Below, one piece after another: positions 1 through 64,000 of a stretch of 64,000 nucleotides of DNA. Positions within the stretch are counted from its first letter, which is position 1, and each line of letters begins with the position of its first letter. The stretch comes from Rhodothermales bacterium (GTDB lineage Bacteria > Bacteroidota > Rhodothermia > Rhodothermales > UBA10348), in the NCBI GenBank assembly GCA_017643395.1, contig JAEPNP010000001.1, forward strand, positions 1,739,806 to 1,803,805. The letters run 5' to 3'. The notes beneath the pieces are model-generated. The model was given only the letters and a program-made list of their open reading frames with translations, did no database searches and had not been told where the DNA came from. The position numbers and the translations under genes are program-made.

Positions 1-1
1 T

Positions 2-268
2 CTCCCCGCGCTTGAGTCCGCATGCCGAGCAGGCGAGGCTGATTGGTCAGACTACGCGCACATTCTCGATCGCACGGAGCTCGAGCTGGGACGTCTCCAG
101 GTGTATGGCACTCAGATGGAGATGAATGACAAGACCGGGCAGTTTGAACCCCGCCCCATGATCGATCCGGAACGCGTGGATGATCGACGCGCGGCGAAAG
201 GAATGGAGCCGCTCGAGGCACAACTGGTTCGTTTCAATGCCGCCATGAAACGGGATTTTGGAGGGTGA
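2..268 (+). CDS. 3' end of a hypothetical protein (gene truncated by window start)
   Basis: Frame 2 is open from the window edge to TGA at 266-268. The translation ...YAHILDRTELELGRLQVYGTQMEMNDKTGQFEPRPMIDPERVDDRRAAKGMEPLEAQLVRFNAAMKRDFGG has balanced, protein-like composition. It is absent from the ORF track because the 5' end lies outside the window. No family assigned. Confidence 0.4.
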   Translation, partial: LPALESACRAGEADWSDYAHILDRTELELGRLQVYGTQMEMNDKTGQFEPRPMIDPERVDDRRAAKGMEPLEAQLVRFNAAMKRDFGG

Positions 269-303
269 ACCCGGGTTCGCGCCAACCGGCCTTGGCGGAC
301 AGC

Positions 304-1104
304 TCAGTCCCGCAGCAGCAAATCCGCGACAAGTGGCCGGTGATCCGAAATCACCGGTTCGTCCAGCAGCCAGTGCCGCAGCCACTCAAAGGACGAATCA
401 GGACGCACCAGAATGAAGTCGATCTCACGCTCCGGGGCGAAGGACGAGAACGTAAACCGGTCCTCACCCTTGGAGAGCACCCTCCACCGCTCTCCAAGGT
501 AGACCATCACCGAATCCCCGGGCGTCGAGTTGAAATCCCCGGCCAGGACTTCCGCGACCCCATCGCCCGTGATCTGTTGTTCGAGTGATTGCGCCTGCGC
601 CAGGCGTTCGGCGAGGGTGCGATAGAAGTGGATTCCGGTGAAACGCAGATGCCGGCCCTGCGGCGTCTCGACCGTGACTGAGACCGCCGAGCGGGGTTCG
701 TCCCCGTCAGGCAGACGAACGTTTTCCGATTCGACCACGGGAAGCCGGGTCAGCACCGCCATGCCATAAGCACCTCCCTTGTAGGGCATGAAGCGGCCGA
801 AAACCGGCTCCATGCCAGTCATTTGTCCCAGTTCGCTTGCCTGGTCGACGCCGGCCGTACGAGTGACCACACTGTCCACTTCCTGAAGGGCCAGCAGGTC
901 CGGATTCACCTCAAGGATCAGCCGAGCGATGCGGTCGAGGTCAAGCACGCCATCCATGCCCTCGCCGTGGTGAATGTTGTAGGCCATGACGCGCAGGGTG
1001 TCTGGCGGCTGTGGGGCCGAAGGCGTCTCCGGAGCCCGGCAGGCCCCGATGATCAGACTCGCGCCTAAGGCGATGAGGGGGCCAAGTCGTCCTTGTCGTT
1101 TCAT
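304..1104 (-). CDS. endonuclease/exonuclease/phosphatase (EEP) family lipoprotein
   Basis: ORF 304..1311 trimmed to ATG at 1104, exposing the lipoprotein signal MKRQGRLGPLIALGASLIIGAC. EEP hallmarks are present: MAYNIHHG, LLALQEVD, AGDFNSTP, SDHRPLVADL. Confidence 0.85.
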   Translation of the reverse strand: MKRQGRLGPLIALGASLIIGACRAPETPSAPQPPDTLRVMAYNIHHGEGMDGVLDLDRIARLILEVNPDLLALQEVDSVVTRTAGVDQASELGQMTGMEPVFGRFMPYKGGAYGMAVLTRLPVVESENVRLPDGDEPRSAVSVTVETPQGRHLRFTGIHFYRTLAERLAQAQSLEQQITGDGVAEVLAGDFNSTPGDSVMVYLGERWRVLSKGEDRFTFSSFAPEREIDFILVRPDSSFEWLRHWLLDEPVISDHRPLVADLLLRD

Positions 1105-1129
1105 CCCTGAAAGTAGCAGCCGCTGCGTT

Positions 1130-1885
1130 TTATCCCGCCGCCCGCTGGGCACCGTAGACCCGCTCGGCGTCCCACACCACGACATCGACCCGCCGGGCGT
1201 AGTGCAGGATCGGCTCACCGCGGAGTGGCATGCCCCATTCCGCGAGCATCGAGTTCGCCGTGATCCAGGCCCGGGCCGGCTGGAGCGGCCACGGCCGGTG
1301 GTGCACCTCATTGCGAAGCAGGGCCCCGTCGGGATGCGTGGCGTACAGGCAATACCGCTCGGTCAACCAGTGATCCAGCCCGCCCGGTGTGGCCCGGTAC
1401 GGCTCGCCGCATGGTCCGTATGTCGCGGAGAAGCCGGCGCCGCTTCCATCCCGCTGCGCGACGTAGTGGATGCCCGACTCGTCGCTTCGGAAGTTGATGC
1501 TCGCCCTGTGGTAGGGCAGGTGAAACCACCGCCGGGCTGCCCAGACGGCCAGTGGATTCGTGGCATCCAGACTCAGAAACCACACGCCGGGTTTGCCCTC
1601 GGCCTCCACATAGAGGCGCACATTCAGCTCCGGAAACGCCGAGATCCACGGCAGATCCGGAAAAGGCCGACGCACGACCCCGGCCATGCGAAACGGCACG
1701 ACGCCGACCCAGGACGATCCGTCGAACTCCTGAACGTTCAGGCCGGCCGGCACCAGCGGGCGCAGCAGGGCCGCCGGTACTCTCCAGTGCGCAAACAGGA
1801 GGTCGCACCAGGACTGGCGCCATGTCCATCGCCCGTCAGGAAGCGGCCACGGGCGATGGGCAGTATGCTCGAGTGAGGGGTGCAT
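1130..1885 (-). CDS. DUF2071 (YqjF-like) family protein
   Basis: ORF 1130..2155 trimmed to ATG at 1885. WRQSWCDLLFAHWRV...VVPFRM...FPELNVRLYV...GVWFLSLDA resembles DUF2071 proteins as I remember them. Confidence 0.75.
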   Translation of the reverse strand: MHPSLEHTAHRPWPLPDGRWTWRQSWCDLLFAHWRVPAALLRPLVPAGLNVQEFDGSSWVGVVPFRMAGVVRRPFPDLPWISAFPELNVRLYVEAEGKPGVWFLSLDATNPLAVWAARRWFHLPYHRASINFRSDESGIHYVAQRDGSGAGFSATYGPCGEPYRATPGGLDHWLTERYCLYATHPDGALLRNEVHHRPWPLQPARAWITANSMLAEWGMPLRGEPILHYARRVDVVVWDAERVYGAQRAAG

Positions 1886-2245
1886 GGCAGTCCACGTGGT
1901 CGGCCCCGCGTTGGGAAGGCGTGCGATCCATTTGGGGAACCCGTGCTGAAGCGAATTTACCCCCAAAGTGGGATTCGGGGGCCCTGTTCCATGTATGGGT
2001 CGTTGGATCGGGGGGGCAAGTCGAAAATGGGGGTCGGATTCCATGTGGCCACTGTGCGCGGGGAAGGCCAGGTAGAATCCGGGTGCCTGATTCCACTCAT
2101 GCGGCCAATCGGGTATTGCCAGCCGGCGGCATGAGAGGCATCTTGGCCCCCGCACGTCACGGAGTTCGGCGCGTGATAAGGCAGGAATCGCACGCCCGCG
2201 GCTTCAGAGAGCACCTCGATACTGGGTCGGCGGCCGTCGGGCATG

Positions 2246-2253
2246 TATTTTTG
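2246..2253 (+). promoter_or_regulatory. candidate Bacteroidota-type -7 promoter box (TAnnTTTG) for the precursor gene
   Basis: TATTTTTG at 2246-2253 fits the TAnnTTTG consensus, about 50 nt upstream of ATG 2304. I found no clear -33 TTG partner, so this is weak. Confidence 0.25.
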
Positions 2254-2303
2254 CGACCTTGAATCGCCCCGGCAGCGGTTCGTCAACGCAGCCTACTAGG
2301 AAG

Positions 2304-2510
2304 ATGACTCGGATCTCCCCTTCAGTATTGGACGTGAGCCGCCAGCCTGCTGGGTCTGCGCGACGCAAGGCATACAAGACGCCGGTGCTCACCGATCACG
2401 GCAATCTGGACCAACTCACAAAGGCCGAGTACGGAGGACTGGACCAACTGCTCTTCGGAAGCCTGTTTGCGATGGCCTCGCCCGGTCTGCCGTCGGCACC
2501 GAGTCGCTAG
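2304..2510 (+). CDS. lasso-peptide-type RiPP precursor (68 aa: 40-aa leader + 28-aa core)
   Basis: MTRISPSVLDVSRQPAGSARRKAYKTPVLTDHGNLDQLTK|AEYGGLDQLLFGSLFAMASPGLPSAPSR. Residues Y24..K40 match the lasso leader motif YxxPxLx3Gx5Tx exactly, with Thr at -2. The core starts at Ala1 and has Asp at position 7. The gene abuts the B2/B1 genes. Start chosen at ATG 2304 inside track ORF 2259..2510. Confidence 0.75.
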   Translation: MTRISPSVLDVSRQPAGSARRKAYKTPVLTDHGNLDQLTKAEYGGLDQLLFGSLFAMASPGLPSAPSR

Positions 2511-2879
2511 TCAGTCCGCGACCTCAAACGGCCGGTAGGTCTCCAGATCAGGCAGATCCCCCAACACAACCCGCCCGCCGAGTTCGACCCAGGCGTGTGA
2601 CTCAAGCCTGCCATTGGTGAGGCGACTTCCAAGGCGGAACCCTGAGGGAATGCCTCGCCGCTTGAGCAGGTGATGTAGCGCAGTGGCTCGGGGCAGGCAG
2701 GCTTGCTGGAGTCCAAGTACCTGGGCAACGTGGTGCACACGGGCGGCAAGGGCCAGGGCGCGCCGAATGTCAGCCTCGCTCGCCTCCGGGGCCTCCCGCG
2801 GCGGAGGCACGGCGCGCCACCCAAGTCGGGCCAGAGACAGTTCGGCCAGGACTTCCACGCGCGCCAGCGTCTGCCTCAC
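2511..2879 (-). CDS. lasso peptide biosynthesis B2 protein (transglutaminase-like leader peptidase)
   Basis: 122 aa. QQACLPRATALHHLLKRRGIPSGFRLGSRL...ESHAWVELGGRVV is the typical Cys...His core of PF13471-type B2 proteins. GTG start at 2879 overlaps the PqqD stop by 4 bp. Confidence 0.85.
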   Translation of the reverse strand: MRQTLARVEVLAELSLARLGWRAVPPPREAPEASEADIRRALALAARVHHVAQVLGLQQACLPRATALHHLLKRRGIPSGFRLGSRLTNGRLESHAWVELGGRVVLGDLPDLETYRPFEVAD

Positions 2880-3145
2880 GCGGCGGCCTGCTCCACGAGA
2901 CCGGCCTCCATCAGCTGGCCCAGCAGCGCGTCCAGGTCCGCGCCGGCTCTGGGGGCTTCGACCTCGTACGACTGGACGATGGCAGCTACCAATTCAGGCC
3001 GTGTGCGCGGGCCCGCGGACAAGAGATCCCAGACCAGGCGCCCGGGACCGGTCAACGAGTAGTACTTGCGGTCAGAGCCGAGGATGACCACCGACTCATC
3101 ATCAGGCCGGCTGGCCACCGGGTGTCCGGCGATCTGTACCGTCAT
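2876..3145 (-). CDS. PqqD-family RiPP recognition element (lasso B1)
   Basis: ORF 2876..3262 trimmed to ATG 3145, which forms an ATGA overlap with the upstream gene's stop. YYSLTGPGRLVWDLLSAGPRTRPELVAAIVQSYEVEAPRAGADLDALLGQLMEAGLV is a PqqD/RRE-like winged-helix sequence. Confidence 0.85.
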   Translation of the reverse strand: MTVQIAGHPVASRPDDESVVILGSDRKYYSLTGPGRLVWDLLSAGPRTRPELVAAIVQSYEVEAPRAGADLDALLGQLMEAGLVEQAAA

Positions 3146-4269
3146 GGGCGGGCGCCTCTCTGTTTCGAAAGCTCCTGAAAGGTACGCCACATCAGGCGCA
3201 CAGGCCGAATCACGCTGAAGACGATCGGCGTGTCCGGATGTAACCAGGGCACCGCGGTCCAATCGCGCGCATTGGGCGTGAAGCCCAGTTGGGCCACTCG
3301 TCGCAGCCGGAGCGTCGGCGGCAGCATGCGGAGACGGTGGGCAGTGAGTGCAAGACCTGTGTGAGGCACCTCAAGAGCCTGCCAGGATCGGGCCACCAGG
3401 CCGCGAAGTTGCCGGTAGCGGTGGTCCAGGGGTCTTCGTACTGCGTCCGGAAGTTCTACTCCCAGATCGGCCAGCATGGCCATGCCACACAGGAAAGACG
3501 CCGCCATTCCGGTACGCGATGCCATTTCGAGCCCGGATTCGAGTGCCCGGGTATCGCGGCTCATGAGGGCCAGGTCCGCCAGCCACTTCAGGGCCAGGAA
3601 CGCATGACCGGTTCCGTGCGTGGCTGCGTGCCACAGCGCGTGGGTTGGATTCAGGGCCGGGATCTTGCGGCCTGAAACCTCAAAACAGGTCCGGTCCGCA
3701 AGGAACTGCTCAGCTGGGGCGTCGAGGCCGGGGAAATCGGCCAGGCGACGGTGTATCTCCAGCCGCACCGCACCGCGGATGTGCGACAGGTGCTTCGGTT
3801 GCAGGCGTGGCTGGTGCTCCGTGTCATAGGCCGGATCCAGGTGGAATCCGGCGGCCTCGGCGGCCCGGCAGGCCTCGTCCATGCTCTGGGGCGGCACAAG
3901 CACATCGAGGTCCATGAAGGGTCGCAGCCGAATATCCCCGTGGTATCTGATGGCGGTGCTCGGTCCCTTGAACTGAAGAAATGGGATGTCGGCGGCGTCC
4001 AGGGCCTGCGCCAGATCCAGCAGCGCTCCGCATGTTTCCATGGACCGGACGGCAGCCAGACTCGCCACTGCACCCACCGCAGTCCGGTCAGGATGATCTT
4101 CGGGAAGCCAGCGCTCGACCCAGCCGGCGAGGCCGTGGTGGGCCGCCAGGGCCACAAGCCGCTTGCCGTTCGCGGGCGGATTGGGTGGGTCCGGCAGGGG
4201 ACCCGTGTCGCCGCGCGACAGGGCTGCCACACCGCGAGCCAGGAATTGCAACACCGGATCGCCGGTCAT
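3142..4269 (-). CDS. nucleotidyltransferase family protein (PF14907/NTP_transf_5-like)
   Basis: 375 aa. ...LRPFMDLDVLVPPQSMDEACRAAEAAGFHLD... and ...HLSHIRGAVRLEIHRRL resemble the uncharacterised nucleotidyltransferases that co-occur with HPr-kinase-like genes in lasso clusters. ATGA overlaps at both ends (4266-4269 and 3142-3145). Confidence 0.8.
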   Translation of the reverse strand: MTGDPVLQFLARGVAALSRGDTGPLPDPPNPPANGKRLVALAAHHGLAGWVERWLPEDHPDRTAVGAVASLAAVRSMETCGALLDLAQALDAADIPFLQFKGPSTAIRYHGDIRLRPFMDLDVLVPPQSMDEACRAAEAAGFHLDPAYDTEHQPRLQPKHLSHIRGAVRLEIHRRLADFPGLDAPAEQFLADRTCFEVSGRKIPALNPTHALWHAATHGTGHAFLALKWLADLALMSRDTRALESGLEMASRTGMAASFLCGMAMLADLGVELPDAVRRPLDHRYRQLRGLVARSWQALEVPHTGLALTAHRLRMLPPTLRLRRVAQLGFTPNARDWTAVPWLHPDTPIVFSVIRPVRLMWRTFQELSKQRGARP

Positions 4270-5096
4270 TGGATCATGCGGTCGAGGATCTCGACGACCT
4301 GCGGGAGGTCGGTCAAGGTGGAACCTCGGCGTAGGCGGCCTATCGGGATCGCGCCCGCCAGGCCTCCCACCCGCTGCAGATGGGCGTCAGCAAGCCCTGA
4401 TACGTCCAGCGAGCGAGGCATATGGGCATGGCGAATCAGTTCCAGTAGGGCCTCGGGCCCCGCCAGCGGCTCCAAAACCACCGGGCCGCCGGCCTCCAGT
4501 ACTGCGATTCCTTTCAGTGTTGCGCCAGACGCGCTGGGTGTAACCCTCTCAAGTTGTTTGAGCGGCCCGCCCGCTCGCACCTTCAACCGGCCGGGCCCAG
4601 GCTGCACACTCCAGCCACCCGTGCCCTCCTCCAGGACACACAGGTCATCAGAGAGAAAGGCCCAGCCCGTGGCGAGTAGAGCTCCCGTCAAGGTTGTCTT
4701 GCCCATCCCTGTGGCTCCTAGCAGGCAGATGGCCAGGCCATGGCGGGAGACGACGTTGCCGTGAAGCACGATTCTCCCGGCCCTGCGCAGGAATAGTCCC
4801 ATGAGTTGTCCGGACAGGCGCTCGCCCGCCGCCGCCGGATCGCCGTCGAGCATCACCACGACTTCGTCCGTCGCCATCCGGTACGTCGCTTCACCCGGCC
4901 ACTGGAAGTACCAGAACTCGTCATCAAGCCGAAAGCTCAGCGGGCCGTCACGCTTCATCCTCGGCACATGGAACCGGCCCGCGCGAACCGTCACCTGCCC
5001 CGTCGTGCCGGTCGGGGCCAGAGAAAACGGAAGGGCCAGGTCGCTCTGGACAACGAGGCCGTATGCTGTGTAAGTGGTCAACCGCGGAAGGGGCAC
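4266..5096 (-). CDS. HPr kinase/phosphorylase-like RiPP kinase
   Basis: The C-terminal about 275 aa of ORF 4266..5750 carry YTAYGLVVQSDLALPF...VLHGNVVSRHGLAICLLGATGMGKTTLTGALLATGWAFLSDDLCVL, a P-loop of HprK-like kinases. The start is uncertain: GTG 5096 or TTG 5081. The first ATG (4958) would delete conserved N-terminal strands. The 5097-5750 extension is Arg/Pro/Gly-rich junk overlapped by the PLD gene. Confidence 0.8.
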   Translation of the reverse strand: MPLPRLTTYTAYGLVVQSDLALPFSLAPTGTTGQVTVRAGRFHVPRMKRDGPLSFRLDDEFWYFQWPGEATYRMATDEVVVMLDGDPAAAGERLSGQLMGLFLRRAGRIVLHGNVVSRHGLAICLLGATGMGKTTLTGALLATGWAFLSDDLCVLEEGTGGWSVQPGPGRLKVRAGGPLKQLERVTPSASGATLKGIAVLEAGGPVVLEPLAGPEALLELIRHAHMPRSLDVSGLADAHLQRVGGLAGAIPIGRLRRGSTLTDLPQVVEILDRMIQ

Positions 5097-5197
5097 AACG
5101 GAGGAGTCGTCAAGATAGTCCCGCTCCCGAAGGCGTTCCTTTAACCCGGGCTGAAGCGCTGGCGCGCGTGGCCGGTCAGATCTCGGTGTCCCGGCGG

Positions 5198-6001
5198 TCA
5201 GAACGGACGTGCTCGTCGCCAATACGCGGAGAACACGGTTCGAAGCTCGTAGACGAGAGCCGGGTCGCTGAAGAACGTGGCGACTTCGGACGCTCTGTCG
5301 GCGGATGACGTGGTAAGGTTGGCGCTGCCGTTCATGGCGGTAGTGTCCGTCACCAGAAACTTGGCGTGCAGGTCGGCAAGCGTGCGAAAGGCGACCCCGG
5401 CGTCTTGCAGCGAACGCACGATATGCCCCGTCAGGTTGTCGCTGCGGAACAGAAGTCGGACCCGTACGCCTCGCCGCGACGCGGCCAGAAGGTCGTCGAA
5501 GACCGGCGGTGGAGCCGGGGAAAGGAACGCCACCGCTGCCAATGCCTCGTAGCGCGCGTCCTGCAGCATCCTTCCCATCTGAAGGTGTATGTCGCGGTCC
5601 ACGAAGTGCCGCGCCGCCGATCCACCCGGTGTAGTCGAACGAAAAGCCTGGATCCGCGCATACACGTTTGAGAGGCCGCATCCGAGTGTGGTGGCCACGC
5701 GCGTCTTGTCCTCGGCGCGCCAGGCGAGCCAGAGCCGGTCCGGTGTCCACTTGATGCGTTTTGTCGCCTCCCGACGACCTCGGCCAAGGGGACCTCGCGG
5801 CCGGTCCGGCGATGTGGAATCGCGGGGCGTGTTTCCATCCAGTGCTCGACGCAGCTCAGGCGCCAGTCGATTGAGGGGGTCGGATTCCACAGTATGCCTC
5901 TGATTTGGGCCGGTCAAAGCGGAAGCGAGGGGCGGCATTCCACAACCGGCAGTTTCGAACGGGTTGTCAGGGTATAGAGGCATCGCCCGGACAGTTCGCA
6001 A
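5198..6001 (-). CDS. phospholipase D-like (single HKD motif) domain protein with an N-terminal extension
   Basis: HKD signature LHAKFLVTDTTAMNGSANLT near the C-terminus. One HKD copy only, which is Nuc-like and suggests a dimer. The N-terminal about 130 aa are unassigned and may include a helix-turn-helix (TTLGCGLSNVYARIQAF). Start not resolved (6001, or internal Met). Confidence 0.7.
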   Translation of the reverse strand: MRTVRAMPLYPDNPFETAGCGMPPLASALTGPNQRHTVESDPLNRLAPELRRALDGNTPRDSTSPDRPRGPLGRGRREATKRIKWTPDRLWLAWRAEDKTRVATTLGCGLSNVYARIQAFRSTTPGGSAARHFVDRDIHLQMGRMLQDARYEALAAVAFLSPAPPPVFDDLLAASRRGVRVRLLFRSDNLTGHIVRSLQDAGVAFRTLADLHAKFLVTDTTAMNGSANLTTSSADRASEVATFFSDPALVYELRTVFSAYWRRARPF

Positions 6002-6123
6002 CGCGGCGTCGCCGATTGGACCCGTTTCGCTGAGGCGCTTGCCGGCGGACTCGGGGTCAATAACGCAAGCCCGCGCCGCCTCGGTGCGTCAGGCGCCGCA
6101 CCGCGCCGCCAGAGAGCCTCGCC

Positions 6124-7680
6124 CTACCGGGGCGTTCGCATGACCACTCCAGTTGTCACGGCGGCTCCAATGGCGAGCCGGTACAGATAGGTGCCCGGCG
6201 GCAACTCCGATCCCTCGATTCGCGTCGCGTGTTCACCGGGAGGCAATCGCCCCAATTCGGACCGCTGCACCACCCTTCCGATGGCATCGAAGACGATCAG
6301 CCGCACGTCGGCCTCGACTTCAACGGTGAAGTCGATACTGGAGGTCGAGCTGAAGGGATTTGGGTAGGCTGCCGACGCAGACAATTCGAAGGTCGGCGGG
6401 ACCACAACCCGCTCGCGGGCTCGAACGTCGGGGCTGAGCAGGTAGGCCGCGTTGGCCCGAATGCGGTCCGTCTGGTCAAAGAGGGTAGCCAGCGCAGCAC
6501 GCGGGTGTTCGCCGGTAGCCACCGAGACCGCGAATACCAGATCCGCAGACGCGCCGGGCGCTAGGTCGAACGGAGTGGTCGAGGCTATCGAGTTATGGAA
6601 ATACCCCGACAGCGAGGCGCCGGCACCGGGGTTTGCCATGGTCCACCCGGAACCTGTGAGCGGATCCCCATCGAACATGTAGCGGGTCGGTGGCCCCGAC
6701 GTGCCCACTCCGTCCCCCTTGCCCCTGATGGCACTGCCGTTCCGCTGTCGCCCATCCATGACCTGATCGGTGCCAAAGTATCCCCAGTCCAACTCGCGGT
6801 GGACCTCTACGACGAAGCTGTGGAGCGACGATGCGTCAGGTGTCGCCGGGGGCTTGAGTCCGGCATCGGAGGGCCAGAGCGTGGCGGGTAGAAGAGCCAT
6901 GCCTACGGCACGACCCTCCACTTCGGGTGCCGACGAATAGAAATAGGCAAGATCGGAGTCTGGTCGCGAGCCCGACCATACGCGTCGATTCTGTACTTCC
7001 ACCTCCGGAGCAAGACCCAGGCGCACGTTCTCCAGAGGAGAGCCGGAGGTGTTCACGAACCGGTATCGGTATAGTGTGGAATTGCCAACCGCCCCGACCC
7101 CGCGAAACGCGTAAGCGGTTACCTGAATGTCGAGTCCGGGCTGCTGCATGTTGTCGTTGTAGGGCCGATCGTGCATGACCCACCAGACGGTTTCATCGCC
7201 AAAGAGCGTGGGCCGGTCTCCTCCCTCCAGATTGTAGTTGCCGGCCAGGCCGTCTCCATCGCTGACGGGTGCGCCGAGCGCGACCGGCCAGTCGCGGATA
7301 TCCTCGGTGGCAACCCCGGTTCGGTCGAACGCCTCCAGGTCGCTTCTGTCGATTCGCCACACCCTGTTCGCCGGGCCACACTCGCCATCCGGCATGTGTC
7401 GGGGGCCCGGCCGATAGTGCTGGGCGGCGCGCCTGAGCGTGTCACCTCTCACGGCCACGAGTTCTGTCATCAAGCATGAAAGAATGGTCTCCGGCTCGAT
7501 ACTGGACAGTTCCAGACCGCCATTGAGAAACAGAGGGCGCGTAGTGCTGACAGGTGCCCTAAGGCTGTTGACGGAAAGCCTGGCCGAACCCGTAAACGGG
7601 GCGGTGCACTCGTCACTGGTCTGGGCGCGGCTGGGGAGGGCAAGGAGGACCAGGGCAAGGCAGCAAGTGAGGAAGCGCAT
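6124..7680 (-). CDS. secreted protein with T9SS C-terminal sorting domain, function unknown
   Basis: ORF trimmed to ATG 7680, giving the signal peptide MRFLTCCLALVLLALPSRAQ. The C-terminus AYPNPFSSTSSIDFTV...GTYLYRLAIG... is a Por/T9SS CTD. Confidence 0.75.
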   Translation of the reverse strand: MRFLTCCLALVLLALPSRAQTSDECTAPFTGSARLSVNSLRAPVSTTRPLFLNGGLELSSIEPETILSCLMTELVAVRGDTLRRAAQHYRPGPRHMPDGECGPANRVWRIDRSDLEAFDRTGVATEDIRDWPVALGAPVSDGDGLAGNYNLEGGDRPTLFGDETVWWVMHDRPYNDNMQQPGLDIQVTAYAFRGVGAVGNSTLYRYRFVNTSGSPLENVRLGLAPEVEVQNRRVWSGSRPDSDLAYFYSSAPEVEGRAVGMALLPATLWPSDAGLKPPATPDASSLHSFVVEVHRELDWGYFGTDQVMDGRQRNGSAIRGKGDGVGTSGPPTRYMFDGDPLTGSGWTMANPGAGASLSGYFHNSIASTTPFDLAPGASADLVFAVSVATGEHPRAALATLFDQTDRIRANAAYLLSPDVRARERVVVPPTFELSASAAYPNPFSSTSSIDFTVEVEADVRLIVFDAIGRVVQRSELGRLPPGEHATRIEGSELPPGTYLYRLAIGAAVTTGVVMRTPR

Positions 7681-7950
7681 AGTCGTAAGGGAAGGGTGGG
7701 AAAACGGTAGTTGCTCCACCCTGCGCATCTCCCGGTCGATGGGCGAGACAGCGCCTCCACACTCCCCGCCGGTCTCTGGCAGGGTGCCGACGGGGATGAC
7801 AGGGCACTCACGGGTGCCCCGGACGCGGCGCTCGCGGGTCCAATCGTCCGTGGCGATGGGCGGTTGCGCTGGCACGCGCCGGGGTAGGATCAACGGCGAA
7901 ACAGAACCGCCGTCGCAAGCCTACACCTGGTCTCATATGTCCATGACCCG

Positions 7951-8523
7951 ATGCGCCTTGCCCTGATCACTTTTTTTGCCGCCGGCTTCTTCTCCCTGAC
8001 CACCGGGGCTCAGAGCCCATCGCCCGAAATGCCTGCGACAAACCTGTTTGACTTCGAATCAGAGAGCGAGGCTCGGTGGCAGGTGGTGAACGATGGGGTC
8101 ATGGGCGGTCGGTCCCGCGGCTACGTAGCCGTGGAAGACGGTGCGCTTCGATTCACTGGCGTTTTGGTGACGCGCGGCGGTGGCTTCACGTCCATTCGCA
8201 CGCGTGCAAGCGCCGATTTGGGCGGATTTGATGGGATTGAACTGCTTGTGCGAGGCTCCGGGCGGACCTTCGAGCTGGAGGTGTCGGACGGTACGAGGTG
8301 GCGGGGAAGGGCTGTGTCTCGAAGGGCATCGTTCCCAACCTCGAGCGAATGGCAATGGGTAAGAGTGCCCTTCTCGTCGTTGCAGGCCAGCGTGTTTGGC
8401 AGACCCGTTAACCCGAGTCCGATCGATCCTGCGGGAATTCGAGGGTTCGGGCTGTACATCGCCGACGGGATTGACGGTGCCTTTGGCCTGGAAGTAGACT
8501 CAATTCGAGCGTATCGCGACTGA
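7951..8523 (+). CDS. CIA30 (complex I intermediate-associated protein 30-like) family protein, secreted
   Basis: Signal peptide MRLALITFFAAGFFSLTTGAQ. WQVVNDGVMGGRSRGYV...FTGVLVTRGGGFTSIRTR is the CIA30/PF08547 hallmark. Confidence 0.85.
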   Translation: MRLALITFFAAGFFSLTTGAQSPSPEMPATNLFDFESESEARWQVVNDGVMGGRSRGYVAVEDGALRFTGVLVTRGGGFTSIRTRASADLGGFDGIELLVRGSGRTFELEVSDGTRWRGRAVSRRASFPTSSEWQWVRVPFSSLQASVFGRPVNPSPIDPAGIRGFGLYIADGIDGAFGLEVDSIRAYRD

Positions 8524-8570
8524 CGCGTTCCCTGTGCCGTCTGCGCGGTTTCAGGTGCGGTGCCCGGCGC

Positions 8571-8698
8571 GAGGCCGCCGGTGCGGGGCCGCCCGTGCGG
8601 ACGTGAACCCGAGGGGCCGCCCGTGCGGACGTGAACCCGAGGGGCCGCCCGTGCGGACGTGGAACCGCGGGGCCGCCCGTGCGGACGTGGAACCGCGG
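8571..8698. repeat. head-to-tail tandem array of a 28-bp unit (about 4.5 copies)
   Basis: Units GGCCGCCCGTGCGGACGTG(A/G)AACC(C/G)(G/C)(A/G)GG start at 8587, 8615, 8643 and 8671, with a partial unit at 8571. There are no spacers between units. Confidence 0.9.
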
Positions 8699-8825
8699 GG
8701 CCTCTTTCCACTTCGCCCGCGATGCCCGGCGTCTCGATATGTAATAGGGGCCTCGATCCCACAACGCGCTCCTGGCACGGGGGCGTAAGGTGGACTCGGC
8801 GGCGTCTTTTCCACTCACGCTGCAG
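8671..8825 (+). repeat. dispersed hairpin-module element, copy A
   Basis: Contains GTGGAA-N13-TTCCAC (8687-8711), ...CGATATGTAATAGGGGCCTCGATCCCACAAC..., and GTGGAC-N13-TTCCAC (8790-8814). By eye it aligns at about 80 percent identity with copy B at 9910-10065. A C-rich tract follows to about 8930. Confidence 0.75.
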
Positions 8826-8931
8826 CCCGCCATGGCGTCTGGCCGCTCCTCTGGCCCCCGCCGCAGCCCGTCAACGCGCCGTCGCCCTGCGCCCCGGCGC
8901 ACCGCACCCGCGCGAAAGCGAACCAGAGCGT

Positions 8932-9747
8932 CTACCTGGCCCCCAACGGGAGTCCACCGGAGTTCTTCCAGACAAGCCGAAGCGAGGAAGTTGTGTCCTC
9001 CAGCTCAAATGCGTCCCGCAACCTGGAAGCAGCCGATGAAACGGTAGGTGCCAGCGAGAATGTCAGTTTCCCCGCGACCACTGTCGGGCATGCCAATCGG
9101 TAAACGTCTCCGTCGCGGAGGCGCAACTCGTGCACGCTTCCCTCTGAGACCAACGCCGTCACAGAGTCTTGCCAGATGACGTTGCGCTGCGCCTCCCGTC
9201 GCAATAGGGTGAAGGCGGCACCCGGCCCGAGTTTGAGTTCGGAATCCGAGTTGATCTGCGTCTCCGAACCTTTCGCATCAAAGCCCGACACAACGAACCA
9301 CGAACCCGTCCAATCTAGCCAGGCGTCGCGCGGAAGTTCAGTTTCGGTCAGCCCGGTCTCCGGGTACAGGCGCCTGTTGGTCCACAGGCCATCCGGAGTG
9401 TGGAACGCGAAGCCGTAGGGCTGCCGGCTGATCGAAGAGAGTATTTTCCCACGCGACGACAGGTACGTCCATCCACTGTCCCGGCCTGCGACAATTGATC
9501 CGGCCGGCCATGTGTAGGTCTGACCGGCCCATAGACGGCCTGCCTGTGAGATGATTTCATGGACCCCAAATGAGTCGTCGCCCCTCCTGTACACGGAAAA
9601 CATGCGGAGGTACTGCCGACACGCCGTGTCCAGGTCTTCGACATATGAGCCAAGCATGTCGTCGGGAAGTGAACTCGACTCCATGTCCAGCTGCGTGGAA
9701 GGCGTGCAGGCCGCCAGGGCGAGCGCAACGGTGGCGCAGAAGGCCAT
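8932..9747 (-). CDS. hypothetical lipoprotein
   Basis: ORF 8932..9879 trimmed to ATG 9747, giving the lipobox MAFCATVALALAAC. No recognisable domain. Flanked on both sides by direct copies of the hairpin-module repeat. Confidence 0.6.
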   Translation of the reverse strand: MAFCATVALALAACTPSTQLDMESSSLPDDMLGSYVEDLDTACRQYLRMFSVYRRGDDSFGVHEIISQAGRLWAGQTYTWPAGSIVAGRDSGWTYLSSRGKILSSISRQPYGFAFHTPDGLWTNRRLYPETGLTETELPRDAWLDWTGSWFVVSGFDAKGSETQINSDSELKLGPGAAFTLLRREAQRNVIWQDSVTALVSEGSVHELRLRDGDVYRLACPTVVAGKLTFSLAPTVSSAASRLRDAFELEDTTSSLRLVWKNSGGLPLGAR

Positions 9748-9909
9748 GCGCCAGGCCTCTCCCACAACGGCTTGCAGGCGCCCTCTCGGGCAAGCTTTGG
9801 AAGGCGGGCGTTCGGCGGACCGGATTCTGCCTTTTTGCGCCTTCGTCGTTTGGGGTTGTTCTCTGAGTCCATCCTTCATTCTCGCATATTACAGTCCCGC
9901 CCGGCGCAA

Positions 9910-10065
9910 GGCCGCCCGTGCGTAGGTGGAACCGTGGGGCCTTTTTCCACGTGGCGTCATGGCGCCCGGCCCCTCGATGTGTAATAGGGGCCTCTATCCC
10001 ACAACGTGCCCCTCGGTACGGGCCTTGGAGTGGACTCGGCGGCGATTTTTCCACTTAAGCCGCCC
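9910..10065 (+). repeat. dispersed hairpin-module element, copy B
   Basis: GGCCGCCCGTGCGTAGGTGGAACCGTGGGGCCTTTTTCCAC...CGATGTGTAATAGGGGCCTCTATCCCACAAC...GTGGACTCGGCGGCGATTTTTCCAC. Same order and orientation as copy A. Confidence 0.75.
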
Positions 10066-10205
10066 CAGCCGCGTGGCCGGCCCGCCGCGCCGCCGCAATG
10101 GCCCGACCGCGCCGCCGCAGCCCGCCGCGCCGCCGGCCGCGCCGCCGGCCGCCGCGCTGGCCCGCCGCCCCCGGCCGCCGCCCGCCGCCGCGCCGCTGGC
10201 GTTCC
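10066..10205. repeat. C-rich low-complexity tract (CCGCCG-type) attached to repeat copy B
   Basis: Runs of GCCGCC/CCGCCG with very few G-only stretches on the + strand. It translates to the [12 protein letters not shown] artefact in ORF 9926..10708. Confidence 0.7.
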
Positions 10206-10252
10206 GCCTCACCAATCCCTACTGTACGAGTCAGCCCAACACGCCATCGCAT

Positions 10253-10708
10253 ATGAGCCAGTACACGCTCACCGTCAACGGCCGTGACGTCACGGTCGAT
10301 GTAGAACCCGACACGCCGGTCCTGTGGGTCCTGCGGGACCATCTGGGCCTTGTGGGCGCCAAGTACGGGTGCGGGGTCGCGCAATGCGGGGCCTGCACGG
10401 TGCACCTGAACGGGTCCGCCGTGCGCTCGTGTTCGATTCCGGTGTCCGGGGTCGCGGGTCAGCGCATCACGACCATCGAAGGGCTGTCCGAGCGGGGCGA
10501 TCATCCGCTCCAGAAGGCGTGGCTGGAGCATGACGTGCCGCAGTGCGGCTACTGCCAGGCCGGGCAGATCATGAATGCCGCGGCGCTCCTGGCCTCAAAT
10601 CCGTCGCCGACCGACAACGAGATTGACGAGGCCATGCACGGCAATATCTGTCGATGCGGGACCTACACCCGCATTCACGCCGCCATCAAGACCGCGGCCG
10701 CCGAGTAG
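10253..10708 (+). CDS. (2Fe-2S)-binding small subunit of a molybdopterin aldehyde/isoquinoline oxidoreductase (IorA-like)
   Basis: ORF trimmed to ATG 10253 ([11 protein letters not shown]...). Two cluster motifs are present: [11 protein letters not shown] and [11 protein letters not shown]...CRCGTY. Confidence 0.9.
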
Positions 10709-10737
10709 CGCTCCGCCCATCCCAGACCCGCACAGCC

Positions 10738-12966
10738 GTGGCTACCGTCAAGACTACCCTCAATCGTCGTTCGTTTCTCAAGGCTTCCGCGCTCGCCGGG
10801 GGTGGCCTGGTCATTGGGTTCAACTGGATGGCCGGATGTCGTCCGCAGGAGCCCGAGATGGTGATGCCGGACGAGTGGTTCGACATCAACGGCTATGTGA
10901 GCATCGGTAACAACGGGGTGGTGACCATCACAGCACCCAATCCGGAGTTCGGTCAGAACGTCAAGACGTCGATGCCGATGATCGTGGCCGAGGAGCTCGA
11001 TGTCGACTGGAGGCACGTGCTGGTGGAGCAGGCCCGGTTTGATGCGGCGGTATTTCCGCGGCAGTTCACGGGGGGCAGCCAGGGCATCCGCCGGGCGTGG
11101 TCAGGGCTGCGCATGGCTGGAGGGGCTGCTCGGCACATGCTCCGGCAGGCCGCGGCGGACGCTTGGCAGGTCCCGTTCGATGAGGTCACAGCAGAAGCCG
11201 GCGTGCTGCGACATGCCGCCAGCGGCAATGAGGCCGGTTACGGTGAGATGGCGCAGGCGGCATCGGCCGTCCCCGTGCCCGCGGAAGTCGAGCTCAAGGA
11301 CGCGTCGGATTTCCGAATCATCGGCACGTCTCGCAAGAACGTCGACGCGAAGGACATTGTGACGGGCAAGCCGCTTTTCGCCATCGACCGGCAGGAAGAA
11401 GGCATGCTGGTGGCGATGATCGTGCACCCTCCGGCATTCGGCATGCAGCTGAGGTCGGTCGATGGGACCTCAGTCCGGTCCATGCCGGGCATCCGGGACG
11501 TCTTCTCCTTCAAGACCTACAATGACGACTACCAGCCCAATTTCTTCGATACGAACGCCTTTCCGGAGCTGGTAGCGGTCGTCGGTGAGACCACATGGCA
11601 GGTACTCAAGGCGAAGCGGGCCCTGCAGGCCGAGTGGCAACCCATCCCGGCAGGAGGGACGGTGCCCCAGGGACTCGAGAACTCGGAGGACCACAAGCGC
11701 CGCATGGAGGAGATGGCGGCGAGACCCGGCCAGATCGCCAGACGCGATGGAAACCCCGAGGCCGCGTTCACCCGGGCCGCCCGGGTGATCGAGCGCAGCT
11801 ACACGGCCCCGTACCTCGCGCACAACCCGATGGAGCCCATCAACTGCGTGGCGCACGTTACCGAAGACCACGCCGACCTGGCAGGTCCGGTGCAGGCCCC
11901 GGAGATCATCGAGCGCACGCTGTCGGCGCGATTGGGATTGCCCGTCGAAGCCATCGAAATCCACCCGACACGCATGGGTGGAGGGTTCGGTCGTCGCGCC
12001 TACAGTCACTACATGGTGGAAGCCGCAGTTATCTCGCAGCAGGTCGGCGCCCCGGTCAAGCTGATCTACACGCGGGAGGACGATATGACCTACGGGATCT
12101 ATCGGCCGACCTATCACGCCACCTATCGGGCAGCGCTGGATGCGGACGACAACCTGATCGCGTTTCACGTCAAGGCCGGAGGCATTCCCGAGACCCCGCT
12201 GTTTGCCAACCGATTCCCGGCCGGCGCCGTTGAGAACTATCTCGCCGAGTCATGGGCCATTCCCTCAAACATCACGATAGGTGCCTTCCGCGCGCCGCGT
12301 TCGAATTTCATCGCCGGGGCGGAGCAGTCCTTCCTGGATGAATTGGCCGAGGCCATGGGCAAGGACCCCATCGCTCTCCGCATGGAGATGCTGGACCGGG
12401 CACAGAACGATCCGGTGGGGCAGGGCAACGACTACGACGCGGCCCGGCTTGCCGGTGTGCTCGATCTGGTGCGCGAAAAGTCTGGCTGGGGTGAGACGGC
12501 TTCAGCGGATGTGCATCGTGGCGTGGCCGCCTACTTCTGCCACAACTCCTACGCGGCGCACGTGCTCGACCTGTCCATGCGGGACGGCACGCCGGTGGTG
12601 GAACGGGTTTGCTGCGCCGTCGATTGCGGCATTGTCGTCAACCCTGATGCGGCGGTCAACATGGCGGAAGGCGCGATCGTGGACGGCATCGGCAACGCGA
12701 TGTACGGGCAGCTGACATTCGAGCAGGGCGTGCCCCAGAAGCGCAATTTCGACACCTACAGGATGATCCGGCACGGGGAAGCCCCCAAGTCCATCGACGT
12801 GCATTTTGTCGACAACGGCATCGATCCGACGGGGCTCGGGGAGCCGCCCTTTCCGCCGATTTTTGGCGCGCTTGCGAATGCACTGTACCAGGCGACGGGC
12901 CGCCGACTTGCGGACCAGCCGTTTGCGCCGCAGCTGGAGCTAATGGTTCAGGAAGCGACGGGCTAG
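10738..12966 (+). CDS. molybdopterin-binding large subunit of an aldehyde/isoquinoline oxidoreductase (IorB-like), Tat-exported
   Basis: GTG start at 10738, 30 nt after the small-subunit stop, giving the twin-arginine signal VATVKTTLNRRSFLKASALAGGG. The body is typical of the xanthine-dehydrogenase-family Moco subunit (..HNPMEPINCVA.., ..GGGFGRR..). Confidence 0.9.
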   Translation: MATVKTTLNRRSFLKASALAGGGLVIGFNWMAGCRPQEPEMVMPDEWFDINGYVSIGNNGVVTITAPNPEFGQNVKTSMPMIVAEELDVDWRHVLVEQARFDAAVFPRQFTGGSQGIRRAWSGLRMAGGAARHMLRQAAADAWQVPFDEVTAEAGVLRHAASGNEAGYGEMAQAASAVPVPAEVELKDASDFRIIGTSRKNVDAKDIVTGKPLFAIDRQEEGMLVAMIVHPPAFGMQLRSVDGTSVRSMPGIRDVFSFKTYNDDYQPNFFDTNAFPELVAVVGETTWQVLKAKRALQAEWQPIPAGGTVPQGLENSEDHKRRMEEMAARPGQIARRDGNPEAAFTRAARVIERSYTAPYLAHNPMEPINCVAHVTEDHADLAGPVQAPEIIERTLSARLGLPVEAIEIHPTRMGGGFGRRAYSHYMVEAAVISQQVGAPVKLIYTREDDMTYGIYRPTYHATYRAALDADDNLIAFHVKAGGIPETPLFANRFPAGAVENYLAESWAIPSNITIGAFRAPRSNFIAGAEQSFLDELAEAMGKDPIALRMEMLDRAQNDPVGQGNDYDAARLAGVLDLVREKSGWGETASADVHRGVAAYFCHNSYAAHVLDLSMRDGTPVVERVCCAVDCGIVVNPDAAVNMAEGAIVDGIGNAMYGQLTFEQGVPQKRNFDTYRMIRHGEAPKSIDVHFVDNGIDPTGLGEPPFPPIFGALANALYQATGRRLADQPFAPQLELMVQEATG

Positions 12967-12993
12967 ACTGCTGATTCCGCCGGTTTTAGCGCC

Positions 12994-13275
12994 ATGGAAG
13001 TACACATTGAGGAGTCAGACACGAAAGGCCGGGCCTTCGTGGGCTCGAGCGATGGGCCGCAGGCCGAGATGACCTACAGTCGCGCTGGTGACGCCTTGCT
13101 GATCATCGATCACACAGAGGTCGACGACAGTCTACGTGGCACGGGCGCAGGTCGGTTTCTGCTGGACTCGGTGGTGGCGTTGGCCAGAGAGCGAGGAGTC
13201 AAAATTCTGCCGCTCTGTCCGTTCGCGCGGTCCCAGTTCGAGAAGGACGCCTCGATTCGCGACGTGCTTAGGTAG
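12994..13275 (+). CDS. small GNAT-family N-acetyltransferase (YjdJ-like)
   Basis: 93 aa. ...LLIIDHTEVDDSLRGTGAGRFLLDSVVALARERGVKILPLCPFA... matches the single-domain GNAT (Acetyltransf_CG-like) pattern. Confidence 0.8.
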   Translation: MEVHIEESDTKGRAFVGSSDGPQAEMTYSRAGDALLIIDHTEVDDSLRGTGAGRFLLDSVVALARERGVKILPLCPFARSQFEKDASIRDVLR

Positions 13276-13344
13276 TATCCGCTTCTGGCCCCAAAGGCTT
13301 GATTCGGTTACATTTACCCATGCATTGTCCTGAAGAGCTCAGTT

Positions 13345-14517
13345 ATGCGCCGTTTACTAGCAACCGTATTTCTGTTTGCCTTCGTCGCCTGTGATTCCGA
13401 TCCAAACGGTACGACGAGCCAATTCGACGACGCGACAGTCGAAGCCCTGTCATCTGCTCTCGAAGCCCAGCGCGCGGATCTGGACCTGGCCGGTGCCATC
13501 GTAGGTGTCTGGATGGGTGACGATGAGTGGACCCACACCCTAGGGCATGTTGACCGGGCCAGGAGTGCTCCGATGAGCACCGACTTGCACTTCCGCATCG
13601 GCAGTGTCACCAAGACCTTCACCGGAGAGCTGATCCTGCGCCTGGTGGATGAGGGAGTGCTCTCTCTGGACGACACCGTCGACATGTATCTGCCGGACGC
13701 CCCGCGGGCCTCAGAGGTCACCATCCGCCATCTGGGGCGCATGGAAAGCGGCTACGCGACTTACACGTTTGACCCGGACTTTCAGGCCGCCCTCTTCGCG
13801 GGCGGGAACATCACATGGCGGCCCATGGATGTGATCCAGATTGGGTGGGACAACACAGCGGCGGAATGCCCGATCGTGCCAGGCTATTGTTTTGACCCCG
13901 GGACAGACTTCGCCTACAACAATACGAATCTGGCCATGTTGGGCCTGATTGCCGAACAGGAGACCGGCACACCACTGCGTGATCTCTTTCGCACCTACCT
14001 GCTGACTCCGGCCGGTATGTCGAATACGCTGATGCCGACCAATGCCTCTTTGCCCAGTCCGTATCCCCGAGGCTATTCCACGCAGGGTCTGGCCGAGGGC
14101 TCGCGCGAGGTGCACGACGTGACGGACTGGAACCCGACCTGGGGCTACGGCACCGGCGACATGGTGTCAACCCTCGCCGACCTTCGCATATGGGCCGAAA
14201 TCATCGGTAGCGGAAGTGGTCTTTCCGCGGCCATGAGAGCCGAGCGTTTCAGGGAGTCCAGGTTTCCTCCCAACCAGCCGGGTCGAGCCTACAGCTTCGC
14301 CCTTGGTGTCAAGGACGGTTTCTGGGGACATACCGGGTCTACAACCGGGTACACGACCACGGTCAAGCACAACCCGGATCGCGGTGTGACTCTGGTCGTG
14401 CTGACCAACGGAGACCAGCATTATCGGCGTGATACCAGCGACGAGCGTCCATACACGCCGTCGGACGTGCTGGCTGATGCTGTCCTGGAAATCCTGAAGC
14501 CGGAGGGCGGCTGGTAG
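13345..14517 (+). CDS. serine hydrolase, beta-lactamase/DD-peptidase family
   Basis: Lipoprotein-like N-terminus MRRLLATVFLFAFVAC. SxxK motif in FRIGSVTKTFTGELILRLV. Length and layout fit class C beta-lactamase-like proteins. Confidence 0.85.
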   Translation: MRRLLATVFLFAFVACDSDPNGTTSQFDDATVEALSSALEAQRADLDLAGAIVGVWMGDDEWTHTLGHVDRARSAPMSTDLHFRIGSVTKTFTGELILRLVDEGVLSLDDTVDMYLPDAPRASEVTIRHLGRMESGYATYTFDPDFQAALFAGGNITWRPMDVIQIGWDNTAAECPIVPGYCFDPGTDFAYNNTNLAMLGLIAEQETGTPLRDLFRTYLLTPAGMSNTLMPTNASLPSPYPRGYSTQGLAEGSREVHDVTDWNPTWGYGTGDMVSTLADLRIWAEIIGSGSGLSAAMRAERFRESRFPPNQPGRAYSFALGVKDGFWGHTGSTTGYTTTVKHNPDRGVTLVVLTNGDQHYRRDTSDERPYTPSDVLADAVLEILKPEGGW

Positions 14518-14518
14518 G

Positions 14519-14998
14519 TCAGTCCTTCTTACGGATCCAGATACCGCCGATGGCGGCAACCAGCAGGCTGGTCACCATCGTGCCCACCACGCCGTCGAAG
14601 GCGGACCGGACTGCGGAGGTGTTTTCGGTCGCGGCAACAAGATCCTCAACCTCCGCCTCGGACAGCCCCATGTCAGCGTAGGCCGTGCGGTAACCTTCCG
14701 CCATCTCCGCGAAGTACTCGGGGAAGATCACGGTGGTGACCAGTAGCGAGCCGGCGAAGATCAGCACCGAAGCCACCGCGCCCACCACGAGGCCGTTCAG
14801 AACCTGGCCGCCCCACGTCGCATTCTGGCCGTAGGCGCGCAGGCACTGCACGACCGCGACGATGTTCAGTCCGATGGCTATCGCCAGGAAGGCAAAAGAC
14901 ATGCTGAATGTCTTGTGCCAGCCCAGCAGGGCGAAGACCAGGGTCACAACAAAAACGGAGGCGCCGAGCACGAGGCCCCAGCGGACATTGGCTTGCAT
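14519..14998 (-). CDS. DUF4199-like small membrane protein
   Basis: ORF trimmed to ATG 14998 (MQANVRWGLVLGASVFVVTLVF...). Four predicted TM helices, with a layout typical of Bacteroidota DUF4199 proteins. Confidence 0.65.
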   Translation of the reverse strand: MQANVRWGLVLGASVFVVTLVFALLGWHKTFSMSFAFLAIAIGLNIVAVVQCLRAYGQNATWGGQVLNGLVVGAVASVLIFAGSLLVTTVIFPEYFAEMAEGYRTAYADMGLSEAEVEDLVAATENTSAVRSAFDGVVGTMVTSLLVAAIGGIWIRKKD

Positions 14999-15144
14999 GG
15001 CGAGTGCCTGAATGGTGGAGGGGGGAGCAGAAGGTAGCTTGCGCACACCGAGCCTACCACCCAGTCATGAATCCCGCAGCCGCGATCGCGCACGCGCCGC
15101 GGAAGGTCCGGATCTGACAATCGGCGCGAACCGCCGCCGGTGGG

Positions 15145-15313
15145 TCGGATGACCGAGCCCGGGACTTCGAGGACCTGTTCGCGTCATTGAACGATCATGA
15201 GGTGCGATACCTGGTCGTAGGTGGCTACGCCGTGGCCGTCCAGCAAGGAGGCCGCCGCCCGACCCAAGGACCTTGAGGACGTCAGGGTCCTCAGGGCCTC
15301 CAGTCCTCACTGA
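15145..15313 (+). pseudogene. decayed remnant of a small nucleotidyltransferase-type gene (frameshifted, internally deleted)
   Basis: One frame reads ...RDFEDLFASLNDHEVRYLVVGGYAVAVQQGG and stops at 15274-15276. The +1 frame continues ARPKDLEDVRVLRASSPH*. N-terminal LNxHxVRYLVVGGYAV and C-terminal GRPKDLEDxxxL motifs are joined with the middle missing. Recognition is from memory only. Confidence 0.3.
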
Positions 15314-17780
15314 TTTCCGCTGCCCGATATACCCCGTCCGCGGCCTGCAGAACCTTGCCCTTCAGCTTCTCGGGATAGTCCTCCGGCAGGCCCTCCACGA
15401 ATGCACGCACGATGCCCGCCGCCGAGCCGGTCTGGTGTCCGTCGAGGGTCGCGTGCAGCCACCGCCCCGGGAAGAAAATGTCCCCGGTGCGCTGAATTTC
15501 GAGTGTCAGGTCCAGAGCCGGCCGAATCAGGTGCTCGGATTCCCGGGCCCGGAGCGCATGGTGCAGCATGCGCATGCCCTCCAGCACCTGGGACTCGACG
15601 GCCCTGTTCTCGACATCAGCGAGCCTGGCGAACCACGCCTCCCGCACCGCGGGATCCGGTGAGCCGGCCTCCATGGACGCCTCGAACCGACGCTTGCGGT
15701 CGCGATCAGTCAGCCGCTCCGATTGCGCCTCCAGCACATCAATTCCGCGAAGTGCCAACTCCCGAGCCATCCCGGCGTAGTCCCACTCCGAGAGAGTCAC
15801 GCCTTCAGGGGGCACTTCGCTGATCCAGATCTGCTCCATGCGGGCGATGGCCTCATTGCTCAACGCCACGTCCTGCCAGGCCTGGTACCAGGCGTTCCGC
15901 TCGCCAGGCGTCTCGGACCCGGTGCGCATGGTGTCGAAGAGGCCCTCCAGGCGGGGCGCCCATGCCTCGCGCTGGGAAGGAGCCAGCAGGCCCCAGTACA
16001 CGCCACGGATTCGGCTGCCGATGTGCTGGCGCAGCAACTCCACAGGCTCATTCGGCAACTGCAGCGATGCCTGTTCCAGGAATGCAACCGGGGAAAGCGT
16101 GCCGTTCAACACCGCGTCATGCAGTGTCAACCAGGCGGCGCCACGGTCAACCGGCGCCTCAAGGCGCGGCGCGCCTTCAAGCAGGGCCATCGCCCCTGCC
16201 GCGCCCAGCCGGTAGTCTGCGTAGCCCTGTCCGGCCGCATTGGGCAGGATGAACGCCGCGCCTTCGGGGGCGGCTTCGCCCGCTGCGACGGCCGCGGCCC
16301 CATCGCCCGAGAACACGATCGCGGTATGCTCCTGCGGCCAGGTCAGGCCGCGGCCGAACGGGTCCGATTCCTCAAACCGCAGCACGCCGTCCGCAATCTG
16401 CACGTCCACGACGGGGCGTCCTGGTTCTTCAACCCAGGCCTCGCTCCAGGAGGCCAGGTCTTCCGGCGAGCGCGCGTCCAGGATCTCGATCAGTTCGGGC
16501 CAGGTGGCGTTGCCGAACGCAAAACGCTCCAGGTATTCCCGGATTCCGTCCTGGAATGTGATCTCGCCGATGCGCTGCTCCAGCATGCGCATCACCATGG
16601 GGGCCTTCTGATAAATGATGGCGCCGTAGAGGCTGCCGGCCTCGTTCAGATTGTCCAGATCCTGCCGGATGGCGTTGGCACCTGCCGTTCGATCCACCCC
16701 GTAGGCCGAGGGGTAGTGCGAAAGCAGAAAGCGCAGCTCGTGGTCGATCTCCGGGAAGGAAGGCTGCACGATCTTCGCCGCCATGAAGTTGGCGTACACC
16801 TCTTTGGTCCAGACGTCGTCGAACCAGTCCATGGTGACCAGATCCCCGAACCACATGTGCGCCGTCTCGTGGGCGATCAGACTTGCGCGCCCCAGCTGCC
16901 TGGTGACGGGCGGATTCTCATCCAGCATGAGGCTCGAGGAGCGGTAGTAGATCGCGCCGGGGTGCTCCATGCCGCCGAACTGGAAAGACGGGATGAGTAC
17001 GAAGTCGAACTTGCCGAAGGGGTAGTCGATGGCGGTGTACTGCTCGAGCCAGGCGAGCGATGCCGCGTGCAGATCGAAGATGTCGCCTTGATTCCGGGTG
17101 ACCTTGTCGATATCCGACTCGCGGTGGTACATGGTCATCGACCTGCCGTCACGCTCCCCGGTCACGGTCTGGAATTGGCCGGCGGCGAAGGCGAACAGGT
17201 AGGTGGGAATCGGCTCGGTTTCGGCAAACTCCAGGCGGCGCGTTCCGCCGGAGAGCTCATCGCCCGTCAGCGCCCCGTTGCTGACTGCCGTCCACGCTTC
17301 GGGGATAGCCAGGGACAGGCTCCAGCGCGCCTTCAGATTGGGCTGGTCGAAAACGGGGATGGCCATGCGGGCGCGGTCCGGGACGAAGAGCGCGTAGAGG
17401 AAGTCGTCGTTGCGATTCAGCGAGGCGTCGCCGGCGGTGAAGTGGAGAGTTATCGAGTCCATCGCTCCCGGGATGACCACGTGCTCGTTGACGACCTCGA
17501 AATCCAGTCCGCCGGCGACGCTGTCCACGGTGCCAGGCACGAAGTCAAGCACGACTGGGCCGGGCGCATGCCGCTGGAACGAGACGGTGATCTCGCCGGC
17601 GATGGGCTCGGTGCGCGACTCGGGGAGCTCGAGGTGTAAACGATAGCGCACGTCCGAGAAGCGCTCGGCGCGCTCCTGAGCGAGTTGCAGCGGCACTCCG
17701 GGGGCCGGCGGCGCCGGGTTCGAGCAAGCCACGAAAGAGCCAGTCACTATCACGGACAGGAGGGCGGGAAGGCATTTCAT
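15291..17780 (-). CDS. M1-family zinc aminopeptidase, lipoprotein
   Basis: ORF trimmed to ATG 17780 (MKCLPALLSVIVTGSFVAC). GxMEN-type motif FGGMEHPG. HExxH-x18-E in AHETAHMWFGDLVTMDWFDDVWTKEVYANF. Confidence 0.9.
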   Translation of the reverse strand: MKCLPALLSVIVTGSFVACSNPAPPAPGVPLQLAQERAERFSDVRYRLHLELPESRTEPIAGEITVSFQRHAPGPVVLDFVPGTVDSVAGGLDFEVVNEHVVIPGAMDSITLHFTAGDASLNRNDDFLYALFVPDRARMAIPVFDQPNLKARWSLSLAIPEAWTAVSNGALTGDELSGGTRRLEFAETEPIPTYLFAFAAGQFQTVTGERDGRSMTMYHRESDIDKVTRNQGDIFDLHAASLAWLEQYTAIDYPFGKFDFVLIPSFQFGGMEHPGAIYYRSSSLMLDENPPVTRQLGRASLIAHETAHMWFGDLVTMDWFDDVWTKEVYANFMAAKIVQPSFPEIDHELRFLLSHYPSAYGVDRTAGANAIRQDLDNLNEAGSLYGAIIYQKAPMVMRMLEQRIGEITFQDGIREYLERFAFGNATWPELIEILDARSPEDLASWSEAWVEEPGRPVVDVQIADGVLRFEESDPFGRGLTWPQEHTAIVFSGDGAAAVAAGEAAPEGAAFILPNAAGQGYADYRLGAAGAMALLEGAPRLEAPVDRGAAWLTLHDAVLNGTLSPVAFLEQASLQLPNEPVELLRQHIGSRIRGVYWGLLAPSQREAWAPRLEGLFDTMRTGSETPGERNAWYQAWQDVALSNEAIARMEQIWISEVPPEGVTLSEWDYAGMARELALRGIDVLEAQSERLTDRDRKRRFEASMEAGSPDPAVREAWFARLADVENRAVESQVLEGMRMLHHALRARESEHLIRPALDLTLEIQRTGDIFFPGRWLHATLDGHQTGSAAGIVRAFVEGLPEDYPEKLKGKVLQAADGVYRAAEISEDWRP

Positions 17781-17847
17781 GCGGGAGAACGGGTCGGGAG
17801 CCGGTTGTTTGTAGGGGGAGATTACCTCCGGAGGGTCGCTCGGCCGA

Positions 17848-18360
17848 CTAGAGCAGTCTATCAAGGCCCCTCAGCGGGCCCTCAAAGTGCTCACGGCCCT
17901 CGCCGGTCTCGGCGATCAGGCTGAAACCATCAAACCGAAATCCGGGCGCAACGGTACAGCCGACAAGACCCAAGGCACCGACTGGCTCGGCTGCCTGCCA
18001 GACACCCGCGGGCACGACATGGCTGGGGGCACTCTCCTCGGCGGAGGCTGGTCCCAGCACAACGGACTGCAGGGTGCGGGACTCCGGGTCGAACGTGTAC
18101 AGCCGGATTCCGGCGCCGCCGCTGAAGTGCCAGGCCTCGTCGGCGTCCACCACATGCCATCGGCTGATCTCGCCGGCAGCGAGCAGATACAGAATGGACG
18201 TCATTACGGGCCGTTCGCCCGCATCGCTCGTGCCCGACTCGTAGACCCTGCGATACCACCCTCCTTCGGGGTGCGGCGACAGGCCAAGCCGGGAAATCAG
18301 GTTCGAAGCTTCGCTCACCGGAGTAGGCAACTCATGGAAGAATGCCGGAAGTTGCGGCAT
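17848..18360 (-). CDS. cupin-fold DUF985 family protein
   Basis: Start at ATG 18360 (MPQLPAFFHE...). LGLSPHPEGGWYRRVYES...SILYLL..GEISRWHVVDADEAWHF..G...GCTVAPGFRFDGF matches DUF985 cupins. Confidence 0.8.
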   Translation of the reverse strand: MPQLPAFFHELPTPVSEASNLISRLGLSPHPEGGWYRRVYESGTSDAGERPVMTSILYLLAAGEISRWHVVDADEAWHFSGGAGIRLYTFDPESRTLQSVVLGPASAEESAPSHVVPAGVWQAAEPVGALGLVGCTVAPGFRFDGFSLIAETGEGREHFEGPLRGLDRLL

Positions 18361-18376
18361 CAACCGATTGGATACC

Positions 18377-20923
18377 ATGAGTCGTTTCGTGTGCGTGCTG
18401 GTCACGCTGGCAGTGACGCTGCCGCTGCAGGCCCAGAATTTTCCATTTTCGCTTTCGGTGCCCTTCCCGGAGATCGAGCGGTTCGATCCCGCGATACCGA
18501 CGCCGACAGAGGTGCTGGGGCATGAAATAGGCACCAAGCACACCTTTCCGCATGAGGTCGTGCGGTATTTCGAGGCGGTGGCGGCGGCCAGCGATCGGGT
18601 CACCGTGGACGAGCATGCGCGCTCCTATGAGGGTCGACCCCTGATCCACGCCATTGTCACCTCCCCGGGCAACCACACCCGGCTCTCGGAGCTGCAGGCG
18701 GCAAACGCTCAGCTCTCCGAGGACCCCGGATCGGCCGATCTGACCGATATGCCGGTGGTGGCCTACCAGGGGTACAGCATCCACGGCAATGAAGCCTCCG
18801 GCACCGAAGCCGCGGTGTTGTACCTGTACTACCTGGCGGCAGGCCAGGGAGACTGGATCGACCAGGCCCTCGATCAGACGATTCTCATCGTGGATCCGCT
18901 GTTCAACCCCGACGGACGGGATCGCTTCACCGATTGGGTCAACGGCAATCGCGGTACCGTGGCGACGGTGGACCCGGAAGACCGGGAGCACAACGAACCA
19001 TGGCCCTACGGCCGTACGAATCACTACTGGTTCGATCTCAATCGCGACTGGCTGCCGGCGCAGCACCCGGAAAGCCAGGGCCGCATGAATGTCTTTCATG
19101 CTTGGCGTCCGCAGGTGCTCACAGACCACCACGAAATGGGTGGCGATGCGACCTTCTTCTTCATGCCGGGCGTGCCGAGCCGCAACAATCCGAACACCCC
19201 GGAGCGCACGTTTGAATTGACCGCCGCCCTGGCGGACCACCATGCCGCGGCGCTGGATGCAATCGGTACGGCCTACTACACGGCCGAGGGCTTTGACGAT
19301 TTCTACTACGGCAAAGGCTCCACCTTCCCCGATATCAATGGAGCTGTCGGCATCCTGTTCGAGCAGGCCTCATCGCGCGCTCTCAAGGCGTCGACTTCCC
19401 TGGGCGACATGACCTACGCGTTCACCGTGCGCAATCAGTTCGCGACGTCCATTTCGACGTTGAAGGGTCTCGTCGAGCACCGTGTCGAGCTTCTGGAGAA
19501 CCACCGCGACTTCTACGCAGCTGTCCCGGAGTTCACCCGGCGGAGCCCCGTAAAGGGCTACGTGGTCAGTCTGGATCGTGGCGGAGTGCGCGCAGACATG
19601 ATGCTCGAGCTCATGGCACGACACGACATCGATGCGTTTGAGCTCGCGGACGATGTGGTGGTCGACGGCCGGCGATTTGAGGCCGGTGCGGCCTATGTGC
19701 TGCCGATCGCCCAGCGCCAGGGGCGCCTCCTGGAAGCAGCATTCGAAACGATGCGCACGTTTGGAGACTCGCTGTTCTACGATGTCTCGACCTGGACCCT
19801 GCCGCTGGCCTACGACCTGGAGTACGCGGAACTGACCGCCGATCCGGCAGGGCTTCTGGGAGACCCGGTTCAGGCAGGTAGCGTTTCCGGAAGCATTACC
19901 GGAACGAGCGCGCGGCATGCCTACCTCATCCCATGGGACCAGCAGTGGGCTGCCCGGGCGGCGCTTCGGATTCTGGAGGCGGGCGTGACACCCACGGTCG
20001 CAACGCGGCCTTTTTCCGCAATGGTCGGGGGTGAGGTGCTGGACTTCGAACGTGGCACACTGATCGTTCCGGTCGTCCCGCGGGCGTTCGCTTCCGCGGA
20101 TGAGGCTGGCCCGGACGTGCATGCGCTGGTTGCCGAAGCCGTAGCCAACGAGCGCGTTCAGGTGTATGCAGCCGACACGGGGCTGACCCCGGCAGGGCCT
20201 GACCTCGGAGGCCGCAGCACGCAGCCGCTGGAGTTGCCCCGCGTTGCCCTGGTGACCGGAGAAGGCACGTCCATGTACCAGGCCGGTGAGGTGTGGCACC
20301 TGCTTTCCGAGCACTACCAAATGCCGGTTTCGCTGCGCGACGCGGATGGAATCGGCGACGATCTGGACCACTACACCACCCTGATCCTGGCCGGTGGGTG
20401 GTACGGGGATCTGAATGCCGATGCGGTCCGCGCCTGGGTGCGGGGAGGCGGGCGCCTGATCCTGCAGGACTCGGCTGTCAACTGGGCGCGTCAGAATGAA
20501 CTCCTGACGCTGGAAGCGAAAGAATTCGACCTGCCGCTGGACGGAGTTGCCTACGAAGATCTCGGCGACACGCGGGGTGCCCAGGCCATCGGAGGAGCCA
20601 TCTTTGAGCTCGAACTGGATACCACGCACCCGCTGGCCTTTGGGCTGCCGGAGCGGCTGCCTGTATTCCGACAGGGCAACACGTTCTATGAGGCTCCGGA
20701 GCTCTCGAGTGCAGGCGTTGGTCGGTATTCAGACCGGGGTATCCTCAGTGGCTACATCTCCGATGAGAAGCTGGCCGACCTCCCGGGTTCGGCCGGCGTG
20801 GTGGTTCAGCAGCAGGGGCGCGGGCACGTGACGGCCTTCATGGACCGAGTCTATTTCCGCGCGTTCTGGCACGGATCCAGCCGGCTGTTGACCAACGCGA
20901 TCTTCCTGGGGCCAGCGTACTAG
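18377..20923 (+). CDS. M14-family zinc carboxypeptidase-like protein, secreted
   Basis: ATG 18377 gives the signal MSRFVCVLVTLAVTLPLQAQ. Zinc motif YSIHGNEASGTEA (HxxE). Long C-terminal extension. Confidence 0.85.
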   Translation: MSRFVCVLVTLAVTLPLQAQNFPFSLSVPFPEIERFDPAIPTPTEVLGHEIGTKHTFPHEVVRYFEAVAAASDRVTVDEHARSYEGRPLIHAIVTSPGNHTRLSELQAANAQLSEDPGSADLTDMPVVAYQGYSIHGNEASGTEAAVLYLYYLAAGQGDWIDQALDQTILIVDPLFNPDGRDRFTDWVNGNRGTVATVDPEDREHNEPWPYGRTNHYWFDLNRDWLPAQHPESQGRMNVFHAWRPQVLTDHHEMGGDATFFFMPGVPSRNNPNTPERTFELTAALADHHAAALDAIGTAYYTAEGFDDFYYGKGSTFPDINGAVGILFEQASSRALKASTSLGDMTYAFTVRNQFATSISTLKGLVEHRVELLENHRDFYAAVPEFTRRSPVKGYVVSLDRGGVRADMMLELMARHDIDAFELADDVVVDGRRFEAGAAYVLPIAQRQGRLLEAAFETMRTFGDSLFYDVSTWTLPLAYDLEYAELTADPAGLLGDPVQAGSVSGSITGTSARHAYLIPWDQQWAARAALRILEAGVTPTVATRPFSAMVGGEVLDFERGTLIVPVVPRAFASADEAGPDVHALVAEAVANERVQVYAADTGLTPAGPDLGGRSTQPLELPRVALVTGEGTSMYQAGEVWHLLSEHYQMPVSLRDADGIGDDLDHYTTLILAGGWYGDLNADAVRAWVRGGGRLILQDSAVNWARQNELLTLEAKEFDLPLDGVAYEDLGDTRGAQAIGGAIFELELDTTHPLAFGLPERLPVFRQGNTFYEAPELSSAGVGRYSDRGILSGYISDEKLADLPGSAGVVVQQQGRGHVTAFMDRVYFRAFWHGSSRLLTNAIFLGPAY

Positions 20924-21024
20924 GACCTGGTCAAGCGCTCCCTCTGGCGTTACAGGAGCGATGGTGCGCGCCTCTAGTGGAGAAACACCCCACTGGAAGC
21001 CTGCGTCAGACCCTTGCTCCTACA

Positions 21025-21636
21025 ATGTTTACAACAATGTCGCTCTCTCGGCCTTCGGCTGGTTCACGGCGATTCTCAATCCCGGAATACCTCGCAATGG
21101 GGGAAGCAGGGATTATTTGCGACGACGAACGTGTCGAACTCATCAGAGGCCAGGTGGTCACGGTGAGTCCGACCGGCAACTGGCACGCCGCATCCGTTCA
21201 GCGACTGTCACGCCTCCTGCATGACCAATTGGAGTCGCCAATCCAGGTCGCCATTCAGAACGCGATCAACATGGCCGGCGATACTCAGGTTGAGCCGGAT
21301 GTGGCTGTGCTTCGGCCCGGTTTCGATGTCTGGGAATCAGGGCTGCGGGGGGAGGACTGTCTGCTGATTATTGAGGTCGCGCAATCGTCGTTGGAGTCCG
21401 ACAGGTCTACCAAGCTCAGACTCTACGCAGAGGAAGCGATTCCCGAGTACTGGGTGGTCGATCTGGAAGGCCGAAGGGTCGAACGATATCGCAAGCCGAG
21501 CGAGGCTCGATTCATGAAGACAGAAGTCTGGGCCTCTGGCGACGTGTGCCGGTGCGAAGCGCTCGAGAGCGTGATGATTCCGGTGGCCGAAATTGTGCCG
21601 CCGGCCGACCAGCCTACTTCAGGCTCTCGTGCCTGA
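21025..21636 (+). CDS. Uma2-family (DUF820) endonuclease
   Basis: FSIPEYLAMGEAGI...RVELIRGQVVTVSPTG..H...VEPDVAV...LLIIEVAQSS...D...K..LYAEEAIPEYWVVDL is the restriction-endonuclease-like Uma2 pattern. Start ATG 21025 or 21037. Confidence 0.85.
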   Translation: MFTTMSLSRPSAGSRRFSIPEYLAMGEAGIICDDERVELIRGQVVTVSPTGNWHAASVQRLSRLLHDQLESPIQVAIQNAINMAGDTQVEPDVAVLRPGFDVWESGLRGEDCLLIIEVAQSSLESDRSTKLRLYAEEAIPEYWVVDLEGRRVERYRKPSEARFMKTEVWASGDVCRCEALESVMIPVAEIVPPADQPTSGSRA

Positions 21637-22429
21637 CCCAGTCGACCTCCATCACCCACGGACCCTCCATGGGTCCCGCTTCGATCTTGGCAAAGTTCAG
21701 GATGGCGAACAGGGGCTCGGGGTAGGTTGAGGCCAGACTGTCGTTGCGCGCCACCTCCTGCCCGTTGAGCAGGTATATGAGGTCCGTTTCACCGAACTCG
21801 ACGCCGTACTCCTGGAACTCGTCAATGTCCGCTTCCAGGTCTCGCTGATACGTCCACCAATCACCGTTGCAGGGCTCTGTCTCCTTGATGGCCCGGGCCA
21901 CGTACTTGTCCTCCGGATTGGCGCCATGGTGCTCGAAGATGTCGATTTCGCCGGATCCGACCGAGGGCCAGCAGATGTCCTCATCGGCCTCCTGTACGGG
22001 AGGCTCATTGTTGCGCGCACCCAGCAGCCACCAGGCCGGAAACATGCCCGGCTGCCCGGTCCCCGGCACGCGAAGCCGCGCCGTCCATCGCCCCTTGACG
22101 AACTCCTTCCGGTTCTTTGAGGCGATGCGACCTGCGACGAACTGTGTCGGCGGATGCTGCTCCCCGAATTTGCTCATGTTGTCGCATTCGACGGGTTCTC
22201 CGAGGTCCACAACCCGCAGTTTCAGCGTGCCGTCCGACACCTCGCGTGTCCCGTGCTCGCCATCCCGCAGGTAGCACTGGTCCTCGTTGTTCACCCACAG
22301 GATCTGGTCTTGCCAGTTGGCCTCGTCGAACGTCTCGAAGTCGTCGAAGAAGTCAACCTGCCAGGTCGGCTCAGATGAACACGAAATGAGGAAGATCGGG
22401 AGGCAGACAAGCAGCGTGGCGCGACGCAT
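21614..22429 (-). CDS. glycoside hydrolase family 16 (laminarinase-type beta-glucanase), lipoprotein
   Basis: MRRATLLVCLPIFLISC lipobox. GH16 catalytic motif GEIDIFEHHG (ExDxxE). Its 3' end overlaps the Uma2 gene's 3' end by 23 bp (convergent). Confidence 0.9.
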   Translation of the reverse strand: MRRATLLVCLPIFLISCSSEPTWQVDFFDDFETFDEANWQDQILWVNNEDQCYLRDGEHGTREVSDGTLKLRVVDLGEPVECDNMSKFGEQHPPTQFVAGRIASKNRKEFVKGRWTARLRVPGTGQPGMFPAWWLLGARNNEPPVQEADEDICWPSVGSGEIDIFEHHGANPEDKYVARAIKETEPCNGDWWTYQRDLEADIDEFQEYGVEFGETDLIYLLNGQEVARNDSLASTYPEPLFAILNFAKIEAGPMEGPWVMEVDWVRHESLK

Positions 22430-22525
22430 GGTGTGACGTTATATTGGTCTGAAAACCTTTTCAAGAAGGTACGCAAGGGGTTCGATTCTTTCACCCCGAC
22501 GCCCACGCCCACCAGCCTTCGCCCT

Positions 22526-25222
22526 ATGAGTGCACCCGTTGAAGCGCCAACGATGGCGTCCTGGGAGATTCTTGACGATCGCGGCACCTTCCGCCTGCCG
22601 GACGCCGACCGCACGCGCTACCTGTATTTCCCGCTAGTGGGAGAGGGTGGGCCGTTTGCGGCCGTGTCTCCGGGAATGGCCGGTGATCACGCGCTGAGCC
22701 ACGAGCACTTCCTTTCGGTGCCATCGTCGGTGGAGGACCTGCATGAAGCCCGCTGGCGCCGCGCCGTATGGCTGCGCATTCATGGCCACGAAGCCTGGGC
22801 GGCCGATGGGGGCTCCGCTGCGCAACGCGCCGCACGCTTTGACCGGGACGAGTCCGCCACGGTCACCGCAGGACCGCTCTGGCACTCGGTCACCCGCATC
22901 CACGCAGCGAGCGGGCTGAAGGTGGAGTTGACCAGCCTCGTGCCTCCGGAGGGCGATGCGGAAGTGCTGCACATCTCCGTGCAAAACGCCGGTGACCAGG
23001 AGGCGTCGTTCGATCTGGTGCCCGCCATGCCTATCTACGGCCGATCGGCCGATTCCGTACGAGACCACCGCCACGTCACGGCCCTGCTGAATCACGCAGA
23101 GACCGTCAAACACGGCGTGGTCGTTCGGCCACGGATGATCTTCGACGAGCGGGGTCACAAGCGCGGTGATGTAGCCTATTTCGTGTACGGAGCGGGTGAG
23201 GAAGGTGCCGCTCCTGCTGCAATCCGATCCTGCCTACCTGCCTTCACGGGCGAGGCGGGAGACCTCGATTGGCCCGCCGCCGTAGTGGCGCCCGAGCACG
23301 CGGGCCGAGTCGGTGACGTCGACGGCGAGGAGGCTATTGCAGCTCTGGAGTTTGCCACCTGCTCCCTCAGGCCAGGAGAAACGCGCCGCTGGTCACTGGT
23401 CATGGGGATTCGTCCCGAAGCACCTGCTGCCGAGCAGATCCTCGGGAAGTACGGACCGGATTCGGATGTACTGGAGCGCACGCGGCAATTCTGGGATGAG
23501 CAGTTGGATGCGCTGTCTTTCCGATTCGGGGACCGCCAGCGCGACGGCTGGCTTCGCTGGGTCGGCATCCAGCCCATTCTCCGCCGTCACTTCGGCAATT
23601 CGTTTCTGCCCTATCACGATTACGGTCGGGGCGGACGCGGCTGGCGAGACCTGTGGCAGGATTCTCTGGCTCTCCTGCTCATGGGAGAAGACGACGTCGA
23701 GGAGCAACTCTACAATCACTTTGCGGGCGTGCGCATGGACGGCACGAACGCGACCATCATCGGGTCTCGTCCGGGCGAATTCCTGGCCGACCGGAATGCG
23801 ATCGCACGAGTCTGGATGGATCATGGCGCATGGCCGCTGCTGACCGTGCGACTTTTGCTGGACCGGTCCGGAGATCCGGACTTCCTGCTGCGCAAGCAGG
23901 TGTATTTCCGGGATCGCTTTATTCGCCGGGCCCGCGCCCTGGACGACCAGTGGTCTGAAGGCTCCGGCACAGTGCAGAAAAGCCGAACGGGAGAAATTTG
24001 GCGGGGCACCATCCTGGAGCACCTGGTTCTCCAGCATCTCACCGCGTACTACAATGCGGGAGAGAACGGGTGCCTGCGCCTGGAAGACGCCGACTGGAAT
24101 GACGGCATGGATCTGGGCCGGGAGCGCGGAGAGAGCGTGGCATTCACCGCCCTGTATGCCGGAAATCTCGCTGATCTGGCGGATCTCGTGGACTGGCTGG
24201 CGGCCAACGGGCAGACGTCCCTGGAGCTGGCGAGTGACCTGCAGCTTCTGCTCGACGGCGCGGGGCAGACCGATCCCGCTCCTCGTCGCAAGGTGCTGGA
24301 CGACTATGTGGATGCCATACTGAGCGGCCCGAGCGAAAGCATGCGCGTGCCAGCCAGGGATCTCGCGGCCACACTGCGCCGCCTGTCGGACTCCCTTGCA
24401 GAGCGCGTTCGCGAGCAGGAGTGGCTGCAGGACGGCTGGTTCAACGGCTACTACGACAACCACGGTCGCAGGGTGGAGGGGCACGTTGACGGAGAAGCCC
24501 GCATGACGCTGACGGGTCAGGTGTTTCCGCTGCTGGCAGGTATCGCCACCGATGAGCAGGCCTCCCGGGTCTACGCATCCGCTCGAAAGCATCTCTGGCG
24601 GCCGGAAATGGCCGGCTACCTGCTCAATACCGATTTCGACGAGGTTCGCATGGATCTCGGCCGGGCGTTCGGATTCGCCTACGGCCACAAGGAGAACGGC
24701 GCCATGTTCACGCACATGGCCGTCATGTTCGCGTTTGGTCTGGCCCGATATGGCATGGCCCGCGAATGCTGGGAACTGGTCAACCATCTGTATCGCCACA
24801 CCTGCGGGTTCGAGCGCAGTCGCATGTATCCGGGCCTCCCGGAGTACGTGGATCCGTCAGGGCGTGGGCGCTATCCGTTTCTCACCGGCTCGGCGGCCTG
24901 GTACCTGCACGTCATGCTCACCTGGGTGATGGGCGTGCGGGGCGACAAGGGAGACCTGACCGTTTCGCCGGGACTCCCGGCCGAAGCCTTTGAAGGGGGC
25001 TCTGTTTCCGTCTCTTTCGGGTTTGCAGGTCGCCGCCTAACCGTGGAGGTCAACAATCCCGCAGGTCTAGATGCCGATGCCTACGGTGTTGCGGAGGCCG
25101 CACTGGGCGCCGAACCGATCGCGGTTGAAGGCGGCACCTTGCGCATCGCCCGATCACACCTTCTTGCACTCGACGCAGGTGATGAACACCGCATCGTCGT
25201 TCACCTGGGCCCAAGCCGATAA
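22526..25222 (+). CDS. GH94-like glycoside phosphorylase (cellobiose/laminaribiose/beta-1,3-glucan phosphorylase superfamily)
   Basis: About 900 aa. The conserved ...RLEDADWNDGMDL... motif and an (alpha/alpha)6-type C-terminal half (..HKENGAMFTHM.., ..TGSAAWY..) resemble GH94/GH149/GH161 phosphorylases. Start set at ATG 22526; the track GTG 22433 lies 3 nt from the divergent GH16 start. Exact family not resolvable by eye. Confidence 0.7.
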   Translation: MSAPVEAPTMASWEILDDRGTFRLPDADRTRYLYFPLVGEGGPFAAVSPGMAGDHALSHEHFLSVPSSVEDLHEARWRRAVWLRIHGHEAWAADGGSAAQRAARFDRDESATVTAGPLWHSVTRIHAASGLKVELTSLVPPEGDAEVLHISVQNAGDQEASFDLVPAMPIYGRSADSVRDHRHVTALLNHAETVKHGVVVRPRMIFDERGHKRGDVAYFVYGAGEEGAAPAAIRSCLPAFTGEAGDLDWPAAVVAPEHAGRVGDVDGEEAIAALEFATCSLRPGETRRWSLVMGIRPEAPAAEQILGKYGPDSDVLERTRQFWDEQLDALSFRFGDRQRDGWLRWVGIQPILRRHFGNSFLPYHDYGRGGRGWRDLWQDSLALLLMGEDDVEEQLYNHFAGVRMDGTNATIIGSRPGEFLADRNAIARVWMDHGAWPLLTVRLLLDRSGDPDFLLRKQVYFRDRFIRRARALDDQWSEGSGTVQKSRTGEIWRGTILEHLVLQHLTAYYNAGENGCLRLEDADWNDGMDLGRERGESVAFTALYAGNLADLADLVDWLAANGQTSLELASDLQLLLDGAGQTDPAPRRKVLDDYVDAILSGPSESMRVPARDLAATLRRLSDSLAERVREQEWLQDGWFNGYYDNHGRRVEGHVDGEARMTLTGQVFPLLAGIATDEQASRVYASARKHLWRPEMAGYLLNTDFDEVRMDLGRAFGFAYGHKENGAMFTHMAVMFAFGLARYGMARECWELVNHLYRHTCGFERSRMYPGLPEYVDPSGRGRYPFLTGSAAWYLHVMLTWVMGVRGDKGDLTVSPGLPAEAFEGGSVSVSFGFAGRRLTVEVNNPAGLDADAYGVAEAALGAEPIAVEGGTLRIARSHLLALDAGDEHRIVVHLGPSR

Positions 25223-25258
25223 CGTGGTGCGTCCGGCCAACATCTCACACCTGATACC

Positions 25259-26818
25259 ATGACCAAGTACCGCTATGTCATGCGCGTCGCGCTTACAGTC
25301 GCGATGGGCGGTTTTCTGATGGGCTTTGACGCCTCCGTGATTTCGGGGGTCGTGGGGTTCATTGAGACGGAGTTCAGCCTCAGCAAAATCGAGTTGGGCT
25401 GGGCCGTGAGCTCACTTACCCTGACGGCAACACTGGCCATGATGACCGCCGGGCCGCTCAGCGACCGATTCGGTCGGCGAAAGGTCCTCTTCTGGGCTGC
25501 CATTCTTTTCGCGGTTTCCGCCATTGCGTCGGCCTTTGCGCCAAACTTCTGGACCCTGGTCGTCGCGCGCATGATCGGTGGATTTGGCGTGGGCGCATCG
25601 CTCATCATTGCCCCGATGTACATCGCGGAGATTGCACCGCCGGCTGTGCGAGGCCAGATGGTGTCCTTCAACCAGCTGAATATCGTCGTCGGTATCTCCG
25701 CCGCGTTCTTCAGCAACTACCTGATCCTGCAACTGGGGCAGAGCGATGCGGGATGGGTGCAGTCCCTGGCATTTGAGGCCAACAACTGGCGCTGGATGCT
25801 GGGCGTGGAGACGTTGCCGGCTCTACTCTACTTCGTCGGGCTGTTCTTCGTGCCTGAGAGCCCGCGCTGGCTGATGCTGAAGGGTCGTGAATTGGAGGCT
25901 CGCGGCGTGCTTGAGGACGCCGTCGGCAAGGAGGAAGCCCACCGGGAGGTCGCCGACATACAGGCCAGCCTGGCCAAGGATGCCGACAAGGAAAAGGCTT
26001 CGGTGCGCGAGCTGTTCGCCCCGGCCATGCGGCTGGTGATCACCATCGGCGTCGTGATCGGTGTCATCCAGCAGATCACGGGCATCAACTCGGTGTTCTT
26101 CTACGCGCCGATGATCTTCGAGCAATCCGGTATCGGGACCGATGCGTCCTTTGCCCAGGCGATTCTGGTGGGTCTGATCAACCTGGTGTTCACGGTGATC
26201 GCCATCATGTACATCGACAAGCTGGGCCGAAAGGCCCTGCTGGTGGCGGGCCTGTCCGGGATCACGGTCTCCATGTTCGTGCTCACGTTCGGGTTCGGCT
26301 CCGCCACGTACACCCTGACCGCAGACAGTATCGCCACGTTGCCGACCGAACTGAACGTGGCTGCCGTCGCCCCCATGCAGGACGTGACCTACGACAATGA
26401 CGTGGCCTTCAAACAGGCCCTGCAGGACGCACTTGGTGAAGCGGAGGCGACGCAGAACGAGTCCGCCTTCATCAAAGCCGCCATCTCGATGAATCCCTGG
26501 CTGGTGCTGATCGGGGTCCTGGGATTTGTGGCATCGTTTGCCGTTTCGCTCGGACCGGTGATGTGGGTGCTTTTCTCCGAACTCTTTCCCAATCGCATCC
26601 GGGGCATTGCCATCTCCTTTGTCGGTCTGATCAACTCGGCCGTCAGTTTCGGCGTGCAGCTGGTTTTCCCCTGGGAGCTCGCCACGCTCGGAAGTGCTAC
26701 CACCTTCTTCATCTATGGCCTGTTTGCCGTGGTGGGTCTGGTATTCGTGGTGGCCAAGCTGCCGGAAACCAAGGGCCGTTCCCTCGAAGAACTCGAAGCC
26801 ATCCTTGTCAAAGCCTGA
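25259..26818 (+). CDS. sugar-porter-family MFS transporter
   Basis: GFLMGFDASVISG, GRRKVLF, PESPRWL, PETKGRSLEELE sugar-porter signatures. It carries a roughly 60-aa hydrophilic insertion (TADSIATLPTELNV...NESAFIKAA). Confidence 0.9.
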   Translation: MTKYRYVMRVALTVAMGGFLMGFDASVISGVVGFIETEFSLSKIELGWAVSSLTLTATLAMMTAGPLSDRFGRRKVLFWAAILFAVSAIASAFAPNFWTLVVARMIGGFGVGASLIIAPMYIAEIAPPAVRGQMVSFNQLNIVVGISAAFFSNYLILQLGQSDAGWVQSLAFEANNWRWMLGVETLPALLYFVGLFFVPESPRWLMLKGRELEARGVLEDAVGKEEAHREVADIQASLAKDADKEKASVRELFAPAMRLVITIGVVIGVIQQITGINSVFFYAPMIFEQSGIGTDASFAQAILVGLINLVFTVIAIMYIDKLGRKALLVAGLSGITVSMFVLTFGFGSATYTLTADSIATLPTELNVAAVAPMQDVTYDNDVAFKQALQDALGEAEATQNESAFIKAAISMNPWLVLIGVLGFVASFAVSLGPVMWVLFSELFPNRIRGIAISFVGLINSAVSFGVQLVFPWELATLGSATTFFIYGLFAVVGLVFVVAKLPETKGRSLEELEAILVKA

Positions 26819-26832
26819 TCTCCCCTGATCCC

Positions 26833-28182
26833 ATGACTGCCATGTACCGCCTTCCTGTCTATGTCCTGGTCGGAGCGCTGCTTGTTGGCTGCGCTCCCTC
26901 AGATGAAGCCCCTCCCGCCGAGGGGCCAGCCACCGTTGAGGTCCGCCAGGAAAACGGAGCGTACCAGCTCTACGTCGACGGAGAGCCCTTCTTTGTAAAC
27001 GGCGCCGGCGTGGAGCGCCAACCCCCGGGGCAGGGAAGCATAGCTGAACTCGCAGCCCGGGGAGCCAACGCCATGCGGACATGGCGAACGGACGAGGCGG
27101 GTCGAACGGGAGGCGAAATCCTTGACGAAGCGCACGAGCACGGACTGATGGTGCTCATGGGTCTGGAGATCGCCAGAGAACGGCCAGGTCAGGGCGTAGG
27201 CGTTTTTGGGTTCGACTACGACGATGAGGAGGCCGTCGCTGCCCAGCTGGAAGCGGTCAGGGAGGAGGTCATGAAGTACAAGGACCATCCCGCCCTGCTG
27301 GCCTGGGGCATCGGAAACGAGCTGAACCTGGAGGCCACCAACCCGAGGGTCTGGAACGCCGTCAACGAAATCTCGGAGATGATCCACGAGATCGATCCCC
27401 ATCACCCGACAACCACGAGCCTCGCCGGGATCGGTCCCGAACTGGTTGTGCAGTTGAACGAGCGGGCTCCGGATCTGGACATCATCAGCATTCAGATGTA
27501 CGCGGACATCATCAACCTGCCGCGATATATCGAAGAGACCGGGCTCGACCGCCCGTATCTGGTCACCGAGTGGGGTGCTACCGGGCACTGGGAGATAGAC
27601 ACTACGCCCTGGGGCGCGTCGATTGAGAACACGTCGTCGGTCAAGGCAGACTTCTATCTTCAGCGCTACCAGGAGGCCATCGCCCCGGATACCACGCTCG
27701 GACTCGGCTCGTTTGTATTCCTGTGGGGACAGAAGCAGGAACGCACTCCAACCTGGTACGGCATGTTCATGCCGACCGGAGAGGCCACCGAGTCCGTGGA
27801 TGTCATGGAATACATCTGGACGGATGAGTGGCCGGAAAACCGGTCCCCGAGGCTTTCAACCGCTTCCATCAACGGGATGACGGCCTACGAGGGCATCTAT
27901 CTCGGAGCCGGAGAGCGGTTCACGGCCACCACGGATGCCGCCGACCCGGATGGAGACGACCTCATGTACCGCTGGGAGATCATGCGAGAGACCACGGAGA
28001 CCTCGACCGGTGGTGACCAGGAGTCTGTTCCGGAGACGCTGTCGGGCCTGGTGGACAACCCGGATTCGCCTTCCGTCTCGGGTACCGCTCCCAGCCAGTC
28101 AGGCGCGTACAGATTGTTCGTCTATGTCTACGACGGTGCCGGAAACGCCGCCCACGCCAACATCCCGTTTTTCGTGCGCTAG
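26833..28182 (+). CDS. clan GH-A (beta/alpha)8 glycoside hydrolase with C-terminal Ig-like domain, lipoprotein (possibly GH158-like endo-beta-1,3-glucanase)
   Basis: ATG 26833 gives [20 protein letters not shown]. Candidate acid/base is [12 protein letters not shown] and candidate nucleophile is [13 protein letters not shown]. The C-terminal beta-rich domain is ...[13 protein letters not shown]...[23 protein letters not shown]. The family guess rests on architecture and neighbours. Confidence 0.6.
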
Positions 28183-37312: not shown

Positions 37313-39439
37313 ATGAGCTCCCGTCTCATTGCACTTTGCTTCTGCTTCCTTGTAACCCTTCCACTCCAAGCCGACCCCACCCTGCGGGTTCTGAATCCTA
37401 CCCGCGCCTGGCAAAATTACCAGGGCACTATTGAAGAGGCGCTGGTCTCCATGAGACCACGAGGCGCCTACATGGAGGTCGGTCTCTACCTCACATTCTC
37501 CGCCCGCTCATCCGGGCTGCCCGCCAACACCCAACTCGAAGTCGAGTACAAGTTCAGCCTGCCCGAAGGCTCGATCGTGACCGACTCCTGGTTGTGGGTA
37601 GGTGACGACATCATGCAGGCGCTGATCATCGATCAGTGGACCGCCGCCTCCATCTACGAGGGCATTGTCAACCGAAGGCGGGACCCCTCCATCCTGTACA
37701 AACGAGGACCGGACAACTACGAACTGAGGGTGTACCCCCTCCTTCTCAACGACACCAGAAAGGTCAAGCTGACGTATCTGGTGCCCATCGATGTCGTCGA
37801 TACCCAGGCATCGGTCCCCCTTCCACTGGAGTTACTGGAGGACTCGAGGCATCCGGTCAAGAATCTCGATGTCCTGGCCTGGAGTTATGACGAGACCGCA
37901 TCGCCCGGCATCCTGGAAGGCGCAGGCCCGGGATTTGAACTGAAGAATGATCCGCGGCTGGGATTCCATTACCGTCAGACCCTGAACCTGACCGCGCTTC
38001 CGCACCGAGCACGGCTCAACCTGACTGTGCCCATTCCGTTTGACGACGGCCTCTATCTCAGCTCCTACCAGGGGAAGGAGAACAACTACTACCAGCTGAT
38101 TCTTCAGCCTTCCAGCGTGCTGGGTGCGACCACCTCACGCAAGGTCGCGGTCCTGATCGACAACGATGCCGGCAATGCGTCGATTGACCGCGCCCAATTG
38201 ATGCAGCAGGTGCGGGCCTCGCTGAAGGCCACGCTGAGTCATACCGACTTCTTCAACCTGTTCGTGTCGCAGCTGGATGTCAAGCAGTACGCGGCGGGGT
38301 GGCTTCCCGCGGACGATGCCACCATCGATGACGCGTTCGACGAGATCGGCGTCCCGGCCACCTACAGCAGCCTTCCGGCATTGCTCAAGCGGGGCTTCGA
38401 GTTCATCCAGCGGCAGGGAAATGAAGGCACCGTGCTCCTCATCTCGGCTTCCGATCAGTTTGGCACCAACCAGGTGGCCAACCAGCTGCTTCGTGACCTG
38501 GGCGCCAATTCCTTTGGCGGCAACGTGCAGGTCATCGACTACCAGGACCGCAGCGTGGACCAGTTTCGCATCAACGGTGTCTGGTATCGCGGAAACGGCT
38601 ATCTGTACACGAATCTCTCCCGTGCGACTGGCGGGTCCTATGTAACCCTGAGTGACGGATCGAGTCTGACCGCAGTCCTGCCGCAGGCGATCAGGGCCAA
38701 CGGTCGCACGCTGACGGCGGTGGATCTCTACACCAGTCTATCGTCGGGATTTACCTACGGCCGCACCACGTCCCTGTCCTCCGACGGTCTGCATTCTGCC
38801 AGCGAGCCCATCGTACAGATAGGCAAGTACGTGGGCGCACCACCCTTTTCGATCACCTTCTCCGGGATCAACCGGCAGGACGCGTTTTCTGTCACCCGTG
38901 ATGTGGCGGCAGACGCTGTGGTTCAGGCGGACAGCAGCTCCGAGAAGGCGTGGGTGGGCAACTACATCAGGGAGCTGGAGCGTTTGCCGGAAAGCAATCC
39001 GCTGATCAATGAGATCCTGAATCTGTCCCTGGAGCATCGGGTGTTGAGCCAGTACAGCGCCTTCCTGGCGCTGGAGCCGAGCGATACCACACGTGCCTGC
39101 ACGAGCTGTGTGGACGAGTCGGCGGCTACGAATGTCGACGACGATCCGGAATTGCCGCAGGCGGACAGCCTGCTCCAGGTATACCCGAATCCCTTTTCCT
39201 CGGTGACGAACATCGAGGTCTCCATCCCGGCGTCCTTGGCGGGCGATGCGGTCTCGCTGACCGTATTCGACGTGCTGGGCCGGGCCGTGCGCCAACTTCC
39301 ACTGCGCCGCTCGGGGGGGCGCCATACGCTGCAGTGGGACGGCTCGGGCGACGATGGGCGGCGCCTTGCCGCGGGCGTGTACATGGTGGTGTTGTCAACA
39401 CCCCATGGTACACGCTCGCTCAAGGCGGTGCTTTACTGA
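37313..39439 (+). CDS. secreted VIT-like / vWA-like protein with T9SS C-terminal sorting domain
   Basis: ATG 37313 gives the signal MSSRLIALCFCFLVTLPLQA. The N-terminal region (EVEYKFSLPEGSIVTDSWLWVGDDIM...YELRVYPLL..KVKLTYLVP) resembles a VIT domain. The middle (KVAVLIDNDAGNAS...) is weakly vWA-like. The C-terminus LLQVYPNPFSSVTNIEVSIP...GVYMVVLSTPHG is a T9SS CTD. Confidence 0.7.
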   Translation: MSSRLIALCFCFLVTLPLQADPTLRVLNPTRAWQNYQGTIEEALVSMRPRGAYMEVGLYLTFSARSSGLPANTQLEVEYKFSLPEGSIVTDSWLWVGDDIMQALIIDQWTAASIYEGIVNRRRDPSILYKRGPDNYELRVYPLLLNDTRKVKLTYLVPIDVVDTQASVPLPLELLEDSRHPVKNLDVLAWSYDETASPGILEGAGPGFELKNDPRLGFHYRQTLNLTALPHRARLNLTVPIPFDDGLYLSSYQGKENNYYQLILQPSSVLGATTSRKVAVLIDNDAGNASIDRAQLMQQVRASLKATLSHTDFFNLFVSQLDVKQYAAGWLPADDATIDDAFDEIGVPATYSSLPALLKRGFEFIQRQGNEGTVLLISASDQFGTNQVANQLLRDLGANSFGGNVQVIDYQDRSVDQFRINGVWYRGNGYLYTNLSRATGGSYVTLSDGSSLTAVLPQAIRANGRTLTAVDLYTSLSSGFTYGRTTSLSSDGLHSASEPIVQIGKYVGAPPFSITFSGINRQDAFSVTRDVAADAVVQADSSSEKAWVGNYIRELERLPESNPLINEILNLSLEHRVLSQYSAFLALEPSDTTRACTSCVDESAATNVDDDPELPQADSLLQVYPNPFSSVTNIEVSIPASLAGDAVSLTVFDVLGRAVRQLPLRRSGGRHTLQWDGSGDDGRRLAAGVYMVVLSTPHGTRSLKAVLY

Positions 39440-39463
39440 CCCCTCCGGCGTGCGCACATGCAG

Positions 39464-39501
39464 AAACGCCCCGCTCGGACCTGTCCGAGCGGGGCGTTTT
39501 T
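39464..39501. terminator. strong hairpin terminator between convergent genes (bidirectional candidate)
   Basis: 16-bp stem AAACGCCCCGCTCGGA / TCCGAGCGGGGCGTTT with loop CCTG and a T-run on the + strand. It lies between the stops at 39439 (+) and 39521 (-). Confidence 0.8.
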
Positions 39502-39520
39502 GTAAGCTTCCGGGCGAGAA

Positions 39521-41467
39521 TCAGTTGGAGTAAGTGACCACCAGCAGGGGTGCCTTGGAGCTGCTTCCGTTGTAGGACTCGGCGGTCCGTTCGCCTTTGC
39601 CACTGATCATGAACGCCATGTCGTTCCCGGCATTCCAGCCGGAGCGGTTCACGATCTCCTGCACGACGGCTGCGATGTTTGGCGTGCGCTGGTCCATGCC
39701 TGCTGCGCCGACACTCGTCCAGGCCGGGAAGCTCCATGTGACGTGGGATGCGGTCTGTGCTCGATTGCTGATGTCGTAGTCAGAGGATCCGTAGGAGGAC
39801 GCATCGTCCGTGTTTTCGCCGGCCAGTCGGAGATGGTTGTCTCCGCTGTTCTTCTCGTCCACCGTGAACTGCACGTAGGCCTCGGTGATCGTGGCGCCCT
39901 TCGGGATGTCCAGTCCGCGGAAGCGGATTCCCACAATCTGGTCCTTGCTGCCGTCGAATGACAGCTCGAGGTCGGAGCTGCTACGGTACATGTCCCCGTT
40001 GGAGACGCGCTCCTCGGCGTCATCGTTCTTGTCTGAGATGCGTACGGAGATCGTATGGGTTTGAGCTGCCCGCGTGCCCAGATCCGTGCCTGCGATCGTT
40101 TGTGCGCCGGGGGCAGGGCCTTCGCCGACCCAGAGCGAATTGTTGAGGGTCCCCTTTGGAACACCGACGTGGATGCGTCCGGACTTGCTGTGCAGCCACC
40201 GGAGAACCTCTTTCGATGACGCCTGCGGGTGATCATGGAGATACAGGGCGACTGCTCCGGTCACGTGAGCGGCCGACATCGAGGTCCCGGTAAGTGTCGC
40301 GGTCTGGTGGGCAATCGGCGAAAGGGAGACCACCTCGTCACCCGGGGCCAGGATATCGATGACTTTGCCGTGGTTGGAGAACCACGAGAACGCGCCCAGC
40401 ATATCGTGCGAGCCGACTGTAATGGCCGACTTGGCCTTGGCGGGGGTGACCTTGGAGGCATCCACGCCCTGGTTTCCGGCGGCCACCACGAAGATGACTC
40501 CCAACTTGGCGGCGCGATCGATGGCAATGTCGAGTGCGGTGTCCTCGGTGGTGCCGACGACCTCCCCCAGCGACATGTTCACAACCATCGGCGTGTTCGG
40601 CTGGGCGGCTTTGCGTTTGGCAATCTCCTCGACTGCAGCGACCACGACGGAGACGTCGGTAGTGCCCTCATCATTGAGGACCTTGAGATTGTGAATCCGC
40701 GAACCCGGGGCGATGCCCACCAGGCCGTCGGAATCGTCGATAGCACCGATGATCCCGGCGATGTGGGTGCCGTGACCATCATAGTCGGCCGGGTCGTCCA
40801 TTCCCGGACGGAAATCGATCGACTCGACAAGTGCCAGGTCGTCATCCGGATCCGAACTGTTGGCTTTCGCGACGCCTGTGTCGAGCACGAACACATCGAC
40901 CGGAACGGAGCCCGATCCGTTGCCGGACTGGGTGGAGCTGGTTGCCCCGCCTACCATGGCCACACTCCATGGCAGATGCTGCGAGGTTGCCGTCGAGCTG
41001 CCACTGCTGACGGGAAACTTCATGCCGAAGTCCGGCTCGAACCAGGAGATTTCCGGGTCGTCCGCCATGGTCCGGAGCAGCTCGATAAAGTCGCTCTGTC
41101 CATTCTTCAGCCTTGCGGTGACCGCGTACCCGTCGAAGACTTCTTCGTATTCGAACCGCTCAAGGATCTCGAAGCGTTCGAGCAGCCGGTACCGCTCCAC
41201 CACGCGGAACCGCTCGACAATTCCGTAGCGCTCCACCAGCTCCTGCGCATTGATCGCGAAGATGAGGTTGAGCTCCTCGCCGTCCTTGCCTGCGGTCTCT
41301 CCGCGGGCTTTTTCAAGGAGGTGAGCGTGCCTGAACTTGTCAGGGTCCAGTTCCTGGACTTCACGCGGCGTCTCTGGGCGCTCCTCGACGGCGCTGCCGG
41401 TAAAGCTTTCGGAGCAGCCGCCAGCCAGGACTGCGAAGCCGAGAAACAGGAAAAATCTGCGATACAT
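39521..41467 (-). CDS. S8-family (subtilisin-like) serine peptidase, lipoprotein, with C-terminal extra domain
   Basis: ATG 41467 gives MYRRFFLFLGFAVLAGGC. The catalytic triad context is VFVLDTGV (Asp), HGTHIAGIIGA (His) and GTSMSAAHVTGAVAL (Ser). The pro-region holds a hexapeptide ERF/ERY repeat. Confidence 0.9.
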   Translation of the reverse strand: MYRRFFLFLGFAVLAGGCSESFTGSAVEERPETPREVQELDPDKFRHAHLLEKARGETAGKDGEELNLIFAINAQELVERYGIVERFRVVERYRLLERFEILERFEYEEVFDGYAVTARLKNGQSDFIELLRTMADDPEISWFEPDFGMKFPVSSGSSTATSQHLPWSVAMVGGATSSTQSGNGSGSVPVDVFVLDTGVAKANSSDPDDDLALVESIDFRPGMDDPADYDGHGTHIAGIIGAIDDSDGLVGIAPGSRIHNLKVLNDEGTTDVSVVVAAVEEIAKRKAAQPNTPMVVNMSLGEVVGTTEDTALDIAIDRAAKLGVIFVVAAGNQGVDASKVTPAKAKSAITVGSHDMLGAFSWFSNHGKVIDILAPGDEVVSLSPIAHQTATLTGTSMSAAHVTGAVALYLHDHPQASSKEVLRWLHSKSGRIHVGVPKGTLNNSLWVGEGPAPGAQTIAGTDLGTRAAQTHTISVRISDKNDDAEERVSNGDMYRSSSDLELSFDGSKDQIVGIRFRGLDIPKGATITEAYVQFTVDEKNSGDNHLRLAGENTDDASSYGSSDYDISNRAQTASHVTWSFPAWTSVGAAGMDQRTPNIAAVVQEIVNRSGWNAGNDMAFMISGKGERTAESYNGSSSKAPLLVVTYSN

Positions 41468-41574
41468 GGAGTAGGGAGGATTGAGAGTGTGGCGCAGGGA
41501 CAAGCATCCCCACGGTCCCCGTATCGGCAGTTGGCGTGCGGACTTAAGCCCGAAGCAGAGAAAGTTGGCGCTTT

Positions 41575-41740
41575 TGGGTGGCGGGGTTGTTCGGGGCGGC
41601 GCGGCGGCTGTTGGGGGTGCGAGGGGGGCTGCGGGGGGCTGCGGTTGGCGCGGTTGTGGGCGCGTCGGTTGGCGCGGGGACGGCCCTTGGTCGGCCGGGA
41701 CGGCCGGGCCCCCGTGGCGGGGTTGCGGTCGGGCGTAATG
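41575..41740. repeat. G-rich low-complexity tract (reverse-complement counterpart of the C-rich tract at 10066-10205)
   Basis: GGTGGCGGGGTTGTTCGGGGCGGCGCGGCGGCTGTTGGGGGTGCGAGGGGGGCTGCGGGGGGCTGCGG... has many runs of three or more G on the + strand, directly adjoining inverted copies of the hairpin-module element. Confidence 0.7.
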
Positions 41741-41742
41741 GT

Positions 41743-41930
41743 GCGGATGTGGAATCGCGGCCCCCGATTACACTTACGGCTCCCGCCGCGGGGCGCCCGA
41801 GTGGAATAGGGCCCCGCAGTCGACTTCGGTCCGGGGCCGCGGGGCCTCTACGTGGAAAGCGGCCCCGCTATTTCACTTCGGCCGCTGCTGCGGCGGCCGC
41901 TCCGGTTGGCGCAGGCGCCCAAGATGCCGG
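41743..41930 (-). repeat. dispersed hairpin-module element, copy C (inverted relative to copies A/B)
   Basis: GCGGATGTGGAATCGCGGCCCCCGATTACACTTACGG...GTGGAATAGGGCCCCGCAGTCGAC...GTGGAAAGCGGCCCCGCTATTTCAC. The reverse complements of copies A/B share the ...GGCCCCTATTACA... and GTGGAAA..GGCCCC..TTCCAC modules. Confidence 0.8.
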
Positions 41931-42020
41931 AGGGCGCGGGCGCGACGGTTGGCGCACCACGGCGCGAGTCGGCCAGGACGGCTGGCCCCCGTAGCATGGC
42001 CGGCCCCCGGGCCTGATGAC

Positions 42021-42209
42021 GCGGATGTGGAATCGCGGCCCCCGATTACACTTACGGGTCCCACCGCGGCGCGCCCGAGTGGAATGGGGCCCCGCAGTCG
42101 ACTTCGGTCCGGGGCCGCGGGGCCTCTACGTGGAAAGCGGCCCCGCTATTCCACTTCGGCCGCTGCGGCGGCGGCCGCTTCGGTTGGCGCAAGCGCCCAA
42201 GAGGCCCGG
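42021..42209 (-). repeat. dispersed hairpin-module element, copy D (near-identical direct duplicate of copy C, offset 278 bp)
   Basis: 42021-42209 aligns base-for-base with 41743-41930, with only a handful of substitutions and one indel by eye. Confidence 0.85.
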
Positions 42210-42219
42210 GACGGCATGT

Positions 42220-42345
42220 GGGCGATGCGGTCCGCGTGCGACGTGCGCTTCAGATGCCGGGAAGGGCGCGGGCGATGCGGTCCGCGTGCGACGCGCGCTT
42301 CAGTGGCCGGAGTGCGCGGGCGATGCGGTCCGCGTGCGCGACAGC
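42220..42345. repeat. tandem repeat, 48-50-bp unit, about 2.6 copies
   Basis: GGGCGATGCGGTCCGCGTGCGACG(T/C)GCGCTTCAG(A)TG(G)CCGG.. units start at 42220, 42270 and 42318. Confidence 0.8.
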
Positions 42346-42389
42346 GCCTCAGCCCAGGCGCCGGCAGCCAAGGCGAGCCTGCGCAGGCC

Positions 42390-45056
42390 TCAGCGACTCA
42401 GCCAGTAGTTCAGCTTGACGATGAACGTGTTTTGCATGTCCTCATCCAGGATGCCGGACAGCTGATCGAAGAAGCTGAACTCCGGATTCGGTGAAAAGCC
42501 GCTGCGTCCGTGATTCCAGACAAGGAAAAGCGTCGAGCCGGGGATGTACTCCCATCGGAAGACCAGATTGCTCCGCAGGGAGCGGACTCGGAAGTCGGGA
42601 TTGGCGAAGTGCCAGGGCGCAACGGGACCCGGGCCGTCGGGGTCCGCCACGAGGCGTCGACCGTCGTCCCGGGATTCAATGGTTGAGCCGGCCGACGCGC
42701 CGTATATCAGGAAGTCGTAAGAGCCCGGAGCCGTTAGCTCCTTGAACTCCTGGTAGTCCCCGGTCGAGATAAACGGCTGCGCGTACCACTGGACCGACAT
42801 GTCTGGCGATAGCGCCACATCCATGCGGATGGTGGCGCTCACCTGATGCTGGTGCAGCTCCGCGTAGAGGTAGCGCGCGCCAAACGTACCCGTGGCGAAG
42901 GGATCCGGCCGGGCGGTAACGTATTGCCCGATGGTGCGGACGCGCCTGAAGTTCGGGAACAGCGACACGTTGATGTTGGAAGCTGCACGCCAGGTAAGGC
43001 CGCCACCTGAGAACAAACCCCACCCATCAAAGCGGTTTCGCGCGTAGGTGGTCCACAGATGTCCCGAAAGCCGCTTGCGCCCATCGCTGAATCCCACAAC
43101 GTTCAGGCTCCAATTGGCCGGTAGCAAGGTGTTGGGACCTCCACGTGTACCGGCCGGATTCAGGTTGTCGCTTCGGAGGTTGAAGCTGGCGTTGCTGCCC
43201 CAGTAGTTCAGGAATTGCCCGTTCAACCCCAGAAAGGCGCCGCGACCGGTTCGTGTGCCGCCGTAGTTCTGCGAGCGGAAGCCGGTGGCATTGATGCGAA
43301 AGGTGCGGAAGACCTTGCCGGGCTCCAGCCAGCGCCGCGTGACGCGGAAGCCGGTGAAGATCTCGTCCACCCCCGTGAGAAACCCAGCGTCGTTGATTTC
43401 GAAGCCGGGGGAGTACGCGTAGAAGTCGGCGCCCACCAGCCAGTCTCCCGAAACCTTGTCTATCTGGAACGATGTGGCATAGCCGGTGAGACTCGTGGCG
43501 GCGGTGTCCACAGATACGTAGTCCTGGTCCGGGCGCTGGAAGTAGCGCGCAGACGAGCGCTGCAGGCGCGTGATGGCGTCGGGTTCGCCCCGGACAGCGG
43601 AGCCGGAAAAGGTGCCGTTCACCACAAAGCGGTTGTCCCCGAATCGGTGAAAGAAGTCGATGCCGCCGGAGTAGGCACTCGACGGCAGAAAGGACAGAGC
43701 CGGATCCGCGATGTCGCGATTGACTGCCGTCCCGAGAATGCCGATCGAGGAGGACCCTTCCCGGAAGTCGCGGCGGAGACTTGCCACGGCATAGTTGGAT
43801 CGTGGCTCCACCACCGCTTCGGTGCGCGTTCCGTCGGCGCGCTGAATGGGGGCGACTTCGCGTCCGGTTACGGCTTCCAGCAGACCAATGGACCAACCGC
43901 CAGTCTGTCCGGACAGTTTTGTCGCCGCCAGGATCGAGGTGTTGATGGGGTTGTCGACAAAGCCGCCTGGTTCGAACACAGGTCGGGAGGGCGCGCGACC
44001 CACGCGTCTGGAGTAGAACAGCTGAGGCGCGCCGAAGATGAAGCCGCCGCTTCCGGCACCGAACTGAAAGAGGTTGGCTCCTTCAACAAAGAATGGGCGA
44101 CGTTCCTCAAAAAAGGTCTCGAACACGGTCAGGTTGACTTCGGCCGGGTCGGCTTCCACCTGGCCGAAATCCGGGTTCACCGTTGCGTTCAACGTGAGGT
44201 CAGACGTGACACCAAGATTGACGTCGAGGCCGGCCGTGACTGATTGCAGGCTGCCGTCGTTAAACGGGTTATTCGGATTCGCCGTTTGGTCGTGGTCGGT
44301 CTTGGCGACGGTGTAGGGGAGGACTTCCAGGCGTCGAGGCGATTGGATGCCCCGCAGGCCGTCCAGATGGCCAAAGTGGGAGGCAAAGCCCTGTTCTTCA
44401 TTCTCCCACCAGCTCCATGCCGCCCACTCGCTCTTGCGGAAGATCCGGCGGGTGAAGTTGATGCCCCAGGTCTGCTCGTCCGCCCCGGAGAATCGAAGCT
44501 GCGAAAACGGGATGCGCATCTCCACCACCCAACCCTGTTGGTCGATGGAGGTCGCCGCCTCCCAGACGGGATCCCAGGAAAAGTCTTCGTTGTCGGAGTC
44601 GTTCGTGGCTATGTAGTCCGCTCGCACGCCAGATGGGTTGACCGAGAACCTGAACGCCGTCCGGTGGTCGTGGTACGAGTCGATCGAGACGATGAAGCGA
44701 TCACTGGCTTCTTCGTTGTCGCGGCGCGCGAGGCGACCCGCGATCCCATCCGGGTCCGAGTCAAGGAGGCGCGCACCCACGTAGAGTGCCTGGTCGTCGT
44801 AGGCCACGCGCACTTCGGTTCGTTCGCTGGCCGGATCTCCATCGACCGGAAAATCCTGTCGGAAACCCGTCGCGACCGGGGCAGACGCCCAGACCGCATC
44901 GTCCAGCCGGCCGTCCACGCGGGGAGCACCCTGGGCGGCACGGACGGCGGAGATTCGGGGAGGCTCATCGTCGAGCACACCCTGCGCCATCTGGGCCCTG
45001 GCGGGCGAGGCCATCAGCAGCAGCGAAAGGGCCGGCAGGACTCTGGAGCGCAGCAT
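42390..45056 (-). CDS. DUF5916 / CBM9-like domain outer-membrane-associated protein
   Basis: ATG 45056 gives the signal MLRSRVLPALSLLLMASPARAQ. The N-terminal RVDGRLDDAVWASAPVATGFRQDFPVDG...VRVAYDDQALYVGARL is the CBM9-like head. The long C-terminal region is beta-rich. The partial gene at 63429 is a paralog. Confidence 0.8.
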   Translation of the reverse strand: MLRSRVLPALSLLLMASPARAQMAQGVLDDEPPRISAVRAAQGAPRVDGRLDDAVWASAPVATGFRQDFPVDGDPASERTEVRVAYDDQALYVGARLLDSDPDGIAGRLARRDNEEASDRFIVSIDSYHDHRTAFRFSVNPSGVRADYIATNDSDNEDFSWDPVWEAATSIDQQGWVVEMRIPFSQLRFSGADEQTWGINFTRRIFRKSEWAAWSWWENEEQGFASHFGHLDGLRGIQSPRRLEVLPYTVAKTDHDQTANPNNPFNDGSLQSVTAGLDVNLGVTSDLTLNATVNPDFGQVEADPAEVNLTVFETFFEERRPFFVEGANLFQFGAGSGGFIFGAPQLFYSRRVGRAPSRPVFEPGGFVDNPINTSILAATKLSGQTGGWSIGLLEAVTGREVAPIQRADGTRTEAVVEPRSNYAVASLRRDFREGSSSIGILGTAVNRDIADPALSFLPSSAYSGGIDFFHRFGDNRFVVNGTFSGSAVRGEPDAITRLQRSSARYFQRPDQDYVSVDTAATSLTGYATSFQIDKVSGDWLVGADFYAYSPGFEINDAGFLTGVDEIFTGFRVTRRWLEPGKVFRTFRINATGFRSQNYGGTRTGRGAFLGLNGQFLNYWGSNASFNLRSDNLNPAGTRGGPNTLLPANWSLNVVGFSDGRKRLSGHLWTTYARNRFDGWGLFSGGGLTWRAASNINVSLFPNFRRVRTIGQYVTARPDPFATGTFGARYLYAELHQHQVSATIRMDVALSPDMSVQWYAQPFISTGDYQEFKELTAPGSYDFLIYGASAGSTIESRDDGRRLVADPDGPGPVAPWHFANPDFRVRSLRSNLVFRWEYIPGSTLFLVWNHGRSGFSPNPEFSFFDQLSGILDEDMQNTFIVKLNYWLSR

Positions 45057-45252
45057 GGGTGAACCGATTGGGGAGGAAGCAAGGTGGCCGGGGAAGCCCA
45101 CATGCAAGAGACACAGGATCCCCGGATACGGTTGCCAATTCCCTACGGAGGGTCCCAGGAACGGGTGCGGGCAGTTTCCGGTGCCCTCGGCGGCACCTCC
45201 AACGCCTGCCCCGACGTGGCGGCCGGCTCCCGAGCCGCACGCGCCGAGCCCG

Positions 45253-47274
45253 TCAGTCCGTGGCCGGCTTCTCCTTCTCGGTCGCCTTCTTCTTCGGCAC
45301 CGCGAACGGCGTCCACTTCTCGCCCGTCACGTGCTCGTGGATCCAGCGGATCTCCTCGACATCACGCGTACGCTGGTGACGAGGCTCCCGGAAGCCGTGC
45401 GGCTCGCGAGGGAATCGGATGTACCGCACCGGCGCGTTGCCTGCATCCCGGATGGCTGCGAAGAACATCATGCTCTGCGGTTCGGTGTCGGTGGTGTCGT
45501 TCATGCCGTGCAGGATGAGCGTGGGCGTTCTCACCTTGTGCGCGTGCGTGAGCGGGGAGCGCTCTCTCCAGAACTCCGCATTCTCCCACGGATTGCCCCC
45601 CAGGTACCAACGGCTCACGTCAAAGTTGAAGCCGGGTCCGTACTCGGACGTCCAGTCGGACACCATGGCACCGACCGATGCGGCCTTGAAACGATGGGTC
45701 TGCGTGATGGTCCATCCGCCCAGAATGCCACCGTAGCTCCAGCCCCGCACAGCCAACCGCGAAGGATCCGCGAGTCCATCGCCAATCATCTTGTCCACGC
45801 CGGTCATCAGATCGTGGAAGTTGCCCCCGCCGATGTCGTTCATGTTGCCGCGCAGCAACTCGTCGTCGTACCCGCTGGAGCCGCGCACGTTGGGCATCAA
45901 CTGTACGTAACCGAGGCCGCCCCAGACGTGGTCGCGGTAGCTCCACCGGTTGGAAAACACTCCGGCGGGGCCTCCGTGGATGTGGAGAAGCAGGGGACCG
46001 GCGTCACCGGAATGAACCGGCGGAAGCAGGAGCCGTCCTTCGATTTCGGTGCCGTCCGTGGAGTTCCAGACGACGGTACTCGCGGTAGCCAGAAGCAGGC
46101 TGTCCCGTACGAGTGGATTCAGATCGGTGAGGCGGGTCGGAGCCAGCCGATCCGTCGGCGAGCTGTACAGGTCCGGAGGAGTCGATGTGCTCGAGAACCG
46201 GTAGACCATGTGACTGCGGTCCTTCGAGAATGCCATGACATCGAGAGAACCGGTGACGTCGCTTACCTGGGTGAGACTGCCGTCCGAAAGCTCCAGCCGG
46301 TACAGATTGCGGTTGGTGCGCTGCAGTCCGTTGAAGAGAATGGCCTGCCCATCGGGCGTGAAGACAAAAGCGCCGATGTTGCCGGTGAATGCACCACTGA
46401 CCATGGTCGTCTCACCGGACTCCATGTCCCGCAGGAAGATCTTTTCGTTCCTGAGATCGAATTCCGTCAGGTGAGCTGCCTGAAAGGCGACCTTGGATCC
46501 GTCCGGAGACCAGACAAACGGGCCTTCGGGGGATTCGTTGTCGGTCAGTTTGACCAGGGACGAATCGGCGAGGGTGTACAGGTACATCTCCGCCAGGTGC
46601 ACGTTGTTGCGCCAGTTCTCCTTGCGACCGGCAAAGATCAGGTGCTTGCCGTCCGGGCTCGGGGATAGCGAAGAAATGCGCAGCGAGTCCCCGGTGAGTT
46701 GCTTGAGCGAACCGTCCGCGGCAGACGCCTGCCAGACACTCTGCCAGCGTCCGGCTCGTTGCCCGTTGGCTCCTTCATCCACAAAAATGGCGTCATTGCC
46801 GTTCTCGTATTCCTTCTGCTCCTCGGCGGAGCGCGCCCAATTGGATACGAAATACAGGGACTTGCTGTCTGGGGACCATCGGTAGCTGCCCACTGATTCC
46901 TTGTGTTTGGTGAGCTGCCGCGCCTCGCCACCCACCGTGCGCAGGACGAAGAGCTGAGACTTCTTGTCCACCGTGCGTTTGAGGGCCAGCAGACTGCCGT
47001 CCGGCGAGTACCGAAGATCGCTTCCCCCGTCCTTGCCCAAATACGGGTACGCCGCGCCGGAATCTGCGGGGATGTGGTGCCAGGTCGTGTTGCGCTTGTT
47101 CTTGTCCCAGTCGAGTTCGGACACGCTGAACAGCACGCCTTCGCCGTCCGGGGTCATCAGTGCGCCGGAGAGGCCTTTCATGCGCAGGCCGTCGTCTGTG
47201 GTCATGGCGCGTTTCTGCGCAGCCGCCGGCAACGCTACGAGACAAACGAGAAGCAGGAGGTGGAAACGGAGCAT
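45253..47274 (-). CDS. S9-family serine peptidase (prolyl oligopeptidase/DPP-type) with N-terminal beta-propeller
   Basis: Signal MLRFHLLLLVCLVALPAAAQ. Repeated SPDG propeller motifs. Nucleophile elbow RGWSYGG. C-terminal ..LILHGMNDT.. and ..REPHGF.. Confidence 0.9.
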   Translation of the reverse strand: MLRFHLLLLVCLVALPAAAQKRAMTTDDGLRMKGLSGALMTPDGEGVLFSVSELDWDKNKRNTTWHHIPADSGAAYPYLGKDGGSDLRYSPDGSLLALKRTVDKKSQLFVLRTVGGEARQLTKHKESVGSYRWSPDSKSLYFVSNWARSAEEQKEYENGNDAIFVDEGANGQRAGRWQSVWQASAADGSLKQLTGDSLRISSLSPSPDGKHLIFAGRKENWRNNVHLAEMYLYTLADSSLVKLTDNESPEGPFVWSPDGSKVAFQAAHLTEFDLRNEKIFLRDMESGETTMVSGAFTGNIGAFVFTPDGQAILFNGLQRTNRNLYRLELSDGSLTQVSDVTGSLDVMAFSKDRSHMVYRFSSTSTPPDLYSSPTDRLAPTRLTDLNPLVRDSLLLATASTVVWNSTDGTEIEGRLLLPPVHSGDAGPLLLHIHGGPAGVFSNRWSYRDHVWGGLGYVQLMPNVRGSSGYDDELLRGNMNDIGGGNFHDLMTGVDKMIGDGLADPSRLAVRGWSYGGILGGWTITQTHRFKAASVGAMVSDWTSEYGPGFNFDVSRWYLGGNPWENAEFWRERSPLTHAHKVRTPTLILHGMNDTTDTEPQSMMFFAAIRDAGNAPVRYIRFPREPHGFREPRHQRTRDVEEIRWIHEHVTGEKWTPFAVPKKKATEKEKPATD

Positions 47275-47300
47275 GGTATCGGGAGGGAATGCCCCCGAAT

Positions 47301-48185
47301 CTACACCGCTTCAACCGCCTGAATCTCCCTCTCAACAAACTGTACGATCTCCCGGAATACCACGGGACTGTAGAGAATGCGGTTGTGCCCCAGTTTCGAG
47401 GTGTGCACCAGGCGGGCGTGGGTTTCGCGGGCGATGGCCTCCGCGTCGCTCACGGGCACTATCGCATCCTCGGGATCGTGCAGAAGCAGGGTGGGTACGG
47501 CTGCGTCCCGGATGCCGTTGGCAGACGTAAAGCGCTCAATGCGGTCTCCGCCGATCTCCTCGAGGCGCCGATCAATGCGCGTCTTGACGCCGGCAGGCAG
47601 CCCGAACAACTGACAGAATCGGCCGCTGACATCCTTGAGTTCATTGGCGCCGGCCACCAGAACAAGTCCTACAACGTTGCGGGCCGGCTCAAGCGTGGGC
47701 GCGCCGGCGGCCGCAAGCACGCTCATGGATGCGCCGAATGAGTGCCCCACAAGAACTGTCGGACCGAAACGGTCGGCCAGTTGCACGACCGCGGAGCCGG
47801 CCCGGTCGAAGGTCAGCGTAGTCCCGTCCGACTCGCCATGCCCCGGAAAGTCCAGCGCAACTACGCGCAGGCCGGCCTCCCGAAGGGGCTGCACAAACCC
47901 GGTCATGTACAGGGCCCGGGACGTCCATCCATGCACGAGTACGACCGTAAGCGGTTCATCGCCGGACTCCCAGACCCACACGGCGAGGCCGTCCATCTCC
48001 TCCCGGCGAGCCTGGTCAAGGGTGGCCTGGGCGCGCTCCAGGCGCCGGCCCTCGATGAGGGTGCGTCGGGCACCGATGGGCGTGACGAACAGCCGAAAAG
48101 CGACAGCGGCGGCCGCGCGCTCGGAGACGGAGGCCAGCGCGCGCAGCGCAAGCGAAATGGCCCTGCGAAGCGATTCCGGGATCAC
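47301..48185 (-). CDS. alpha/beta hydrolase
   Basis: VVLVHGW...FPGHGESDG...LVGHSFGAS (GxSxG)...LLLHDPEDAIVP...LGHNRIL. GTG start overlaps the upstream stop by 4 bp. Confidence 0.8.
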   Translation of the reverse strand: MIPESLRRAISLALRALASVSERAAAAVAFRLFVTPIGARRTLIEGRRLERAQATLDQARREEMDGLAVWVWESGDEPLTVVLVHGWTSRALYMTGFVQPLREAGLRVVALDFPGHGESDGTTLTFDRAGSAVVQLADRFGPTVLVGHSFGASMSVLAAAGAPTLEPARNVVGLVLVAGANELKDVSGRFCQLFGLPAGVKTRIDRRLEEIGGDRIERFTSANGIRDAAVPTLLLHDPEDAIVPVSDAEAIARETHARLVHTSKLGHNRILYSPVVFREIVQFVEREIQAVEAV

Positions 48186-49510
48186 GCGGCTTCCGCTTCC
48201 AGGCGGTCGATGGCCTGGTTGACAAGGCCATAGCCGCGCTGCGTCTCCACCACAGCTCCCAGTTTGCTCAGCATACTGAGCAATCCGAATACGACGCGAT
48301 TCACAAATACAAAGTGCGGACTGCCGATCACTTCCCGTTCCCGGAACTGCATGGCTTCGGTCCCGATCGCCTTGACCTGCTCGGCAAATTCGGTTCGGCC
48401 GAAGTCAAACGAGCCCTCTCGATACGGGGCGACGATGAGTTCTCCCATCTTCAGGAAGAAGGCGAAGATCTTGTCCTGCAGCTCCTGGTCGTGATTCGGA
48501 TTCAGGATGTCGAGCCTGAAGTACAGCGTTCGCAGCAGGTCCTCGTCACCCTCCAGCTGCGCGCGGAAGACCCGGAGGAAATCGTGCATGAACGCATCCG
48601 GCAGGGTTTTCACGCAGCCGAAGTCGATGACACCCAGCCGCCCATCGTCCTGGAACAGGAAGTTGCCGGGATGGAAGTCCGCGTGGATGGTGTTCAGTCC
48701 CGAGGCCACCTGACGATGCGAGAAATCGAACAGCAGTTGGCCAAAATGATTCCGGCGTTCCCGGGAGGGGTTCGCCTCCAGAAACGGCTTGATGTGCCGG
48801 CCTTCCACGAAGGTCATCGTGAGCACGGATTGCGAACTCAGATCGGGAATCCATCGCGGCGTGACAACCTCGTCATCATTGTACTGCTCCGCGAAGAACT
48901 CGATGTTGCGCCCCTCCTGCAGGTAATCCGTTTCCAGCAGCATCATGTCCCGGATCTCTTCGATGAAGGGGTCCACGTTGCCTTTGGCGACTCTGGACGC
49001 AATCCCGCGTGCGATGGTGAGATCGGCGTCAATGGTTTCGCGCACATTGGGGTACTGCACCTTGACGGCTACCACGCGGCCGTCATGAAGCGTGGCGCGG
49101 TGGACCTGCCCGATGCTTGCGGCGGCCACCGCATTCGGCTCGAAGGATGCGTACAGTTCCTCAACCGGAGCGCCGAGTGCCTTGCGCACGAGCCGACGGA
49201 CCAGTGCGGCGTTCATGGGCGGCACCGAGTACTGCGCCTGGCTCATGACTTCGATGAACTCGGCCGGAATCAGGCCGGGGTCCATGCTCATGCCCTGCGC
49301 AAACTTGAGCGCGGTGCCACGCAGCTTCGACAGCTCCTTGAACATGTCCTGCGCATTCTGCCGGTGCATGTCCCGGCGGGCCTGTTCGCCACCGGCCCCG
49401 ACTGCAGAACGAGCCATGAAGCGGGCGTAATTGGCCCCAACCTTCAGGCCTGCCTTCGCCGCAATCGCACCCCGTTTGAGCTTGGTCGAAGGGAATTCCT
49501 GATCAGCCAT
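48182..49510 (-). CDS. ABC1/UbiB-family atypical protein kinase
   Basis: ORF trimmed to ATG 49510 (MADQEFPSTKLKRG...). LRGTALKFAQGMSM, AASIGQVHRATLHDGRVVAVKVQYPNV and HADFHPGNFLF are ABC1-family signatures. The start overlaps the upstream gene's stop by 8 bp. Confidence 0.85.
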   Translation of the reverse strand: MADQEFPSTKLKRGAIAAKAGLKVGANYARFMARSAVGAGGEQARRDMHRQNAQDMFKELSKLRGTALKFAQGMSMDPGLIPAEFIEVMSQAQYSVPPMNAALVRRLVRKALGAPVEELYASFEPNAVAAASIGQVHRATLHDGRVVAVKVQYPNVRETIDADLTIARGIASRVAKGNVDPFIEEIRDMMLLETDYLQEGRNIEFFAEQYNDDEVVTPRWIPDLSSQSVLTMTFVEGRHIKPFLEANPSRERRNHFGQLLFDFSHRQVASGLNTIHADFHPGNFLFQDDGRLGVIDFGCVKTLPDAFMHDFLRVFRAQLEGDEDLLRTLYFRLDILNPNHDQELQDKIFAFFLKMGELIVAPYREGSFDFGRTEFAEQVKAIGTEAMQFREREVIGSPHFVFVNRVVFGLLSMLSKLGAVVETQRGYGLVNQAIDRLEAEAA

Positions 49511-50231
49511 TCGCGGTGGGCTCTTCGGAGGGTGGTGTTGGGTCCGAGGGGGCTTCGTCGTCGGTGGCTCCGTCCTTCGACGTGCCGAAGAACCAGTCGC
49601 CCACCATCGAAGCGCCCGGGATGTATCCGGCCTCTGCGGCGTAGCGCAAAACGTCCAGGCCGCGCGAAGCGGTCTGATTGGCGGCCAACTCCGCGTAGAA
49701 CCGAACGAGGCGGTCAAGGAGCGCCGTGGAACGCTCCCGGTCATCGGAATCGTCATCCAGCCAGGCCTGGATCAGCGTGACAAAGGTCTGCACCGTTACA
49801 AAGGCGGACGGCGTGCCGGAAAGAACCGCGCGATTGATGCCGGGCACACGATCGATGTCCAGCATCTCGTCCAGCGCCGAGCCAAGGCGGGCGCGGAAGG
49901 GGCTGCCCCAGGGTGACGCATATCGATCAAAAGTCGCGGTCGCATATCCGAGATCCTCCTCCAGCAGGTCGAGCATCACGAAGGCGAACGCGCCAAACCG
50001 CTCCTCGGGACCGGGCGGCGCCAGTTCAGCGACGGTAGCCAGGCATCGATCTACCAGGAGCGCGTAGTGTCGGACCAGCGGCCCGTCCACGGTACCGAAT
50101 TCCTCATGTACGGCGTCCACCGGCAGACCGGCAGCGTCGGCAACCTGTTGCAGGCCGGCGGGAAGGCCCTGATCCATATACAGATCGCGGGCGACATCGA
50201 CGGCAAGGCGGATTTGGTCGGGCGTCATCAT
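49503..50231 (-). CDS. putative TetR-like transcriptional regulator
   Basis: The N-terminal helix-turn-helix-like segment is IRLAVDVARDLYMDQGLPAGLQQVADAAGLPVDAVHEEFGTVDG, followed by an all-helical body. The assignment is by pattern only. Confidence 0.5.
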   Translation of the reverse strand: MMTPDQIRLAVDVARDLYMDQGLPAGLQQVADAAGLPVDAVHEEFGTVDGPLVRHYALLVDRCLATVAELAPPGPEERFGAFAFVMLDLLEEDLGYATATFDRYASPWGSPFRARLGSALDEMLDIDRVPGINRAVLSGTPSAFVTVQTFVTLIQAWLDDDSDDRERSTALLDRLVRFYAELAANQTASRGLDVLRYAAEAGYIPGASMVGDWFFGTSKDGATDDEAPSDPTPPSEEPTANG

Positions 50232-50358
50232 ATCTGCCGCTGTAGACGGGGCAGTGGCCGGGTTGTTACCAAGTGGTCGGTTAACGGCGTCTGAATAATG
50301 GAAGCGGATTGCCAGTGCGACAGTGTACCTTTGGCGGCTTCCAACCCCTCACCGGATC

Positions 50359-51960
50359 ATGAGCTTTTCGACGCTCGACTACGTTGTTTTTGCGGGCTAC
50401 GCCGCGCTGATCGTCTTTCTCGGTCTCTGGGTCTCCAGGGAAGAGAAAGGCCACGACAAGGACGCGTCAGACTATTTCCTGGCGTCCAAGTCCCTGCCCT
50501 GGTGGGCCATCGGCGCTTCGCTCATCGCGTCCAACATCTCGGCCGAACAATTCATCGGCATGTCCGGGTCGGGCTTCCGGCTGGGCCTGGCCATTGCCAC
50601 CTATGAGTGGATGGCCGCGGTAACGCTGCTGATCGTGGCCTACTTCTTTCTGCCGATCTACCTCAAGAAGGGCATTTTTACGATGCCCCAGTTTCTCGAG
50701 GTACGGTTCGACGCCCGGGTACGCACCATCCTGGCCGTGTTCTGGCTGCTGGTCTATGTCTTTGTCAATCTCACGAGCGTGCTCTACCTGGGCGCGTTGG
50801 CGATGGAAGGCATCATGGGGGTCAGCCTGTGGACGGGAGTGCTGGGCCTGGCAGCGTTCGCCACACTGTACTCGGTATACGGTGGTCTGAAGGCGGTCGC
50901 CTGGACGGACGTGGTTCAGGTCATCTTCCTGGTGGGTGGAGGTCTGCTGACCACCTATCTGGCGCTGGACGCGTTTTCGGGGGGCGAAGGGGCCATCGCC
51001 GGATTCTCCAAGCTGCTCGCAGAGGCTGGGGATCGCTTCAACATGATTCTGTTCGAAGGCGAACTGCTGTACACGGACGATGCCGGCGACATGCAGGACG
51101 CCTACGACCTGCTGCCGGGGCTCTCGGTGTTGCTGGGGGGCATGTGGATTGCCAACCTGTTCTACTGGGGCTGCAACCAGTACATCATCCAGCGTGCTCT
51201 TGCCGCCAAGGACCTCAAGGAGGCCCAGCGCGGTGTGGCCTTCGCCGGCTACCTCAAGATGATCCTGCCGCTGGTTGTCGTGGTGCCCGGGATTGTGGCC
51301 TACGCACTGGAGGCTCCCATCACCCGCGGCGACGAGGCCTATCCGTGGCTGCTGAATGCCTACGTGGGCCCCGGTCTGAAGGGCCTCACCTTCGCGGCGC
51401 TGATTGCGGCCATCGTCTCGTCGTTGGCGTCCATGATGAACTCCACGGCTACCATCTTCACGATGGACCTGTACCGCAACTACGTGAACGAGGGTGCCAG
51501 TCAGCAGCGCCTGGTCTTTATGGGGCGGGTAGCCGCCGTGGTGGCGATCGCGGTCGCAGCGATCATGGCCCCGCAGCTGGCAAGCCTCGACCAGGTGTTC
51601 CAGTACATCCAGGAGTACACCGGCTTTGTCAGCCCGGGCGTTCTGGCGGTCTTCATCATGGGTCTGTTCTGGAAAAAGTCGACCGCCAATGCGGCGCTGG
51701 TCACTGCCCTGGCTTCGATTCCTCTGTCGTTGACCATGAAGGTGGCCCTGCCCGGCCTGCCCTTTATTGATCGCATGGGAGTGGCCTTCCTGGCCTCCGT
51801 CCTGCTGATCGTGCTCATCTCACTCTGGGAGGGCAAAGGCAAGGACAGTGCGAAGAGCATAGAGCTCGACCGCAGCGTGCTGCAGAATGACCCCGTGTTC
51901 ATTGGCCTTGCGTTCGGCATCCTGGGCATCACGGCGGCCCTCTACATCATCTTCTGGTAG
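50359..51960 (+). CDS. sodium:solute symporter (SSS/SGLT family)
   Basis: ATG 50359 (MSFSTLDYVVFAGYAALIVFLG...). DYFLASKSLPWWAIGASLIASNISAEQFIGMSGSGF is the SSS N-terminal signature. About 14 TM segments. Confidence 0.9.
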   Translation: MSFSTLDYVVFAGYAALIVFLGLWVSREEKGHDKDASDYFLASKSLPWWAIGASLIASNISAEQFIGMSGSGFRLGLAIATYEWMAAVTLLIVAYFFLPIYLKKGIFTMPQFLEVRFDARVRTILAVFWLLVYVFVNLTSVLYLGALAMEGIMGVSLWTGVLGLAAFATLYSVYGGLKAVAWTDVVQVIFLVGGGLLTTYLALDAFSGGEGAIAGFSKLLAEAGDRFNMILFEGELLYTDDAGDMQDAYDLLPGLSVLLGGMWIANLFYWGCNQYIIQRALAAKDLKEAQRGVAFAGYLKMILPLVVVVPGIVAYALEAPITRGDEAYPWLLNAYVGPGLKGLTFAALIAAIVSSLASMMNSTATIFTMDLYRNYVNEGASQQRLVFMGRVAAVVAIAVAAIMAPQLASLDQVFQYIQEYTGFVSPGVLAVFIMGLFWKKSTANAALVTALASIPLSLTMKVALPGLPFIDRMGVAFLASVLLIVLISLWEGKGKDSAKSIELDRSVLQNDPVFIGLAFGILGITAALYIIFW

Positions 51961-51963
51961 CCG

Positions 51964-54273
51964 ATGCGCAGTGCGGCCTGGATCATACTCCTGTGTGTGA
52001 CCTCCATGCCGCTCCGTGCGCAGGTCCTGCTGAACGGGGTGGTTTCCGGAAGCGACGATGGCCTGCCGCTGCCCGCGGCGACCGTGCAGGTGGAGGGTCA
52101 GGCGCTCGGAACTGTGACCAGCCGGGACGGGCGGTTCACCCTGGCCGTAGCCACGCTTCCGGTAACGCTCCTGGTACGGCACATCGGGTACTCCTCGCGG
52201 CGCATCGACGTCGTGGCTGCAGGCCCATTGCGCATCCAACTGGACCCCAGTCCGGTGGAACTGGGAGAATTGGTGGTCTCCGGCGAAGATCCGGCGCTGC
52301 CCATCATGCGCCACGTGCTGGCCCGCAAGCAGGCCTGGCGGGACTCGATTTCCACGTCCTATGCGGAAGTGTACTCGCGCTTTCAGCTGTACCGGGAGTT
52401 CGACCTCGTCGAGGTGGAGGAGACGATCGGTGCGCACTGGTGGCACGCCGGCCTGGGCGTACGGCAGATCACCCGCGCCCGGCGGGTGCAGCCCGACCGG
52501 CCCGAGCAGTTTCTGTATGCCGCGCCGACGCATGTGCCGAACCTGTATGACGACCAGGTCCCCATTGAAGGCACGCGCTTCCTGGGTCCCCTCCACCCGG
52601 ATGCCCTCGATAATTATCGCTTTCGCCTGACCGGCCAGCGGGCGCAAGACGGACGGCTGATTCACGACATCGCCTACACGCCATTTGGACTGACGGCGGC
52701 CGGGTTTGTCGGCACGCTGGCCGTGGAGGACTCAACCTTTGATGTGCTCCTGATCACGGCGAGGCCCACCATTGACCGCATGGGTCCGCCGCCGGTGCTG
52801 GACCGGTCGGTGAGGATGGAGCAACACTTTGCTCGACGGGGTATCGCCATGGTGCCCGTCTACTTTGAGGCCAACGGGGCCGTGCGATTCGGCAGGGCCG
52901 GGGTACGCTATCCACGAGCCCGGTATCGACAGGTATCCGGGTTGTCCCTGCACGTCACTGGCGTACAACTGCCGGATACGCTGCGCACCTCTGGACGCAG
53001 CCTCCGGGATGACCCCGGTATACAGGGTGGCACGTGGCTGTTCTCCTGGAATCCGGGCATGATTCCGTTGACCGATGAGGAGCGTCGCGAGATGGACGGC
53101 ATGCGATCGAACCGTGGTTTAGGCGCCTACTTTCGACCGGAGGGACTCCTGGCCCAGTACGCGGCCATTCCGATTGCTGAGCGCAGGGAAGAGCCGCCCG
53201 AAATCGGCGTTCCGGATCCCGTCTGGTTCAAGCCCTGGGTATGGTTCAACCGGGTCGACGGATGGCACATTGGGCTCAGGCCGGAGGTGCCGCTCACCCG
53301 CAGCGTCACATTGCGCCCGGGACTGGCCTTCGCCGAAGCGCCTGACGAAGTACGCTGGACGGCTGCTGCCCACTATGACGAAGGTCCCTGGTCGGGCTCA
53401 TTCGGCGCAGAGCGGCTCACCGGAATCGTGGGGGTAGGCAAGCACCCGGATCGTTTTCTGACGGGTCTGGCGGCGTACGCCGGCTGGGACGACTATTTCG
53501 ACTATTACGATCGGGCGCGGCGCTGGGCCACGCTGGGATTCAGTCGCCGCATCTCATGGGAAGTGACCGCATCGCACGAGGAACACCGGTCGGTGCCCAA
53601 GCAGGACGACTACGAAGGCTGGCTCAAACGCAACGTGCAGCGTGCGAATCCGCCAATTGACGAAGGCACCCTGGCCGCGCTCTCGGCGCGACTTGGGCTG
53701 GGCGAGCCGGACCGAGACGCACGGCGCCTGACCGGTCATCTGGATCTGCAGGGCGAGGTCGCGAGCGAGGGCATGCTGGGCTCTGACTTCGGCTTCAGTC
53801 GGTGGCAGGGAGCGGCTTCGCTTCAGGTGCCGACGCTGATGCGCCGGAGGGCCGTGCCGGCGATGCTGCGGCTTGACGTAGTCGCGGGCGGAGGGTCAGC
53901 AGGCGTGCCCGTTCAGCGCCGGGGGGTGCTGGATGTGGCTACTGGTCCCGTTGCTGGAGAGGTGGCGTTTCGAAGTCGCCATGACGCTCGACTCGTCGCC
54001 CGCCGCTGGGCCGCGCTGTTCTGGCAGCACGACTTCGGGTCCGCGATCGCCGAACGCATGGGCTTCGGTGAGACCAACCTCGGCATTGTGGTCTTTGGAG
54101 CGCACGGAACGGCGTGGCACGGCAGCACCACGCGTCGGGATGAAATCGGAATCGCGTGGTCGAAGCCGTTCAATCTACCGTTCCGCATAAACCTGGCGAC
54201 CGACCTGCGGGAATGGAGTCCCCTGGTGACCCTGGAGTACTACGGCGTTGCCCGGCGGCTGCTGGGTCGCTAG
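51964..54273 (+). CDS. CarboxypepD_reg + DUF5686 family protein (outer-membrane-type)
   Basis: Signal MRSAAWIILLCVTSMPLRAQ. GVVSGSDDGLPLPAATVQVEG...TVTSRDGRFTL is a carboxypeptidase-regulatory-like domain. The rest fits the length and character of DUF5686 proteins. Confidence 0.75.
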   Translation: MRSAAWIILLCVTSMPLRAQVLLNGVVSGSDDGLPLPAATVQVEGQALGTVTSRDGRFTLAVATLPVTLLVRHIGYSSRRIDVVAAGPLRIQLDPSPVELGELVVSGEDPALPIMRHVLARKQAWRDSISTSYAEVYSRFQLYREFDLVEVEETIGAHWWHAGLGVRQITRARRVQPDRPEQFLYAAPTHVPNLYDDQVPIEGTRFLGPLHPDALDNYRFRLTGQRAQDGRLIHDIAYTPFGLTAAGFVGTLAVEDSTFDVLLITARPTIDRMGPPPVLDRSVRMEQHFARRGIAMVPVYFEANGAVRFGRAGVRYPRARYRQVSGLSLHVTGVQLPDTLRTSGRSLRDDPGIQGGTWLFSWNPGMIPLTDEERREMDGMRSNRGLGAYFRPEGLLAQYAAIPIAERREEPPEIGVPDPVWFKPWVWFNRVDGWHIGLRPEVPLTRSVTLRPGLAFAEAPDEVRWTAAAHYDEGPWSGSFGAERLTGIVGVGKHPDRFLTGLAAYAGWDDYFDYYDRARRWATLGFSRRISWEVTASHEEHRSVPKQDDYEGWLKRNVQRANPPIDEGTLAALSARLGLGEPDRDARRLTGHLDLQGEVASEGMLGSDFGFSRWQGAASLQVPTLMRRRAVPAMLRLDVVAGGGSAGVPVQRRGVLDVATGPVAGEVAFRSRHDARLVARRWAALFWQHDFGSAIAERMGFGETNLGIVVFGAHGTAWHGSTTRRDEIGIAWSKPFNLPFRINLATDLREWSPLVTLEYYGVARRLLGR

Positions 54274-56576
54274 GTGTCGATGTTGCGCTTTCGCACCAGA
54301 AACAGTCCTTCCCGGCGACTGGTCACCACCAGCGTGCCGGAACCGAAATACGGATAGCTGCTCCAGGTGCCGTTGAACCCGGCCTTGTCGTTGCCATAGG
54401 GCGTGGTGTCGAAGTGTCCGACCTCGACGGGATTCTCCGGGTCGCTGATGTCGACAATGCGTAGTCCGCTGGCATTGTTGGTCTGGTACATCAGGTTGCC
54501 GTCCACATACAGATTGTGGTCCGTCGCGTTGGTGGGTCCGAAGAACTCTCCGATCATCTGGGGGTCATCCAGATCCGTGAGGTCCCAGATCAGGGTGCGC
54601 GTTCGGTCCACCAGGCCGGAGAGCTCATCGCCCTCATCATTCTGGTAGAAATACCGCTGGTCATCCGTGAACCACCCCTGGTGCACGTAGGCGTAGTTCG
54701 GATATGTGGCCTGGCTCACGGCGACGGGATTGTCCTTGTCGGAGACGTCGGAGATGGACAGCGCAGCCCCGTTGGAACTGACGCAGATTTCCTGGCCGCG
54801 ATGATCGGAATCCGGCCCCTGATAGCTGACGCACTGCGCATCGTGAGTGGCGCCGCCGCCACCGCTGTTTGTGCCGGAGTGCGTGAAGCAACCGACGAAG
54901 GTCGGATTGGCGGGGTCTCGAATGTCGATCATGTGCAGGCCGCCGCCGCACGTCTCGCCGCCGGAGCTGTTGCCTACGGTATAGGCATAGCCCGTGTCTT
55001 CATTGATCACAATGTTGTGCGCCGACGCGATCCCGTCATAAAACGCCGTCGGCTCGAACGTCACCGGGATGTCCGCCAGGTCGCGTAGCTGTCGCAGGTC
55101 CAGCACCTGCATGCCGTGCTGGCCCGCACCGTCTGCCACGATAAAAGCATGATCCCGGTAGACCTTGATGTCGCGCCAGGTCGAGCCCGGTGAGCCTTCA
55201 GTCCGGGGCAGCGTGCCGAGATAGACCGGGCCGGTCGGGCTGGACACGTCGACCACCGCCATGGCCTCCATGTGTCCCACCAGGGCGTATTCCTTGCCCG
55301 TCTCCGGGTCGGTCCAGCCCCAGATGTCGTTCAGGCGAACGCCACGATTGATTTCCATGTCCTCGTTGGGGAGGAAGGCCAGCAGGTCGACCCGGTTACA
55401 GGAGTAGGGTCCGGCGGCTCCGTCCGAACACTCCACCTCGGCGCCGGCGACTGCGGGCACGGCATCGACGGCGTTGTAGAGCACGTCGCTGACGGCCCAG
55501 CCGTCACCGCCGCGGCGATAGACGAAGGCCGTACCCTCGCCATACGCATCTCCGGCCGCACCCACCGCAAGGAAGTCGCCGGAGGCCGCGAAACCTGCGC
55601 CAAAGGACGGCCTGCCGCTGAGTCCGCTTTCCTGCAGGATTTCGATGGGTCCGCTCTCATCCCAGCGCATCAATTGGCCGCCTCCCGACGCCCAGGGCGC
55701 ACCAATCCATACCGCCCGACCGTCCACCTGCACCGACGATCCGAACTGGGAGCGTTCACCAAACGACTCCGGTGCTTCGATCATGACATCCGATTGCCAC
55801 TCTCCGTCCCGCCAGAAGTAGGTGTGCACGCGCTCCGCAGCGGGGGCACCGATGGCCAGGCGGCCTTCCTGGAGATGCACGGAGCTCCCGAATCGGCCCG
55901 GCATGTCGCCTTCCCAGATGACCGTGCCCGCGGGGTTCATGCTGACCCCGGACCACTCGAATACAGCGACCTTGGCGGCGCCCGGAGACGAGGCGGCCAG
56001 GCGATTGCCGTCGGGAGAGAGCGCTGACCCGAACCGCGCATCGTCCCCGTCATCCCTCAGGGTGGCGACGGCCACCCATTCTCCGGAGTTGTATACAAAA
56101 ACGTGAACCTGCCCGGCGCCGTCTGAAGCGCGCGGCGCTCCTACAACGATGGCCTCTTCCACGATGGCCACCGAACTCGCAAAACCGGTCGCGCCGTTGG
56201 CGGAGGGAGCATCCAGCGTTGCGGCCTGGCTGTACAGCCCATCGGACCCCCGCCGGAAAATGTATACGCGGCCGTTGCCGTCGGACGCTGCCGAGGCGCC
56301 CACGACCAGCAGATCACCGTGTGCCGAGACAGCCGAACCAAAGCGGTCTCCGACCTGCCCGTCCGCGGCCATCACGGATTGCACGATCTGCCAGGCTCCG
56401 TCCCCCTGCTGCTTGACGATGTGGACCTGGCCCGGCTCGTGAAAGCCGGATGCCTCGGAGATGTACAACGTGTTCTGGTGCAGCAAAACCGAGCCACCGA
56501 AGGCGGCGAACGGATCCGCAGAGACGCCGGAAGCAGATACAAGAACCAGAGAAAGGAGAGCGGCCTGAAAACGCAT
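54270..56576 (-). CDS. secreted protein: FG-GAP-like repeat N-terminal half + choice-of-anchor B / LVIVD-repeat C-terminal half
   Basis: Signal MRFQAALLSLVLVSASGVSA. Repeated ..RFGSAVS..GDLLVVGA.. units. Then ...YSCNRVDLLAFLP...LNDIWGWTDPETGKEYALVGHMEAMAVVDVS... is typical of choice-of-anchor B proteins. Confidence 0.75.
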   Translation of the reverse strand: MRFQAALLSLVLVSASGVSADPFAAFGGSVLLHQNTLYISEASGFHEPGQVHIVKQQGDGAWQIVQSVMAADGQVGDRFGSAVSAHGDLLVVGASAASDGNGRVYIFRRGSDGLYSQAATLDAPSANGATGFASSVAIVEEAIVVGAPRASDGAGQVHVFVYNSGEWVAVATLRDDGDDARFGSALSPDGNRLAASSPGAAKVAVFEWSGVSMNPAGTVIWEGDMPGRFGSSVHLQEGRLAIGAPAAERVHTYFWRDGEWQSDVMIEAPESFGERSQFGSSVQVDGRAVWIGAPWASGGGQLMRWDESGPIEILQESGLSGRPSFGAGFAASGDFLAVGAAGDAYGEGTAFVYRRGGDGWAVSDVLYNAVDAVPAVAGAEVECSDGAAGPYSCNRVDLLAFLPNEDMEINRGVRLNDIWGWTDPETGKEYALVGHMEAMAVVDVSSPTGPVYLGTLPRTEGSPGSTWRDIKVYRDHAFIVADGAGQHGMQVLDLRQLRDLADIPVTFEPTAFYDGIASAHNIVINEDTGYAYTVGNSSGGETCGGGLHMIDIRDPANPTFVGCFTHSGTNSGGGGATHDAQCVSYQGPDSDHRGQEICVSSNGAALSISDVSDKDNPVAVSQATYPNYAYVHQGWFTDDQRYFYQNDEGDELSGLVDRTRTLIWDLTDLDDPQMIGEFFGPTNATDHNLYVDGNLMYQTNNASGLRIVDISDPENPVEVGHFDTTPYGNDKAGFNGTWSSYPYFGSGTLVVTSRREGLFLVRKRNIDT

Positions 56577-56745
56577 GGTCGGCTGGGGTGGTGGACTGCC
56601 AAGATAACAGAACCTGAAATCGTCGGAACGCCCCGAGCGGTGGCCGGGGAGCGCCGTGCTTCGAGTGCATGAAGCCCATCGCCCGGACCCCCCTTGCCGG
56701 ATTCCTGCGCGGCGCGGTTAATTGGCGGCCCACCCGAGTGCTGCC

Positions 56746-59700
56746 ATGTACCGAATACTCCCTCTCCTCCTCGTTCTGTCTCCCCTGGCCGTTCAGGCGC
56801 AGGATGCGGATTCCACCGCTGCCGAAGCGGATACCACCTGGTTCGCAGAGAAGGCGGATTTGCCCCTGAACGCGGCCCGCACCCTCTCATACACGGCCAG
56901 CGAAGGATCCTGGATCTCAGTGGATGTAAGTCCGGACGGCAGCCGCATCGTCTTCGACTTTCTGGGAGACCTGTTTCTGCTCCCGATCGCTGGGGGCACC
57001 GCCGACACGCTGACGACCGGCATGGCCTTCGACGCACAGCCGCGGTTCAGCCCGGACGGGACGGAGGTGCTGTTCATCTCAGACCGCAGCGGTAGTGACA
57101 ATGTCTGGATCATCGAGGTCGAGACCGGCGAGACCCGTGCGCTGACCACCAGCAAGTCCAATCCCATGCACAGTCCGGCATGGTCTCCGGACGGGGACTA
57201 TGTGGTCTATTCCAAGGGTGAGGGACGCTTTGGGGTGTCGAAGCTGTGGATGGCGCACAAGGACGGCGGGTCCGGCACCAAGCTCATCGACAGTCCGAAC
57301 AATCTGCGCACGTCGGGCGCGGCGTTTACACCGGATGGCCGGCAGATCTGGTACGCCCGGGGCACCAACACCTGGAACTACAACGCGTCGATGCCGCAGT
57401 ACCAGCTGGCATACTACGACCGCGAGACCGGTGAGCAGTTCACGCGCACCAGCCGCTACGGCTCGGCCATGCGCCCGACCCTTTCACCGGACGGGCGATG
57501 GCTCGTATATGCGTCCCGGCATGAGGAGCAGACGGGGCTTGTGCGACGGGACCTGCGCACGGGCGACGAGATGTGGCTGGTCTACCCCGTGCAGCGGGAC
57601 GATCAGGAGTCGGTGGCCAGCCGTGACGTGATGCCCGGCATGGCATTCATGCCGGACTCGCAGTCGCTGATTGCGACCTGGGAGGGCAAGCTCTGGCGGC
57701 AGCCGATCGACGGAAGTGCGGCAACCGAGATCCCTTTTGAGGTCGCCGTCAATCTCGAGGTCGGACCGGAAGTGGAGTTCGAGTATGCGATCGAAGACAC
57801 GCCCACCTTCACGGTGCGCGAGATCCGCGATGCGGTGCCGAGTCCGGACGGCGCGCGACTGGCTTTCACGGCGCTCGACCGGTTGTACGTGATGGACTAT
57901 CCGGACGGCACGCCGCAGCGCCTCACCGAAGCGGACGAAACCGAGGCGTTCCCGACCTGGTCTCCGGACGGGCAGTGGGTCGCGTATGCCACCTGGGACG
58001 GCGAAGCGGGACATCTCAAGCGGGTGCGTTCGAACGGCCGCGGGGATGCCGAGCAGCTGACCCTGAACTCGGGACTGTACCAGCTTCCGGCCTACAACAA
58101 CGATGGCAGCCGCATTGTGGCGGTGCGGGGCCCGGCGCGGGCGTATCGCGAGTCTACGGGGCCGTTTGCCCCGGGTGCGGTGGATGACCTTGTCTGGATT
58201 CCGGGCGATGGGGGGGCGGTGACTGAGATCGCCCCGTCGCGCGGCCGCACGGCACCACACTTTGTACAGGGTTCGGACCGGATTTACCTCTACGCGGGCT
58301 CGCGGGGCGTCGTGTCCATCCGATACGACGGCACCGACGAAAAGGAGCACGTCAAGGTGGCGGGCAACCGTCGGCCTGGTGCTACCCAGCCCAACCGGGC
58401 GTCCTGGATCAAGCTGGCGCCTCGCGGCGACCAGGCGCTGGCCCAGGTGAACGATGACCTCTATGTGGTGACGGTACCGATGATCGGCGGCACGACACCG
58501 GACATCTCGGTTTCGAATCCGGCCAATGCCGCATTCCCTGCACGAAAGCTGACCGAGATCGGCAGTCAATTCCCCGCCTGGCAGTCGGACGGCAATACGG
58601 TGCACTGGGGTATCGGCAACGCGCACTTCATCTTTGATCTGGTTGAGGCGGATCGCATCGACGAGATCATTGCGGCGGAGAAGAAAGCAAAGGCGGATGC
58701 GGCCGCGGATTCCAGCGCGGCGGCAGGAGACGGTGCCGTGGTGGCAGACTCAACCGGTGCAGCGCCGGAGGTGGCCGCAGACAGCACGAGCGCATCGCCC
58801 GAAACCAAGCCCTACAAGGCCGTCGAGCACCGCATTCAGATTGAGGCCGAACGGGATACGCCCCGGGGCTCGGTGATCCTTTCCGGCGCGCGCATCATCA
58901 CCATGAATGGCGATGAGGTGCTGGAGTCCGCAGACATTCTGATCGAGAACAACCGTATCGCCGGCGTGGGGTCCGGGTTCACGGCGGACCGGGTTATCGA
59001 TGTGTCCGGCCATACAATTGTGCCGGGATTTGTCGACGTGCATGCGCACATGTGGCCCGCCTGGAATCTGCACAAGCCGCAGGACTGGCAGTACCTGGCC
59101 AACCTCGCGTACGGCGTGACGACCACGCGGGACCCGCAGACCTCATCGACCGATGTCATTACCTACGGAGACCAGGTGACGGCCGGCATGATGATCGGAC
59201 CGCGGGTGTATTCCACCGGGCCCGGCATCTTCGGGGACTACGTGGAGGACGGCATTCGCGACCTGGCCCACGCCCGGGACATCATGAAGCGGTACTCGGA
59301 GTATTACGATACCAAGACCATCAAGATGTACATGGCGGGCAACCGCCAGCAGCGGCAGTGGGTGCTGATTGCCGCCAAGGAGTATGGCATCATGCCGACC
59401 ACCGAGGGTGGCCTGGACATGAAGTACAACCTGACCATGGTGATCGACGGGTATCCCGGGCAGGAGCACTCGTATCCCGTGTATCCGCTGTACGAGGATG
59501 TGGTGCGGCTGACGGCATTCACCCGCATGGCCTACACGCCGACGCTGCTGGTGGCCTACGGCGGGCCGTTCGGCGAGAACTGGTTCTACACGCGCGAGAA
59601 TCCGCACGATGACGAGAAGCTGGCCCGATTCACGCCGCATGAGGTGCTGGATCAGTCTACGCGGCGTCGCAGCGAAGGCTGGTTTCGGGACGAGGAGTAC

Positions 59701-60096
59701 ATCCACTCGAGGCATGCGGAGGTTGCTGACGAGATCCTCAAGGCAGGCGGTCGGGTGGCCGTGGGTTCGCACGGGCAGCTTCAGGGTCTTGGCTACCATT
59801 GGGAGCTGTGGGCGACGGCCTCAGGCGGCATGACGGCGCACAATGCACTCCGTACCGCCACCATTCTCGGGGCCGAGGCCATCGGGCTGGCGGGAGACCT
59901 GGGGTCAATCGAGGCCGGCAAGCTGGCGGACCTGGTGATCCTTCGCGACAACCCGCTCGATGACATCCGGAATACGAACAGCATCCGATACGTGATGATG
60001 AACGGGCGACTGTACGACGGCGATTCGCTGGCCGAAGTGTGGCCTCGCGAGCGCCCGACAGAACTGCCGGCCCAGCGCACCCCGGACATGCGGTAA
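56746..60096 (+). CDS. secreted PD40/TolB-like beta-propeller + amidohydrolase fusion protein
   Basis: ATG 56746 gives MYRILPLLLVLSPLAVQAQ. Multiple (S/T)PDG propeller repeats. The amidohydrolase metal site is IVPGFVDVHAHMW. C-terminal ..GSIEAGKLADLVIL...NGRLYDG. Confidence 0.85.
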   Translation: MYRILPLLLVLSPLAVQAQDADSTAAEADTTWFAEKADLPLNAARTLSYTASEGSWISVDVSPDGSRIVFDFLGDLFLLPIAGGTADTLTTGMAFDAQPRFSPDGTEVLFISDRSGSDNVWIIEVETGETRALTTSKSNPMHSPAWSPDGDYVVYSKGEGRFGVSKLWMAHKDGGSGTKLIDSPNNLRTSGAAFTPDGRQIWYARGTNTWNYNASMPQYQLAYYDRETGEQFTRTSRYGSAMRPTLSPDGRWLVYASRHEEQTGLVRRDLRTGDEMWLVYPVQRDDQESVASRDVMPGMAFMPDSQSLIATWEGKLWRQPIDGSAATEIPFEVAVNLEVGPEVEFEYAIEDTPTFTVREIRDAVPSPDGARLAFTALDRLYVMDYPDGTPQRLTEADETEAFPTWSPDGQWVAYATWDGEAGHLKRVRSNGRGDAEQLTLNSGLYQLPAYNNDGSRIVAVRGPARAYRESTGPFAPGAVDDLVWIPGDGGAVTEIAPSRGRTAPHFVQGSDRIYLYAGSRGVVSIRYDGTDEKEHVKVAGNRRPGATQPNRASWIKLAPRGDQALAQVNDDLYVVTVPMIGGTTPDISVSNPANAAFPARKLTEIGSQFPAWQSDGNTVHWGIGNAHFIFDLVEADRIDEIIAAEKKAKADAAADSSAAAGDGAVVADSTGAAPEVAADSTSASPETKPYKAVEHRIQIEAERDTPRGSVILSGARIITMNGDEVLESADILIENNRIAGVGSGFTADRVIDVSGHTIVPGFVDVHAHMWPAWNLHKPQDWQYLANLAYGVTTTRDPQTSSTDVITYGDQVTAGMMIGPRVYSTGPGIFGDYVEDGIRDLAHARDIMKRYSEYYDTKTIKMYMAGNRQQRQWVLIAAKEYGIMPTTEGGLDMKYNLTMVIDGYPGQEHSYPVYPLYEDVVRLTAFTRMAYTPTLLVAYGGPFGENWFYTRENPHDDEKLARFTPHEVLDQSTRRRSEGWFRDEEYIHSRHAEVADEILKAGGRVAVGSHGQLQGLGYHWELWATASGGMTAHNALRTATILGAEAIGLAGDLGSIEAGKLADLVILRDNPLDDIRNTNSIRYVMMNGRLYDGDSLAEVWPRERPTELPAQRTPDMR

Positions 60097-60099
60097 TCC

Positions 60100-61107
60100 T
60101 TGGATTCACTGACGCAGATAGCCCTGGGAGCGGCGGTCGGCGAGGCCGCCGTAGGGCGCGAGGCGGGCGGGCGCGGGGCGGCCTGGGGCGCGGCGCTGGG
60201 CACGCTGCCGGATCTGGACATCCTGGCGTATCCGTTCCTCGATTCGGTGGGGGAGCTGGCGTTCCACCGGGGACTGACGCACTCCCTGGTCTTTGCTGTA
60301 GTCATGGCCCCGCTGGTGGGGACGTTCCTCGCACGGCTCCACAGGGCTTTCGAGGTGCCGAGGTGGCGATGGCGCTGGATGGTGTTCTGGGTAATCGGCA
60401 CCCATATCCTGCTGGACAGCTTCACGGTGTACGGCACGCAGGTGTTCTGGCCGGTCACGGACTATCCGCTGGCGTTCAACAGCCTGTTCATCATCGATCC
60501 GCTGTACACGATCCCGCTTGCGATGGGGGTGGTGTTCGCCCTGTTCCTGCGGCGCGGGTCTTCGCGGCGTGCCCACGCAAACCAGCTCGGGTTGCTGGTC
60601 AGCACGTTGTATGTGCTCTGGTCCCTCGTGGCGAAAGGCGTGGCGTACGATGCCCTGAATCGCGGCTGGGCGGCGGCCGGTCTGGAGCCCGAGCGCACCA
60701 TGACCAATGCCACGCCTCTGAATACGATCATGTGGATGGGTATTGCCCAGCAGGACGACAGCCTGCATGTAGGGCTCTTCAGCCTGCTGGACAGCGCGCC
60801 GCCGGACAGCTTCCTGGTTATTCCGATGCGGTCCGAGCTGGTCCGGCCGGTTGCCGAAGAGCGGGCCGTACGTCGTGTGCTGGGCTTTTCGAAAGGGTGG
60901 TACTCGGCGTTTGAGCGAGACGGTGCCCTGGTGATCGACGACTACCGCTTCGGAAGATCGGACGGTTGGTTGGGGGACAGCGGCTCTCCCATTTTCCGTT
61001 TCGTGATGGAGCCGGGTGATTGCGGGGACACCTGGTGCAGTTTCTATCAGGCCCGGCCCATGCTGGGATCACTGGGCGCGGTCTGGGACCGCATGTGGGG
61101 TCAGTAG
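60100..61107 (+). CDS. membrane-bound metal-dependent hydrolase (YdjM/DUF457 family)
   Basis: TTG start 60100, giving MDSLTQIALGAAVGEA...LPDLDILAY...HRGLTHSL, the YdjM-type N-terminus. Confidence 0.8.
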   Translation: MDSLTQIALGAAVGEAAVGREAGGRGAAWGAALGTLPDLDILAYPFLDSVGELAFHRGLTHSLVFAVVMAPLVGTFLARLHRAFEVPRWRWRWMVFWVIGTHILLDSFTVYGTQVFWPVTDYPLAFNSLFIIDPLYTIPLAMGVVFALFLRRGSSRRAHANQLGLLVSTLYVLWSLVAKGVAYDALNRGWAAAGLEPERTMTNATPLNTIMWMGIAQQDDSLHVGLFSLLDSAPPDSFLVIPMRSELVRPVAEERAVRRVLGFSKGWYSAFERDGALVIDDYRFGRSDGWLGDSGSPIFRFVMEPGDCGDTWCSFYQARPMLGSLGAVWDRMWGQ

Positions 61108-61165
61108 GGCGTTTCTGTTCCGCGCGGGAGGCCGTATCGTGCAGCCTCACCAGGCTTCACCCGCC

Positions 61166-61714
61166 ATGAAACGTCTGCTGCTCGGATCGCTCCTTTCTGC
61201 GATCGCCCTCATGATTTGGGGATTCGTGTTCTGGGCCGGAGGCGGCGCGGCGATGGGCTTTTCAAGTCTGGACGTCGAGGCCGAGCAGGCAGTAATGTCG
61301 GCGCTGGCGGAGCACATTCCGGAGACCGGTGCCTATGTGCTGCCGGACCCGGAGACGACGAGCCTGGAGGAATGGACGGCACGCCATCTGGCCGGTCCGC
61401 TCGCATTCCTGCATGTGACACGGGCGGGCACCGATCCGATGTCGCCACGCGTATACGTGCTGGGCTTCCTGCATATGTTCATCGTGTCGTTCCTGATCGG
61501 GCTGGGCATGATCCGGGTGCTGTCCCCATCGACCTCCTACATCCGGCGCATCGGGTTCGGCGGCGCGGTGGGCGTTGTGGTTGCCTTCTGGTCCAATCTC
61601 AGCGACCCGATCTGGTTCTATGAGCCGTGGCCGTACCACCTGACGACCTCGCTCTACGACCTCGTTTCGTTCCTGATCATCGGCGCCGTGCTCGGCAAGA
61701 TCGTGCGTCCGTGA
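61166..61714 (+). CDS. hypothetical membrane protein
   Basis: ATG 61166 (MKRLLLGSLLSAIALMIWGFVFW...). Four hydrophobic segments. Its stop overlaps the next gene's GTG (GTGA). Confidence 0.6.
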   Translation: MKRLLLGSLLSAIALMIWGFVFWAGGGAAMGFSSLDVEAEQAVMSALAEHIPETGAYVLPDPETTSLEEWTARHLAGPLAFLHVTRAGTDPMSPRVYVLGFLHMFIVSFLIGLGMIRVLSPSTSYIRRIGFGGAVGVVVAFWSNLSDPIWFYEPWPYHLTTSLYDLVSFLIIGAVLGKIVRP

Positions 61715-63432
61715 ACCGGTCTGTGTGCTTCCTGCTTGCGCTCTGGGCAGCGGGCAGCACGGTAGCCGCCCAGCCCTACCGGGATGTGGCTCTGGAGGCC
61801 GGATTGGGTGCCATCCTGCGAGCATCCGGTGCGGCGGTGGCGGACATCGACCTGGACGGTGACCTGGACCTATATGTGGTATCGCCGGAGGAGCGCGTGG
61901 AGGGTGATCCGACCACCTACAACCACCTCTTCCGCAATCTGGGCGATGGCACCTTCGAGAATATCACCGCAGGCTCGGGCATCGAGCCCTTTGACGGTGG
62001 GTATCGACGGGGCCAGCAGGGCAACCGATTCGGTGTCGCCTGGGGCGATTACGACGGGGACCGGCTGCCGGACCTCTTTCTCGCGCGGGTAGGCCCGGAG
62101 CGGCTGTACCGAAATCGCGGGGACGGCACGTTTGAAGACGTGACCGTGCAGGCGGGCGTGTTCGGGCGCGACGACACCGCGAATGACGTCGCCGGAGCGT
62201 GGACGGATCTGGACGGCGACGGCGACCTGGATCTGTACGTTTCGGCCTGGATTGGCCCGAACCGCTATTACCGGAATGAGGGCGACGGCACCTTCACCGA
62301 GATGGCCGCTGAGCTGGGCATCGTGGACGGTGGCTTTACGTGGGGCGTGCTGCCGTGGGATGTTGACGAGGACGGCCGGTTGGATCTGTACGTCGTGAAC
62401 GACTTCGGACCCAATCGCCTGTATGTCCAGCAGACGGACGGCACCTTCCTGGAGGACACGGACGCGTGGGCGGTGGGTGACCCCGGCAACGGAATGGGCG
62501 TGGCCTTGGCCGACGTGAACGATGACGGCCGCGGCGACATCTACGTCACCAATATCTACGACCGTCAGCCGAATCCGCTGTATGTACGACACGGGCAGCA
62601 GTACATCGATCGCGCCTCAGATTACGGCGTGCAGGACGCCGGGTGGGCCTGGGGGGTGGAGTTCTTCGACGCAGACCACGACGGCGACCTGGACCTCTAT
62701 GTCGTCAACGGCTTCCCGACCGACCCCGCTACCAACCGCTTCTTTGAGCGCGATGGCGCGGGCTTCACGGATGTGTCGATGGGCTCCGGAACCGATGGCG
62801 CGCCTGAGGCGAGGGCGCTGGTGGTGTTCGACCGCGAAGGGGACGGGGACCTGGATCTGTTTGTCGGCAATTTTCGCGCGCCGTCGGTGCTGCTGGACCG
62901 GGACGATCCCGCGGGCAACTGGATTGGGTTTGATCTGGACCAGCCGGGCATGAACCGCTGGGCGGTCGGGGCTGAAATCCTGCTGGAGTCCGGCGGGCGC
63001 ACCATGCGGCGTTACCTGGACGGCATGGACATGCTCGGCCAGAGCCTGGTGCCGGCACACTTCGGGCTTGGTTCCTCTGAGACTGCGGAGCGGGTCGAAG
63101 TGCACTGGCCTGACGGTGTGGTAGAGGTGTGGCTTGGGCTCGAGGCGGGGCGCTATCACACGTTGGTGCGGGGCACTTCCACGGCTGTCGAGACACCGCC
63201 GGATGCATCTGGGGACGCCGCGCCGTGGCCCAATCCGGCCGCCGGGTGGGTCACCGTGCCGGCGCGAGAGGGTGCGGTGGAGATCTATGACGTGTTGGGA
63301 CGGCGCAGAGCCCATCGCCCGTTGGACGCCCGGGGACGGGTCAGTCTGGAAGGCATGCCGCCCGGGGTGCTCTTCCTCCGCACGGCGCGCGGCGCCATCT
63401 TTTCCGTGATGCATACCCCTGAATTCCGATGA
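61711..63432 (+). CDS. FG-GAP/VCBS repeat + ASPIC/UnbV (CRTAC1-like) protein with T9SS-type C-terminal domain
   Basis: GTG 61711 gives the signal VNRSVCFLLALWAAGSTVAAQ. Repeated DxDGDGDLDLYV motifs. ..RWAVGAEILLESGGRTMRR... is UnbV_ASPIC-like. The C-terminus is APWPNPAAGWVTV...EIYDVLGRR. Confidence 0.8.
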   Translation: MNRSVCFLLALWAAGSTVAAQPYRDVALEAGLGAILRASGAAVADIDLDGDLDLYVVSPEERVEGDPTTYNHLFRNLGDGTFENITAGSGIEPFDGGYRRGQQGNRFGVAWGDYDGDRLPDLFLARVGPERLYRNRGDGTFEDVTVQAGVFGRDDTANDVAGAWTDLDGDGDLDLYVSAWIGPNRYYRNEGDGTFTEMAAELGIVDGGFTWGVLPWDVDEDGRLDLYVVNDFGPNRLYVQQTDGTFLEDTDAWAVGDPGNGMGVALADVNDDGRGDIYVTNIYDRQPNPLYVRHGQQYIDRASDYGVQDAGWAWGVEFFDADHDGDLDLYVVNGFPTDPATNRFFERDGAGFTDVSMGSGTDGAPEARALVVFDREGDGDLDLFVGNFRAPSVLLDRDDPAGNWIGFDLDQPGMNRWAVGAEILLESGGRTMRRYLDGMDMLGQSLVPAHFGLGSSETAERVEVHWPDGVVEVWLGLEAGRYHTLVRGTSTAVETPPDASGDAAPWPNPAAGWVTVPAREGAVEIYDVLGRRRAHRPLDARGRVSLEGMPPGVLFLRTARGAIFSVMHTPEFR

Positions 63433-64000
63433 CGCTGCTTACGCTGCTTCTGGTACTGGCCGGCAACCCGAATGAGGTGGAGATTCCGCGAGTGGAGGGC
63501 TCGCAGATTGTGCTGGACGGGGTCCTGGACGATGCGGTCTGGCAGCAGGCCACGCTGCTCACCGGCTTCATGCAGTACCAGCCTGTCGATGGGCGGCCGG
63601 CGATGGACTCGACCCACGTGTATGTCTGGTACGAAGCGACGGCCATTCACTTTGGAATCCGAGCATATGAGGTGCACAGCGAGGTGAGGGCCACGCTCGC
63701 TGACCGGGACAAGATTGACGGCGACGATCATGTGCTGCTTGTCCTGGATACGTACAACGACCGCAGGCAGGCCGTGGGCATCGCGGTCAACCCGCTCGGG
63801 CAGCAGGCGGATGGCATTCTGCGTGATGCCCAGCAGGGCGGCTTCTTCCGAGGAGGTGGGCAGCCGTTCAACATGGATCTGAGTCCGGATTTTGTGTTTC
63901 AGTCCGCCGGGCGCGAAACGGACTTCGGCTATGAAGTGGAGATCACGGTGCCGTTCAAGAGCCTGCGCTTCCAGCCGTCGGTGACCCAGACGTGGGGGTT
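63429..64000 (+). CDS. DUF5916 / CBM9-like protein, 5' part (runs off window end)
   Basis: ATG 63429 overlaps the previous stop (ATGA). MTLLTLLLVLAG...IVLDGVLDDAVWQQATLLTGFMQYQPVDG...VYVWYEATAIHFGIRA...DHVLLVLDTYNDRRQA parallels the N-terminus of the 42390..45056 protein. The frame is open to the window edge. Confidence 0.75.
   Translation, partial: MTLLTLLLVLAGNPNEVEIPRVEGSQIVLDGVLDDAVWQQATLLTGFMQYQPVDGRPAMDSTHVYVWYEATAIHFGIRAYEVHSEVRATLADRDKIDGDDHVLLVLDTYNDRRQAVGIAVNPLGQQADGILRDAQQGGFFRGGGQPFNMDLSPDFVFQSAGRETDFGYEVEITVPFKSLRFQPSVTQTWG

Follow-up and report, generated by a model that had tools for sequence, protein, structure and literature searches.

Among described systems, the closest to the cassette considered here is the LPP family of Bacillota, encoded by lppA-K-B-S-D-N clusters (Popov et al., Nat Commun 2026, PMC13381572). 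These clusters, which comprise a kinase, a PF14907 transferase and an RRE but no cyclase, give linear polyphosphorylated peptides upon heterologous expression, and the authors see in these products a linear counterpart to phosphorylated lasso peptides (PMC13381572). LppN was inactive in the published experiments, and LPPs have been reported as restricted to Bacillota (PMC13381572). The kinase-type phosphorylated lasso clusters (paeninodin, pseudomycoidin and Sphingobium types) share with the cassette the split B1 and B2 proteins, an HprK-like kinase, often a PF14907 transferase, and the same leader logic. However, they also contain an Asn-synthetase-like cyclase and an ABC exporter, both of which are absent here, and their kinases act on the C-terminal Ser. 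Canonical split-B lasso clusters (A, B1, B2, C and usually D) resemble the cassette in precursor architecture, RRE and B2 peptidase, but the cyclase C that defines them was found neither at the cassette locus nor at ten related loci.

The cassette occupies positions 2304-5096 of a 64-kb stretch of DNA from a Rhodothermales bacterium, called the window below, and its precursor gene is convergent with four minus-strand enzyme genes (Table 1). The stop codons of the precursor and B2 genes abut, and an AGGAAG Shine-Dalgarno-like motif is located directly upstream of the precursor ORF. The original prediction had named these genes as precursor, HprK-like, PF14907, PqqD/B1 and B2, with 4-bp overlaps at 4266-4269, 3142-3145 and 2876-2879; profile searches, annotation and structure models uphold every assignment, and all three overlaps are found as given. 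All elements are found at their predicted coordinates or no more than a few bases away, the proposed start at 2246 being just DNA upstream of the ORF at 2304. The neighbours named at the same time (EEP, DUF2071, PLDc_2 and a T9SS-tail protein) are also present. The PLD-like, EEP and DUF2071 genes were rejected as cassette members because they are not conserved alongside it.

Table 1. Genes of the cassette, numbered from the first letter of the window
Feature	Position	Strand	Details
Precursor gene A	2304..2510	+	ORF of 68 aa; NCBI locus tag JJ896_07115
B2 leader peptidase	2511..2879	-	122 aa; PF13471 E=7e-21
B1 / RiPP recognition element	2876..3145	-	89 aa, as called on the source contig; PF05402 E=3.8e-13
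PF14907 (NTP_transf_5) nucleotidyltransferase-fold enzyme N	3142..4269	-	375 aa; PF14907 E=1.9e-33
HprK-like P-loop kinase K	4266..5096	-	276 aa (ENA call), 271 aa (NCBI, locus tag JJ896_07135)

The cassette represents a family in Rhodothermales. Synteny in relatives, proposed earlier as a check, shows that the arrangement recurs in ten loci, always without a cyclase in the DNA examined: all five genes are present in L003, L005, L006, L007, L008, L009, L011 and L013, and partial copies in L014 and L015. Since the same five genes occur in ten other loci, their arrangement is far beyond chance. These loci have unrelated flanks and show three full gene orders (K-N-B1-B2, N-B1-B2-K and B1-B2-A-K-N). 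The set persists in about ten loci whose proteins are 35-55% identical, and a comparison of L003 with L005 gives dN/dS values of 0.15-0.24 for the five genes (K, N, B1, B2 and A), similar to those of neighbouring genes. These ratios and the intact catalytic motifs indicate purifying selection on a functional cassette. An alternative is decay: a kinase-type lasso cluster, having lost cyclase and exporter, would survive as a remnant without a useful product, and C and D, both core components in the ancestral type of cluster, are indeed absent. However, the five ORFs are intact, the four enzyme genes keep their translationally coupled 4-bp overlaps, the catalytic residues are conserved, and both the retention of the set in divergent loci and the dN/dS values speak against decay, which makes such a remnant extremely improbable and close to refuted. 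In most relatives the precursor adjoins a large T9SS-secreted protein with a conserved, unannotated 390-aa module, a proximity that hints at a common function.

The leader of the window precursor, ending ...YKTPVLTDHGNLDQLTK, is an exact match to the lasso motif YxxPxLx3Gx5Tx and a weak match to the NCBIfam model lasso_cyano (E=1.8e-4); the predicted 28-aa core is AEYGGLDQLLFGSLFAMASPGLPSAPSR. Each related cassette comes with a precursor homologue, and the cores gathered comprise 25 distinct sequences. Thr is found at leader position -2 and A, S or T at core position 1, Asp7 is present in 24 of the 25 cores and Glu2 is near-invariant in the same way, while position 3 is Tyr in 24 cores and Phe in the other. 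Ser/Thr19, which forms part of an invariant [ST]-P motif, is the sole hydroxyl residue common to all cores. The C-terminal residue is always Arg (25/25), with S/T at the penultimate position in just 18/25. The window precursor has the full set of lasso precursor features (YxxPxL leader, Thr at -2, small residue 1, Asp/Glu at 7-9). In the intact cassette of L009, represented by a single read-assembly contig, the core carries Asn7 and lacks an acidic residue at 7-9, so that a canonical lasso ring is not possible there. The precursor of L006 lies 4.7 kb away from its cassette, and the window genome has a second, orphan precursor on another contig.

Searches with the PF13471, PF05402 and PF14907 profiles, also suggested earlier, upheld the homology of B2, B1 and N. 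B2 scores 68.8 bits with NF033537 (lasso_biosyn_B2, cut-off 33) and is a transglutaminase-like cysteine protease, whose Cys (xCLxxA), His (HAW) and PDL motifs are shared by the eight aligned family members. B1 reaches 50 bits with PF05402 (cut-off 23.4) and 34-37 bits with the lasso PqqD chaperone models, under their strict cut-offs. The cassette accordingly encodes both the PqqD-like RRE and the Cys/His B2 peptidase of a lasso cluster.

The kinase carries a precomputed PF27840 annotation (ScmC, HprK-related family). An HprK C-terminal domain profile had also been suggested as a check, but Pfam Hpr_kinase_C gave only E=6e-4; its identity is upheld by PF27840, by the fold, and by a partial TIGR04352 match (E=4e-12) confined to the P-loop region. 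The HPr-rel-A system, which pairs a distant HprK homologue (TIGR04352 kinase A) with a PqqD-like chaperone (TIGR04353), is similar in this respect and both of its models match partially. Membership was nevertheless rejected, the scores being 45.7 bits against a curated cut-off of 200 for TIGR04352 and 21.2 against 35 for TIGR04353. The Walker A (GATGMGKTT), LSDDL and HAHMPRSL motifs are conserved, and the AF2 model (pLDDT 91) has PEPCK and L. casei HprK/P as its best Foldseek PDB matches (probability 1.00), which points to an HprK/P-PEPCK-fold P-loop kinase. Its clade is small and distinct, with about 13 representative clusters above 200 bits compared with a family plateau of 124-150 bits. The PF14907 enzyme scores 116.5 bits (gathering threshold 31.2) and conserves the pol-beta-type metal-binding motif KGP[ST]...RPxxDLD (here KGPST...DLDVLV); the best PDB matches of its model (pLDDT 75) are ANT(2'')-Ia, MenT, LnuA and FKRP.

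Both enzymes use ATP or NTP and have intact active-site motifs. Together with the near-invariant Asp7 and Glu2, the small and separate kinase clade and a cyclase nowhere in sight, this would suit a ring made by the cassette itself: the kinase (through an acyl-phosphate) or the nucleotidyltransferase (through an acyl-adenylate) would activate the Asp7 carboxylate for attack by the new N-terminus, replacing the Asn-synthetase-type cyclase. However, N and K have distant relatives (25-28% identity) in canonical clusters that hold both enzymes and a normal cyclase, and on this ground the two are tailoring enzymes, not stand-ins for the cyclase. Characterised relatives of the two place phosphate on Ser hydroxyls and decorate it, and we know of no HprK-fold or ANT-fold enzyme that activates a peptide carboxylate for amide formation. 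Such a ring is very unlikely, and just as improbable is the fuller version in which the cassette's own ATP/NTP enzymes close the ring at Asp7 and the product acts together with the secreted proteins bearing the 390-aa module. If this is true, lasso or branched-cyclic peptides could be reached without an Asn-synthetase-type cyclase.

The absence of an Asn-synthetase-like ORF from the window, as originally claimed, is borne out by all scans: no SGGxDS motif is found in its six frames, PF00733 has no match among its large ORFs, and a cyclase HMM run on all six-frame ORFs gives nothing better than E=3. No cyclase is listed in the source-contig gene table, which continues past the window start for about 7 kb. 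The same HMM detects none in the ten related loci (up to 10 kb per side, less on short contigs) nor in L012, but it and the motif scan do score the related canonical kinase-type lasso clusters L004 and L010, used as controls. Likewise, neither the window cassette nor its relatives contain or adjoin an exporter gene (ABC_membrane/ABC_tran), the nearest being a permease of the MacB/FtsX type that lies about 3 kb past the window start and about 5.5 kb from the precursor.

A cyclase encoded elsewhere in the genome might still close an Ala1-Asp7 macrolactam after B1/B2 cleavage, with K and N as tailoring enzymes, so that the product would be a genuine lasso peptide from a split cluster. Leader and core obey every lasso rule, B2 exceeds the lasso cut-off, one homologous precursor bears the NCBI name 'lasso RiPP family leader peptide-containing protein', and some dispersal is tolerated, as the detached precursor of L006 and the orphan one of the window genome illustrate. 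Moreover, the cyclase search in assembly GCA_017642665.1 covered about 71 kb of a 1.4-2.1-Mb contig and 20 kb of a second. By contrast, in the ten related loci the genes A, K, N, B1 and B2 (or as many of them as short contigs allow) stay together despite varied flanks and gene orders, and a cyclase never occurs within the scanned flanks. In canonical relatives the cyclase is adjacent, and one always apart from its B proteins would be unprecedented. The Asn7 core of L009 and the lack of the usual ABC exporter also speak against a split cluster, which is considered rather unlikely. Between the two outcomes first envisaged, a split cluster and a linear phosphorylated or nucleotidylated peptide, the evidence leans to the latter, and the former keeps a minor share of the probability.

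Somewhat favoured is an explanation in which lasso-type B1/B2 proteins would release an LPP-like 28-aa peptide, linear and bearing phosphate as well as a further decoration. As part of this explanation, A, K, N, B1 and B2 would probably constitute a self-contained RiPP unit, derived from kinase-type lasso clusters and functioning without macrolactam cyclase or dedicated exporter. With the LPP clusters the cassette shares an HprK-like kinase, a PF14907-type NTP transferase, a discrete lasso-like RRE, a YxxP leader and the lack of a macrolactam cyclase. The LPP leader peptidase, however, is a signal peptidase I of the archaeal type (the SipW-like LppS), whereas here it is a lasso B2; the Pfam annotations of the cassette and of its called neighbours, in the window and in related loci, include no signal-peptidase family. 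LPP clusters encode an MsbA-like exporter, which has no equivalent here, and only the YxxP...H part of the LPP leader (YxxPxVLxHQxIxFETxxS) is common to the cassette precursors. LPP cores are variable and phosphorylated on Ser3, whereas the cassette cores are highly conserved and have Tyr/Phe at position 3, with Ser/Thr19 as the only invariant hydroxyl. The original prediction's analogy with paeninodin, in which the kinase acts on a C-terminal Ser, does not fit either, given the invariant C-terminal Arg.

In the linear-peptide explanation, the B1 recognition protein would bind the 68-aa precursor through the YxxP leader motif, to judge from its family. Lasso kinases act on linear precursors, and the HprK-like kinase would similarly act on the still-linear peptide by phosphorylating a core hydroxyl; Ser/Thr19 is the best candidate site, being the one hydroxyl residue that all cores share. 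The PF14907 enzyme may then add a group to the phosphate. Its only characterised homologue type, PsmN, puts a hexose onto phosphoserine, and the group could be a hexose, a nucleotide or a phospho-alcohol, this step being the least certain. Both the phosphorylation site and this transfer chemistry are accordingly proposed by analogy. Finally, the B2 cysteine protease would cut after the residue following Thr(-2), at LT[KQR]|[AST]EYGG, to release a linear decorated peptide of 28-31 residues with a C-terminal Arg. The Asn7 cassette of L009 would be a point for a linear product. Against it stand the fully lasso-compatible core, in which Asp7 needs another explanation if there is no ring, and the lack of an exporter in the cassette.

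Such a product would be a functional analogue of the Bacillota LPPs, made with a lasso peptidase in place of the signal-peptidase-like one by a member of the Rhodothermales. The locus had initially been proposed as an undescribed use of lasso machinery. Cyclase-less linear LPPs were published in May 2026 (PMC13381572), so this novelty does not hold in general, but a lasso B2 in that role appears undescribed. Lasso mining rules that demand a cyclase would presumably overlook the cassette. If the linear explanation is true, the LPP-type peptide class, first described in 2026, would be extended to a new phylum and to a different trimming enzyme.

The cassette pairs a plus-strand precursor gene (A) with four convergent minus-strand genes, which encode an HprK-like kinase (K), a PF14907 nucleotidyltransferase (N), a PqqD-like RRE (B1) and a lasso-type peptidase (B2). 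The three junctions between the minus-strand genes are 4-bp overlaps, and both this arrangement and the convergent 68-aa precursor are present between 2304 and 5096, as the original prediction had described. The stop codon of the precursor (TAG, 2508-2510) immediately adjoins that of B2 (2511-2513), so that the convergent genes are unspaced and a terminator would have no room between them. The proposed family assignments of all four enzymes hold, on Pfam and NCBIfam matches and on models of the kinase and transferase. The sequence similarity of the kinase to HPr kinase is weak, and a PDB sequence search with it returns P-loop matches only; its AlphaFold model, for which ten family members were used (pLDDT 91), has PEP carboxykinase and HprK/P as top PDB matches, with probability 1.00. 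The transferase finds no match in a PDB sequence search, and its model (pLDDT 75) is similar to ANT(2'')-Ia, MenT toxins, LnuA and FKRP, the same structural kinship that PsmN, from the pseudomycoidin cluster, is reported to have. The GC3 of the cassette (0.70-0.81, against 0.66-0.83 in neighboring genes) and the unremarkable composition of the window lend no support to a recent horizontal acquisition.

Features of the cassette, of the surrounding window and of related loci
Feature	Location	Strand	Basis or remark
Precursor (A), 68 aa	window 2304-2510	+	ORF with AGGAAG motif upstream
B2, transglutaminase-like, 122 aa	window 2511-2879	-	PF13471 E=7e-21; NCBIfam "lasso peptide biosynthesis B2 protein" 68.8 bits (cut-off 33)
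B1, PqqD-like, 89 aa	window 2876-3145	-	PF05402 E=3.8e-13
PF14907 nucleotidyltransferase (N), 375 aa	window 3142-4269	-	E=1.9e-33
P-loop protein (K), 276 aa	window 4266-5096	-	Pfam HPr kinase E=6e-4; TIGR04352 partial, 4e-12; PF27840 ScmC (precomputed annotation)
Secreted proteins	window 6124-7893, 37097-39439, 39521-41767, 54270-56717, 61624-63432		T9SS tails, FG-GAP, LVIVD repeats, subtilase
28-bp unit GGGGCCGCCCGTGCGGACGTGAACCCGA	window 8557-8724		~five tandem copies, then ~150-nt element
~150-nt element	window 8666-8823, 9905-10063		79-84% identity
315-aa ORF	window 8932-9879	-	
Module-bearing T9SS protein	L003 4718-8563	-	
Module-bearing T9SS protein	L005 5532-9377	-	
Module-bearing T9SS protein	L006 7732-10938	+	
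Module-bearing T9SS protein	L009 4684-8286	+	
Module-bearing T9SS protein	L011 103-3762	+	
Module-bearing T9SS protein	L013 294-3191	+	
Module-bearing T9SS protein	L014 3-2090	+	
Lipoprotein-like ORF, ~110 aa	L003 8560-8898	-	
Lipoprotein-like ORF, ~110 aa	L005 9374-9712	-	
Lipoprotein-like ORF, ~110 aa	L007 12739-13068	+	
Orphan precursor (JJ896_09635)	L012 10001-10189		GCA_017642665.1, contig JAEPQR010000002.1; core AEYGGLDRAVFGTLFAIASPGLPGAPSR
Tandem precursor-like ORFs	L014 2139-2327, about 2700-2912	+	second uncalled as gene on that strand

The Asn-synthetase-like macrolactam cyclase of lasso clusters, of which the original prediction had seen no sign in the window, is indeed absent from it. 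No SGGxDS PP-loop occurs in any of the six frames across the 64 kb, Pfam detects no Asn_synthase in 30 window ORFs (cassette, neighbors and 20 further large ORFs), and an HMM built from the two lasso cyclases recovered in this analysis finds nothing better than E=3 among all six-frame ORFs; these scans rule out an overlooked cyclase inside the window. One lying just past the window start is likewise ruled out for the next ~7 kb, where the gene table of the source contig lists DUF6624, a MacB/FtsX permease, PadR, an AAA_14 protein and TetR.

Searches with the transferase, the kinase alignment and the precursor alignment recover ten further loci, among them eight full ones (L003, L005-L009, L011 and L013, with L011 in a Rhodothermales MAG) and two on short contigs (L014 and L015). 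Custom HMMs find all five components in each full-length locus, and the missing cyclase is a family trait of the cassette across the DNA around these ten loci. The synteny survey thus bears out a recurrent five-gene unit with unlike flanks: gene order is permuted in at least three ways (K-N-B1-B2 with a divergent precursor upstream of K in L003 and L005, N-B1-B2-K in L009, B1-B2-A-K-N in L013), yet the five genes stay together, while their surroundings range from DnaK/RecA housekeeping genes (L008) to P450/DinB (L003) and RND efflux (L011). Two ordinary kinase-type lasso clusters, L004 and L010, encode both Asn_synthase and an ABC exporter and serve as positive controls for cyclase detection. 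Among the loci compared first, they alone match the cyclase HMM and the PP-loop motif; the later-added loci give no match to the HMM. Their transferase and kinase share 28% and 25% identity with those of the cassette and stand beside a cyclase, which marks K and N as tailoring enzymes that normally coexist with it. A more exotic reading, with K or N itself as the activator of Asp7 of the core for ring closure, is for this reason very unlikely.

The kinase clade is small, with ~13 representative clusters above 200 bits when 1.84 billion representative proteins are searched exhaustively with a profile; below a gap, at ~124-150 bits, lies the broad HprK-like family, which has 11,536 representatives at E<=1e-10. 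The cassette occurs in only one GTDB species-representative genome, and since that scan gave a single extra locus the family is rare. A metagenome scan with the kinase motifs gave no match, and one with the precursor DNA pattern gave one 1-kb contig.

Selection maintains the cassette. Between L003 and L005, K, N, B1, B2 and A have dN/dS values of 0.15-0.24, against 0.08-0.18 for flanking genes. Also conserved are the Cys and His motifs of B2, the G-P-[ST]...DxD motif of the transferase and, in the kinase, Walker A, LSDDL and HAHMPRSL. These data essentially exclude the view that the cassette is a decaying remnant.

A homologous precursor goes with every related cassette, and a profile search of a protein collection yields 21 homologs, one of which NCBI calls "lasso RiPP family leader peptide-containing protein." The leader of the window precursor contains YKTPVLTDHGNLDQLTK, which fits exactly the pattern for lasso recognition and cleavage, YxxPxLx3Gx5Tx, and the predicted core of this precursor is AEYGGLDQLLFGSLFAMASPGLPSAPSR. 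Across 25 distinct cores there is no variation at Glu2, Leu6, Phe15, Pro20 or the C-terminal Arg, and position 19 holds Ser in 24 and Thr in one; position 13 is variable, as is the penultimate residue. Asp7 occurs in 24 of the 25, and the core obeys all lasso rules; both observations favor a serious rival reading, in which the cyclase is encoded elsewhere in the genome. Such a cyclase would need to be separated from its B proteins at each of ~10 loci, and we consider this reading rather improbable. The exceptional core, in L009, carries Asn7 and lacks any acidic residue at positions 7-9, in an otherwise intact cassette; it comes from a single assembly and argues that a ring may not be essential. 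The window's genome also holds an orphan second precursor on another contig (L012), within 10 kb of which K, N, B1, B2 and cyclase are all absent. It adjoins YceI/DUF3667 genes; in L008 and L009 the syntenic position, with this same flank, carries the full cassette. In L014 two tandem precursor-like ORFs lie between the module-bearing T9SS protein and the kinase.

In kinase-type lasso clusters the C-terminal Ser of the still-linear precursor is phosphorylated, and PsmN, a PF14907 enzyme, is needed to add one or two hexoses to that phosphate. The original prediction drew on paeninodin-style Ser phosphorylation, an analogy that fails at the target residue, because the C-terminus of the cassette cores is always Arg. 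A closer parallel is found in the linear polyphosphorylated peptides (LPPs) described in May 2026 and stated to be restricted to Bacillota, whose cyclase-less clusters encode an HprK-like kinase, an NTP transferase that is uncharacterized, a discrete RRE, an MsbA-like exporter and a SipW-like signal peptidase (Popov et al., 2026; PMC13381572). On expression, the clusters yield a linear peptide that has lost its leader and bears 1-4 phosphates on Ser3, the transferase being inactive in the expression host used (Popov et al., 2026). By contrast, the cassette has a lasso B2 peptidase in place of the SipW-like enzyme, and its cores lack Ser3. The earlier reading is supported overall but needs correction, since cyclase-less kinase/transferase/RRE systems are already published as LPPs; the literature search found no report of one built on a lasso B2 peptidase. 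According to the RRE-Finder paper, about half of ~8,000 "discrete lasso RRE" matches have no co-occurring peptidase and cyclase.

Most economically, the cassette can be read as an LPP-like pathway in which the leader-removal module of lasso clusters was retained. B1 would bind the YxxP leader, K would phosphorylate a core hydroxyl on the linear peptide, N would elaborate the phosphate, and B2 would cut after LT[KQR]. Ser/Thr19, within an invariant [ST]-P motif, is the predicted candidate phosphosite because it is the sole universally conserved core hydroxyl. We regard this pathway as somewhat probable and no more, because Asp7 is almost perfectly conserved, the core meets all lasso rules and the cyclase search in this genome covered the window, ~7 kb past its start and the surroundings of the orphan precursor.

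The predicted EEP, DUF2071, PLDc_2 and T9SS-tailed neighbors are present in the window by Pfam, but they are rejected as parts of the cassette because none recurs in related loci; of the 583-aa T9SS protein, only the ~70-aa sorting tail is shared. Secreted proteins abound in the window, so that proximity to one T9SS cargo gene is uninformative on its own, and several other peptidases (M1, M14, S9) occur as well. The two ~150-nt elements, the second 1.24 kb downstream of the first, bracket the 315-aa ORF. In seven related loci a large T9SS-tailed protein directly adjoins the precursor gene or cassette, with one small lipoprotein gene intervening in L003 and L005. Its N-terminal part varies (Peptidase_S8, FG-GAP repeats, beta-helix), and a common ~390-aa module always lies just before the sorting tail. 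Neither Pfam nor a PDB sequence search gives a match to this module, which is absent from L008, L012 and the 64-kb window, including the several other T9SS proteins of the window. The lipoprotein-like ORF, which has no Pfam match, is conserved between the precursor and an S8 protease in three loci.

Lasso B1 and B2 have so far been treated as lasso-peptide markers, and the mining tools that rest on this view demand a cyclase, so that rules of this kind would pass over cassettes of this type. Should the product be linear, the leader-removal module of lasso clusters has been put to use in another class of peptide, and linear phosphopeptide chemistry is confined neither to Bacillota nor to the SipW-like peptidase; the compact five-gene system, with its highly conserved 28-aa core, would also suit the working out of the widespread, uncharacterized PF14907 enzymes. 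If a distant cyclase exists, the lasso pathway would be consistently split, which is also unusual. The repeated pairing with a conserved module of type IX-secreted proteins offers a first handle on biological function.

Follow-up and report, generated by a model that had tools for sequence, protein, structure and literature searches.

The window, by which we mean the whole stretch of 64,000 nucleotides that was analysed, carries close to its left end a small gene on the forward strand and a series of genes on the reverse strand. In order of position, the relevant features are as follows.

2304 to 2510, forward strand: precursor gene A, 68 amino acids followed by TAG, with leader residues 1-40 (2304-2423) and predicted core residues 41-68 (2424-2507)
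2373 to 2423, forward strand: leader recognition and cleavage motif YKTPVLTDHGNLDQLTK, of the form YxxPxLx3Gx5Tx with Thr at -2
2511 to 2879, reverse strand: B2, a transglutaminase-like lasso leader peptidase of 122 amino acids (PF13471, E=7e-21; NF033537 lasso_biosyn_B2, E=5.6e-19)
2876 to 3145, reverse strand: B1, a PqqD-like RiPP recognition element (RRE) of 89 amino acids counted from the ATG at 3145 (PF05402, E=3.8e-13)
3142 to 4269, reverse strand: N, an NTP_transf_5 nucleotidyltransferase of the PsmN/LppN type, 375 amino acids (PF14907, E=1.9e-33)
4266 to 5081, reverse strand: K, an HprK-like P-loop kinase of 271 amino acids with a TTG start, assigned from profile matches, AlphaFold fold and motifs
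5198 to 6001, reverse strand: a PLD-like protein (PF13091, with weak similarity to DpdK and DrmC), upstream of K in the same orientation
6124 to 7893, reverse strand: a protein of 589 amino acids with a T9SS sorting tail and no other recognisable part, likewise upstream of K and in its orientation

The last two genes are not conserved in the related loci described below.

Translation of 2304-2510 on the forward strand gives MTRISPSVLDVSRQPAGSARRKAYKTPVLTDHGNLDQLTKAEYGGLDQLLFGSLFAMASPGLPSAPSR*, which is identical to a GenBank hypothetical protein of a Rhodothermales MAG (JJ896_07115, 68 aa). A previous reading of this DNA from the sequence alone had described a peptide with an exact YxxPxLx3Gx5Tx leader motif and Thr at -2, and both translation and motif scan reproduce this: residues Y24 to K40 fit with zero mismatches, and the Thr is at -2. 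In a six-frame scan of the 64-kb window the motif occurs once, in the precursor itself, while 100 Markov-1 randomisations gave a mean of 0.02 matches (0.1 for a relaxed motif); the leader motif is beyond chance. Leader residues 22-40 additionally give a sub-threshold match to NF033528 lasso_cyano, and the codon-position GC content of the gene (0.64/0.52/0.70) resembles that of the neighbouring genes. The predicted released core, AEYGGLDQLLFGSLFAMASPGLPSAPSR, has 28 amino acids, is acidic (pI 4.4), and has a calculated [M+H]+ of 2852.429 in linear form and 2834.418 in dehydrated form (-18 Da). Ser residues at core positions 19, 24 and 27 and the C-terminal Arg, which the earlier reading had pointed out, are all found in the translation.

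That reading had also placed the peptide beside its processing genes, and profile searches identify them as a PqqD/B1 protein, a B2 protein, an HprK-like kinase and an NTP_transf_5 protein. Each gene of the series K-N-B1-B2 overlaps the next by 4 nt (ATGA at K/N and at N/B1, GTGA at B1/B2), and the series is a translationally coupled operon. The scores of B2 for PF13471 and NF033537 both exceed the cut-offs, and its Cys61 and His95 are invariant among six orthologs. The PF05402 match of B1 is likewise above the cut-off, and among solved structures its closest match is TbiB1 (5v1u, E=5.7e-6). N carries a K101-G-P motif and a D120-x-D122 motif that are invariant among seven orthologs; its single-sequence AlphaFold model was unusable (pLDDT 42), and neither N nor B2 has a sequence relative in the PDB. 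K is the same 271-aa product as NCBI JJ896_07135, for which a PF27840 match is precomputed, and it gives a partial match to TIGR04352 HprK_rel_A (E=1.1e-11). An AlphaFold model of K built from 8 homologs (pLDDT 90.2) matches the HprK/P and PEPCK folds, with TM scores of 0.57-0.61 when normalised to the HprK/P target, and the protein carries a Walker A motif, GATGMGKTT, as well as an SDD motif.

In order to find relatives of the precursor, a word-indexed homology search was run with the peptide alone, and its sole match was the peptide itself. Relatives were reached through the neighbours of kinase homologs and then by profile and exhaustive searches, which together define a family of at least 16 distinct sequences; a narrower precursor alignment used as the query returned two genome loci and one short metagenome contig. 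In the alignment of 16 homologs the leader Y, P, L, G and T are invariant, as are core residues Y3, G4, L6, G12 and F15; core residues 2-3 are a (nearly) invariant Glu-Tyr, and position 19 is Ser or Thr in every homolog (16/16). The C-terminal residue is Arg in 12 cores, Ile in 3 and Ser in 1. One homolog is named by NCBI as a 'lasso RiPP family leader peptide-containing protein'. Between close pairs of precursors pN/pS is 0.19-0.28, and these relatives are under purifying selection.

The family falls into two subfamilies. Cores of subfamily 1, which come from Rhodothermales where a host is named, follow the pattern [AS]EYGGLDxxLxGSLFAxxSPxxPxxPxR, and those of subfamily 2 follow AEYGDLTTAKYGDLFGSRTI. 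The precursor relatives keep company with the same kinase K and nucleotidyltransferase N everywhere, and throughout subfamily 1 they are also adjoined by B1 and B2; all-against-all BLAST gives A, K, N, B1 and B2 as the gene set common to the loci. The earlier reading had made its case depend on conservation of the small ORF next to orthologous operons, and the ORF is indeed kept beside them. Judged from its sequence and conservation, the small ORF is a real, conserved RiPP precursor gene with a lasso-type leader.

Subfamily 2 (L004-L008, L010, L011; for example L007, 8442-12342) retains the full lasso-type leader motif with only K and N adjacent, and no PqqD or B2 protein is found within 10 kb of its precursors. 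These precursors adjoin a 167-aa protein resembling exosortase X (168.3 bits for NF046081, whose cut-off is 170) and lie in a polysaccharide locus with glycosyltransferases, sulfotransferases and Bac_transf proteins. Two multi-repeat 'leader' proteins were also seen outside the window: P0024 (382 aa) has five tandem lasso-leader-like motifs (PYxxPxLxDHGxLxxxTAE...) followed by a C-terminal coiled-coil-like region, and P0023 (950 aa) was matched in five stretches.

In eight of the nine subfamily-1 loci a large T9SS cargo protein adjoins the precursor or B1. The corresponding genes are:

L001, 5536 to 9381, reverse strand: T9SS cargo gene
L002, 5532 to 9377, reverse strand: T9SS cargo gene
L009, 294 to 3191, forward strand: T9SS cargo gene
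L012, 7732 to 10938 and 10938 to 16916, forward strand: T9SS cargo genes
L014, 5889 to 9491, forward strand: T9SS cargo gene
L015, 2 to 1177, forward strand: T9SS cargo gene
L016, 103 to 3762, forward strand: T9SS cargo gene
L018, 853 to 3774, forward strand: T9SS cargo gene

The N-terminal domains of these proteins vary (subtilase of the Peptidase_S8 type, Beta_helix, FG-GAP). Their C-termini share an unannotated module of about 480 amino acids that ends in Por_Secre_tail, with 31-49% identity, blastp E-values down to 1e-134 and HMM scores of 500-760 bits; its first ~400 residues lie outside any Pfam family. Searches of the window for the module by tblastn, HMM and hhalign matched only the sorting tail of about 80 amino acids. 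A further neighbor is seen in L012, where a Reg_prop/Y_Y_Y hybrid sensor kinase with an AraC output domain (3049-7293, reverse strand) lies between K-N-B1-B2 and the precursor. The window encodes a 1377-aa protein with Reg_prop, Y_Y_Y, HisKA, HATPase_c and receiver domains (28182-32312, reverse strand) in which no AraC domain was detected and which is 26 kb away; the resemblance to L012 is probably coincidental.

The position of the precursor relative to the operon differs among the loci. In the window its TAG at 2508-2510 directly abuts the TCA at 2511-2513, the reverse complement of the TGA that ends the minus-strand B2 (Transglut_core3) ORF at 2511-2879, exactly as the earlier reading had it. 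Elsewhere the precursor is divergent from K (L001, L002), placed between B2 and K (L009, L018), upstream of K (L016), the first gene of the operon (L014) or 4.7 kb away (L012), and among the loci examined it is convergent to B2 only in this window. No terminator-like structure was found between the convergent genes: the two terminator-like sites detected equal the expectation from shuffled sequence, and RNA folding downstream of either stop is no better than in shuffles (z = -0.71 and +0.65). It is therefore plausible that the 3' ends overlap. No sigma-70 promoter was predicted for the precursor. The sequence TATTTTTG at 2246-2253 on the forward strand, 51 nt upstream of the precursor ATG, matches the Bacteroidetes-type -7 element TAnnTTTG; across the window this element has 5 matches against 4.55 expected, which is the chance level. 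The suggestion that read-through would couple the two genes by antisense RNA thus stands only as to the layout: the stop-to-stop arrangement is real, but in other loci the precursor is divergent, co-directional or 4.7 kb off. Since no other locus examined shows the convergent layout, any antisense effect is incidental and not part of the system.

A lasso peptide is defined by a macrolactam that is closed by an Asn-synthetase-like cyclase. No PF00733 match was found among the cluster genes or among ORFs of at least 450 aa in the window, which reaches 2.3 kb to the left of the precursor. None of the six frames of the 64-kb window or of the 18 fetched loci L001-L018 contains the PP-loop signature SGGxDS, and PF00733 is absent from the precomputed Pfam matches of called genes in L001-L014, L016 and L018; the search in related loci covered about ten independent contexts with up to 10 kb per side. 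The lasso cyclase is absent in cis, here and in about ten related loci. The ring acceptor is not conserved either. Across the 16 cores position 7 is Asp in 9, Glu in 1, Asn in 2, Ser in 2 and Thr in 2, so that 10/16, including the window peptide with its Asp7, have an acidic residue there, and 6/16 have no Asp or Glu at any of positions 7-9; position 1 is once Glu and once Val. Two acceptor-less precursors, P0020 (L014) and P0026 (L018), reside in loci where B1, B2 and K are all present, with N as well in L014. With no accompanying cyclase and an unconserved ring acceptor, the product is most likely linear or at least non-lasso. The 7-residue Ala1-Asp7 macrolactam that had been proposed for this peptide is consequently not supported, nor is the assignment of F11, F15 and M17 as plugs. 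As for the serines proposed as kinase targets, S19 is conserved as Ser or Thr throughout the family, but S24 and S27 vary.

On balance we favour, with somewhat better than even confidence, a five-gene RiPP system in which A together with K-N-B1-B2 makes a linear, or at least non-lasso, phospho-peptide. We infer each chemical step, the modification site, the linearity of the product and its export. B1, as the RRE, would bind the YxxPxL motif of the leader. K would then phosphorylate a conserved hydroxyl of the core, for which the candidates are Ser/Thr19, the only Ser/Thr conserved in all family members, and the invariant Tyr3 near the cleavage site, one residue from the position of the acceptor in the linear polyphosphorylated peptides (LPPs) of Bacillota. 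The choice of acceptor is a guess because neither the C-terminal Ser used by the lasso kinases nor the Ser3 used by LppK is present here. The phosphate may be extended by N, in the way that PsmN adds hexose in pseudomycoidin, and the cysteine protease B2 would cut after Thr-Lys, freeing the 28-aa peptide.

A broader form of this proposal, which we regard as doubtful, is a previously undescribed RiPP class of Rhodothermales/Bacteroidota-type bacteria. In this class the lasso B1/B2 pair would be uncoupled from a cyclase, and a linear, conserved peptide of 20-31 amino acids, modified at the internal Ser/Thr19 or at Tyr3 by K and N, would partner the T9SS-secreted proteins that have the uncharacterised ~400-aa domain in common and whose genes adjoin the precursor in 8 of 9 related loci. 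If this were true, the peptide might serve as a ligand, a cofactor or a surface-attachment handle.

The strongest rival to a linear phospho-peptide holds that the product is non-lasso and yet not simply linear, and that its class is defined by some other modification, for example a cross-link driven by adenylylation or a bond to another molecule; the agent would be N, B2 if its transglutaminase fold worked as a transpeptidase, or the conserved T9SS-secreted partner of the related loci. Conservation of the core far exceeds that of lasso and LPP cores, which suggests that the product is structured or recognised by an enzyme; even for pseudomycoidin and LPPs the reaction catalysed by N is not settled, and the ~480-aa module protein with its T9SS tail recurs beside the subfamily-1 clusters. 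We nevertheless consider this reading unlikely: the module protein is missing from this window, B2 keeps the Cys/His pair of a protease, and Thr(-2), which determines cleavage, is retained in the leader.

Less likely still is a true lasso peptide, in which a remote Asn-synthetase-like cyclase would close the Ala1-Asp7 ring, B1 and B2 would cleave the leader, and K and N would tailor the tail. The leader, B1 and B2 are of the canonical lasso type, lasso clusters of the paeninodin type typically carry K and N as tailoring genes, and the acidic residue at position 7 in most cores and the NCBI name of one homolog fit this view. Against it, A, K, N, B1 and B2 stay tightly linked through several rearrangements and still none of about ten loci supplies a cyclase in cis, more than a third of the cores have no acidic residue in the acceptor region, position 1 can be Glu or Val, and an ABC exporter is absent. 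To our knowledge, the known seven-residue rings (xanthomonins) close on Glu, and a ring closed on Asp7 would be unprecedented. Finally, it is very improbable that the precursor is an unexpressed chance ORF or a decaying remnant whose convergent arrangement with B2 marks a broken cluster, for although no sigma-70-like promoter or terminator was predicted and this is the sole convergent locus and the sole subfamily-1 locus that lacks a T9SS-module neighbour, the ORF is full length with every family-invariant residue, its motif is hardly expected by chance, its relatives are under purifying selection, and all four enzymes are intact with their catalytic motifs.

A linear or at least non-lasso phospho-peptide would matter for how this gene module is understood. 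The lasso leader peptidases B1/B2 have so far been regarded as obligate partners of a cyclase, and in the only described cyclase-less relatives, the LPPs (2026), which were reported as Bacillota-restricted, B2 is replaced by a signal-peptidase-like enzyme. A cyclase-less K-N-B1-B2 operon with its precursor in another phylum would mark the lasso leader/protease module as a portable maturation unit. RODEO-type mining rules that combine a leader motif with B genes can then mislabel non-lasso peptides as lasso peptides, and internal residues may be targets of HprK-type RiPP kinases. The unusual conservation of the core and the recurrent T9SS neighbour speak for a physiological function, possibly one at the cell surface, and not for an antibiotic.

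We compared the cluster with known systems; literature searches turned up nothing relevant on Rhodothermales lasso peptides or on PF14907 RiPPs. Haft's HPr-rel-A system (TIGR04352 HprK_rel_A, TIGR04353 PqqD_rel_X) also pairs an HprK-like kinase with a PqqD-family chaperone, and both models are partially matched here, but the scores fall far under the curated cut-offs (44 against 200 bits and 20 against 35 bits), which indicates a related but distinct family. The canonical split-B lasso system of Thermobaculum terrenum (TbiA/B1/B2/C) is alike in its YxxPxLx3Gx5Tx leader with Thr at -2, in TbiB1, which among solved structures is the nearest relative of our B1, and in a B2 that matches NF033537. 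Unlike the Tbi system, the present one has no cyclase partner, and its ring acceptor is unconserved across the family.

In paeninodin-type lasso clusters the C-terminal Ser of the precursor is (poly)phosphorylated by an HprK-like kinase, and the addition of one or two hexoses to this phosphate in pseudomycoidin depends on the NTP_transf protein PsmN (PMC8498205, PMC6993621). The paeninodin and pseudomycoidin clusters (PadeK, PsmK, PsmN) share with the present cluster a split B1/B2, an HprK-like kinase, an NTP_transf_5 protein, a core beginning with Ala1 and an RRE-dependent leader. They also hold a cyclase C and an ABC exporter D, whereas the present cluster is without both, and their kinase acceptor is a C-terminal Ser, whereas the present peptide ends in Arg.

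The LPP clusters (LppA/K/B/S/D/N) are cyclase-less clusters of Bacillota that encode K, N, an RRE, an SpI-like peptidase and an MsbA exporter, and experiments showed that their product is linear and carries its polyphosphorylation at core Ser3 (Popov et al. 2026, PMC13381572). LppK needs Ser3 and accepts neither Thr nor Tyr at its site, and LPPs were stated to be restricted to Bacillota (Popov et al. 2026, PMC13381572). Several differences separate the two systems. The leader peptidase here is a canonical lasso B2 cysteine protease, whereas in LPP it is the SpI/SipW-like serine peptidase LppS; no signal-peptidase family is present among the Pfam matches of our cluster and its flanking genes, where B2 fills the peptidase role. 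The LPP core cluster has an MsbA-type exporter and the Rhodothermales-type cluster has none, with no ABC transporter in the window cluster or the related loci and an RND pump downstream in L016. The leader is of the lasso type here (G at +10, cleavage after T-K) as opposed to YxxPxVLxHQxIxFETxxS in LPP, so that the two leaders have just YxxP and the Thr in common; at core position 3 there is a Tyr here and the phospho-acceptor Ser in LPP; the core is strongly conserved here and variable in LPP; and the hosts are Rhodothermales in one case and Bacillota in the other.

The LPPs of Bacillota are all the same the closest known system to the Rhodothermales family. Both have an RRE-binding YxxP leader with Thr at the same motif position, an HprK-like kinase, an NTP transferase and a discrete RRE, and both are without a macrolactam cyclase; subfamily 2 resembles LPP also in being embedded in polysaccharide-biosynthesis loci. 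The system thus joins the recently recognised cyclase-less, kinase-tailored, lasso-derived RiPPs and is probably no lasso; most likely, its product is the Rhodothermales counterpart of the linear polyphosphorylated peptides of Bacillota, with the canonical lasso leader peptidase retained.
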